Part shown: positions 1-24,000 of the stretch, one piece after another
Position numbering within the stretch: position 1 is the first letter of the stretch
Layout of the letters: the number at the start of each line of letters is the position of its first letter
DNA from: Mariprofundus sp.
Lineage (GTDB): Bacteria; Pseudomonadota; Zetaproteobacteria; Mariprofundales; Mariprofundaceae
Direction of reading: 5' to 3'
DNA: 24,000 nucleotides
Assembly (NCBI GenBank): GCA_030951025.1
Contig: JAUZQK010000064.1
Location: 8-24,007, forward strand
Notes under the pieces: model-generated
What the model was told of the DNA's origin: nothing
Seen by the model: the letters and a program-made list of their open reading frames with translations, nothing else
Database searches by the model: none
Translations under genes and position numbers: made by a program

Positions 1-83
1 AATCAGGATATTTTAGGCCACTTACCCTGCCGCGCAGTAGATTTCTCATAAGTCCGACAGACTCCTAGAGACGCAGAACCACC

Positions 84-3029
84 TCAGCACTGAGGATGCA
101 GCAACTGATGAATACACTGACCCATGGCATCAACAGAGAAGGGTTTGAGCAATATATGGGTGTTCTTTTTGTCACTTGGCAAATTGGATAAATGATCTTT
201 ATCATAACCAGTCATAAAAATAACCGGCATGTTTGGGCTCTGCTGCCAAACATGATTGGCCAATTCCACACCACTCATTCTGGGCATCACCACATCGGTA
301 ATCAGCAACTCGATATCATGCTCGGCATTGCCAAACACTGCTGCCGCCATCACCCCATCTTCAGCTTGCAAAACCTGATAACCCAAACGCTGCAGCAGTT
401 CTGCGTTGACTGCGCGCAAGGAGACATCATCATCAACCAACAGGATCATCTCGCCCTGACCGCCAACAGTCTCACCTTGAACCAGCTTGGCGGCCTCGCT
501 GCGCGCCTCTGACACCAACGGTAAATAAATCGCAAAGGCCGAACCTTTACCCACAACACTATCCACTTCGATAATACCGGCGTGGCTCTGAATCGAACCA
601 AAAATCATCGCCAAACCCAAGCCCGTACCTTTGCCAGTTTCCTTGGTGGTAAAATAAGGTTCAAATACCTGTTTCAAATCATGACTGGAAATACCACAAC
701 CATTGTCCCGCACCAGCAAACGCGCATAGGCATGATCCAGACGCGCTTCAGGATGCAGCTGCACAAAAGCAGCATCGGATTGATAACTGTCAATCTGCAC
801 TTGAATGACAGGATCGGCCACAGCATCGAGCGCATCACGGGCATTGTTCATTAAATTCATCAGCACCTGCTGCAATAAACCGGCATCACCTTTGATCTGC
901 AGCTTCTCTTTGCATATATTCATACTCACGGAGATATTCTCCGGAATAGTCAAGCTGGTTAACTTGAACACCTCCTTCATCAATGAAGAAAATGATAACA
1001 AATGAAATTCCACGTTTCCCTTGCGTGCAAAGGTCAGCAGTTGTTTGATCATATCGGCAGCCCGAAACGATTGTTTTTCCAACGATTCGATTTCTTCTAA
1101 CACATCCGGAAACTGCTGCAGTTTGCGTTTCATCAAATACATCGAGCCAATCATACCTGCCAGCATATTATTAAAATCATGGGCAATGCCACCAACCAGC
1201 GTACCAATGGCCTCCATCTTTTGAGCCTGATTGAATTTTTCTTCCATCTGCGTCAGTTCAGTCATATCGCGCTGAATCGCAACATAATGGGTAATCACAC
1301 CCGCATCATCTTCAATCGGGGAAATCGATATTAACACCGGATACAGCTCACCATTCTTGTGGCGTTCAACGATTGAGCTGCTCCAATGTTTGCCATCGGT
1401 AATCGTTTTCCACATATGTTCATAGAAATGTTTATCCTGCACACCCGACTGCAATATGCGTGGTGTCTTGCCGAGCACCTCTTCAAACGTGTAACCGGAG
1501 AGCTTGGTAAAAGCCGGATTCACATATTCGATCATACCCTCATGATCGGTAATCAGAATCGATTCACCAGCATGTTCACCTGCCTGAGATAATTTACGCA
1601 GCTGCTCTTCTGTTTCTTTTGAACCGGTGATATCTCTTAACGTGCCTTCAACACCGACCACCTGGCCTGAATCATTGTACAAAAAGTGTGCATTGGCTGA
1701 CAGCCAGATCAACTGCCCGTCTTTTCTGCGCACCTGAGCTTCAAAATCATCAACTCGCCCATCGGCTGACTGATTTAAACGCTCCAGGAATTTTTTTCGA
1801 TCATCAGGATCAACATAATAATCCGATAATTTATCACCTATAATGTCATCCGGACCACACGCCATCAAATCCTGGATGGACGACGATGTAAACACCAAGC
1901 GCCCATCGATATCCGTTCGATACAAACAGTCCTGCATATTTTCAATCAAATGACGATATTTTCTTTCACTCTCCTGCAATGCTGTCTCCGCCCGGACACG
2001 CTCGGATATATCGATCACAACCGCCTGAATCAATATTTGATGATTCACCTCAATACAACTGAGATGCACATCGGCATGAAATATCTCACCATTCAAACGC
2101 TGGTGAATCCAGTCGAAACGATTTGTTCCCTGCTGCACTGCTGTTTCAACATATTGCATTGCCAAGGTGATGGAGTCGCCACCAGAGGGCTGCAGTCTGG
2201 GTGAGACCATGGCTGGACCCAGTTTAAAAAACGCTGCTTTTGTCGGACAGCCAAACATGCGCAGTGTGGCCGCATTGCAATCCACAAAATAACCATTGTG
2301 CAGCAGCATAATCGCAGCATCCGAGCCTTCGACCAGAGCGCTGTATTTATGTTCACTCTCGTGCAGTTCTTTTGTGCGCACTTCCACACGTAGATCCAGC
2401 TCCGCATTGAGCTTCTGGTAGCTGCGCAACAGGCCCCGGTTATCCATCGAGATGGTTAACAAATCGGTAATACGCTGCAGAATCGGGGCAATATTTTTCA
2501 AGCGTTGCAGATCCGGATCATTATCGGCAAACAAATAAAAACCATGTGGCGTGGCCTGAGTGGAAAAACCAATCAACAGCATCTGATTGGGCATGAAATT
2601 GATATCAGCCTGCTCCAGACAACGCAGCAGCGCCACATTTTGAACATCGCTGGCCTGATTAATGAACAATCCATTGCGCTCGAATTCTTTCCACTCAAAT
2701 GCATCCTGTTCAAAAGCCTGCACCTGAAATTGGAAAGCATTCACATCAGCATGAGAAAAGGACAGATAAGAGTGAATGACAGTGGCCTGCTTGCCCTCAG
2801 CTTGATCCTCTTCAATGGCACAACAGGCCACCAATGGAATCGCCTTGAGCATGGAAATACGCTCTAGCGCCACATCCAGCATCTCCGTAACATCTTTGAG
2901 CTGGCCAATCGCCTCAGATACAAGGCCAAACATCAAACTCTGTTCAGCCCGATCCGCCAGATGCCCATTCTCCTGCTCCAACATACGAATGCGTTCTTCT
3001 AGCTCCTTGCGGTTGCGCAGCTCAGGCAT
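84..3029 (-). CDS. Cytoplasmic hybrid sensor histidine kinase (N-terminal coiled coil and unassigned domain, three PAS-like modules, HisKA, HATPase_c, C-terminal receiver)
   Basis: 981-aa ORF. HisKA phospho-His box GGIAHDFNNMLAGM. HATPase N/G boxes (LMNLMNNARDAL, DNGCGI, GKGTGLGLA). Receiver with LLVDDD, LLITDVVMP and LLKPF. Three PAS-like repeats (SALVEGSDAAIMLL.., YRHLIENMQDCLYRTD.., ESILITDHEGMIEYVNPAF..). No hydrophobic TM segment seen. The ATG overlaps the upstream gene's stop by 8 nt (ATGCCTGA, 3022-3029). Confidence 0.9.
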   Translation of the reverse strand: MPELRNRKELEERIRMLEQENGHLADRAEQSLMFGLVSEAIGQLKDVTEMLDVALERISMLKAIPLVACCAIEEDQAEGKQATVIHSYLSFSHADVNAFQFQVQAFEQDAFEWKEFERNGLFINQASDVQNVALLRCLEQADINFMPNQMLLIGFSTQATPHGFYLFADNDPDLQRLKNIAPILQRITDLLTISMDNRGLLRSYQKLNAELDLRVEVRTKELHESEHKYSALVEGSDAAIMLLHNGYFVDCNAATLRMFGCPTKAAFFKLGPAMVSPRLQPSGGDSITLAMQYVETAVQQGTNRFDWIHQRLNGEIFHADVHLSCIEVNHQILIQAVVIDISERVRAETALQESERKYRHLIENMQDCLYRTDIDGRLVFTSSSIQDLMACGPDDIIGDKLSDYYVDPDDRKKFLERLNQSADGRVDDFEAQVRRKDGQLIWLSANAHFLYNDSGQVVGVEGTLRDITGSKETEEQLRKLSQAGEHAGESILITDHEGMIEYVNPAFTKLSGYTFEEVLGKTPRILQSGVQDKHFYEHMWKTITDGKHWSSSIVERHKNGELYPVLISISPIEDDAGVITHYVAIQRDMTELTQMEEKFNQAQKMEAIGTLVGGIAHDFNNMLAGMIGSMYLMKRKLQQFPDVLEEIESLEKQSFRAADMIKQLLTFARKGNVEFHLLSFSSLMKEVFKLTSLTIPENISVSMNICKEKLQIKGDAGLLQQVLMNLMNNARDALDAVADPVIQVQIDSYQSDAAFVQLHPEARLDHAYARLLVRDNGCGISSHDLKQVFEPYFTTKETGKGTGLGLAMIFGSIQSHAGIIEVDSVVGKGSAFAIYLPLVSEARSEAAKLVQGETVGGQGEMILLVDDDVSLRAVNAELLQRLGYQVLQAEDGVMAAAVFGNAEHDIELLITDVVMPRMSGVELANHVWQQSPNMPVIFMTGYDKDHLSNLPSDKKNTHILLKPFSVDAMGQCIHQLLHPQC

Positions 3030-3843
3030 GCTTATCAGCTACAAATGTCAAAATGTTTTCAGCCGCCCACTCAGGCTCATCTTCCATCAGATAATGCGAT
3101 GCCGTTGCAATGTGCAACAACTGGCTGCCCGGCATACCTTCATGCAGTCGCTCTGCCACAGTCGCACTTAAAAACGGATCAGCATCACCCCGCATAATCA
3201 AACTCGGTACTGTCAACTGCTTGAGCTCCTCAACGATTTCCATCAAATTATGATTATCCAGACAACGGGCAAAATGCATAAACGCCTTGCGCCCCTCTCT
3301 GCTGCGTAATGGTTTCCAGAATAGATCCATCAGCTCATCATCCAAGTTTTCTTTATGGTACAGACCTGCTTTCACCAATACCTTCATCATGCCCAGATCC
3401 AAGGCCCCCATCAACAACTGACGCACAATCGGAGCTCGCATGGCTGTGATCGGCTGCACCGGCCAGAAATCATAGGCCACCATATTGATCATGCTTAAAC
3501 TAATCAGCATCGATTCATGCCTTACGGCAAAAATCTGGGCAATGCCACCGCCCAGATCATGGCCAACAACATGAAAGCGTTGGATATCCAGCTGTTGCAT
3601 GAAACGATACAAACGCTCGGCATGGTCTTTAATGGCATAAGACTCATCCAGCGGCATATCCGATTCACCACAGCCCAGCAAATCGACTGCGATGACATCA
3701 TAGCTCTGTTCCAGAAAGGGTAATAATTTGCGCCAGATAAACGAATAGGTGGTAATGCCATGCACCAATAACATCACTTCACCGCTGGCATTACCGCTGC
3801 GGTTGTAGGCGACTTTATGTCCATCGATCGAGCTGTACTGCAT
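3022..3843 (-). CDS. Alpha/beta-fold hydrolase with an Asp-type nucleophile elbow (epoxide hydrolase / haloalkane dehalogenase-like subgroup)
   Basis: Oxyanion motif LLVHGITTYSFIW. Nucleophile elbow VVGHDLGGGIA (G-H-D-x-G-G, Asp where lipases have Ser). C-terminal His in TASHYLMEDEP. The ORF track starts at a TTG (3879). I prefer the ATG at 3843 (MQYSSIDGHK..) because GGAG lies 8 nt upstream. Confidence 0.85.
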   Translation of the reverse strand: MQYSSIDGHKVAYNRSGNASGEVMLLVHGITTYSFIWRKLLPFLEQSYDVIAVDLLGCGESDMPLDESYAIKDHAERLYRFMQQLDIQRFHVVGHDLGGGIAQIFAVRHESMLISLSMINMVAYDFWPVQPITAMRAPIVRQLLMGALDLGMMKVLVKAGLYHKENLDDELMDLFWKPLRSREGRKAFMHFARCLDNHNLMEIVEELKQLTVPSLIMRGDADPFLSATVAERLHEGMPGSQLLHIATASHYLMEDEPEWAAENILTFVADKHA

Positions 3844-3884
3844 GGCGGTACTCCAAGAATCGTCATCAGAAGCTGGCAATCTCT

Positions 3885-3914
3885 ATTCTGCACCAGCGAG
3901 CAACAGTAGGTCAA
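3885..3914 (-). promoter_or_regulatory. Candidate sigma70-type promoter for the hydrolase/histidine-kinase operon
   Basis: The minus strand reads TTGACC (3914-3909), an 18-nt spacer, then CAGAAT (3890-3885), about 40 nt upstream of the ATG at 3843. Identified by eye only. Confidence 0.3.
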
Positions 3915-3993
3915 AAGATTCATATTACTCTTACTGATCTGGCTCGTGTTGTTCTTGTTCCTGTTATTCCGACCGCTGTTCTGCCTACTTCTA

Positions 3994-4239
3994 TTATTCC
4001 GATTTCCGTTCACCACGACAATACTGCCAGTATGATTTCAAACGTGTTTTTATAGCAAGATAAAACGCCTTACCAAGCAACAGTATACTGAGCGCGAAAC
4101 AGATTTCTGCAGCAACAATCAACGATGTCGTCAGCACAGCAAGCCTGTCGAGTTCCACCAGCATAAAGGGCACAATCAAGATCACCCCCCACAGCAACCA
4201 GGACAGATAAAACAACACCAAACCCAGCAGACGTTTCAT
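3994..4239 (-). CDS. Small membrane protein of unknown function (two predicted TM helices)
   Basis: 81-aa ORF starting 18 nt downstream of the thiI stop. Two long hydrophobic stretches (LLGLVLFYLSWLLWGVILIVPFML and LAVLTTSLIVAAEICFALSILLLG) and a basic C-terminal tail. No family recognised. Confidence 0.5.
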   Translation of the reverse strand: MKRLLGLVLFYLSWLLWGVILIVPFMLVELDRLAVLTTSLIVAAEICFALSILLLGKAFYLAIKTRLKSYWQYCRGERKSE

Positions 4240-4257
4240 CGCTTAGAGCTCATGCAT

Positions 4258-5424
4258 TCATGTGATTTCATGACCGGAATGAAACAACACAGTATGGGTC
4301 GGATAATCCAAACCATCCAAAGGTAAACGGCTTTCATACATCGCCACTTTTTCACGCTTGGCTGATGTCTCTGGATGTTTGGCAATCAGAAACGAGCAAA
4401 TATCACAATATTCTTCAATCGAAATCTCGTAGGTGCCGATACGGCGAGCGAGGGCGATGATTTCTTCTTTATCGGCTCCAATCAATGGCGGTAACAAAGG
4501 CAAATCCGATGCATCATAAATGGCATGGATATTGGCCAGCGTCTGGCTGGCCACCTGCCCCAACGAATCACCCGTCACCAAAGCCTGCCCATGCTCTTCT
4601 GATGCGATCAATGCCGCTGAACGAATCATCTGGCGTTTGTATATAATCATGCGGTATTCAGCCGGTACTTCGGCAATGGCATGGCGCTGAAATTCTTCCA
4701 GATCGATCATATAAAGCTGCACGCGCCCTTGATAACGCGAAAGCTGAGCCGCCAAATCCTTGATCTTGACAAAATCGCGATTGATGGTGCTGTTGTACAA
4801 ATGCACCAGTACCACTTCCATACCACGTTTCATCATCGTAAAAGCCGCCACCGGCGAATCGATGCCGCCAGAAAACAACACCACACCTTTACCCGATGTG
4901 CCCACTGGCAGGCCGCCGATTCCCTCAATCTTGCGGGTATAAATATACACCGATTTGGCACCGACTTCGACCCGCACATCGATTTTAGGATGATCCAGAT
5001 TCACCGCCAAATTCAATTTTGTTTTGAGATAACCACCCACCTCAAAGTTCAGCTCAGGTGAAGTGATAGGAAAGCCTTTGTTGCTGCGTCTGCTACTCAC
5101 CCGAAAGGGAGTTCCGGCCACATCCTCACCAAAATCTTCCAACACGGCCGCTTTGGCCGCAGCTTGAATCGCTGCCAATTCAGGTTCGCACTCATGCACC
5201 ACCGAAAAATTACGGATGCCCGGCAACAAGGCCAACAAATCCAGCAATTCATCCGTGATCACTTCAACATCGGCAGTCATGCGCCCATGCTCACGATAAA
5301 AACCATTGGGCTTTAATACAGGTTTCAATACCCGCTTAATATTCTGTGCCATCTTGCGCTCAAACGTGGATCGGTTTTTGCCCTTCAACGAAAGCTCACC
5401 GAAATGAAATAAAATCTTAGCCAT
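4258..5424 (-). CDS. thiI: tRNA 4-thiouridine(8) synthase / thiamine sulfur-transfer protein ThiI (short form without a rhodanese domain)
   Basis: N-terminal ferredoxin-like/THUMP region (ILFHFGELSLKGKNRSTFE). PP-loop ATP pyrophosphatase motif VLFSGGIDSPVAA. Conserved GDSLGQVASQT. At 388 aa it is shorter than the E. coli type, which carries a rhodanese domain. Confidence 0.9.
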   Translation of the reverse strand: MAKILFHFGELSLKGKNRSTFERKMAQNIKRVLKPVLKPNGFYREHGRMTADVEVITDELLDLLALLPGIRNFSVVHECEPELAAIQAAAKAAVLEDFGEDVAGTPFRVSSRRSNKGFPITSPELNFEVGGYLKTKLNLAVNLDHPKIDVRVEVGAKSVYIYTRKIEGIGGLPVGTSGKGVVLFSGGIDSPVAAFTMMKRGMEVVLVHLYNSTINRDFVKIKDLAAQLSRYQGRVQLYMIDLEEFQRHAIAEVPAEYRMIIYKRQMIRSAALIASEEHGQALVTGDSLGQVASQTLANIHAIYDASDLPLLPPLIGADKEEIIALARRIGTYEISIEEYCDICSFLIAKHPETSAKREKVAMYESRLPLDGLDYPTHTVLFHSGHEIT

Positions 5425-5684
5425 GGCGAAAGCCTAACGGCTAGCTGCTTAAGTTACAGTCCCGACTAAAAGCCAAACAGTCAGATATTGAAATAACAGG
5501 AGCTTATTGCCACGACTAATCATCACATCTGAGGCCGTATTGCCCACTTATTATGTCACAGCTTTATCCATAACCTTGCTCACAAAGCATCCCGAAAAGA
5601 CTGTTATAAAAGGGAATGCAAGCACCGTCGCAGTAGTTACGGCTTTTATTATTCCCCAAAAACCGACAATGCCAACAAGCCGCA

Positions 5685-5719
5685 AGAAAAAAGCCTGCAA
5701 ACACTAGGTTCACAGGCTT
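5685..5719 (-). terminator. Rho-independent terminator downstream of tRNA-Asp
   Basis: Minus strand: AAGCCTG (5719-5713), a 15-nt loop, CAGGCTT (5697-5691), followed by TTTTCTTG. Confidence 0.55.
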
Positions 5720-5744
5720 CTTCGGATGTTGTCAGACATCGATA

Positions 5745-5821
5745 TGGCGGAGCGGACGGGACTCGAACCCGCGACCTCCGGCGTGACAGGCCGGCATTCT
5801 AACCAACTGAACTACCACTCC
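5745..5821 (-). tRNA. tRNA-Asp (anticodon GTC)
   Basis: The 77-nt reverse complement GGAGTGGTAGTTCAGTTGGTTAGAATGCCGGCCTGTCACGCCGGAGGTCGCGGGTTCGAGTCCCGTCCGCTCCGCCA folds as a cloverleaf. Anticodon loop CTGTCAC, T-loop GGTTCGAGTCC, encoded CCA. Very close to E. coli tRNA-Asp as I recall it. Confidence 0.95.
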
Positions 5822-5881
5822 AGTAGCGGCGCGCAACGTAATCATTCACGATGCTAAAATCAACCTTTTATTAACCGGTTG

Positions 5882-5913
5882 AAAAAAATCAGGCTCTGTA
5901 TTGACAGAGCCTG
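5882..5913 (-). terminator. Rho-independent terminator between tRNA-Val and tRNA-Asp
   Basis: Minus strand: CAGGCTCTGT, loop CAAT, ACAGAGCCTG (perfect 10-bp stem, 5890-5913), followed by ATTTTTTT (5889-5882). Confidence 0.8.
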
Positions 5914-5919
5914 TTTGTA

Positions 5920-5995
5920 TGGTGGGCGCTGCAGGGCTCGAACCTGCGACCTACGGCTTGTAAGGCCGTTGCTCTCCCAGCTGAGCTAAGCGCCC
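5920..5995 (-). tRNA. tRNA-Val (anticodon TAC)
   Basis: The 76-nt reverse complement GGGCGCTTAGCTCAGCTGGGAGAGCAACGGCCTTACAAGCCGTAGGTCGCAGGTTCGAGCCCTGCAGCGCCCACCA folds as a cloverleaf. Anticodon loop CTTACAA, encoded CCA. Confidence 0.95.
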
Positions 5996-6026
5996 GTAAC
6001 AAGGTTTGAATCTTGTTTTATTAGAA

Positions 6027-6040
6027 GCGGGTTTCCCCGC
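6027..6040 (-). terminator. Possible weak terminator or attenuator hairpin after hupB
   Basis: Minus strand: GCGGG-GAAA-CCCGC, 8 nt after the hupB stop, followed by TTCTAATAAAAC (poor U-tract). tRNA-Val lies directly downstream, so read-through is plausible. Confidence 0.35.
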
Positions 6041-6047
6041 CATCTAA

Positions 6048-6320
6048 TTATTTAACAGCGTCTTTCAGAGCCTTACCAGGCTTGAATTTAGGCGCTTTAG
6101 ATGCTGCAACCTGAATAGCTTCACCAGTCCGTGGGTTACGCGCGGTGCGTGCTGCGCGATCTGCTACTGAAAATGTACCAAACCCAACCAGGCTTACTGA
6201 ATCGCCATTAGCCAGAGTGCTAGTAATGCCACTGAGTACTGCTTCAACGGCATCTGCTGCTGATATTTTACTCAAACCAGCGTTCTCGGCTACATAGTTT
6301 ATCAAATCTGCTTTATTCAT
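6048..6320 (-). CDS. hupB: Nucleoid-associated DNA-binding protein HU (beta-type)
   Basis: 90-aa protein MNKADLINYVAENAGLSK...GFGTFSVADRAARTARNPRTGEAIQVAASKAPKFKPGKALKDAV, the canonical HU/IHF signature. GGAGG lies 6 nt upstream of the ATG at 6320. The track's longer start at 6338 is unlikely. The position downstream of lon matches classic synteny. Confidence 0.95.
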   Translation of the reverse strand: MNKADLINYVAENAGLSKISAADAVEAVLSGITSTLANGDSVSLVGFGTFSVADRAARTARNPRTGEAIQVAASKAPKFKPGKALKDAVK

Positions 6321-6403
6321 TTTTTCCTCCCGCCACATTCAATGGGTCGCGAACTATACGCAAAGAACCCTATGTCCTGTCAACTTATTTTTTTGTTATT
6401 TAT

Positions 6404-8875
6404 TTAATGTGCCACCGTCGAGTTATCATCCATTTTATCCGACAAACCACCTTCCAGATTATCGTCCAAATAGATGCCCGAAACAACCCCCGGCACAAAA
6501 TGTGCGGCGATACTTATACCGGCTGGCAAGCGAGTCAAGGCATGGTCTAGCACCTCATCCATGTTTTTCACCACATGCACTTCAAGACCGGCCAACACAT
6601 CAGCGTGAATGTCTTGTAAGTCCTTTGCATTTTCTACTGGAATGATCGCTTCAGTCAAACCACCACGATGCGCGGCCAGTAGTTTTTCTTTTAATCCACC
6701 GATGGGTAAGGCCTTGCCTCGCAAGGTGATTTCACCGGTCATACAGACATGCTTTTTGATCGGAATACCGGTCAGCGCCGACACAATGGATGTAGCCATG
6801 CCAAGCCCGGCTGAAGGGCCATCTTTGGGGATGCCACCTTCGGGCACATGCACATGAATATCGACATGCTGGTGAAAGTCCGGCTTTAAGCCCAATTGTG
6901 CGGCACGTGAGCGCACATAGGTCAGCGCAGCCTGAATCGATTCCTGCATCACATCACCCAACTGGCCAGTGACAGTCAGCTTACCCTTGCCCGGCATCAA
7001 CGCGGTTTCAATCTGCAGCAACTCACCACCGACTTCAGTCCAAGCCAGGCCGGTGACAACACCGATTTGATCTTCTTCTTCAGCCAAGCCAAAACGGTAT
7101 TTGCGCACCCCTAGATAGGTCTCAATATCTGTGGCAGCGAGCTTCATGCTGGCGTTTTCTTCTACCTGCACAATATGACGCGCTACCTTGCGGCATAGCT
7201 TGGCCAGCGTGCGCGATAAACCACGCACACCCGCTTCACGGGTATAATAACGAATGATTTCAGTTAAAGCCGAATCTTCGAGATCCAATTGATCTTTTTT
7301 CAGGCCATGGTTGCGGCGCTGCTTGTTGATCAAATAACGCCGTGCAATTTCCAACTTTTCATGCTCGGTGTAGCCGGAAATACGAATAATCTCCATGCGA
7401 TCAAGCAATGGCCCCGGAATATTCAGACTGTTGGCCGTGGTGATAAACATGACTTCGGAGAGATCATAATCGACTTCCATATAATGATCGGCAAAGGTGT
7501 GATTTTGCTCCGGATCTAATACTTCCAGCAGTGCCGAGGATGGGTCGCCACGAAAATCGGAACCCAGTTTATCAATTTCATCGAATAGAAATAAAGGGTT
7601 CTTGGTACCAGCCTTCTTCATGGATTGAATCACTTTACCTGGCATTGAGCCGATATAAGTGCGGCGGTGCCCACGAATCTCTGCTTCATCGCGTACGCCG
7701 CCGAGACTCATGCGCACATATTTGCGCTTGGTGGCTCGGGCAATCGATTTGGCCAGCGATGTTTTACCCACACCCGGCGGCCCCACAAAACACAGGATCG
7801 GCCCTTTCATTTTGCGTACCAGTTTAAGCACAGCCAGATGTTCCAGCACGCGCTCTTTGACTTTTTCCAGCCCATAATGATCTTCATCGAGCACATGCTC
7901 GGCGGCGCTGATATCTTTGCTTACACGCGAGCGTTTTTTCCATGGAATATCAATCAACCAATCGAGATAATTTCGTACAACCGTGGCTTCCGAGCTCATT
8001 GGCGGCATCATTTTTAAGCGTTTAAATTCTGCTTCTGCTTTTTCTTTGGCTTCAGCACTCAGTCCCAGCTTTTGGATTTTGGCTTCGAGCTCCTGCAAAT
8101 CGCTTTCGCCATCTTCATCACCCAGCTCTTTTTGAATGGCCTTCATTTGTTCGGACAAATAATAATCGCGCTGTGACTTTTCCATTTGACGTTTAACACG
8201 GCTGCGAATGCGTTTATCGACTTGCATCAGCTCCATTTCATCTTCCATGTGAGCATATAAGCGTTCCAGACGGGCAATAACACTCGGTATTTCAAGCAAT
8301 TCTTGTTTATCTTCGACTTTAATATTTAAGTGTGCAGCGATGGTATCAGCCAGTTTATCCGGCTCATCGACGGCCGATACAGATACCATCACTTCCGGAG
8401 GCAGCTTTTTATTCAGCTTCACATAGGACTCGAATTTCTGAATCAATGAGCGCGCCACATTATCCTGCTCGCGCTCATCTTCATCAGATTCGGACATCAG
8501 TGTATAATGACCACATAGATAATCCTCATCGGCCATTAACGAATCAACCAAGACACGAGCACCACCCTCAACCAGCACCTTGATGGTACCATCGGGTAAT
8601 TTTAATAATTGTAGAATATTGCCCAGCGTACCGATGCTATAGAGTTCATCAGCACCTGGATCATCGTGGGAGGCATCTTTCTGCGCTAGCAACAGGATTT
8701 TTTTATCCGAAGCCATCACCTCTTCCAATGCTTTGACTGATTTATCACGCCCTACAAACAACGGCACAATCATGTGTGGAAAGACAACAATATCACGCAA
8801 AGGCAGGACAGGCAGAACACCCTCATGATCTTGTTCGTTGTTGATGTTTGTTTCGTCTTTATTCCATTCAGCCAT
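6404..8875 (-). CDS. lon: ATP-dependent Lon protease (LonA type)
   Basis: N-terminal LON domain (LPVLPLRDIVVFPHMIVPLFVGR). Walker A GPPGVGKTS. Walker B FLFDEIDK. Protease domain with catalytic Ser in PKDGPSAGL and Lys in TGEITLRGKALPIGGLKEK. About 30 aa longer at the C-terminus than E. coli Lon as I recall it. Confidence 0.97.
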   Translation of the reverse strand: MAEWNKDETNINNEQDHEGVLPVLPLRDIVVFPHMIVPLFVGRDKSVKALEEVMASDKKILLLAQKDASHDDPGADELYSIGTLGNILQLLKLPDGTIKVLVEGGARVLVDSLMADEDYLCGHYTLMSESDEDEREQDNVARSLIQKFESYVKLNKKLPPEVMVSVSAVDEPDKLADTIAAHLNIKVEDKQELLEIPSVIARLERLYAHMEDEMELMQVDKRIRSRVKRQMEKSQRDYYLSEQMKAIQKELGDEDGESDLQELEAKIQKLGLSAEAKEKAEAEFKRLKMMPPMSSEATVVRNYLDWLIDIPWKKRSRVSKDISAAEHVLDEDHYGLEKVKERVLEHLAVLKLVRKMKGPILCFVGPPGVGKTSLAKSIARATKRKYVRMSLGGVRDEAEIRGHRRTYIGSMPGKVIQSMKKAGTKNPLFLFDEIDKLGSDFRGDPSSALLEVLDPEQNHTFADHYMEVDYDLSEVMFITTANSLNIPGPLLDRMEIIRISGYTEHEKLEIARRYLINKQRRNHGLKKDQLDLEDSALTEIIRYYTREAGVRGLSRTLAKLCRKVARHIVQVEENASMKLAATDIETYLGVRKYRFGLAEEEDQIGVVTGLAWTEVGGELLQIETALMPGKGKLTVTGQLGDVMQESIQAALTYVRSRAAQLGLKPDFHQHVDIHVHVPEGGIPKDGPSAGLGMATSIVSALTGIPIKKHVCMTGEITLRGKALPIGGLKEKLLAAHRGGLTEAIIPVENAKDLQDIHADVLAGLEVHVVKNMDEVLDHALTRLPAGISIAAHFVPGVVSGIYLDDNLEGGLSDKMDDNSTVAH

Positions 8876-9043
8876 GCGTACTCCTCATCTTACTGTTGCA
8901 GGTATTGATCGTGTGAATTCAGCAGAACTTCAGCGCTAAGCCAATTGATTGCTAGTTTGTTGTTTCGTGTGGGTTCCAGCGTTACGTTGCAACGCTGGTT
9001 TTCACCCAGGCGATTGAAGCAGGATTGTTCAGTCAGTTACTGC

Positions 9044-10318
9044 TCAGGAGGCAGCTTCAATCTTGCTGTCTTCGCCATCGCCTTTCAAAAGCAGCAAGGG
9101 TTTGCCTTTATCTTCAACGGCATCGCGATTGACTACGCATTTTTCCACCCCGGTCATGGTTGGAATATCGTACATCACATCGAGCATCACCAATTCCATG
9201 ATGGCACGCAGACCACGCGCACCAGTTTTACGTTTGATGGCTTTTTCAGCAATTGCTTCCAAAGCACCGTCGGTAAAGGATAGTTCAACATGATCATAGG
9301 CCATGAGTGCGCCGTACTGTTTGGTTAAAGCGTTTTTTGGCTCTGTCAGGATGCGTAATAAAGATTCTTTATCCAGCAGGTTTAAGGTGGCAACAGCCGG
9401 CAAGCGACCAACCAGTTCAGGGATCAAACCAAATTTGATCAAGTCTTCCGGTTCAACCTGGCTTAAAATAACACCAATATCTTTTTCATCCTCACTCGAT
9501 ACTGCCGCCCCGAAACCGATAGAGCGTGCCTTACCCTTGGCCTCAATGAGTTTTTCCAAGCCGGCAAAAGCACCGCCGAGGATAAACAGAATATTGGTTG
9601 TATCGACTTGCATAAGCTCTTGTTGCGGGTGTTTGCGGCCACCTTGCGGAGGTACTGCAGCAACCGTACCTTCAATCAGCTTCAATAACGCTTGCTGCAC
9701 ACCTTCACCGGATACATCACGGGTGATTGATGGGCCTTCGGATTTGCGTGAGAGCTTATCGATTTCATCGATGTAAATGATACCGCGCTGAGCTTTTTCG
9801 ATATCACCATCAGCCGCCTGCAACAGTTTCAGGATAATGTTTTCAACATCTTCACCCACATAACCGGCTTCAGTCAGGGTGGTGGCATCAGCCATAACAA
9901 AGGGCACATCAAACACACGCGCCAGAGTTTGAGCCAATAGTGTTTTACCGCAGCCTGTAGGGCCTAGCAGCAACACATTGGATTTGGAGATTTCGACATC
10001 GTTCTTTTCATTGTGATCAATGCGCTTGTAGTGGTTGTACACCGCCACAGATAGCAGCCGTTTGGAGCTTTCCTGGCCAATGACATATTCATCCAGAAAA
10101 GCCTTGATTTCGGTCGGGCGTGGCAGGCCGGTTTCTTCTTTTGTTTCAGATTGATCGTTGCCGGATAGCTCTTCAACGATAATTTCATTGCATAGTTCAA
10201 TGCATTCGTCACAGATGAACACAGTCGGGCCTGCAATAAGTTTTTTGACATCGTGCTGTGATTTACCACAGAACGAGCAGAATAAAGTATTATCGCCGTT
10301 ACTATTCTGTGTCGTCAT
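9044..10318 (-). CDS. clpX: ATP-dependent Clp protease ATP-binding subunit ClpX
   Basis: Zinc-finger [30 protein letters not shown]. Walker [13 protein letters not shown]. Walker [13 protein letters not shown]-loop region RSIGFGA. I prefer the start at 10318 (MTTQNSNGD.., 424 aa) because GGAGG lies 5 nt upstream. This start overlaps the clpP 3' end by 17 nt. Confidence 0.97.
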
Positions 10319-10925
10319 CCGAACCTCCGGCAGCACCGATTTCCGCCCGGGAAGTCAGCACATCATCAACCAAACCGTAATCCTTGGCCTGTTGTGCGGT
10401 CAAGAAATAATCCCGCTCCACATCATCACACAGCTTTTCCAGCGGTTGACCGGTATGCTCAGCCATCATTTCATTCAGACGCTGTTTCAAGCTCAGGATT
10501 TCGCGTGCATGGATTTCAATATCAGTAGCCTGACCCTGAAAACCACCGAGTGGCTGATGAATCATGATGCGTGAATTGGGCAAGGAGAAGCGCTTGCCTT
10601 TAGCGCCTGCGGCCAATAAATGCGCCCCCATGCTGGCGGCCTGGCCGACACAGAGGGTAGAAACATCACAGCGGATATATTGCATGGTGTCGTAAATCGC
10701 CAAGCCTGCGGTAACCAATCCACCGGGGCTATTGATGTACAGATAAATATCTTTATCCGGCCCTTCGGACTCCAGAAACAACAATTGAGCGATCACGAGA
10801 TTGGAGATATGATCATCCACTGGGCCATTCAAAAAGATGATGCGCTCTTTCAGTAAACGGGAAAAGATATCGTAAGAACGCTCTCCCCGCGCAGTATGCT
10901 CAACAACAACCGGAACTAGACTCAT
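10302..10925 (-). CDS. clpP: ATP-dependent Clp protease proteolytic subunit ClpP
   Basis: Catalytic triad contexts GQAASMGA (Ser), IMIHQPLGG (His) and [11 protein letters not shown] (Asp). Short acidic C-terminal tail GGSDDDTE. Confidence 0.97.
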
Positions 10926-11027
10926 GTATTCTCCTTATCAATCATCATCGCTTTACGATGCAGCGCATGCCCGCTGGGCTTACGCAAAAATCATACCAGA
11001 ATGAATCCGGCTGTTATTCTATTCGAT

Positions 11028-12353
11028 CTATTGTTCTTGCTCAGCCTGCCAGTCGGATAATGATTTGCTGGCGGCTTTTGTTTTGGCCTGTTCAACAATG
11101 TAATTGATGCATTTGCGTTCCAGCAGAGCATCTTTCATGGATGCGATTTGTTCCGGCTGACTTAAAATCCATGTTTTAAACTGCTCACGCTGTTCTTCAG
11201 GATATTGCTGGGACTGACGATCAATTTCGCCATCGAGTTCCGCATCATCGACATGCATATCTGATAACTCACGCACTTGCTGCAACAAAATAGACAGCTT
11301 TAAACCACGCTCGGAACGGGTACGTATTTCCAACTTGAAGGCATCATCTTTAAGCATATCTTCCGGTGCTTCCATGCCTTGCTGCTGCATGTTGTTGAGT
11401 ACACGTTTGGTGGTTTCCTGCATGTCCTGCGCCACCAATGGCTCTGGTAGTTCCATCTCATTGGCTGCAATCAGGGCATCGAGAGCGGCTTCGCGTGTGC
11501 TTGTGAATGAAGCTTGTTCAGCTTCTTCATTCAAGCGGTTCTGTGTATCAGCCTTTAAGGCGGCGGCATCATCAAAGCCAACCATGCCAGCCAGTGCATC
11601 TGCATCTGCAGCGGTGATGGCTTTACCGACCGATTTGATATGCGTTGCAAACACAGCGGCCTTGCCAGCCAAATGTGCAGCCTGATAATCAGCCGGGAAA
11701 CTTACTTCCACAGTCGCATCCTCACCCGCTTTCTTACCAATCAACTGCTCTTCAAAACCCGGAATGAAACGCGCTTCACCGAGCACGAGTGGCACATCTT
11801 CGCCTTTACCACCTTCAAACTCTTCATCATCAATCGAACCAACAAAGTCAATATGTAGCTGGTCGCCATTTTCAGCTGCGCGTTCGGCTTCAACTTCATA
11901 TTTCACCTGCGACTTCATCAAGCGCTCAATTACTTGTTCGATATCGCTGTCTTCAACGCTGACGGTGGTTTCATCAAACTTCAGCGTGCTTAGATCAGCC
12001 AGTTTAACTTCCGGCCATACCGCGACTTTCATGGTGAACTCAAAGCCTTCGGTTGGTTGTACTGCCGGAATATCAATCATGGGCTGTACGGCAGGGTTCA
12101 AACCTGAGGATTCAATAGAAGCGACATAGTGTGTTTGAATCAATTCGGAAACGGTATCTTCATTCAATTTGGAGCCGAATTGTTTTTTGATGACATGGAC
12201 AGGTGTTTTACCTGGACGGAAACCCGGTAATTTGGCTTGCAATGTTAGCTTTTTAATCTGATCTGCATAAATGCGATCATATTCACCCTGGGCTACGGTG
12301 ACACGCACTTCATATTCATGGCTTGCAAGTTCTTTTACATCTGTCTTAATCAT
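11028..12353 (-). CDS. tig: Trigger factor (ribosome-associated peptidyl-prolyl isomerase chaperone)
   Basis: Ribosome-binding signature GFRPGKTPVHVIKKQFG. Central FKBP-like region (DFVGSIDDEEFEGGKGED..LGEARFIPGFEEQLIGKKAG). Positioned upstream of clpPX. The ATG at 12353 (MIKTDVK) has GGAGA 6 nt upstream and is preferred over the ATG at 12365. Confidence 0.95.
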   Translation of the reverse strand: MIKTDVKELASHEYEVRVTVAQGEYDRIYADQIKKLTLQAKLPGFRPGKTPVHVIKKQFGSKLNEDTVSELIQTHYVASIESSGLNPAVQPMIDIPAVQPTEGFEFTMKVAVWPEVKLADLSTLKFDETTVSVEDSDIEQVIERLMKSQVKYEVEAERAAENGDQLHIDFVGSIDDEEFEGGKGEDVPLVLGEARFIPGFEEQLIGKKAGEDATVEVSFPADYQAAHLAGKAAVFATHIKSVGKAITAADADALAGMVGFDDAAALKADTQNRLNEEAEQASFTSTREAALDALIAANEMELPEPLVAQDMQETTKRVLNNMQQQGMEAPEDMLKDDAFKLEIRTRSERGLKLSILLQQVRELSDMHVDDAELDGEIDRQSQQYPEEQREQFKTWILSQPEQIASMKDALLERKCINYIVEQAKTKAASKSLSDWQAEQEQ

Positions 12354-12415
12354 CGAATTCTCCATTCAGTAACATTAAAAACAGGATGCCCTGAAAACAG
12401 AACACCCTGTTGGTA

Positions 12416-12499
12416 TGGTACGAGAGGGGGGACTCGAACCCCCACACCATAGGTACTGGTACCTAAAACCAGCGCGTCTACCAATTCCGCCACCCTCGC
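12416..12499 (-). tRNA. tRNA-Leu (anticodon TAG)
   Basis: The 84-nt reverse complement GCGAGGGTGGCGGAATTGGTAGACGCGCTGGTTTTAGGTACCAGTACCTATGGTGTGGGGGTTCGAGTCCCCCCTCTCGTACCA. Anticodon arm CTGGT-TTTAGGT-ACCAG. Long variable arm typical of class II Leu tRNAs. The acceptor stem includes two G-U pairs. Encoded CCA. Confidence 0.93.
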
Positions 12500-12661
12500 A
12501 TATGTTTAAACAACGTTTCGAAGCTTTGAATAAAAAAAGGAGCAAAGCCAAAGCTTACCCCCTCTTTCCTTACCCTCATTCACTTACCCACTTCAAAACG
12601 GCTGCGAATCATGCCATCGGTCGAAGCGAAATCAAGAATTCACATTTGTAGAACGATGGGG

Positions 12662-12700
12662 AAACAAAAAAGAAGCATCATTATTGAAGGATAATTGCTT
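12662..12700 (-). terminator. Rho-independent terminator after the CBS-domain gene
   Basis: Minus strand: AAGCAATTAT-ccttca-ATAATgaTGCTT (imperfect stem with a 2-nt bulge, 12700-12673), followed by CTTTTTTGTTT. Confidence 0.55.
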
Positions 12701-12702
12701 GA

Positions 12703-13119
12703 TTATGTGCCAATATATTCCTGTAAGCGTGTAATCATGGCTTCTTTTTCATCCAGCATCAGGGCAACCATATCCCGAATGGACACGACACCAACAAAGT
12801 GATCTCCATCAAAAACAATCAAGTGGCGGCAATGGTTTGCTTTCATCAGAGCCAGACAATGCAATACACTTTCATCCGGTTTGACCTTCACCAGCGATTC
12901 ATCGGTGACCGTACCAACGCTGGTTAAGGCAGGATCGAGCCCTTTGCTAATCACCTGAATCATTAAATCGCGTTCGGTAAAAATGCCTTTCACACCGTAG
13001 GCTCCGGTGATCACGATGGAACCGATATAACGCTCGCTCATATACTTTACGGCTTCGAGTACAGAGGCGCTTTCATCGATGCTGGCTACATTGTGTTGGA
13101 TTTGCGAGGTGATTATCAT
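12703..13119 (-). CDS. Stand-alone CBS-pair (Bateman) domain protein
   Basis: 138 aa with two CBS-like repeats (..VLEAVKYMSERYIGSIVIT..GIFTERDL.. and ..VLHCLALMKANHCRHLIVFDGDHFVGVVSIRDM..). AGGAG lies 6 nt upstream of the ATG at 13119. The longer track start at 13203 adds a non-homologous-looking leader. Confidence 0.8.
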   Translation of the reverse strand: MIITSQIQHNVASIDESASVLEAVKYMSERYIGSIVITGAYGVKGIFTERDLMIQVISKGLDPALTSVGTVTDESLVKVKPDESVLHCLALMKANHCRHLIVFDGDHFVGVVSIRDMVALMLDEKEAMITRLQEYIGT

Positions 13120-13306
13120 AAAAACTCCTGCTTTAAATCGCTTGAACTGCATACATAGCTTGCAAGCATGATGATAGACTGCAATGCAATGAAGTACAAT
13201 CAAACGATAACGCGGTTACAGGAGAGTCTTATGAAACTGTTTTTTTACGCTGCGTGTGCGTGTGTGCGGGGGCTTAAAGTGTTTTCACAAACCGCCGCTG
13301 AGATGA

Positions 13307-13471
13307 TCAGTTTATAGCTTCAGCACCCTCTAATGCCCTGTCATTATCAGGTTCAGACTGATAAGGGACATCCATCAAAAAGGCAATATATGATAGTGAA
13401 ATATGCGGGTTCATTTGTGCATATTGCTGCATAATTTCTTTCATATCCAAGCCATTATCGCGTGCAAACAT
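13307..13471 (-). CDS. Small hypothetical protein (54 aa) downstream of the LexA-like repressor
   Basis: ORF with GGAGG 7 nt upstream of the ATG at 13471 (MFARDNGLDMKEIMQQYAQMNPHISLSYIAFLMDVPYQ..). No family recognised. Coding status rests on the SD sequence and ORF length only. Confidence 0.4.
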   Translation of the reverse strand: MFARDNGLDMKEIMQQYAQMNPHISLSYIAFLMDVPYQSEPDNDRALEGAEAIN

Positions 13472-13525
13472 GTGATCACCTCCGAGTTGATTGAGGGCTA
13501 GCATAAGTGTTTATGTGTTATTGGT

Positions 13526-13564
13526 ATGACATCGATATGACAACCAGATGACAGATGAATGTCG
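13526..13564. repeat. Helically phased direct repeats: ATGACA x3 plus a degenerate fourth copy, 11-bp period
   Basis: ATGACA at 13526-13531, 13537-13542 and 13548-13553. ATGTCG at 13559-13564. Spacing is exactly 11 bp. Located in the 77-nt intergenic region between the LexA-like stop (13582) and the small ORF. Confidence 0.5.
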
Positions 13565-13581
13565 CTGCCTTCGCGGATCAT

Positions 13582-14154
13582 TTAGAATTTTCGAAACTGG
13601 CCAACGACTTCGCCATAAATATCGAGTGATGTTTCGGGATAGATATTGGGATAATCTTCATTGGCAGGCTCTAAAAACGGGCCTTTTGAGCCGGTGCGCA
13701 GATACTTGATGGTAAAATCACCATCGACAATGGCCACGACAATTTTGCCGATATTGGGATTGATATTGCGCTCAACAATGAGGAAATCGCCACCATGAAT
13801 GCCGGCATGAATCATCGATTCGCCACGCACTTCAACCAATACCGTGCTGGATGGGTTTTCAACCAGATAGTCATCAATGGTGATGGCATCGCCGAGTGCT
13901 TCGGTGGCAGGGCTAGCAAAACCAGCCGGTGCAACGCCAACATGCGGGCGCGCAAAAAACATATTGGCTGGCGACAAACGACCACCCGGAGCCTTGCTGA
14001 TATAGCCGGCAAAAATCATGCGATCAATAAACTTCACCGCACCCTGTTTGCTGACACCTACCAGTGCGGCTATTTCTGCATAGGATGGAATTAAGCGATG
14101 CAGGGCATAATAATCTTGTAGTCGTCCGAGATAGAAAGGATCTTTATTCACCAT
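13582..14154 (-). CDS. LexA-family repressor (N-terminal winged-HTH, C-terminal S24 self-cleaving peptidase domain)
   Basis: 190 aa. The N-terminus resembles the LexA DNA-binding wHTH (IPSYAEIAALVGVSKQGAVKFIDRMIFAGYISK). Candidate Ala-Gly scissile bond in GVAPAGFASP (A77-G78). Ser nucleophile in VRGESM (S113). Lys in DFTIKYL (K150). It is not the canonical gammaproteobacterial LexA sequence, so it may be a second or accessory paralog. Confidence 0.85.
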   Translation of the reverse strand: MVNKDPFYLGRLQDYYALHRLIPSYAEIAALVGVSKQGAVKFIDRMIFAGYISKAPGGRLSPANMFFARPHVGVAPAGFASPATEALGDAITIDDYLVENPSSTVLVEVRGESMIHAGIHGGDFLIVERNINPNIGKIVVAIVDGDFTIKYLRTGSKGPFLEPANEDYPNIYPETSLDIYGEVVGQFRKF

Positions 14155-14166
14155 GCACGCAGTATG

Positions 14167-14182
14167 GTGTACGTTCGTACAC
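14167..14182. promoter_or_regulatory. Palindromic candidate operator GTGTACG-TT-CGTACAC upstream of the LexA-like gene
   Basis: Perfect 7-bp inverted arms with a 2-bp centre, 12 nt upstream of the ATG at 14154. It has a GTGT-N8-ACAC layout, one change per arm from the CTGT-N8-ACAG SOS box, and contains GTAC-N4-GTAC. No other copy was seen in the window. Confidence 0.5.
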
Positions 14183-14282
14183 TTCGCAAGGGTTGATCAT
14201 TCGTATGATTCATATCCATCCGCATCAATGCTATCAATCTGTGACATTAGGAATATTATAAAGATGAAAAACTACATATGCC

Positions 14283-14299
14283 GAAACGGGCACCGTTTC
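14283..14299 (-). terminator. Possible terminator hairpin after the six-gene operon
   Basis: GAAACGG-gca-CCGTTTC (7-bp stem) located 19 nt past the PhoD-like stop. On the minus strand a TTTTT run follows only after an 11-nt gap, so this is non-canonical. An alternative pairing with CGAACGGG (14309-14316 region) is possible. Confidence 0.3.
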
Positions 14300-14317
14300 C
14301 ATGAATACCCGTTCGCA

Positions 14318-16189
14318 CTAGCTCGGAATCAAATAGGTGAGTTCCTGCAACGCCCCATCAGCCAGAACCGATTTCAATTTCTGTTTGGTTGCGCGCCCCT
14401 CATCAAACCAGACCTGAGCGATATTATTCATACCCGTAATGGCCACATGCTTACCCTCAAGCGATTCCTGCGAAGCCAAAAAGTTATAGCCCTGCACAAG
14501 CTTGCTCTGATCGCCAATCGTGATGCCGGGGTTGGTGTTGTGCAGCGGGCTACTGGTGAGCTGAACTGCGGGAATGCGATTCCCCAGCATCGCCGTCCGT
14601 GCAAAGGAGTAATGCACATCGCCAGATAGAAACGTGACAAAATTCAGTTTGCTCTCCTCCGCCAGCATGGCTTCAAGAGAGCGGAAACCGGCCACCCATG
14701 ATTCTGCATCCAGCGCAGCTAATGAACCGGGGATGAGTTTCATCAGTGATAAAGCCGCGCCCTGCACACCTTCGACAAAGCGAAAGCCAAACACGGGGGT
14801 CGGCGAAATAAGGCAAATCGAATCACAATCCTTTACCGCCTGCTTTATCTCATCAGCCAATTCATCCAAGGCCTCGGCATGCATGAGTTTCGCAGGCTGT
14901 TGATGATAGAGTTTGCGACAAGTGCGCGTATCCATGGCGATCACAGCAGGCTGAGTTGGCGTGGAAAAAAACCATCTACCCGGTTTTGATGCCCAAAGCA
15001 GAGCATCGTACTGTTCCGCATCATCGCCATCATGGCGATGGGCATTTAAATGCTTCTCCAGCAGTTCAATGAAACCTTCGCTAAAGCGCTCAGGGTCATT
15101 CCCCCAAGCCTGAAAAGCCCAATACGATGCCAATGCATTGGCGACAATTCTGCGCGTACGCGGGCTTTTGCCTTGCACTTGCTCAACCCAATCACGGGAA
15201 ATATTCCAGTCATCAGTAACTTCGTGATCGTCACACTGCATATATACCGAAACATTAGCCAATAGTCGGCGCACTTCGGGCAGCGTTTGCGCAAAAGCCT
15301 CCAGATTTTTTTTCTCTTCCCGATAATACCTTTTTGAAATACGATGATTGAACTGGTGTTTGACTGCCTGCCAGTCCTGAAATTCAGGCTTTGCCCCCTG
15401 ACCTCCAAACGCACACAAATACATTGCCGCGTACTCACCAAATGTCATCAGGTGGTTATCCGTCGCCCCCGACGAAAAACCTTCATGCTTACCATTCAGG
15501 TTCCAACTCACCTCTGGAGCCCGGTGATACAGCTCTACGTCGCACACCTTATGTGCATCATTTGCCGTGTGATATCCCCCATCCATCGGCAGCCGCCGAC
15601 GCGGCATGGTCTCATCCCATCCTGTCACGTCTCTGCCGAGCCCTATGAGATGCCAAAGCATGGCTCCACCAACATCATCGGCATAAATCTGATCGCCGGT
15701 CATCAACAGCATGGAAGGGCGATTGACTGAATCATCAATCGTATCACCTACAACCTTGGATCCTGTTGCCAGTTGATCTCGCGAGCCCCAATCACGATGC
15801 ACGGCTGCGGCATGCGGTTTACGGCAAGAGCCATGCAATATATTTTTCAGCTCTCCCGGCACGATAAAGCTGGGATACGATTCGCCCGGATAACAAAAAT
15901 CATCATTACCATGCAACAGGCTGTTAGCATTTTCAATGAGATCGTAGTGCAGAATATTTTCTGCATAGGATGCATCCTGCCAGTCCAGCCAGATGATATG
16001 CACAAACAGGTGTTCGCCCATGCGCGCCGTACGCTGTGTGGATTGAACATTCAAACCATGCAGCGACCCGTCTGCCTTACGCTTAAACACCGCCCCGGAA
16101 AAGTCTCGGGGTTCTGTTGTTGCCACCCATATTGCCACCTTTTGTAGCTCAGTACGCCGCACAATCGGCCCTGCCAGAAAGTCACTCAT
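14318..16189 (-). CDS. PhoD-like metallophosphatase / phosphodiesterase, no Tat or Sec signal (predicted cytoplasmic)
   Basis: 623 aa from the ATG at 16189. PhoD_N-like start GPIVRRTELQKVAIWVAT. Metallophosphatase motifs LHGSCRKPH, LLMTGDQIYADDV, CDDHEVTDDWN and LSGDVHYSF. The ATG overlaps the upstream KAP gene's stop by 8 nt (ATGAGTGA, 16182-16189). Confidence 0.8.
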   Translation of the reverse strand: MSDFLAGPIVRRTELQKVAIWVATTEPRDFSGAVFKRKADGSLHGLNVQSTQRTARMGEHLFVHIIWLDWQDASYAENILHYDLIENANSLLHGNDDFCYPGESYPSFIVPGELKNILHGSCRKPHAAAVHRDWGSRDQLATGSKVVGDTIDDSVNRPSMLLMTGDQIYADDVGGAMLWHLIGLGRDVTGWDETMPRRRLPMDGGYHTANDAHKVCDVELYHRAPEVSWNLNGKHEGFSSGATDNHLMTFGEYAAMYLCAFGGQGAKPEFQDWQAVKHQFNHRISKRYYREEKKNLEAFAQTLPEVRRLLANVSVYMQCDDHEVTDDWNISRDWVEQVQGKSPRTRRIVANALASYWAFQAWGNDPERFSEGFIELLEKHLNAHRHDGDDAEQYDALLWASKPGRWFFSTPTQPAVIAMDTRTCRKLYHQQPAKLMHAEALDELADEIKQAVKDCDSICLISPTPVFGFRFVEGVQGAALSLMKLIPGSLAALDAESWVAGFRSLEAMLAEESKLNFVTFLSGDVHYSFARTAMLGNRIPAVQLTSSPLHNTNPGITIGDQSKLVQGYNFLASQESLEGKHVAITGMNNIAQVWFDEGRATKQKLKSVLADGALQELTYLIPS

Positions 16190-18578
16190 ATCTCCCCCCC
16201 TTCCATTTTCCACCATTGACCATCACAGCAATTGCTTTAGCTGTAAGTGGTGAAATGACATCCCCATTCTTCAGCTTGCATCCAGCCGTTATTTTCTTTA
16301 ATGATTCATGGCCAATTAAAGCATGCAGATAATCGGGTAACTGATGCACGCCCGACTCTTTCTCAGTCGCGGCAGCTGCGGCAAATACCTGAACCTGGTC
16401 AGGAAAGCGCGCAAGATATTCCGCCACTCGGGGAAATCGAACTTCAAGGATAGTCCAGAGCGCCACTTGATCCAGAAAAGCCTCATCCATATCGAGAACG
16501 CCGCTTACCCTTGCTAAATTCACATACACGCCAAACGCATTCACTATCAACTTCATACTTCTCGGGTTGGCATCCATCAAATCAACAAAGCGTGTGAGCC
16601 GGTGCCGGTTTGCAGTCGCAAAGCTTTCAGTCTTCGCCGCTTTAATCACTGCGGCAGCAATCATAGCCTGTTTATGAATAACAGTTTTCGGCTCACTGCG
16701 CATATAGTCATTGAGTTCAGATTCACTGGATACATTTTGAATCTCTTTTTCTACAACGGCATAAGCCTCATCAAAACTTACTACAGAATCACTTTTCTCT
16801 CTCGATGTGATTTCATCCATAAACGACACTTTCAATTCAGCCGAGATCGGCGGCAATGCAACACTTAATTGAAACAACTTCTCCAGAAAGCGATAACCCG
16901 TTGGCTGTTCAACCTGCGCAATTTTACCGTTGAATGTTTCATAGCCCTCCTCAAAGCAGGCCGATATCCAGGTTCGATCAGCCGCGACCAGGAAAAATAC
17001 TTTTGGATGAGAATACAGTGTGTGAAGACTCTCCAATAATTCAATGACATAAGAGCTTTTGCATCGATCCAGATCATCAATAAACACGATGACAGGCCTG
17101 TCAAACCCATCAACCATTTTTCTGTAATAGGAACGAATCTTTTCCATCGGATCGGAAGACAAACGTCTAAACATGTGAGCTGAAGCAGCAAAGCCTGGCA
17201 TGAGTTTGCTCAACAAAACCGCAACGGTACTTGCTAAAGCAAGAATCGATGCAATCGACTTCATGACATCTCCGCCCAACGTTAATGCTAATCCAAGCAG
17301 CACCAGAATTGTTGCCAACATTATAAAAACAGGTCGCCTATCCCCTTCCTCAATTCGATACCAGTAATTTTTCCAGTGCAATTCTTTACTGTTTGGTGCG
17401 CCTTTTATGCCCTCTTGAACAATCCGATCCAACAACCCCCACCAGGGCGGGTCGACATGTTGGTTCCTCCATGCATTAAAATGGATACCAATCCATGGCC
17501 GTTGCACTTTGCTCTCATCATGCAGGCATTGATCCAACTGATGCATAAATGTTGTTTTACCTGCTCCCCAGCGTCCACAAAGGTGCAGAACAAAACTATC
17601 TCCTTTGATACTTTGCCCAGCCTCAACAGGTAAATTTAGAGATTCATGCCACAGACGATCCAACCAGCGTGCTAAATATTCCGCGAATGCAAATCTGTTA
17701 AATGAATCATGTTCAGAAGGTTGATCGGAACTAATAATAGTTGCATTCGACAGCAGTTCTGAAGGAGCAACCCGCGTGCCTCCCCCATCAATAAGCTTGT
17801 TAAGCTTCTCTGCAACTTGTTCTGGAACTTTGAATACTGTGCCCTGAGGGCTGCGAAGAAACTGAAATTCATCCTTCTGAATGGACTCAATCACCACATC
17901 TCTGGATATTATTGGCTCCAACCATTTTACCGGCAAGGAAAGACGAACATCCTTCTTGGGCGTTTCTGACTCCTCTCCTTTGTCTGTAAATTCGAGATGG
18001 CTAATCTCCCCCCAAGCGACCATACCGCTTGCAGCTCGGTTGTGCTTACGCTCATCTTCATCCTTGAAGGCTCGCCAAAGAAAAAACACATCGCCAAGCT
18101 GCATCTCGTCCTGAAACCGGTTTATACGCCAAGGCACTGCCTCCCCCTGTTTCGCCGATTCCAGCCAGTCCGTTTTTTCATCATCCGGCTTATACTGAAA
18201 TAACCAATAACGCTTCACATGCTTTTCAGTCGTTCCATCATTGAATTCGGGCGATAGCTCTGGAGCTGTCCTATCATTTCTCTTCTTTTTCTTCGATGTT
18301 TTATCTTTCCTGATGCTCTGAATATCAGAGCCTTGTGGCTGAAACTTCTGATGCGATTCAGTTTCAAAACGCATCAACATAGCCTGCGTATCCGGCCCCA
18401 CAATACCATCAGCAGACAAACCATTCTTAGCCTGGAACTCACCCACAACATGACCGGTACGCTTACCAAACACACCATCCGGCTCACCCGCATCGAAGCC
18501 TTGCTGGCGAAGTAATTCCTGCAAGGCTTTCACCTGATCACCCTCTGACCCTTCGCGCAATACCCGTTCACTTTCCAT
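16182..18578 (-). CDS. Multidomain KAP-family P-loop NTPase: N-terminal PG_binding_1-like domain, EVE/PUA-like domain, KAP NTPase with an inserted TM hairpin
   Basis: 798 aa. PGB-like domain at aa 5-71 (EGDQVKALQELLRQQGFDAGEPDGVFGKRTGHVVGEFQAKNGLSADGIVGPDT). EVE-like domain at aa ~122-262 (RYWLFQYKPDD..W..RF..MQLGDVFFLW..GMVAWGEI..FLRSPQGTVFKVPEQ). Walker A GRWGAGKTT (nt 17550-17576). IHFNAWRNQ. Two hydrophobic helices at aa ~415-460 (nt ~17199-17336) lie between Walker A and Walker B. Walker B VIVFIDDLDRC (nt 17061-17093). A TM insertion in the P-loop domain plus a DDLDRC-type Walker B is the KAP hallmark. Confidence 0.85.
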   Translation of the reverse strand: MESERVLREGSEGDQVKALQELLRQQGFDAGEPDGVFGKRTGHVVGEFQAKNGLSADGIVGPDTQAMLMRFETESHQKFQPQGSDIQSIRKDKTSKKKKRNDRTAPELSPEFNDGTTEKHVKRYWLFQYKPDDEKTDWLESAKQGEAVPWRINRFQDEMQLGDVFFLWRAFKDEDERKHNRAASGMVAWGEISHLEFTDKGEESETPKKDVRLSLPVKWLEPIISRDVVIESIQKDEFQFLRSPQGTVFKVPEQVAEKLNKLIDGGGTRVAPSELLSNATIISSDQPSEHDSFNRFAFAEYLARWLDRLWHESLNLPVEAGQSIKGDSFVLHLCGRWGAGKTTFMHQLDQCLHDESKVQRPWIGIHFNAWRNQHVDPPWWGLLDRIVQEGIKGAPNSKELHWKNYWYRIEEGDRRPVFIMLATILVLLGLALTLGGDVMKSIASILALASTVAVLLSKLMPGFAASAHMFRRLSSDPMEKIRSYYRKMVDGFDRPVIVFIDDLDRCKSSYVIELLESLHTLYSHPKVFFLVAADRTWISACFEEGYETFNGKIAQVEQPTGYRFLEKLFQLSVALPPISAELKVSFMDEITSREKSDSVVSFDEAYAVVEKEIQNVSSESELNDYMRSEPKTVIHKQAMIAAAVIKAAKTESFATANRHRLTRFVDLMDANPRSMKLIVNAFGVYVNLARVSGVLDMDEAFLDQVALWTILEVRFPRVAEYLARFPDQVQVFAAAAATEKESGVHQLPDYLHALIGHESLKKITAGCKLKNGDVISPLTAKAIAVMVNGGKWKGGRYE

Positions 18579-18614
18579 CAGTCATTCCACCATAGTTCAA
18601 CATCACACATCGGG

Positions 18615-19502
18615 TTACAAGCTGAGCAACATGTCGATGAGATCAGCTTGCGGAAACAAATCGAATTTATCCTTTCTAATATTGCCATGCGTCCACATGC
18701 CTTTGATTTTACCGTTGTATGCCTGTGCGTTATATTCAAAGGCTTGAGCACCCTTTTGTTTAATTGCAGCAACCAGGCCAGCGCGCACATCAATCGAGTC
18801 ACGCTCGGCAATCCATAAAATAAATGCCTTGAGCGTTTCAATTTGTTTATCTGAATAAGCATGCCACTGGCGATGTCCCCGAAATGGCTTGGCCAAGGTC
18901 ACGATTTGATCGGCGACAATAGGTGTTCCCACATAGGTTTTCCCACCCTTGGCATAACTGAAATTACAGACCTCAATCGCCGCTGAATGTGTATGCATGT
19001 GCTGCGAGCCGTTTTTACCCAGATGCCAGCCGTAACCGCCTTCCGGCACACATTGCAGCAACTCACCATCATAACGATCATCATTGCCTTTAACGGAACG
19101 GCCACCGAGCACAAACTCCGTTGCAATTGTACCGCGATTATCCTTCGCCCAACCATCCACAGTATGATACGGATTATGCCAGCCAGCAGTATGATGCAAA
19201 AACAAATATGCCTTGGCTGTCGGCCCTGCCAGATATTCGCCTTTGGGCAGAAAGTATTTATGCACCAGTAGGTCTTCTGTGGCCGCATACACTCTCTCAG
19301 AATTATCCGTTGTGGCATGATTCTCTCGAATAGCCGCAAGCGTTTGTGAGCCAACGATCCCATCAACCATCAAACCATGCTCCTTCTGGTAGGCTTCGAC
19401 TGCCTGCTTGGTTCCTGCTCCAAACACCCCGTCATCTGCAATGCCTAAGGCCTGTTGCAACTCAATCACCTCTCGCCCTCTTGAGCCCTGTCTTAATAAC
19501 AT
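18615..19502 (-). CDS. N-acetylmuramoyl-L-alanine amidase (Amidase_2 / T7-lysozyme-PGRP fold) with an N-terminal PG_binding_1 domain; endolysin-like, no signal peptide
   Basis: 295 aa from the ATG at 19502, which has AGGAGG 8 nt upstream. The track start at 19589 is a GTG without an SD. PGB: LLRQGSRGREVIELQQALGIADDGVFGAGTKQAVEAYQKEHGLMVDGIVGSQT. Amidase_2 motifs FLHHTAG (Zn His), HSAAIEVCN and WTHGNIRKDKFDLFP (C-terminal His/Asp-Lys motif). Confidence 0.85.
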   Translation of the reverse strand: MLLRQGSRGREVIELQQALGIADDGVFGAGTKQAVEAYQKEHGLMVDGIVGSQTLAAIRENHATTDNSERVYAATEDLLVHKYFLPKGEYLAGPTAKAYLFLHHTAGWHNPYHTVDGWAKDNRGTIATEFVLGGRSVKGNDDRYDGELLQCVPEGGYGWHLGKNGSQHMHTHSAAIEVCNFSYAKGGKTYVGTPIVADQIVTLAKPFRGHRQWHAYSDKQIETLKAFILWIAERDSIDVRAGLVAAIKQKGAQAFEYNAQAYNGKIKGMWTHGNIRKDKFDLFPQADLIDMLLSL

Positions 19503-19618
19503 CGCAATCACCTCCTGAAGTGTTAAATTTACTTCTTCTATCTTGCCTGAAAGAACATCAACCAAAATCAGTCTAGCGCACCACTTCACGCATTCGATAA
19601 AGTATTAATAAATCCTCA

Positions 19619-21274
19619 TCACGTGGCCTCTAGCGATAACATGCGACGCTCCTGTTTTTCAAACCCGATGATGATCGGCGCCCATTGTTTGATGCTTTTG
19701 TATAAGCGCAACAAAGCCATGAGCAGTGCTGGCCAGCCCGTAAATATGCTTTTTTTGATCAAATCGATAACCAGCTTGAGCAGCGATGCTAAAAAACCGC
19801 ATGAGACGGCAAACATGGAAGATTTATTCTCCAGGTAAGCGGCTATCTTGCTGACATCATTTGCCTGTGCGAACTCATATACCAGCGTTGTAAAGTCGAA
19901 ATCATTATCCCTATGCATCCGCAATACAGGAATGTTTGAATTAATATTGAGGCCGCGCATAGGAAACTTAATTTCTTTTCTAGCAAAAAAAGCCAGTGAT
20001 CCTGTCACTCCCGAAACAACCGCCTGAAGTGCTTCAAATGAATTACGAATATAAAGATAAGCGACTCGAGACAGGTTTTTAAGCATTGCCTTGACCGAAG
20101 ATACCGCCTTTTTAAGCATGGTCTTAAACCAAGCCCACGCCCGTTTAATACCATCCCACATCCGTGCGCCAATGGAATAGATATTATCCCACATTTCCTG
20201 CACAACAGATTTCATGTTTTTCTTTGGACTCCTGCTTTTAGCCAGTTTTTTTATTTCCTGATAAACGTCTTCTGACTCGGTTGGCATCACCACGTCAGCG
20301 GCTATAAGGCGCTGTGAAATACTGGAAAAAAACTTAGGGTACGTTAATTTGATCAGCCCCATCGCTTTTGATTTCGCCTTATCAGACGTGGTTCCAAGGC
20401 TTGTCCAATACACGAGCAACTGCTTATAAAGCTGGCTCTTCGCCTTTAAATCCAAGCCATTTGCTCGCATGCTATTGGCACTTCCCCCCGTATATCCTTT
20501 AGGACGAATATTATAACCAAGCAACCACAGCTCGATCTTGGCCATAGCGACAATAAATGGTTTGATTGTTTTTTTATGCTCAACACCTTTAGGGATTTGG
20601 CCTGATGCAAGCCTGGCTACCATTTCATCCTGATCAAAAAGTAGCTTCAGCGTTGCCAGACTCACAACACTTAAACCCGCAGCGTCCGCCCACCCCAACA
20701 CCTGAGCAAGCTTAGAAAAGCCCGCTAATGCGTCATTTAGCAAATCAATCAGCAAATCAATCGTGACCATGGTTTTTAAGTGGCCGGGGGCTCGAGAGAC
20801 CAAACCCAACGCATAAAGTCTCAGGTATGCTGCTCGTATCAAGGCATCACATGGCTCACCCTTAACAAACCATTTCTCCAAATTTGATGCTTCCTCAAAA
20901 CTCACCATTTGCTGCAACGCCAGCCAGGTTTTTTCGCCCACCCAGCCATCAGCCTTGAGACTACTGATACCAAAGGCATCATGTTGAAACAGCTTCACAC
21001 CAGCCTGATAACTTGCATCAAGCTGTGAAGGTACGGAATCAGTATCAAGGTAACCCAATAAAAAAAGCCTATTGGCAATCACTTTTAAGCGGGAATTTGA
21101 ATATGCAGAACGCGATCCACCAGGATTCGATTCGGGTAACGGCGTAATAATTTGATCATCACCAGCTTGAAGCATGGCCTGCTCTAACAAACCATATTGT
21201 TTAACCATATCTCCCTCATCCGGCAAACCACTCAAGCAAGCAGGAGAAATAGTTAAATCGACACGTTGGGGCAT
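19619..21274 (-). CDS. Hypothetical 551-aa protein with PGB-like helical repeat(s) and a hydrophobic or amphipathic C-terminus
   Basis: aa 64-122 (VIANRLFLLGYLDTD..YQAGVKLFQHDAFGISSLKADGWVGEKTWLALQQ) resembles PG_binding_1. Weaker LxxLGY-type repeats occur at aa ~145-195 and ~245-295. The C-terminal aa ~484-537 is hydrophobic (MFAVSCGFLASLLKLVIDLI, FTGWPALLMALLRLY, WAPIIIGF). The start ATG shares one base with the upstream stop (TAATG, 21272-21276). Confidence 0.6.
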   Translation of the reverse strand: MPQRVDLTISPACLSGLPDEGDMVKQYGLLEQAMLQAGDDQIITPLPESNPGGSRSAYSNSRLKVIANRLFLLGYLDTDSVPSQLDASYQAGVKLFQHDAFGISSLKADGWVGEKTWLALQQMVSFEEASNLEKWFVKGEPCDALIRAAYLRLYALGLVSRAPGHLKTMVTIDLLIDLLNDALAGFSKLAQVLGWADAAGLSVVSLATLKLLFDQDEMVARLASGQIPKGVEHKKTIKPFIVAMAKIELWLLGYNIRPKGYTGGSANSMRANGLDLKAKSQLYKQLLVYWTSLGTTSDKAKSKAMGLIKLTYPKFFSSISQRLIAADVVMPTESEDVYQEIKKLAKSRSPKKNMKSVVQEMWDNIYSIGARMWDGIKRAWAWFKTMLKKAVSSVKAMLKNLSRVAYLYIRNSFEALQAVVSGVTGSLAFFARKEIKFPMRGLNINSNIPVLRMHRDNDFDFTTLVYEFAQANDVSKIAAYLENKSSMFAVSCGFLASLLKLVIDLIKKSIFTGWPALLMALLRLYKSIKQWAPIIIGFEKQERRMLSLEAT

Positions 21275-21654
21275 TATTTATTTGAGCTAAGCCCAACCAT
21301 ACCGCCAAACAACGCCAGCAACCCATGTCTGGTATCAATGCCCGCCTTCACCGATGCGGCATGCACTTTCTGAATGTGTTCTTGAAAATCACCCTCAGGC
21401 ACCAGGTTAATCGCATCGCCATCACACATCATCTTGGTCACTGCACATAGCTTCAGGTTATTGCCCGTCGCTTTTGCAGCTGCCAGCAGATCTGTAATAC
21501 TTTTAAGTTTCCCATCATCACCCAACGCCGTATCAACGGCCACATCGATTGAACCGGTATAGGTTTGCACCTCAAGTGAAGACATATCTTCCAAAAAGTC
21601 ACCAATTGATTCCAACCCTCTGGTCAGCTTTCCTTTTGTATCAGGCATATCCAT
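21274..21654 (-). CDS. Hypothetical protein (126 aa, or 124 aa from the ATG at 21648)
   Basis: ORF with AGGAG immediately upstream. Spacing favours the second ATG at 21648. Its stop overlaps the next gene's start. Acidic and soluble-looking. No family recognised. Confidence 0.55.
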   Translation of the reverse strand: MDMPDTKGKLTRGLESIGDFLEDMSSLEVQTYTGSIDVAVDTALGDDGKLKSITDLLAAAKATGNNLKLCAVTKMMCDGDAINLVPEGDFQEHIQKVHAASVKAGIDTRHGLLALFGGMVGLSSNK

Positions 21655-21669
21655 CTCCTATTGTCGTGG

Positions 21670-22014
21670 TCACTTCATTTGATTTCGAAAAGCGGCCACA
21701 TCTTTTGCGAAATCACTACAATACACAGCAATACTCTGATTAAACTGTTCAATACCATCAGAATTATTGGCTATTTCATGTTTTAAACGTTTGCCATCTG
21801 CAACCCGCAAAACATCAGAGGCAAGCAACCTTAAATTCCGAGATAACTCAGCATATTTTAGATATTCATCGTAACTGGCTGGCTGCTTGATTCCCTTGCT
21901 TCGCCCCACGAAATCGCCAACGAAGGTACGCACCACGACCTGTTGTGTATGACCTCGTCGTAGCCATCGCTTCATTTTCGCCAATATATTCTGGAATCTA
22001 TTCATCGTAGACAT
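21670..22014 (-). CDS. Hypothetical protein (114 aa), first gene of the operon
   Basis: ORF with a purine-rich GAGAGAGGGG upstream of GTG-ATG. ATG at 22014 taken as the start. Basic N-terminus (KMKRWLRRGH). No family recognised. Only 15 nt separate it from the next ORF. Confidence 0.5.
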   Translation of the reverse strand: MSTMNRFQNILAKMKRWLRRGHTQQVVVRTFVGDFVGRSKGIKQPASYDEYLKYAELSRNLRLLASDVLRVADGKRLKHEIANNSDGIEQFNQSIAVYCSDFAKDVAAFRNQMK

Positions 22015-22066
22015 CACCCAGCCCCTCTCTCAAAGCTCAATGCTGCACATAGATATTAAAATGTAT

Positions 22067-22084
22067 GTCCCATAAATATGGGAC
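22067..22084. promoter_or_regulatory. Perfect palindrome GTCCCATA-AA-TATGGGAC between the uup stop and the operon start (operator and/or uup terminator stem)
   Basis: 8-bp inverted arms with a 2-bp centre, 9 nt after the uup stop (22093) and about 50 nt upstream of the first operon start codon. On the minus strand it is followed by ATACATTTTAATATC. Confidence 0.4.
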
Positions 22085-22092
22085 AAAGATGC

Positions 22093-24000
22093 TTAACCGT
22101 TGAGAGATTCCTGTTTGCTTTCGATGGTTTCCCAACGCGCATAAGTGGTTTCTAGCTGCGTTTCTAATTCACTTAAACGTGACTGATCCCGTTTAAAAGC
22201 CTCCGCATTCAGGGTGAAATAATCAGGCTCACAAAAACGTGTTTCAATGGCTGCCTTTTCTGTTTCCATTGCTTCGATTTCGCCAGGCAGGTTTTCCAAT
22301 TCGCATTGCTCTTTGTAACTGAGCTTGATCTGTTTCCGGACTGGCTTTTCGGCAACAATAGACTTTGGAGCTTTGATGATCTGCTGCTCTAACGCAGCCG
22401 CTTCCAAACGCCGTGTTTTCCAAGCTAAATAATCAGAGTACCCGCCTTCGATGGGGATAATTTGACCACCGCCTTCAAAAGCCAGCACGCGGGAAGCCAC
22501 CCGATCCATAAAGGCGCGGTCATGCGATACAACAATCACCGTTCCATCATACTTGGCCAGCGCCTGTTCCAGCACAGTCAGCGTACCGATATCCAGATCA
22601 TTGGTCGGCTCATCGAGCACCAATAAGTTCGCAGGCTCCAATAGCAGCCTGGCCAACATCAAGCGACCACGTTCACCGCCGGAGAGCGCCTTCACCGGCG
22701 TATTCATGCGCTCTTTGTCAAACAGAAAGTCCTGCATATACGAAACAATGTGGCGCGGCTCATGACCGCCCAGATGCACATAGTTGCCGCCTTGCGGTAA
22801 CAGCACCTCTTTCAGCTTTAGTTTTTCATCAAGCTCCCGCATCTGGGTAAGAAAGGCCGGAGCCAGACGCACACCGTGGCGCACCCTGCCTGCATCCGCT
22901 TGCATCTCACCGAGCATCATCTTCAGCAGCGTCGTCTTACCGATTCCGTTAGCTCCAACAAAGCCGACACGATCACCGGACATGATTTTATGACTAAATG
23001 CCTTGCAGATCACCGTATCACCAAAGCTGTGTGTGAGCTCCACGGTTTCAATCAGCATCTTGCCGACCTTCACACCGGATGAAACGCGCAGCTCCACATC
23101 ATTGCTGCGCAGCCGCCTGGCAGCACGCTGTCTACGCAGTTCCTCTAAGCCGCGCACACGCCCTTCATTGCGAGTCCGACGAGCCGGTATACCCTGTCTG
23201 ATCCAGCGCTCTTCACCCGCCAGCATTTGATCAAACTTGCGATGCTGGCTCGCTTCCACCGCCAGCATCTCAGCCTTTTTCTCCAAGTACTCGGCATAGG
23301 AATACGGGAAATGGGTCAAATGCCCACGATCCAGTTCAATGATTTCTTCAGCCACGGCATCTAAAAAATAACGATCATGGGTAATAAATATGACCGAACC
23401 CCGAAATGCTGCAACAAAATCTTCCAGCCATTCAATCGATTCAATATCAAGATGATTGGTGGGCTCATCGAGCAACAACACATCCGGCTCGGACACCACC
23501 GCGCGCGCCACCGAAACCCTGCGCAACCAGCCACCGGATAATTCACCGACATCACGATCCGGATCCAGGTTCAACTTGGAAATAGCAGTTTCAATACGGT
23601 TATGAAACTGCCATGCGCCGCTACGTTCCAGCTCGGCCTGTAGCTCATCAATCTGTTTCAACACCCGCTCAGAGCAATCGGTCTCCAGAGACTGCAAGGC
23701 ATGGTGATAATCTTCCAGGGTTTGCGCCACGCTGCCCAAACCCTCTGCCACCACATGAAACACCGTTTGACCGGCATCAAAGTGCGGCGCTTGCGGCAGA
23801 TAGGCTACCCTGATTCCGCTGCGCAGCGTCACCTGACCGGCATCACATTCCAACTCACCCGACATGATTTTCAATAGCGTCGATTTACCCTCGCCATTGC
23901 GGCCAATCAACCCGATGCGCACCCCGCGCCCTACACTCAGGCAGACAGCATCGAGCAACACCTGTGGCCCATAGGATTTATCAATGTGGTTTAAGGTCAT
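22093..24000 (-). CDS. uup: ABC-F family ATPase Uup (two ABC ATPase domains, C-terminal coiled-coil DNA-binding tail)
   Basis: 635 aa, the same length as E. coli Uup, and collinear with my recollection of it. Two Walker A motifs (GRNGEGKST, GANGIGKTT). Two signature motifs (LSGGWLRR, LSGGERGR). Two Walker B motifs (LLLDEPTNHLD, LVLDEPTNDLD). Linker RRTRNEGRVR. The ATG occupies 23998-24000 at the window edge, so the start cannot be confirmed from upstream context. Confidence 0.93.
   Translation of the reverse strand: MTLNHIDKSYGPQVLLDAVCLSVGRGVRIGLIGRNGEGKSTLLKIMSGELECDAGQVTLRSGIRVAYLPQAPHFDAGQTVFHVVAEGLGSVAQTLEDYHHALQSLETDCSERVLKQIDELQAELERSGAWQFHNRIETAISKLNLDPDRDVGELSGGWLRRVSVARAVVSEPDVLLLDEPTNHLDIESIEWLEDFVAAFRGSVIFITHDRYFLDAVAEEIIELDRGHLTHFPYSYAEYLEKKAEMLAVEASQHRKFDQMLAGEERWIRQGIPARRTRNEGRVRGLEELRRQRAARRLRSNDVELRVSSGVKVGKMLIETVELTHSFGDTVICKAFSHKIMSGDRVGFVGANGIGKTTLLKMMLGEMQADAGRVRHGVRLAPAFLTQMRELDEKLKLKEVLLPQGGNYVHLGGHEPRHIVSYMQDFLFDKERMNTPVKALSGGERGRLMLARLLLEPANLLVLDEPTNDLDIGTLTVLEQALAKYDGTVIVVSHDRAFMDRVASRVLAFEGGGQIIPIEGGYSDYLAWKTRRLEAAALEQQIIKAPKSIVAEKPVRKQIKLSYKEQCELENLPGEIEAMETEKAAIETRFCEPDYFTLNAEAFKRDQSRLSELETQLETTYARWETIESKQESLNG

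Follow-up and report, generated by a model that had tools for sequence, protein, structure and literature searches.

A six-gene block between uup and thiI in Mariprofundus is a lineage-specific mosaic of three separable units

Six genes between uup and thiI raise the question of whether they form a single defence system, as a sequence-only reading had proposed. The window (the whole 24,000-nucleotide stretch analysed here) holds them at 14318-22017, all on the minus strand and in one direction. The first is orfA (21670-22014; 114 aa counted from its ATG, or 115 aa from an alternative GTG one codon further upstream). After a 15-nt gap comes orfB (21274-21654; 126 aa), which meets orf551 (19619-21274), a gene with an N-terminal PG_binding_1-like (PGB) domain, in an ATGA-type overlap. 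A gap of 116 nt (19503-19618) separates orf551 from a PGB-Amidase_2 gene (18615-19502; 295 aa), whose ATG is preceded by AGGAGG and whose start is extended to a GTG at 19589 in the ORF list. The gene for a PGB-EVE-KAP NTPase (16182-18578; 798 aa) follows 36 nt further on, and its stop overlaps the start of a PhoD-like metallophosphoesterase gene (14318-16189; 623 aa) at ATGAGTGA. Rechecking coordinates and gaps on the sequence bore out the six co-directional ORFs and the spacing first described, and the genes are probably transcribed together. As we describe below, the block is a lineage-specific mosaic of three separable units in Mariprofundus-type Zetaproteobacteria and not one conserved defence system.

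Directly 3' of the uup stop codon, the minus strand carries a hairpin (TGTCCCAT-ATTT-ATGGGACA, 22066-22085) of 8 bp; at -11.5 kcal/mol (z = -4.2) it is more stable than each of 200 shuffles. This hairpin probably terminates uup and bounds the block on its 5' side. The tail hairpin (about 14278-14318, minus strand) begins at the PhoD stop codon and extends downstream. Its stability of -16.6 kcal/mol is only weakly better than chance (z = -1.9; 7 of 200 shuffles fold equally well). The transcription unit probably ends at this hairpin. The palindrome and the hairpin first said to bound the block are both present.

The sequence-only reading proposed that the six genes could be an integrated defence, with the KAP protein as the sensor and the amidase and the PhoD-like protein as effectors. 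The operon-like spacing favours this model, as does a KAP-PhoD overlap or 3-4 nt spacing that is kept in every copy with KAP. KAP NTPases are validated defence proteins, and the claim that no named system is matched held: PADLOC and NCBIfam match the KAP domain alone, and just partially. Gene neighbourhoods, however, argue against a single unit, since co-occurrence largely fails for PhoD, for orfB+orf551 and for KAP, and the full combination is limited to one genus-level lineage. In every group outside the Mariprofundus lineage, orfB+orf551 is accompanied by neither KAP nor PhoD. The KAP family is tiny (about 8 homologues, confined to one lineage), and its nearest non-syntenic member (L003) is a solitary gene. 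The PhoD-like family is huge and widespread (620-700 aa); in 80 genome loci sampled from other phyla, KAP, orf551 and amidase were never among the neighbours, and no neighbour family recurred across the 80. At the uup-thiI locus itself, PhoD is found without KAP in L092 and L101. These distributions make the proposed PhoD effector unlikely, and the gene is most likely a co-transcribed passenger, a common stand-alone gene. It may nevertheless have a role, since its translational coupling to KAP is kept in all zetaproteobacterial copies. We consider the integrated six-gene model improbable.

The block occupies a variable spot. Compared with their M. ferrooxydans counterparts, the uup, thiI and PhoD proteins show 91%, 94% and 91% amino-acid identity; orfA shows 46%, orf551 59% and KAP 77%, and the left half of the locus evolves much faster than its flanks. 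Gene content varies as well. The syntenic loci of M. ferrooxydans hold three extra genes in the slot (Tle1-like, OMP-like and 92 aa), L004 and L101 have a PGB-muramidase instead of the amidase, and L092 consists of uup-muramidase-PhoD only. In L101, KAP has been deleted down to a 65-codon remnant, and the 38 residues of it that can be aligned match the KAP protein of L004 at 92% identity; orf551, muramidase and PhoD are intact, so that their retention is independent of KAP. The 116-nt gap (minus strand), which is the exchangeable enzyme slot, still holds a frameshifted piece of the 92-aa gene, from its 3' end; the local alignment to L002 8950-9050 scores 109. Because this gene closes the Tle1-like/OMP/92-aa cassette in M. 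ferrooxydans, the gap is a deletion scar of the Tle1 cassette. The variable locus and the fast-evolving left half fit with a conflict role, and to this extent the original conflict or defence reading survives; its one coherent system does not. A defence island was not recognisable around the locus: housekeeping genes lie on both sides, and neither an integrase nor a further defence gene was found.

Searches of Pfam, NCBIfam, PHROGs and PADLOC gave no family match for orfA or orfB. Homologues of orfA were confined to zetaproteobacterial versions of the locus. OrfB is a rare stand-alone family (99 clusters at 50% identity among 1.84 billion representatives) and the obligate upstream partner of orf551. 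The orf551 search yielded 25 homologues and recovered 50 metagenome loci; in about 44 loci orf551 is preceded by orfB, and the pair recurs across 46 non-redundant locus groups. OrfB+orf551 is the conserved core, an uncharacterised pair. The AF2 model of orfB (pLDDT 85) consists of a helix, a three-stranded sheet and a long helix, and its fold had no PDB match. Orf551 comprises the PGB-like domain (about aa 60-125), an all-helical body and a marginally hydrophobic C-terminal helix (aa 488-506); a fold search with its predicted structure (pLDDT 76) gave no match, and no signal peptide was predicted. As a single sequence its PGB domain scored 17 bits, under the cutoff of 23, and the family profile matches the PGB domain of 4lpq (E = 6.5e-5). 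Residues ~290-445 weakly resemble tape measures (several PHROG families, E = 4.5e-5 to 8e-3; monocin FtbJ, E = 0.004).

Such a series could be a decayed prophage or tailocin remnant made up of two chaperone-like small genes, a tape-measure-like gene and an endolysin. The gene order is reminiscent of chaperones, tape measure and lysin, and the PHROG matches are to tape-measure and endolysin families. However, neither 2.9 million viral contigs nor 50,697 phage genomes contained a relative of orf551, no phage or viral homologue of orfB was found, the pair is intact across phyla with other phage genes absent nearby, and the GC content of the block is not distinct from that of its flanks. We regard a remnant as highly improbable. 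A prophage lysis cassette was also considered and was ruled out, a viral or phage homologue of orf551 not having been found.

The enzyme beside orfB+orf551 is exchangeable: Amidase_2, pesticin-like muramidase, CHAP, and Tle1-like and patatin lipases all occur there. A PG hydrolase or PGB protein adjoins the pair in about 10 of the 46 groups and a lipase in four or five; many loci (L094, L095, L146) have no enzyme neighbour at all, which indicates that the pair has its own function. Adjacent sheath and tube genes, present in 3 of the 46 groups, point to a different function, delivery or release. A tail-sheath gene directly follows orf551 in the same direction in L097, L098/L118 and L115 (the L097 and L098 contigs end inside this gene); L115 and L118 continue with a T4 gp19-like tube gene and then an AAA fragment or a baseplate-like gene. 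The first reading had missed the conserved core, the exchangeable slot and the linkage to contractile injection systems (CIS) in some relatives.

Could the block, then, be an effector island for a CIS encoded elsewhere? OrfB+orf551 would be an adaptor or chaperone with a tape-measure-like carrier, or an anchoring or release accessory; amidase, muramidase, CHAP, Tle1 and patatin would be antibacterial or envelope-targeting cargo, and KAP and PhoD unrelated neighbours. Besides the three groups with a sheath gene directly 3' of orf551 and the weak tape-measure likeness, the enzyme types are classic T6SS and CIS effector classes. In M. ferrooxydans an OMP-like protein with a signal peptide comes after the Tle1-like lipase, in a position like that of an immunity gene. 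There are precedents both for a CIS effector related to tape measures and for a CIS cluster that includes a PG-binding protein (PMC11126660). On the other hand, sheath, tube and baseplate genes are absent from the window and, in most long loci, from the ≤10 kb around the pair. The tape-measure similarity has no fold-search support, the amidase and muramidase have no immunity gene, and the PGB fusion on KAP argues that KAP is more than a bystander. We judge this explanation rather unlikely.

The amidase of the block contains PG_binding_1 (49 bits) and Amidase_2 (35.8 bits; cutoff 26) domains, and no signal peptide was predicted. It has the motifs HHT and THGNIRKDKFD, which we take, from the Amidase_2 family, to be putative Zn ligands. 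This family includes AmpD, a cytoplasmic enzyme, and the protein might serve housekeeping wall turnover or recycling, acting AmpD-like on cytoplasmic muropeptides, with PGB domains that bind muropeptides and with PhoD and KAP as accessory metabolic or regulatory proteins. Apart from AmpD, this would suit the fixed position between housekeeping genes, the vertical inheritance across Mariprofundus, and the fact that all proteins but KAP are without signal peptides or transmembrane segments. Relatives, however, replace the amidase with lysozyme-type muramidase or CHAP, enzymes requiring polymeric wall, and the slot is also taken by lipases. The families are very rare, and fast divergence and gene loss are atypical for housekeeping genes. 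We find a housekeeping role quite improbable.

The KAP protein carries, on the minus strand throughout, a PGB domain (PG_binding_1, 62.3 bits; aa 13-68, 18375-18542), an EVE-like domain (aa 123-259, 17802-18212) and KAP_NTPase (102.5 bits). Its KAP signature is complete, with a transmembrane hairpin (aa 417-460, 17199-17330) placed between Walker A (GRWGAGKTT, aa 335-343, 17550-17576) and Walker B (VFIDDLDR, aa 498-505, 17064-17087); K341, named earlier as the Walker A residue, was confirmed. The EVE call is marginal (23.6 bits versus a cutoff of 23.0), and the best matches in a PDB profile search were 2g2x (E = 0.09) and 2eve (E = 0.4), the EVE founders. All of the earlier domain calls hold, those of EVE, PhoD and the orf551 PGB weakly. 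The KAP PGB is 43% identical to that of the amidase (E = 9e-11), and 5 of 7 KAP homologues carry the fusion; this kinship suggests functional integration with the neighbouring genes. We found no description of the PGB-EVE-KAP architecture in the literature. The part assigned to KAP NTPases in antiphage defence was well placed, as KAP NTPase fusions are now experimentally antiphage (PMC13552941).

Of the three units, one is orfA-orfB-orf551 with the PGB-tagged, signal-less wall hydrolase; in some bacteria orfB+orf551 heads a contractile-injection-system operon. The second is the PGB-EVE-KAP transmembrane P-loop NTPase, of a class shown experimentally to block phages, and the third the PhoD-like phosphoesterase, most likely a passenger. 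Tentatively, we infer that the block serves in conflict and that a KAP switch may give signal-less hydrolases access to the wall; we consider this possible rather than probable. KAP would be a membrane-embedded sensor and switch whose EVE-like domain might read modified invader nucleic acid, and whose cytoplasmic PGB might bind muropeptides or PGB-bearing neighbours. NTP hydrolysis would then cause the transmembrane hairpin to compromise the inner membrane, the cytoplasmic PGB-amidase and orf551 would gain access to the sacculus, and the infected cell would be killed or lysed ahead of phage release. What the data show is the anatomy of the genes, their domains, the modularity, the exchangeable slot and the losses; that the locus acts in conflict, that KAP senses an invader and that it is coupled to the hydrolase is what we infer. 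The tiny one-lineage KAP family, the marginal EVE call and the absence of a recognisable defence island count against this reading.

How does the locus compare with known systems? Like KAP antiphage proteins (EF_KAP and relatives, PMC13552941; PifA; QatA), its KAP protein has KAP_NTPase with Walker A and Walker B, transmembrane helices inside the NTPase domain and fused extra domains of a variable kind, and a single-gene homologue exists (L003). Unlike them, it has an N-terminal PGB plus EVE-like architecture, which is not described in the KAP literature examined, and is embedded among PGB-tagged hydrolases. The partial KAP-domain matches in PADLOC and NCBIfam were to PDC-S20, PifA and QatA. 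Those to PifA and PDC-S20 cover part of the profiles only; QatA gave 60 bits against an equivalog cutoff of 600, and QatBCD partners are absent. No Tmn model in either collection gave a match. Tmn is a related transmembrane NTPase whose action at the membrane leads to cell collapse (PMC13001434), a mechanistic analogy. It is a YobI-family, not a KAP, protein, and it lacks PGB and EVE domains as well as neighbouring hydrolases.

The PhoD-like protein shares with PhoD, the Tat-secreted phosphodiesterase of Bacillus subtilis, a Pfam PhoD match above cutoff (30.9 bits versus 27, spanning just 86 residues) and conserved Cys/Asp/Tyr- and His/Asp-containing metallophosphoesterase motifs. GDQIYADD, DDH[DE]VTDDWN and SGDVHY are invariant in 15 relatives, and we assume that the conserved motifs map to the PhoD metal ligands. 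It differs in having no Tat (or Sec) signal, a predicted cytoplasmic location, a sequence too diverged to match any PDB entry and a family without conserved neighbours. Phage endolysins and lysis cassettes likewise combine PGB with an exchangeable catalytic domain (amidase, muramidase, CHAP), and signal-less hydrolases, as in such cassettes, need a membrane lesion to reach the wall. Unlike them, the locus has no holin, spanin or other phage genes, orf551 and orfB lack viral homologues, and the locus lies in the chromosome and is passed on vertically. T6SS and eCIS effector islands differ in that the window has no VgrG, PAAR, Hcp, sheath or known adaptor family, its hydrolases have no immunity genes, and orfB and orf551 match no known adaptor by family or fold. 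The resemblance to such islands, in which an adaptor goes with Tle, Tae or Tge effectors, and to Tme, a CIS effector related to tape measures (PMC11126660), lies in a conserved small and large pair beside interchangeable lipase and PG-hydrolase genes, a pair that adjoins sheath and tube in three groups and whose larger member is weakly tape-measure-like.

The block comprises six minus-strand genes, namely orfA (21670-22014; 114 aa), orfB (21274-21654; 126 aa), orf551 (19619-21274; 551 aa), an amidase gene with AGGAGG ahead of its ATG (18615-19502; 295 aa), a KAP NTPase gene (16182-18578; 798 aa) and a PhoD-like gene (14318-16189; 623 aa). From head to tail, the genes are joined by a 15-nt gap, an ATGA-type overlap, gaps of 116 and 36 nt and an ATGAGTGA overlap. 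A strong hairpin (22066-22085, z = -4.2) lies directly past the uup stop, and a weaker one (about 14278-14318, z = -1.9) past the PhoD stop. The ORF coordinates and the hairpin folding thus bear out the layout, spacing and flanking hairpins described in the sequence-only reading, and the block is a probable operon. The domain calls of that reading were upheld by Pfam, with an EVE domain in KAP just over the cutoff and the peptidoglycan-binding domain (PGB) of orf551 below threshold as a single sequence; a family profile recovered the latter (4lpq, E = 6.5e-5). OrfA and OrfB matched no family in Pfam, NCBIfam, PHROGs or PADLOC, and a hydropathy scan revealed no signal peptide or clear membrane segment in the five non-KAP proteins. 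An Rfam scan returned three tRNAs only and no RNA element within the block. A 158-aa plus-strand ORF (14153-14629), antisense to the 3' end of the PhoD-like gene, is presumed to be a spurious shadow ORF.

The flanks of the block are housekeeping genes, with uup upstream. Downstream, about 9 kb between PhoD and thiI (5424-14317) encodes a LexA/UmuD-like S24 protein, a CBS protein, a tRNA, tig-clpP-clpX-lon, hupB and two more tRNAs; beyond thiI lie genes for an alpha/beta hydrolase and a PAS histidine kinase. The order uup-block-thiI-hydrolase-kinase is common to the window and two Mariprofundus ferrooxydans assemblies. Amino acid identity to M. ferrooxydans is 91% for uup and 94% for thiI in the flanks; within the block it is 46% for orfA, 71-75% for orfB, 59% for orf551, 88% for the amidase, 77% for KAP and 91% for PhoD. 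Gene order and flank identities show that the window derives from a zetaproteobacterium closely related to M. ferrooxydans. Identity across the block is very uneven: the left half has either evolved at a far higher rate than its surroundings or been replaced by divergent alleles.

The stretch between orf542 and the amidase gene is longer by three genes in M. ferrooxydans. The first encodes a Tle1-like lipase (PF09994, E = 3e-76), the second an OMP-like protein that has a signal peptide, and the third a membrane protein of 92 aa. The OMP-like protein ends in ...GSEF and is followed by the 92-aa protein with its hydrophobic C-terminus (6004-6969 in one assembly, L001; 7701-8600 and 8711-8989 in the other, L002). 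Both genes are positioned after the lipase gene as expected of a lipase immunity pair, and neither has a family match. In the window, the 116-nt gap (19503-19618) carries a frameshifted remnant that aligns with the terminal codons of the 92-aa gene, and a GTG-extended amidase ORF runs through it. Since the gap retains this remnant, we conclude that the cassette was deleted in the window lineage.

A more distant metagenomic relative (L004) has orfA-orfB-orf551, a gene for a PGB-pesticin/lysozyme-like muramidase, KAP, PhoD and thiI. Another relative (L101) has the same layout with KAP cut to a 65-codon remnant (1475-1672) between an intact muramidase gene and PhoD; the 38 alignable residues of the remnant are 92% identical to the KAP protein of L004. 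This locus is a natural KAP deletion and provides the main argument that the neighbours can do without KAP. A third relative (L092) retains uup, muramidase, PhoD and thiI only. Because the relatives differ in gene content in this way, the uup-thiI intergenic site is a hotspot of gene gain, swap and loss. In M. ferrooxydans, L004 and L101, PhoD and thiI are direct neighbours. The interval filled in the window thus holds no genes in these relatives, and a rearrangement breakpoint coincides exactly with the block's 3' end. The 190-aa S24 peptidase directly downstream of the block (13582-14154, minus strand) is not found at this position in M. ferrooxydans; it lacks an umuC partner and narrowly misses the cutoffs for both UmuD (105.5 versus 110) and LexA (70 versus 111).

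The PhoD-like protein scored 30.9 bits against PF09423 (cutoff 27), and its invariant residues are C122, D166, Y169, D171-172, D320-H322, N329, D524 and H526. Its profile gave no match in the PDB. Bacillus subtilis PhoD carries a Tat/Sec export signal, whereas the block's protein has no hydrophobic N-terminal segment (maximum 19-residue Kyte-Doolittle average, 1.34) and is predicted to be cytoplasmic. The PhoD-like search gave 2195 matches, and a genome scan confirmed 556 relatives spanning Pseudomonas, Vibrio, Bacillales, Actinomycetota and Nitrososphaeria. None of the 80 loci that we fetched had KAP, orf551, orfA, orfB or the amidase as a neighbour, and no neighbour family recurred among them. 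On the strength of these neighbourhoods, we rejected the role of a system-specific effector proposed earlier for PhoD. Other Mariprofundaceae carry the gene alone at other positions. The best account of PhoD is that of a resident gene with the island lying against it.

The second proposed effector, the amidase, contains PG_binding_1 (49 bits) and Amidase_2 (35.8 bits) in Pfam and also matches PHROG endolysin families. It shares with endolysins the architecture of a PGB joined to a catalytic peptidoglycan hydrolase domain; what differs from a phage lysis cassette is the context, as there is no phage gene in the window. A prophage lysis cassette was rejected, since orf551 has no homologue in viral contigs or phage genomes.

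We then asked which genes of the block recur elsewhere. The orf551 search yielded 25 homologues, and metagenomes supplied 50 loci; orf551 has an orfB homologue directly upstream in about 44 loci. Among 1.84 billion representative proteins, the OrfB family makes up 99 clusters (50% identity), with all members about 110-125 aa long. The pair is found without its block partners in a Maricaulis-like alphaproteobacterium (L146/147) and in other phyla. This recurrence without the others indicates that the conserved unit is orfB+orf551, not six genes. The pair is unannotated, its members being labelled "hypothetical" or "peptidoglycan-binding protein" in the sources. M. ferrooxydans has a second, paralogous pair (L095, 9663-11602), 43% identical, which adjoins a Na/Pi cotransporter gene and is without hydrolase, KAP or PhoD. 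About 3 kb from the Maricaulis-like orfB+orf578, on the opposite strand, lie HEPN_Swt1 and DUF5343 genes (L146, 2006-3266; L147, 1868-3101), which may be a defence or toxin pair.

An AF2 model of Orf551 (mean pLDDT 76) is all-helical and confident in the N-terminal 330 residues and in a C-terminal helical hairpin; Foldseek found nothing significant for it in the PDB or BFVD. Residues of about 290-445 gave repeated weak tape-measure matches to several PHROG families (E = 4.5e-5 to 8e-3) and matched the monocin protein FtbJ (E = 0.004), a likeness that we take as a hint only. OrfB was modelled well (pLDDT 85) as a helix, a three-stranded sheet and a long helix. YbaB was its best PDB match, and was rejected as not meaningful (E = 0.43, TM 0.28-0.35); an OrfB profile search of the PDB also gave nothing meaningful.

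The immediate co-directional neighbours of the pair were tabulated among 46 non-redundant groups. Wall hydrolases or PGB proteins are represented by PGB-Amidase_2 (window and L001/2), a PGB-pesticin-like muramidase (downstream in L004, L101 and L127; upstream in L137/143 and L141/142/145), PGB-CHAP (L114), Amidase_3 plus a pesticin-like protein (L115) and, with a PGB, a 617-aa protein (L140). Further neighbours are a Tle1-like lipase (L001/2, L138), patatin (L093/113, L103), an alpha/beta hydrolase (L132), an M28 or M20 peptidase (L119, L136) and an OmpA/TPR protein (L120). Apparent KAP neighbours in L114 and L140 were PGB cross-matches to the PGB-CHAP and 617-aa proteins, respectively, and were discarded. 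A fixed pair with an interchangeable envelope-degrading enzyme looks like the pattern of effector or lysis modules. Other neighbours seem unrelated (Fe-S proteins, NAD-epimerases, DUF6765, a giant helicase and a Na/Pi transporter). In one clade (L108, 5382-15020; L110; L117), a radical-SAM/Fe-S protein and DUF6765 are encoded upstream of the pair and a fused DEAD/ResIII + UvrD helicase of 1730-1747 aa downstream, a different sort of defence-like neighbour.

In three groups (L097, L098/L118 and L115), a phage-type tail-sheath gene directly follows orf551, and in L115 and L118 the sheath is followed by a T4 gp19-like tube and then by an AAA fragment or a baseplate-like gene. These contractile-tail genes occupy 636-4859 in L115, 1139-3933 in L118, 1739-2805 in L097 and 1969-2568 in L098. 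The sheath and tube genes are those of a contractile injection system (CIS), and their adjacency to orf551 homologues is very unlikely to be due to chance. The L115 tail cluster is closed by the Amidase_3 and pesticin-like hydrolase genes and seems too short for a full injection system. The adjacency speaks for the chief rival to wiring of the block's genes with KAP, namely that orfB+orf551 and the enzymes belong to CIS biology and that KAP is an unrelated defence gene. The window itself contains no sheath, tube, spike or known adaptor gene, and the main argument for wiring of KAP to its neighbours is the PGB fused to KAP.

KAP matched PF07693 with 102.5 bits (cutoff 20) over residues 326-688, and both its Walker A motif (GRWGAGKTT, 335-343) and its Walker B motif (VFIDDLDR, 498-505) are invariant in seven KAP homologues. 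A transmembrane hairpin between the Walker motifs is the hallmark of the KAP family, and the hydropathy scan located one such hairpin, formed by hydrophobic helices 417-435 and 438-460. Because the Walker motifs flank this hairpin, the NTPase domain must lie in the cytoplasm, as must the whole part of the protein that precedes it, the PGB included. The PGB, a PG_binding_1 domain in Pfam, is 43% identical to that of the amidase (E = 9e-11), and the fusion is present in five of the seven homologues; the KAP protein of L004 is without it. A cytoplasmic PGB can only have wall precursors, recycled muropeptides or a partner protein as its possible ligands. The EVE match (PF01878) passed marginally (23.6 bits versus a cutoff of 23.0, profile positions 1-142 of 145), and the homologue P0004 has an EVE match in precomputed annotation. 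A profile of the region found the EVE proteins 2g2x and 2eve as its best PDB matches, weakly (E = 0.09 and 0.4) and with coverage limited to the N-terminal 47 residues.

Full-length KAP homologues are rare (about 8 among 5.8 billion proteins), and phage genomes gave just short local matches in two phages. One homologue, 47% identical, is a solitary EVE-KAP gene (L003). The farthest relative found (31% identity; L007-L009) is paired with a patatin-like phospholipase (8569-12280 in L007), an echo of the lipase and KAP theme in another lineage.

The sequence-only reading had proposed one integrated six-gene unit. The genes do not co-occur across unrelated genomes: the full set is confined to the Mariprofundus lineage, and PhoD, KAP and orfB+orf551 are each found elsewhere without the others. 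Restricted to one lineage, the block is a mosaic that separates into three units, orfA-orfB-orf551 with a hydrolase, PGB-EVE-KAP, and PhoD. It also offers a caution, as tight operon spacing and an attractive domain mix can result when a hotspot with a resident gene (here PhoD) gains and loses DNA by repeated insertion and deletion.

What we say of function is inferred from genomic data. In the main reading, KAP would act as sensor and switch, and its action at the membrane could open the way to the wall for the PGB hydrolase, which has no signal peptide, and possibly for Orf551; the outcome would be abortive lysis. In a further reading, which we consider unlikely, orfB+orf551 would be the core of an unrecognised envelope-attack module for the presentation or release of signal-less wall hydrolases and lipases that can replace one another. 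This module could be wired to a CIS or, here, to PGB-EVE-KAP, giving phage-triggered self-lysis (abortive infection) that senses both modified nucleic acid and cell-wall fragments. If KAP is functionally wired to its neighbours, the locus would encode a defence NTPase with a cytoplasmic wall-binding domain coupled to lytic effectors, and the newly validated KAP defence class would gain a new trigger and output logic. Whatever the role of KAP, the unannotated but conserved orfB+orf551, with its exchangeable envelope-hydrolase slot and occasional CIS link, can be tested as a candidate for a new function in effector handling or lysis.

KAP NTPases fused to variable regions give phage resistance that requires Walker B (PMC13552941), and Tmn, a related transmembrane NTPase, is described as working at the membrane (PMC13001434). 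Neither an EVE-KAP nor a PGB-KAP protein is described in the literature that we searched, and a search for a KAP+EVE or KAP+peptidoglycan defence system returned nothing relevant; a 2020 survey of EVE makes no mention of KAP, P-loop, transmembrane or peptidoglycan. That the earlier reading recognised no named system in the six-gene combination agrees with PADLOC and NCBIfam, which gave partial KAP-domain matches only. KAP scored 60.4 bits against the QatA model of the QatABCD system (NF041923), far below the cutoff of 600, and no gene near it matches any Qat model. The PADLOC matches to PDC-S20 (profile positions 6-234 of 464, E = 1e-23) and PifA (37-272 of 720, E = 5e-18) were likewise partial, and Tmn was not matched by KAP in PADLOC. 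We take the locus to be a variant of a KAP-based conflict locus with an uncharacterised module inside, and it is this module that could prove the more novel.

Follow-up and report, generated by a model that had tools for sequence, protein, structure and literature searches.

A single open reading frame of a Mariprofundus sp. genome encodes a 798-amino-acid (aa) protein that we infer to be a membrane-anchored predicted ATPase carrying a modified-nucleic-acid reader fold and a wall-binding-type module, both on the cytoplasmic side. The gene is a member of a six-gene operon, together with genes for two further proteins with a peptidoglycan-binding (PGB) domain and for a PhoD-like phosphoesterase, and we give a probability of about one half to the reading that its product acts as the sensor and switch of a putative conflict operon, most likely an anti-phage one of the abortive-infection type. 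The analysis was performed on a stretch of 24,000 nucleotides (nt), referred to below as the window, and on related loci (denoted by L-numbers; proteins by P-numbers).

The gene (16182..18578, minus strand, ATG start, stop codon included) was delimited by means of the ORF list, Pfam and 8 close homologues at 47-96% identity. According to Pfam, profile and fold comparisons its product contains, from N- to C-terminus, a PG_binding_1 domain, an EVE/PUA-like domain and a KAP P-loop NTPase. The first-pass annotation had given exactly this three-domain ORF; all motifs it quoted could be located and its nucleotide ranges for the first two domains lie within a few codons of those given here. The PG_binding_1 domain (aa 13-68; 18375..18542, minus strand) is recognized by Pfam with an E-value of 5e-17 (62.3 bits, cutoff 23), keeps both DG(hydrophobic)2GxxT repeats (DGVFGKRT, aa 34-41, and DGIVGPDT, aa 57-64), is 41-53% identical to the PGBs of phage endolysins and shows a dN/dS of 0.16-0.54 relative to five orthologues. 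It hangs on a disordered, Lys-rich tether (aa 75-120; 18219..18356, minus strand; pLDDT < 50 over this range in the AF2 model) that includes KDKTSKKKKRND (aa 91-102, nt 18273-18308), is missing or variable among orthologues (26-50% identity) and has a dN/dS of about 0.5-2 in four of the five orthologue comparisons.

The EVE/PUA-like domain (aa 123-262; 17793..18212, minus strand), which starts with RYWLFQYKPDD (aa 123-133), is a borderline case in Pfam (aa 123-259, 23.6 bits versus a cutoff of 23), but profile and predicted fold agree and confirm the earlier assignment. A profile of 50 relatives that included the domain retrieved the founding EVE structures 2ar1, 2gbs, 2eve, 2g2x and 1zce from the PDB (E-values 7e-10 to 6e-7), and conserved columns comprise the EVE residues W125, Q128, W150, G162-D163, W168, G246 and F249. 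The AF2 model of aa 112-278 (pLDDT 84, pTM 0.79) was matched by Foldseek to EVE/ASCH/YTH folds only within the PDB, including THYN1 with 5mC DNA (TM 0.62) and the EVE-HNH restriction enzyme VcaM4I and 2gbs (TM 0.59-0.66). The nearest relatives of the module are fused to KAP, McrB-type AAA_5, HNH, Mrr_N and TIR/SEFIR domains, a set of partners that is typical of an immune sensor and argues for a role in defence.

The KAP domain (aa 326-688; 16515..17603; Pfam E 3e-29, 102.5 bits, cutoff 20) contains Walker A (GRWGAGKTT, aa 335-343; 17550-17576) and Walker B (VIVFIDDLDRC, aa 496-506; 17061-17093), all on the minus strand. The two hydrophobic helices that had been noticed before Walker B form a predicted transmembrane (TM) hairpin between both motifs (aa 417-436 and 441-463, joined by the loop DVMK; 17190..17330, minus strand), with Kyte-Doolittle 19-residue means of 2.64 and 2.05, flanking charges (RR before, K..RR after) and agreeing AF2 helices (414-433 and 438-457); the hairpin is retained in all homologues, its sequence being variable. 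No signal peptide was seen in the protein and hydropathy indicated no TM segment before Walker A, which places EVE and PGB on the same, presumably cytoplasmic, side of the membrane as the NTPase, as had been proposed. All three domains are under purifying selection (dN/dS), and this too speaks for the defence reading. The same holds for the similarity of the KAP part to the PADLOC models PDC-S20 (1e-23), PifA and QatA, whose profiles cover aa 278-706 (the QatA model reaching 60 bits versus a cutoff of 600), and to RdrA of RADAR, the best solved fold match of the NTPase part. It holds likewise for the N-terminal slot of the KAP subfamily, which is hypervariable (pentapeptide, WD40, Clp_N, PGB, TIR, caspase, NB-ARC), and for immediate neighbours across the subfamily that include RM methylases, Lit peptidase U49, patatin and phage lysozyme. 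The neighbours of the wider subfamily are heterogeneous, which we counted against it, as we did the cytoplasmic ligand that the reading implies: we know of no precedent for such a ligand of PG_binding_1.

The architecture had been called unusual and uncharacterized. The triple fusion is indeed rare and forms a small, patchy and variable family of about six protein clusters, of which the organism-labelled ones all derive from Zetaproteobacteria/Mariprofundus, and a literature search recovered no paper that describes it. The EVE-KAP core, by contrast, is common (148 representatives of 50%-identity clusters with the EVE module were listed, 41 of them EVE-KAP fusions) and constitutes an apparently undescribed yet widespread architecture. 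The close homologues P0007 and P0008 have no PGB, whereas Ruegeria (two or more PGB copies) and Malonomonas have KAPs with a PGB and no EVE. The PGB is a rare accessory of EVE-KAP proteins and the latter fusions are independent.

Decisive for the interpretation is the operon context beyond the coordinates annotated earlier, namely the PGB-amidase, the third PGB protein and the PhoD-like phosphoesterase. The operon, encoded on the minus strand throughout, begins with two conserved cassette proteins without known domain, one of 115 aa (21670..22017; orthologues in L002, 46%, and L004, 31%) and one of 126 aa (21274..21654; orthologues in L002, 75%, and L004, 55%), the latter without a match in Pfam, PADLOC, PHROG and NCBIfam. 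A terminator-like hairpin (22085-22066) lies between the 115-aa gene and an ABC-F gene. The third protein, of 551 aa (19619..21274), combines a weak N-terminal PG_binding_1 match (aa 64-120, Pfam E 0.007) with a long helical middle and a hydrophobic C-terminus (aa 488-506 and beyond, by hydropathy); it is kept in L002, L004, L006 and L010, and several members of its family have PF01471 and are named peptidoglycan-binding protein. It is followed by an endolysin-like protein of 295 aa (18615..19502; start set at Met30 of a 324-aa ORF, following homologues) with an N-terminal PG_binding_1 and an Amidase_2 domain (Pfam), which matches PHROG endolysin families and PDB endolysin PGBs. Behind the KAP gene comes the PhoD-like metallophosphoesterase of 623 aa (14318..16189; start set at Met10 of a 632-aa ORF; Pfam PhoD E 2e-7), with the motifs GDQIYADD, DDHEVTDDW and GDVHYS and a family of > 2000 proteins; a terminator-like site is found nearby (14293-14278). 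No signal peptide was seen in the PGB proteins of the operon or in the PhoD-like protein, nor a Tat peptide in the latter. The PhoD-like gene lies 4-6 nt after the KAP gene in the window, L001, L002, L004, L005, L010 and L011; of the Zetaproteobacterial loci long enough to show it, L096 (P0006) alone departs from this arrangement. The near-contiguous pair is kept even where the hydrolase differs and its conservation argues for the defence reading. Counted against that reading were the absence of a recognizable nuclease in the cassette, which leaves the EVE input without an obvious nucleic-acid effector, and the site itself, which is conserved, chromosomal and adjoins the ABC-F gene; as no integrase, other defence genes or clear GC anomaly were found at the Zetaproteobacterial cassette, it lies outside a classical defence island.

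The hydrolase next to the KAP varies. A PGB-Amidase_2 protein orthologous to the 295-aa protein is found immediately upstream in L001, L002, L010, L094 and L095, as in the window, and among KAP relatives four further types of wall hydrolase occur as partners, besides enzymes of the lipase type (patatin; Tle1-like). A pesticin/T4-lysozyme-like protein takes the hydrolase position in L004 and L006; in L091 a 2-TM holin-like protein is followed by a hydrolase with Peptidase_M15_4, PGB and GH19 domains and then by the KAP; in Imperialibacter a CHAP+PGB protein and then a patatin accompany the KAP relative; a patatin lies upstream of P0009; and the M. ferrooxydans cassette has an inserted Tle1-like lipase. 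The N-termini read (window cassette, Imperialibacter CHAP) show no signal peptide on these envelope-degrading partners. No hydrolase adjoins P0008, P0031 or P0006. The association is recurrent, which favours the defence reading, but not universal, which we counted against it.

Could the PGB be a protein-protein module instead of a ligand sensor, with the three PGBs of the cassette holding effectors on the membrane-bound KAP or keeping the amidase inactive until the NTPase fires? We consider this unlikely, if worth attention. The operon does encode three PGB-bearing proteins, none with a visible signal peptide; a PGB-amidase precedes every PGB-bearing KAP with a visible upstream gene, except in L096; and where the KAP has no PGB (L004 and L006) the hydrolase retains a half-PGB motif only. 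Homotypic 'effector-associated domains' (EADs) from further NTPase-based conflict systems would be analogous, as would the inhibitory propeptide of matrix metalloproteases, the prodomain of which shares the PG_binding_1 fold (Pfam PF01471). Pairing of the EAD type with lysozyme and peptidase effectors has been described (PMC7159879). The PGB-KAPs of Ruegeria and Malonomonas, however, are solitary and have no other PGB protein encoded close by, no amidase adjoins the PGB-bearing P0006, and the PGB-hydrolase of L091 adjoins a KAP without PGB. Moreover, the PGBs of KAP and amidase share 34-44% identity at each of the loci, not exceeding the 45-53% seen with unrelated PGBs from databases or phages, and thus give no sign of co-evolution or recent duplication, and that of the 551-aa protein has no pairwise similarity to the PGB of the KAP.

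The chromosomal site, which is syntenic in Mariprofundus, adjoins housekeeping genes and is free of mobile-element genes, might point to a cassette that primarily serves envelope-damage surveillance or peptidoglycan recycling. The PGB-KAP would then sense cytosolic muropeptides, an AmpD-like, cytoplasmic Amidase_2 would clear the signal and set the threshold, envelope remodelling or regulated autolysis would result, and EVE would have a housekeeping, RNA- or tRNA-related role. AmpD, a cytoplasmic recycling amidase, is a member of the Amidase_2 family, chromosomal gene clusters combine relatives of the PhoD-like protein with lipase, phospholipase C and GH19 genes, and EVE domains are found in many settings unrelated to defence (PMC7641849). 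We nevertheless regard this scenario as rather improbable: in relatives the amidase slot is exchanged for lysozyme-like, M15+GH19 and CHAP enzymes, a better fit to interchangeable killing effectors than to a specific signal quencher, and the family is small, patchy and variable, it is in its EVE clade that fusions to McrB, HNH and TIR occur, and its KAP matches defence models.

Classic T6SS cargo also comprises amidases, muramidases and lipases that lack signal peptides, and the enzymes of the cassette could be exported antibacterial effectors (Tae/Tge/Tle-like, or a phage-derived lysis cassette) with the KAP gene as passenger or regulator. The T6SS_Tle1-like lipase of M. ferrooxydans precedes a possible immunity protein of 299 aa, the N-terminus of which resembles a signal sequence, L091 has the order holin-like, endolysin, KAP, and the 551-aa protein is weakly matched by tape-measure families (PHROG). 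Such an origin is very doubtful: VgrG, Hcp, PAAR, baseplate and phage structural genes were found neither in the window nor in the related loci examined, the amidase has no evident immunity gene, the KAP-PhoD pair stays together although the hydrolase changes, and IMG/VR yielded only distant KAP cores and no EVE-KAP relatives.

Several known systems share features with the cassette. NOD1 and NOD2 are animal cytosolic NTPase sensors of muropeptides; the likeness, a cytosolic NTPase switch with a putative module for peptidoglycan-derived ligands, is by analogy, since they are built from STAND NACHT and LRR instead of KAP and PG_binding_1. PifA (F plasmid exclusion of T7), QatA of QatABCD, PDC-S20 and E. 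faecalis EF_KAP share the KAP core, intact Walker A/B and membrane association, but none has been described with EVE, PGB or peptidoglycan-hydrolase partners, and the window cassette is without QatB, QatC and QatD. KAP NTPases with fused regions defend against phages, and in EF_KAP defence depends on both Walker B and the variable fused region (PMC13552941). PifA acts at the membrane and causes membrane lesions, yet is reported without TM helices; Tmn has two TM helices inside its P-loop domain and forms a decameric pore triggered by a phage protein (PMC13001434), but it has no recognizable accessory domains or enzyme partners and the Pfam YobI-ATPase model does not match the 798-aa protein. 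RdrA forms heptameric rings but is soluble and paired with a deaminase. EVE-McrB/CoCoNuT and EVE-HNH type IV restriction systems belong to the same EVE clade (EVE-AAA_5, EVE-HNH and Mrr_N proteins are among the hits of the profile) and share the EVE N-terminal to the NTPase and the fold match to VcaM4I and THYN1 with 5mC DNA; here, however, the NTPase is membrane-inserted and no McrB GTPase, a nuclease is not recognizable and the candidate effectors are envelope-acting. The 295-aa protein resembles KZ144/gp144-type Gram-negative endolysins (N-terminal PGB, catalytic domain, no signal peptide), whose PGBs are the ones 41-53% identical to that of the KAP, and L091 resembles holin-endolysin cassettes in its 2-TM gene before the hydrolase. 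Unlike phage cassettes, that of the window is a conserved chromosomal operon in Zetaproteobacteria with a PGB fused to an NTPase, and phage structural, replication or integration genes were not seen at it.

In the defence reading, EVE and PGB would act as sensors for an ATPase switch at the membrane, the KAP, with the wall hydrolase and the phosphoesterase serving as suicide effectors. The PGB would provide a second input, for which a cytoplasmic peptidoglycan-derived ligand is the most parsimonious candidate, such as recycled muropeptides or wall precursors altered upon wall attack. Binding would induce nucleotide-dependent oligomerization of the KAP at the membrane, in analogy to the RdrA ring and the Tmn pore, and a membrane lesion or hand-over step would then give the PGB-Amidase_2 'endolysin', the PhoD-like phosphoesterase and the membrane-associated 551-aa PGB protein access to their substrates, the cytoplasmic hydrolases presumably passing the membrane, and the infected cell would die before phage release. 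Peptidoglycan-hydrolase effectors have been predicted for NTPase-centred conflict systems (PMC7159879). Dual sensing of muropeptides and modified nucleic acids by a putative PGB-EVE-KAP sensor, as first suggested, is a reasonable proposal, and the PGB domain may have been repurposed. Among bacterial anti-phage systems of the "sense and lyse" kind, the operon would most likely represent a variant not described so far.

The 798-aa protein, which is encoded on the minus strand (16182-18578), joins in one open reading frame the three domains proposed in the first-pass annotation: Pfam returns, in that order, PG_binding_1 (PGB, PF01471; aa 13-68, E 5e-17, 62.3 bits against a cutoff of 23), EVE (PF01878; aa 123-259, 23.6 bits against a cutoff of 23, i.e. 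borderline for a single sequence) and KAP_NTPase (PF07693; aa 326-688, E 3e-29, 102.5 bits against a cutoff of 20). The sequence motifs that had been quoted in support could all be located, namely KDKTSKKKKRND (aa 91-102), RYWLFQYKPDD (aa 123-133) and both Walker motifs. Walker A (GxxGxGK[ST]) is intact as GRWGAGKTT at aa 335-343, and so is Walker B (hhhhDD), which reads VIVFIDDLDRC at aa 496-506. Within a set of 18 homologues the residues W337, G338, G340 and K341 of the former and D501, D504, R505 and C506 of the latter are invariant, and D502 nearly so. The best solved fold match of the NTPase part is RdrA. The two hydrophobic helices claimed to precede Walker B are found between the two Walker motifs at aa 417-436 and aa 441-463 (Kyte-Doolittle means of 2.64 and 2.05, respectively); they are spaced by four residues (DVMK), are bordered by RR on the N-terminal and K..RR on the C-terminal side, and appear in the AlphaFold model as two long helices (414-433 and 438-457), which are predicted to be transmembrane (TM) helices inserted within the P-loop domain. 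At the level of sequence, the profile, the Walker motifs and the inserted TM hairpin all place the protein in the KAP family.

The EVE/PUA assignment, for which a profile and AlphaFold check had been proposed, is upheld both by the family profile and by the fold. A single-sequence search of the region against the PDB gave no match, and a family profile made of 7 sequences ranked the founding EVE structures first, but at E-values of 0.1-0.5. With the latter profile 1.84 billion cluster representatives were searched, which yielded 242 matches at E < 1e-3; Pfam EVE was matched by 40 of the 58 best of these representatives (best 1e-20). A profile of 50 sequences, headed by the EVE domain of the window, was needed to obtain significant matches in the PDB, and it recovered 2ar1, 2gbs, 2eve, 2g2x and 1zce at 7e-10 to 6e-7 and also THYN1, the whole set of matches spanning 7e-10 to 1e-3. 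The AF2 model built from the 50-sequence alignment (pLDDT 84, pTM 0.79) has significant Foldseek matches in the PDB to EVE, ASCH or YTH domains exclusively (TM-score up to 0.66), among which are human THYN1 with 5-methylcytosine DNA (0.62) and the modification-dependent EVE-HNH endonuclease VcaM4I and 2gbs (0.59-0.66). Nearly invariant in the 50 relatives are W125, Q128, W150, G162-D163, W168, G246 and F249, of which the aromatic ones (W125, W150, W168 and F249) are candidates for a pocket that would accept a flipped modified base. The weak EVE call is correct, and the modelled fold is that of a PUA-like beta-barrel.

The PG_binding_1 motif, as found in the PGBs of endolysins, is a repeated D-G-(hydrophobic)2-G-x-x-T, and both halves are intact in the PGB of the KAP protein (DGVFGKRT and DGIVGPDT). 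Sequence identity of the PGB is 91% in the closest orthologue (P0001) and 64-69% in the more distant PGB-bearing ones, as compared to 68-85% for EVE and 80-90% for the C-terminal half of KAP. The dN/dS ratios relative to five orthologues are 0.16-0.54 for the PGB, 0.10-0.20 for EVE and 0.03-0.14 for the C-terminal half of KAP, with values of about 0.5-2 for the linker; PGB, EVE and KAP are thus all under purifying selection. The model shows the linker (aa 75-120) as disordered, and part of it is missing in the orthologues P0004 and P0005; the PGB is therefore a tethered module. Both the EVE and the PG_binding_1 domain are bona fide, and the conservation of the latter marks it as a live domain. 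A recent duplication of the PGB of the neighboring amidase into the KAP gene was rejected, as the two share 34-44% identity in all loci and are no closer to each other than to the PGBs of phage endolysins.

The hydropathy scan revealed no signal peptide and no hydrophobic or TM segment ahead of the NTPase core of the 798-aa protein. The proposal that PGB, EVE and NTPase are located on the same side of the membrane is borne out by the predicted topology, in that the hairpin brings the chain back and nothing membrane-spanning lies N-terminal of the core. Since the chain leaves a two-helix hairpin on the side where it entered, and since ATP has to be within reach of the two halves of the P-loop domain, the PGB, the linker and EVE are all likely to be cytoplasmic. 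The extracytoplasmic location that is expected of PG_binding_1, with its access to the sacculus, is not the one predicted for this protein. In GenBank, the Mariprofundus ferrooxydans orthologue (P0002) and the counterpart of a second protein of the same operon (P0301; see p551 below) are both named simply 'peptidoglycan-binding protein'; for P0002 this name masks the NTPase and EVE domains and suggests a function in the periplasm, at odds with the predicted topology.

The claim that the fusion is unusual holds only for the complete architecture: the triple PGB-EVE-KAP combination is rare and Zetaproteobacterial, whereas the EVE-KAP core is widespread. The orthologue group comprises eight protein clusters at 47-96% identity, for which M. 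ferrooxydans is the only named source, and a scan of one genome per species recovered full-length matches in two Zetaproteobacterial MAGs only. All three domains are present in five clusters besides the protein of the window, while P0007 (703 aa) and P0008 (729 aa) retain EVE and KAP without the PGB. Among the listed 50%-identity representatives of this EVE module, 41 of 148 carry a KAP domain, which Pfam confirms in 27 of the top 58; other fusion partners within the same EVE clade are McrB-type AAA_5, HNH, Mrr_N and TIR/SEFIR. None of the other EVE-KAPs among the listed representatives has a PGB, and their N-terminal extensions have no Pfam match. A metagenome scan seeded with the KAP part mostly recovered subfamily members without EVE. 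Across 64 KAPs of the subfamily the N-terminal slot is hypervariable (pentapeptide, WD40, Clp_N, PGB, TIR, caspase and NB-ARC, most members being without assignment). PGB-KAPs that lack EVE were encountered twice, namely in Ruegeria sp. ANG-S4 (L039 9956-12634; 892 aa with at least two PG_binding_1 copies, the gene adjoining an integrase and phage-like replication genes) and in Malonomonas rubra (L069 9467-11476; 669 aa). The PGB was joined independently to KAPs of the same subfamily in these two lineages, in both cases in a stand-alone gene. On a Rhizobium leguminosarum conjugative plasmid (NZ_CP016290.1; L101 1096-9133) an EVE-KAP is annotated as two CDS and possibly frameshifted; it is flanked by genes for an IS481 transposase, a protein with a RelA/SpoT domain and the His-Xaa-Ser radical-SAM system HxsABC, and by a divergent gene named 'peptidoglycan-binding domain-containing protein'. 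Apart from the original 2004 KAP family paper, which may hold an early mention, no description of EVE-KAP or PGB-KAP proteins was found in the literature, and none of the terms KAP, P-loop, NTPase and peptidoglycan occurs in PMC7641849, the fullest survey of the contexts in which EVE is found.

Six genes lie tightly packed on the minus strand, and the KAP gene is the fifth of them. It is preceded by p115 (21670-22017) and p126 (21274-21654), both without known domain, by p551 (19619-21274), which has a weak PGB, a helical middle and a hydrophobic C-terminus, and by an endolysin-like 295-aa protein composed of PGB and Amidase_2 (18615-19502), and it is followed by a 623-aa PhoD-like metallophosphoesterase (14318-16189) that begins 6 nt after the KAP stop. 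The p551 family counts about 25 proteins, mostly from Zetaproteobacteria, and since several of these carry PF01471 the operon can be taken to encode three PGB proteins; the PhoD-like family is large (>2000 matches). Terminator-like hairpins at 22085-22066 and 14293-14278 enclose the cassette, and as the counts in our promoter and terminator scan do not exceed those expected from shuffled sequence, it is only their positions that are suggestive. The flanks consist of housekeeping genes, i.e. an ABC-F ATPase on one side and, on the other, a LexA/UmuD-like gene, a CBS-domain gene, tRNA-Leu, tig-clpP-clpX-lon, tRNA-Val/Asp and thiI. The LexA/UmuD-like gene directly downstream of the cassette (13582-14154, minus strand) encodes a 190-aa S24 peptidase with an N-terminal HTH that scores 70 bits against the LexA cutoff of 111 and 105.5 against the UmuD-subfamily cutoff of 110; a promoter-like site lies nearby (14284-14255) and the gene is missing from the M. 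ferrooxydans locus. In M. ferrooxydans the same cassette is found between the ABC-F gene and thiI, the latter directly following the PhoD-like gene (L001/L002), while some 9 kb separate the two in the window (LexA-like gene, CBS-domain gene, tRNA-Leu at 12416-12499, tig-clpP-clpX-lon, and tRNA-Val/Asp at 5745-5995); compared with these loci, the stretch 5745-12499 is a rearrangement bounded by tRNA genes. In the M. ferrooxydans cassette an insert separates the p551 homologue from the amidase gene (L001 4381-7358, L002 6012-8989). It encodes a lipase of the T6SS_Tle1-like (DUF2235) kind, a 299-aa protein whose N-terminus is signal-like and which may be an immunity or outer-membrane protein, and a third protein of 92 aa.

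The association with wall hydrolases extends beyond this lineage, as in several lineages the gene directly upstream of EVE-KAP encodes a peptidoglycan hydrolase, the catalytic type of which differs by lineage. PGB plus Amidase_2 is found in the window and in L001, L002, L010, L094 and L095. L004 and L006, whose KAPs have no PGB, encode a pesticin/T4-lysozyme-like protein with only half a PGB motif. In L091 (5648-9846) a 209-aa holin-like protein with two TM segments and a 404-aa protein composed of Peptidase_M15_4, a PGB-like part and GH19 precede the EVE-KAP P0030 (33% identical); the toxin-antitoxin pairs BrnT/BrnA and PIN/PhD are located near this cassette. An operon of Imperialibacter sp. 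(L042 6880-11533, same in L049) encodes a 221-aa CHAP plus PG_binding_1 protein without signal peptide, a 339-aa patatin-like phospholipase and a 961-aa KAP of the same subfamily that has no EVE and a 490-aa N-terminus without assigned domain. A patatin gene also precedes P0009. No wall-hydrolase neighbor was found at P0008, P0031 and P0006. Genes for envelope-degrading enzymes without a signal peptide are recurrent partners of these KAPs. The flanks of the EVE-KAP P0032 (L093 5774-11021) encode a 348-aa protein, which weakly matches the DUF676 esterase family and has a lipase-like HSLG motif, as well as two unassigned proteins of 379 and 272 aa with signal-peptide-like N-termini. A distant PhoD-like homologue (34% identity) belongs to a run of genes in L098/L099 (7982-14482) that includes no KAP; it stands there between Lipase_3 and a Zn-dependent phospholipase C, which are followed by two genes of unknown function and by GH19, and the run resembles a battery of enzymes that degrade the envelope. 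The immediate same-strand neighbors of 132 subfamily KAPs are heterogeneous (N6 methylases, Eco57I-type RM enzymes, Lit peptidase U49, patatin and phage lysozyme, amongst others), a census that supports a defence flavour and carries no statistic on wall-hydrolase enrichment. That the cassette has an envelope-damage or recycling role instead is decidedly unlikely in our estimate.

The comparison with known systems delimits the locus further. Membership of QatABCD is ruled out by the NCBIfam score for QatA (60.4 bits, where the cutoff is 600) as well as by the absence from the cassette of QatBCD neighbors, including a QueC-like (QatC) or TatD (QatD) gene. Type IV restriction of the EVE-McrBC or EVE-HNH kind is ruled out as well, since searches of Pfam, PADLOC, PHROGs and NCBIfam found no nuclease family in the cassette proteins, the PhoD-like phosphoesterase being the only nuclease candidate. 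No signal peptide was seen in the six proteins and no holin was identified in the window, even though an endolysin-like gene is present. That the enzymes are exported effectors or form a lysis cassette appears very improbable. No phage genes flank the cassette, and a prophage lysis module is ruled out by the lack of phage structural or replication genes around it. A prophage origin was rejected too, as IMG/VR holds distant KAP cores and no EVE-KAP, and the phage GenBank set matches the PGB only. KAP proteins with fused regions confer phage defence that depends on Walker B (PMC13552941), Tmn is a P-loop NTPase with an inserted TM hairpin that forms a decameric pore and PifA acts via membrane lesions (PMC13001434), and for conflict systems built on NTPases there is a prediction of effectors that hydrolyse peptidoglycan (PMC7159879). 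The 798-aa protein is plausibly similar to PifA, EF_KAP and Tmn as a membrane NTPase switch, and to EVE-McrB in sensing; its likeness to YobI/Tmn is one of architecture only, as YobI-ATPase (PF20693) is absent from its Pfam matches at E <= 0.1. The locus is a putative KAP-NTPase conflict system of which the combination of sensors and the lytic-enzyme partners are new.

The above suggests that the 798-aa protein may combine the roles of sensor and switch in a system of the abortive-infection type with a wall hydrolase and a PhoD-like enzyme as effectors, a mechanism to which we assign, as a whole, a probability of about one half. As in EVE-McrB and EVE-HNH, EVE would read non-host base modifications, on nucleic acid that is entering or replicating close to the membrane, and the PGB would supply another input. 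The protein would then oligomerise at the membrane in a nucleotide-dependent manner, analogous to the rings of RdrA and the decameric pore of Tmn, and the assembly would make or gate a lesion through which the amidase, the PhoD-like enzyme and p551 could reach the envelope. For the PGB we favour a role in ligand sensing, the ligand being cytoplasmic peptidoglycan-derived fragments or precursors, because PGB-KAPs stand alone in two other lineages and the slot is otherwise filled by sensor-type repeats. The PGB might instead be an adaptor or an inhibitory prodomain, as the PGB of the KAP seemed to covary with that of the amidase; this is rather unlikely, given that the PGB-KAPs of L039 and L069 have no such partner, that the loci L091 and L096 (the latter holding P0006) weaken the covariation and that there is no special similarity between the KAP and amidase PGBs. 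The interpretation given in the first-pass annotation is supported in part: the domains and their predicted same-side topology agree with it, the EVE-KAP core is not unusual, and dual sensing would be a reasonable reading. Extending the ligand-sensing role, the protein could provide bacteria with an equivalent of the sensing of muropeptides in the cytosol, in which a membrane-anchored KAP integrates peptidoglycan fragments or precursors (PGB) and foreign modified nucleic acid (EVE), and releases endolysin-like and phosphoesterase effectors without signal peptide via its own oligomeric lesion; we regard this full scenario as improbable. If true, such a KAP would define a new 'sense-and-lyse' class of immunity on the widespread EVE-KAP family.

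To our knowledge, the testing of KAP NTPases in phage defence is recent, and their triggers and effectors are largely unknown. Two N-terminal modules with predictable ligand classes make the question of what a KAP senses testable, and EVE-KAP constitutes a large unrecognised architecture that takes modification-dependent sensing beyond nucleases. The association of the KAP subfamily with wall hydrolases and lipases without signal peptides suggests that the output is lysis of the cell from the inside, for which these enzymes would need a way across the membrane. The presence of a probably cytoplasmic PG_binding_1 in three independent KAP lineages challenges the default name 'peptidoglycan-binding protein'. 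The triple fusion is itself rare and lineage-restricted, yet it exposes the EVE-KAP family, the link between KAPs and wall hydrolases and, as the predicted topology implies, a cytoplasmic use of PG_binding_1.

Follow-up and report, generated by a model that had tools for sequence, protein, structure and literature searches.

Why three adjacent genes should each encode a PG-binding (PGB) module, a kind of domain that normally acts outside the cytoplasmic membrane, in proteins without a visible signal peptide is the question raised by a locus of Mariprofundus sp., an iron-oxidising marine bacterium. The locus lies in a 24,000-nucleotide stretch of contig JAUZQK010000064.1 (the window). An original prediction, made from the sequence alone, treated the three proteins (a KAP NTPase, an amidase and orf551) as a single topology paradox, to be solved either by release through a membrane lesion or by cytoplasmic sensing of muropeptides. 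We found that the paradox resolves differently for each of the three.

The genes belong to a rare six-gene operon on the minus strand, in the order orf115, orf126, orf551, amidase, KAP NTPase and PhoD-like gene (Table 1). The boundaries first proposed for the KAP gene (16182-18578), the amidase ORF (18615-19589) and orf551 (19619-21274), all on the minus strand, were confirmed. None of the six ORFs is disrupted, translational coupling links them, and the genes overlap or are closely packed: the orf126 stop overlaps the orf551 start (TAATG), and the PhoD-like gene begins in an 8-nt overlap with the end of KAP. Terminator-like sites lie at both ends, and the hairpin behind the PhoD-like gene likely marks the end of the transcription unit; the total count of promoter- and terminator-like sites did not exceed the shuffled expectation. 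We treat the region as one transcription unit composed of two modules, A (orf115, orf126 and orf551) and B (amidase, KAP and PhoD-like gene). In related genomes an island of differing gene content lies between uup and thiI, and the operon gene set is retained across lineages at 55-97% identity. Among the genes scanned with PF01471, three of the six in the operon matched, and none of 10 on its flanks. The same arrangement was seen in related loci L003/L135 and L010/L013 and, without KAP, in L138, which argues that the clustering is not due to chance.

Table 1. Features of the operon and its borders, in the direction of transcription
Feature	Position	Strand	Basis
Terminator-like hairpin of preceding uup gene	22066-22085		Consensus match only
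Promoter-like site, 5' of orf115	22004-22033	-	Consensus match only
orf115, small protein, first gene of module A	21670-22017	-	ORF
orf126, small protein, orf551 partner	21274-21654	-	ORF
orf551, leaderless all-alpha protein, rare family	19619-21274	-	Homologue search, AlphaFold
orf551 degenerate PGB-like three-helix module, aa ~60-124	20903-21097	-	Pfam, AlphaFold, Foldseek
orf551 C-terminal moderately hydrophobic helices, aa ~485-547	19634-19822	-	Hydropathy, AlphaFold
PGB + Amidase_2 enzyme, leaderless, 295 aa	18615-19502	-	Pfam, start analysis
Amidase PGB, aa 1-60	19323-19502	-	Pfam
Amidase catalytic domain, aa ~99-295	18618-19208	-	Pfam
KAP-family P-loop NTPase, 798 aa, PGB-linker-EVE-KAP (TM hairpin)	16182-18578	-	Pfam, PADLOC, homologues
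KAP N-terminal PG_binding_1, aa 13-68	18375-18542	-	Pfam 62.3 bits, E 5e-17, cut-off 23
KAP EVE (PUA-like) domain, aa 123-259	17802-18212	-	Pfam 23.6 bits, cut-off 23
KAP NTPase core, aa 326-688	16515-17603	-	Pfam E 3e-29
KAP Walker A GRWGAGKTT, aa 335-343	17550-17576	-	Invariant in 9 homologues
KAP TM hairpin, aa ~417-461	17196-17330	-	Hydropathy up to 2.64
KAP Walker B FIDDLDRC, aa 499-506	17061-17084	-	Invariant in 9 homologues
PhoD-like metallophosphoesterase, 623 aa, no Sec/Tat leader	14318-16189	-	Pfam PhoD 30.9 bits, cut-off 27
Terminator-like hairpin directly 3' of PhoD-like gene	14278-14293	-	Consensus match only

The absence of leaders was borne out for all three proteins, as were the PGB modules, although the orf551 match is degenerate and below the Pfam cut-off. 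Leaders were called by a hydropathy heuristic with positive controls. The maximal 10-residue hydropathy within the first 40 residues was no higher than 2.1 in 26 orf551-family, 38 amidase-family and 9 KAP-family sequences, whereas two genuine leaders from related loci scored 3.3 and 3.9 by the same measure. Leaders encoded by alternative upstream starts had been named as a possible way out; in-frame stops lie 1, 5 and 1 codons 5' of the three longest ORFs, so that longer N-termini are impossible for KAP, amidase and orf551. The PGB module sits at the extreme N-terminus in two of the three proteins, KAP and the amidase, as had been noted, and begins near residue 60 in orf551.

For the amidase there is no paradox, since leaderlessness is the rule in its phage endolysin family. 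Its true start almost certainly is the ATG at 19502, which has AGGAGG 8 nt upstream, and not the ORF end at 19589; the resulting MLL[RK]QGS-type N-terminus is shared with the orthologues in L003 and L053 and with 37 family members. The PGB module (PF01471, 49 bits, E 7e-13) matches those of KZ144 and endolysin 7rum. Residues H103, E177, H272, K279 and D281 are conserved, among them putative Zn-ligand and catalytic residues (H103, H272, K279 and D281). IMG/VR viral contigs carry 583 relatives, the best 80 of which are 48-64% identical to the amidase over residues 1-295. At 47 of 79 viral loci the same strand carries a small TM ORF no more than 1.5 kb away, and two of the ORFs directly 3' of the viral relatives match a holin PHROG weakly. 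Judged by these sequence comparisons, the amidase is an ordinary leaderless phage endolysin of phage origin, and the endolysin analogy of the original prediction was right for this protein. It shares the leaderless N-terminal PGB and C-terminal muralytic domain of holin-dependent Gram-negative phage endolysins such as phiKZ gp144 (KZ144), whose setting beside small TM proteins is also that of its full-length viral relatives. Unlike them, it is encoded in a chromosomal operon with KAP and PhoD-like genes, and no phage, holin or spanin genes were found around it in the window.

The topology anomaly stands for the KAP NTPase, in which no TM segment separates the PGB from the cytoplasmic EVE and NTPase domains. 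The predicted TM hairpin was confirmed: two hydrophobic helices are bracketed by Walker A and Walker B, and no hydrophobic stretch occurs in the PGB-EVE linker, which places the N-terminus on the NTP side of the membrane. From this layout the protein is predicted to be anchored in the inner membrane by the hairpin with PGB, EVE and ATPase all facing the cytoplasm, where the PGB must reside at rest. The best solved relative of this PGB is that of phiKZ gp144 (E 7e-12). PGB and EVE matches were each obtained in 6 of 9 KAP family members, and the distant L031 encodes a clear EVE-KAP fusion (E 5e-12); EVE domains are readers of modified nucleic acid. The PGB-EVE-KAP architecture is rare.

PADLOC profiles matched KAP to PDC-S20 (1e-23), PifA (5e-18) and QatA (9e-18); the QatA model score was 60 against a cut-off of 600, and no QatBCD genes were found beside KAP. 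Antiphage activity has been validated for KAP NTPases (PMC13552941), and in the case of PifA the membrane suffers lesions, with depolarisation and nucleotide leakage (PMC13001434). Intact Walker motifs, TM helices in the NTPase and variable accessory domains are shared with the antiphage KAPs (PifA of the F plasmid, EF_KAP and its relatives, PDC-S20 and QatA). The PGB + EVE N-terminus and the conserved endolysin and PhoD-like partners set the present protein apart, and this combination was not found described in the literature searched. Distant KAP relatives adjoin a trypsin-NucA fusion and a type I R-M S subunit. By sequence and analogy, KAP is probably a conflict-system protein. Its partner, the PhoD-like enzyme, carries GDQIY, DDHE and GDVH motifs and has an orthologue that matches Pfam PhoD at E 2.7e-11; the PhoD-like gene follows KAP in L003, L010, L011, L053 and L135.

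The view of the three PGB proteins as a single phenomenon did not hold for orf551, which belongs with orf126 to a separate, independently distributed module. The family is small (25 homologues among 5.8 billion clusters; 27 loci in 185,579 species genomes), and orf126 lies 5' of every orf551 homologue that has upstream sequence; the two form an obligate pair. The 38 homologues of orf126 are all unannotated, and its AlphaFold model is poor (pLDDT 52). orf115 is a remote paralogue of orf126 (hhalign probability 94%, E 1.4e-7) and had no Pfam, PHROG or PADLOC match. The profile match of the PGB, strong for KAP and the amidase, was weak for orf551: PF01471 matched residues 64-120 with 17 bits (E 0.007; cut-off 23), and a precomputed match exists for about one-third of the 25 homologues. 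The model has helices at residues 60-72, 87-105 and 114-124 and by Foldseek is locally similar to an amidase from a Bacillus phage (probability 0.96, rank 25); only the second DGxxGxxT-type motif is kept, and a DGWVGExTW sequence is conserved. Overall, orf551 is modelled as a compact, soluble-looking bundle (pLDDT 82, pTM 0.80), whose global fold found no match in either PDB or BFVD. The hydrophobic C-terminus of the original prediction proved moderately hydrophobic (2.04 here, 1.3-2.2 across the family), but K, D and R residues are embedded in it and its helices are packed in the model, so these are predicted not to be classical TM segments.

Comparison of related loci showed that the slot between orf551 and KAP is exchangeable. 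It holds an Amidase_2 enzyme in the window, L003/L135 and L138, and a pesticin/T4-lysozyme-like muramidase in L010/L013; an amidase of the same kind precedes KAP in L053/54. Across phyla, orf551 homologues are followed by wall hydrolases that lack leaders and fall into five unrelated catalytic types, including Amidase_3 (+lysozyme) in L008/L142, PGB+CHAP in L147 and Peptidase_M15_3 in L144; these loci are from Zetaproteobacteria and two Desulfobacterota lineages. The interchange of amidase, muramidase, Amidase_3, CHAP and M15 enzymes indicates that they are aimed at the polymeric sacculus. Module A is an independently distributed pair or trio and a recurrent companion of leaderless wall hydrolases. 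Further enzymes directed at the envelope, namely lipases, are encoded nearby (patatin in L004 and L012, Tle1-like in L003 and L137), and sensor-type NTPases lie beside orf126-orf551 in L148 (NACHT-HEAT) and L150 (DEAD+UvrD helicase).

The explanation we favour, with slightly less than even confidence, is that the cell accumulates lytic enzymes in its cytoplasm and lets them out through a membrane lesion that opens on a trigger, with KAP as the gate. Module B would be a KAP-NTPase-centred conflict system, anti-phage or for programmed lysis, with a captured endolysin and a PhoD-like partner, both devoid of export signals. Phage endolysins are harmless in the cytoplasm until the holin fires, and the enzymes confined here would be equally so. 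Inferred here are the lesion, what triggers it, the sequence of steps and the part played by the PhoD-like enzyme. KAP, or in other lineages a different NTPase, would sense a trigger, whereupon the KAP hairpin, orf551 or both could open a lesion; the hydrolase would reach the sacculus, its PGB would bind the wall and the cell would lyse, so that infection is aborted or phage-tail-like particles are released. The KAP PGB would be an accessory that engages the wall after the lesion or holds the endolysin near its site. Of the two solutions offered originally, release through a lesion is the better supported, by the interchangeable hydrolases in one slot, but the operon has no holin-like small TM gene, and its sole hydrophobic alternative-frame ORF is not conserved. 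Also against it, orf551 is predicted to be compact and without a classical TM helix, and lesion formation by KAP would be an extrapolation from PifA, a distant relative without TM helices. The model gives the KAP PGB no necessary role; KAP is absent in L137, L138 and L139, and L053 has module B without module A immediately upstream, so the two modules may simply be neighbours in an island.

Other explanations account for some of these features. In one, which we consider unlikely, the PGB three-helix bundle now serves protein-protein contacts, as do the effector-associated domains (EADs) of NTPase conflict systems or the MMP pro-domain, and tethers the endolysin and perhaps orf551 to KAP in the cytoplasm. 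A PGB at the N-terminus of both the NTPase and the adjoining effector is the EAD pattern, and EAD1 is fused to lysozyme and peptidoglycan-peptidase effectors (PMC7159879). 'System 3' of Kaur, Burroughs, Iyer and Aravind (2020) likewise pairs an NTPase under regulation with lysozyme or peptidoglycan-peptidase effectors that lack leaders and have an N-terminal module in common with other components, and a trypsin-NucA fusion of this type adjoins a distant KAP relative in L024; here, however, the shared module is PG_binding_1, not EAD1/Death-like, and the NTPase is KAP, not STAND. PGB-KAP occurs loosely with full-PGB amidases (window, L003/L135, L053/54) and PGB-less KAP with half-PGB lysozymes (L010/L013). 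Yet the amidase PGB has closer relatives than the KAP PGB, which carries a longer KZ144-type loop, L052 has a PGB-KAP without a hydrolase in the ~450 bases available upstream, and tethering would not require the wall-binding consensus motifs that are kept. The KAP PGB keeps both DGxxGxxT-type motifs and is conserved at about the rate of the remaining protein. This speaks for ligand sensing, in which the KAP PGB, perhaps with others, would bind soluble muropeptides or wall precursors in the cell, in a manner resembling AmpR or NOD1/NOD2; an AmpD-clade amidase would destroy the ligand and set a threshold, and KAP would fire when wall damage or blocked synthesis raises it. The cytoplasmic position of the PGB at rest agrees with this, and so does the finding that, among solved structures, the amidase catalytic domain is nearest to AmpDh2, AmiD, XlyA and AmpD. 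KAP N-terminal regions are thought to be sensors (PMC13001434), and the PGB adjoins a second reader, EVE. We nevertheless hold sensing to be quite unlikely, and the original proposal of it is weakly disfavoured. The PGB is absent from KAP in L009, L010, L011 and L013, orthologues at 60% and 47% identity having EVE and NTPase but not the PGB; such PGB-less proteins still accompany PhoD-like genes in L010, L011 and L013 and hydrolases in L010 and L013, and the orf551 PGB is degenerate. The slot alternates between amidase and muramidase, and monomeric muropeptides are no substrate for the latter; the amidase is also typical of phage endolysins, and its match to AmpD itself is marginal (E 0.006). 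To our knowledge, AmpG-AmpD-AmpR and NOD1/NOD2, with which this locus would have in common a cytoplasmic Amidase_2 enzyme and the reading of wall fragments in the cytoplasm, are the only established setting for intracellular reading of wall-derived ligands; no AmpR-like regulator is present here, and we know of no case of PG_binding_1 binding soluble muropeptides in the cytoplasm.

Delivery would also dispense with Sec/Tat signals, if the leaderless PGB proteins, lipases and PhoD-like enzyme were cargo or components of a contractile injection system (CIS) or similar machine acting in the periplasm of another cell. CIS genes lie beside orf126-orf551 in three loci: in L143 the pair heads an eCIS-like cluster (sheath, tube, Pvc16_N cap, AAA+ ATPase, CIS_tube), and in L008 and L142 it abuts sheath/tube remnants. 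Among PHROGs, orf551 weakly matched those of tape-measure proteins (best E 4.5e-5), and the literature describes both CIS effectors related to tape measures and a PGB protein linked to CIS (PMC11126660). Tle1-like lipases are classic T6SS effectors. We judge delivery very unlikely, because a Pfam scan of the operon and flanking genes found no injection-system genes in the window, most other orf551 loci have none, no immunity genes adjoin the amidase (KAP begins 36 nt away), a membrane-anchored NTPase is not cargo, the compact orf551 model is no extended tape measure and orf551 relatives are absent from viral contigs. The sheath/tube remnants, the phage-derived amidase and the variable uup-thiI island would suit a decayed prophage or tailocin lysis region whose PGB genes are leftovers without integrated function. 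This is highly improbable given the six intact, coupled ORFs, the preponderance of third-codon-position substitutions between the amidase and its orthologues (85/130 and 147/220), the invariant catalytic and Walker motifs, the gene set kept across lineages, and the absence of KAP and PhoD-like families from viral contigs.

The proposed KAP-gated release of stockpiled enzymes has a counterpart in LypABC of Caulobacter, a CARD-NLR-like, NTPase immune-like lysis hub for gene-transfer-agent release (PMC13236601). In both, an immune-type NTPase would trigger host lysis and free phage-derived particles, the present parallel being the orf126-orf551 pairs beside eCIS genes. The components are unrelated, LypABC consisting of peptidases and an NLR-like ATPase, and its lysis is non-explosive and independent of any endolysin. 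The Mariprofundus operon is most likely a putative switchable device for self-lysis or for defence against phage.

PF01471 (PG_binding_1, here PGB; gathering score, 23 bits) was detected unambiguously in the 798-aa KAP-family NTPase (62.3 bits) and in the 295-aa amidase (49 bits), and the solved relatives of both domains are the PGB domains of the phiKZ endolysin gp144, other endolysins, SleB, and L,D-transpeptidases. orf551, the third PGB protein of the original prediction, scored 17 bits, which is under the gathering score. Its assignment is backed by precomputed PF01471 matches in about one-third of 25 homologues, by a three-helix module at aa 60 to 124 of the structural model (pLDDT, 82; pTM, 0.80), and by local structural similarity to a phage amidase (match probability, 0.96), but only the second DGxxGxxT-type motif is kept; the first binding-type motif is gone, and the domain is degenerate. 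That all three proteins lack a leader was borne out. In-frame stops rule out longer upstream starts that would encode one, and N-terminal hydropathy, at most 2.1 across 73 family members, was far below that of control leaders (3.3 to 3.9). By hydropathy, neither a basic region with a hydrophobic core and cleavage site nor a twin arginine with a hydrophobic region was found.

The genes belong to a tightly packed six-gene operon on the minus strand, in which orf126 and orf551 overlap at TAATG, KAP and the PhoD-like gene share 8 nt, and the remaining gaps are 15, 36, and 116 nt. Hairpins resembling terminators lie 3' of uup and of the PhoD-like gene, and 5' of orf115 is a promoter-like site (consensus matches only). 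The remaining genes of the window are housekeeping genes (tig, clpP, clpX, lon, thiI, and a PAS histidine kinase), and the relatives of these genes are almost all from Zetaproteobacteria (Mariprofundus).

Features of the operon and its borders
Feature	Positions	Strand	Remark
ABC-F ATPase, uup-like	22093-24000		borders the six-gene operon
orf115	21670-22017	minus	
orf126	21274-21654	minus	
orf551	19619-21274	minus	
PGB+Amidase_2 protein	18615-19502	minus	
KAP NTPase	16182-18578	minus	
PhoD-like protein	14318-16189	minus	
LexA/UmuD-like gene	13582-14154	minus	borders the operon on the other side

The LexA/UmuD-like gene just 3' of the operon encodes a 190-aa S24 peptidase with an N-terminal DNA-binding-like region and has a separate promoter-like site (14255-14284; 10 of 12 matches). 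The gene is missing at the equivalent position of the related loci L003 and L010, where thiI comes directly next.

The KAP protein is comprised of an N-terminal PGB (residues 13 to 68), a polar, Lys-rich linker, an EVE domain (123 to 259), and the KAP NTPase domain (326 to 688; PF07693, 102.5 bits against a cutoff of 20). The Walker A (GRWGAGKTT, 335 to 343) and Walker B (FIDDLDRC, 499 to 506) motifs are invariant in nine homologues, and two hydrophobic helices lie between them at about 417 to 461. Since both motifs must face the NTP pool, the helices would form a hairpin and the whole N terminus would be cytoplasmic; the PGB of this protein is predicted to be truly cytoplasmic. Aravind et al., in defining the KAP family in 2004, reportedly proposed the same topology. 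PGB-resolvase fusions, considered as a precedent for a cytoplasmic PGB, were set aside; in these, unlike in KAP, the PGB is separated from the cytoplasmic enzyme by a signal peptide and a TM segment. EVE domains are readers of modified nucleic acid. The EVE match (PF01878) is borderline at 23.6 bits against a gathering score of 23, and EVE was matched in six of nine family members (best E value, 1.9e-5) and, as an EVE-KAP fusion, in the distant locus L031 (E value, 5e-12). The PGB-EVE-KAP form is rare, with six protein clusters among 5.8 billion, and orthologues at 60% and 47% identity have no PGB while keeping EVE and the NTPase.

KAP relatives have been validated as antiphage proteins (PMC13552941), and the family is summarized in PMC13001434. 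Partial matches were obtained to PADLOC PDC-S20 (82.6 bits; profile positions 6 to 234 of 464) and to PifA (63 bits; positions 37 to 272 of 720), both models without a curated cutoff. Membership in the Qat (QatABCD) system was dropped: QatA scored 60.4 bits against an NCBIfam cutoff of 600, and no QatB, QatC (QueC-like), or QatD (TatD) is encoded in the operon. None of 38 distant metagenome KAP loci (L014 to L051; about 25 to 39% identity) contained the partner genes. At another locus (L012:6569-10280), a patatin phospholipase gene lies directly 5' of a 31%-identical KAP without EVE or PGB, which suggests that KAPs of the subfamily pair with differing envelope-directed effectors.

As judged from its sequence, the amidase is a leaderless phage endolysin, with intact active site residues and close homologues in phage genomes. 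Exhaustive HMMER searching recovered 199 representatives with E values below 1e-30, which are proteins of about 300 aa with the PGB right at the start. A scan of IMG/VR revealed 583 relatives on viral contigs, the best 80 of which are 48 to 64% identical over residues 1 to 295. The family conserves H103, E177, H272, K279, and D281; the nearest solved relatives are of the AmpD/AmiD clade, and the H...KxD pattern resembles the zinc site of those structures. The endolysin analogy drawn originally is thus strengthened for this protein, but because leaderlessness is the norm of the family, the headline paradox has largely gone for the amidase. A longer product starting at GTG 19589 (29 more residues, with a short hydrophobic patch) was considered; ATG 19502 is preferred, as it has an SD sequence and gives the N terminus conserved in the family.

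Among 79 of these viral amidase loci, 47 contain a small TM ORF on the same strand no more than 1.5 kb away, and two ORFs directly 3' of viral relatives match a holin PHROG weakly, with a phage ribonucleotide reductase gene nearby. Unlike these viral loci, the region from 14200 to 22100, searched for a small TM ORF (holin), yielded none but nonconserved alternative-frame ORFs. One of these, in the +1 frame of the amidase gene (18899-19366, minus), encodes 155 aa with a strongly hydrophobic stretch; it was rejected as an embedded holin gene, as it contains stops in L003 and in L053 (a further related locus) and its substitutions follow the third codon positions of the amidase. No relatives of the KAP subfamily, the PhoD-like enzyme, or orf551 were found on viral contigs, and the endolysin gene therefore looks like a captured one.

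The PhoD-like protein scored 30.9 bits against PF09423 (cutoff, 27), and an orthologue scored 43.6 bits (profile positions 73 to 329). The GDxxY, DDHE, and GDVH motifs, read from the sequence, are kept. It lacks the Tat signal that Bacillus PhoD has: the N terminus, MSDFLAGPIVRRTELQK, has no hydrophobic core, its RR is followed by TELQK rather than by such a core, and a stop lies two codons 5' of the longest ORF. Comparison with PDB sequences gave no match.

Distribution of the genes among related loci did not sustain the original treatment of the three proteins as one phenomenon. There are two modules, A (orf115, orf126, and orf551) and B (hydrolase, KAP, and PhoD-like protein), and orf551 is distributed separately, together with orf126. 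Module B recurs with the amidase in L003/L135 and L053/54, whereas in L010/L013 it has a pesticin/T4-lysozyme-like muramidase with half a PGB, beside a KAP without PGB. No close relatives of this lysozyme were found on viral contigs. In L138 (positions 1 to 4308), the PhoD-like gene comes right after the amidase gene and KAP is missing between them; KAP is thus not indispensable for holding the other genes together. Related loci use the same insertion site between uup and thiI, with a variable island, and the modules may be neighbors in this island rather than one machine. Two Mariprofundus genomes have three extra genes between orf551 and the amidase (L003:11671-14648, equal to L135:4363-7358), encoding a leaderless Tle1-like (DUF2235) lipase, a 321-aa signal-peptide protein with a C-terminal Phe that resembles an outer-membrane beta-barrel, and a 92-aa protein whose sequence has a single hydrophobic segment.

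The orf126-orf551 pair is obligate: wherever the sequence 5' of an orf551 homologue is available, an orf126 homologue comes before it. orf126 has a remote paralogue in orf115 (hhalign probability, 94%; E value, 1.4e-7); in both, a helix at the N terminus leads into a strand with the motif V-x-T-[FY]-x-G. AlphaFold modeled orf126 too poorly for use (pLDDT, 52), and the protein may fold only in complex. The C-terminal helices of orf551 are moderately hydrophobic, bear charges, and are packed in the compact model; a hidden hairpin such as that of colicins or Bcl-2 is conceivable. orf551 was also considered as a phage tape-measure protein and rejected, given weak PHROG matches (best E value, 4.5e-5; aa 290 to 445), the compact model, the lack of relatives on viral contigs, and tail genes in few loci.

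The pair is found in Zetaproteobacteria, several Desulfobacterota, one Chloroflexia MAG, and Teredinibacter, often without module B. The wall hydrolases encoded 3' of orf551 homologues are leaderless and of five unrelated catalytic types, namely, Amidase_2, pesticin-like lysozyme (L137, L139, and L010), Amidase_3 with a lysozyme-like domain (L008 and L142), PGB+CHAP (L147), and Peptidase_M15_3 (L144). Module A neighborhoods also contain lipases (patatin in L004; Tle1-like in L003 and L137), and immediately 3' of the pair are further NTPases of sensor type, a 1,220-aa NACHT and HEAT-repeat STAND protein in L148 (11663-15325) and a 1,747-aa DEAD and UvrD double helicase in L150 (9777-15020). In L143 (2568-11640; Zetaproteobacteria bacterium CG1_02_53_45), the pair heads an eCIS-like cluster with sheath, tube, T4_baseplate-like, Pvc16_N cap, AAA+ ATPase, and CIS_tube genes, and L008 and L142 keep sheath/tube remnants along with a leaderless 446-aa protein, the one with Amidase_3 and lysozyme-like domains.

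In Desulfobacterota, DUF6765 (about 350 aa; E values, 4e-109 and 5e-50) is encoded directly 5' of orf126-orf551 (L150:6447-7505, L153, L154, and L159), and it also lies directly 5' of a distant KAP (L034:7013-8170). It is a third uncharacterized family linking modules A and B, for which searches of the literature and of solved structures gave nothing. Genes for a PFL-like glycyl-radical enzyme and its radical-SAM activase lie 5' of DUF6765-orf126-orf551 in several of the Desulfobacterota, in L150 (2486-6281), L154, and L159; this synteny is probably unrelated.

The displacement of one hydrolase by nonhomologous ones in a single slot is strong comparative evidence for degradation of the sacculus as the function under selection. 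Because muramidases require polymeric glycan, the substrate would be periplasmic, and leaderless enzymes with a periplasmic substrate are a signature of regulated release. A phage-lysis-like device is the best-supported model for this reason, and we favor it tentatively, at somewhat less than even confidence. Leaderless wall hydrolases would be stockpiled in the cytoplasm until a triggered lesion let them out to the wall; KAP may be the trigger, and modified nucleic acid read by EVE is a plausible input to it. PifA causes depolarization and leakage (PMC13001434). The device would resemble LypABC, an immune-type NTPase system that acts as a lysis hub and triggers the release of phage-like particles (PMC13236601), a precedent that fits the eCIS adjacency of orf126-orf551. 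This lysis model does not need the PGB of KAP, which some lineages do without.

That PGB could instead be an adaptor with an EAD-like role, as suggested by the shared N-terminal placement of the domains and a published EAD precedent (PMC7159879), but we consider this unlikely. Cytoplasmic sensing of muropeptides by the KAP PGB, the other explanation offered originally, is a shade less likely again; the domain keeps both motifs and is as conserved as the rest of the protein, and the amidase belongs to the AmpD clade, yet orthologous operons have no PGB and the amidase is swapped for a muramidase. In a specific form of sensing, the PGB would be a receptor, alongside EVE, for wall-derived molecules, such as anhydro-muropeptides imported once a phage has damaged the wall or precursors accumulating under a block of wall synthesis, with the AmpD-clade amidase setting the threshold. 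We hold this form to be very unlikely; if true, it would give bacteria an equivalent of innate sensing of the NOD1/NOD2 type.

Delivery by an injection system fits module A in L143, L008, and L142. Those are the only loci in which sheath, tube, baseplate, spike, cap, or AAA+ ATPase genes were seen; the window has none, and delivery fits neither the window, nor KAP, nor the missing immunity genes, making it equally improbable. Least probable is simple decay without function, as the genes are intact, coupled, and selectively constrained.

The single elements behind the favored lysis model are known in kind (phage endolysin, KAP defense NTPase, and PhoD). In the literature searched, we found no description of the PGB-EVE-KAP architecture, of a fixed partnership of KAP with an endolysin and a leaderless PhoD-like enzyme, or of the orf126-orf551 pair and its tracking of leaderless hydrolases. 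Both the topology of KAP and this hydrolase-tracking pair are leads that are real and can be tested. KAP NTPases are only now being validated as antiphage, and this operon gives defined partner genes and clear mutational tests. Were the sensing explanation true, KAP would be the first cytoplasmic sensor in bacteria to be based on a wall-binding domain. If the lysis model is true, the executioner in a suicide or particle-release device gated by a KAP NTPase would be a phage endolysin that bacteria have domesticated. The previously unnoticed orf126-orf551 pair would then mark leaderless hydrolases of five catalytic types across phyla and would be a candidate non-holin route of hydrolases to the wall, and how the "cytoplasmic" wall-hydrolase effectors of conflict systems reach their substrate would become directly testable.
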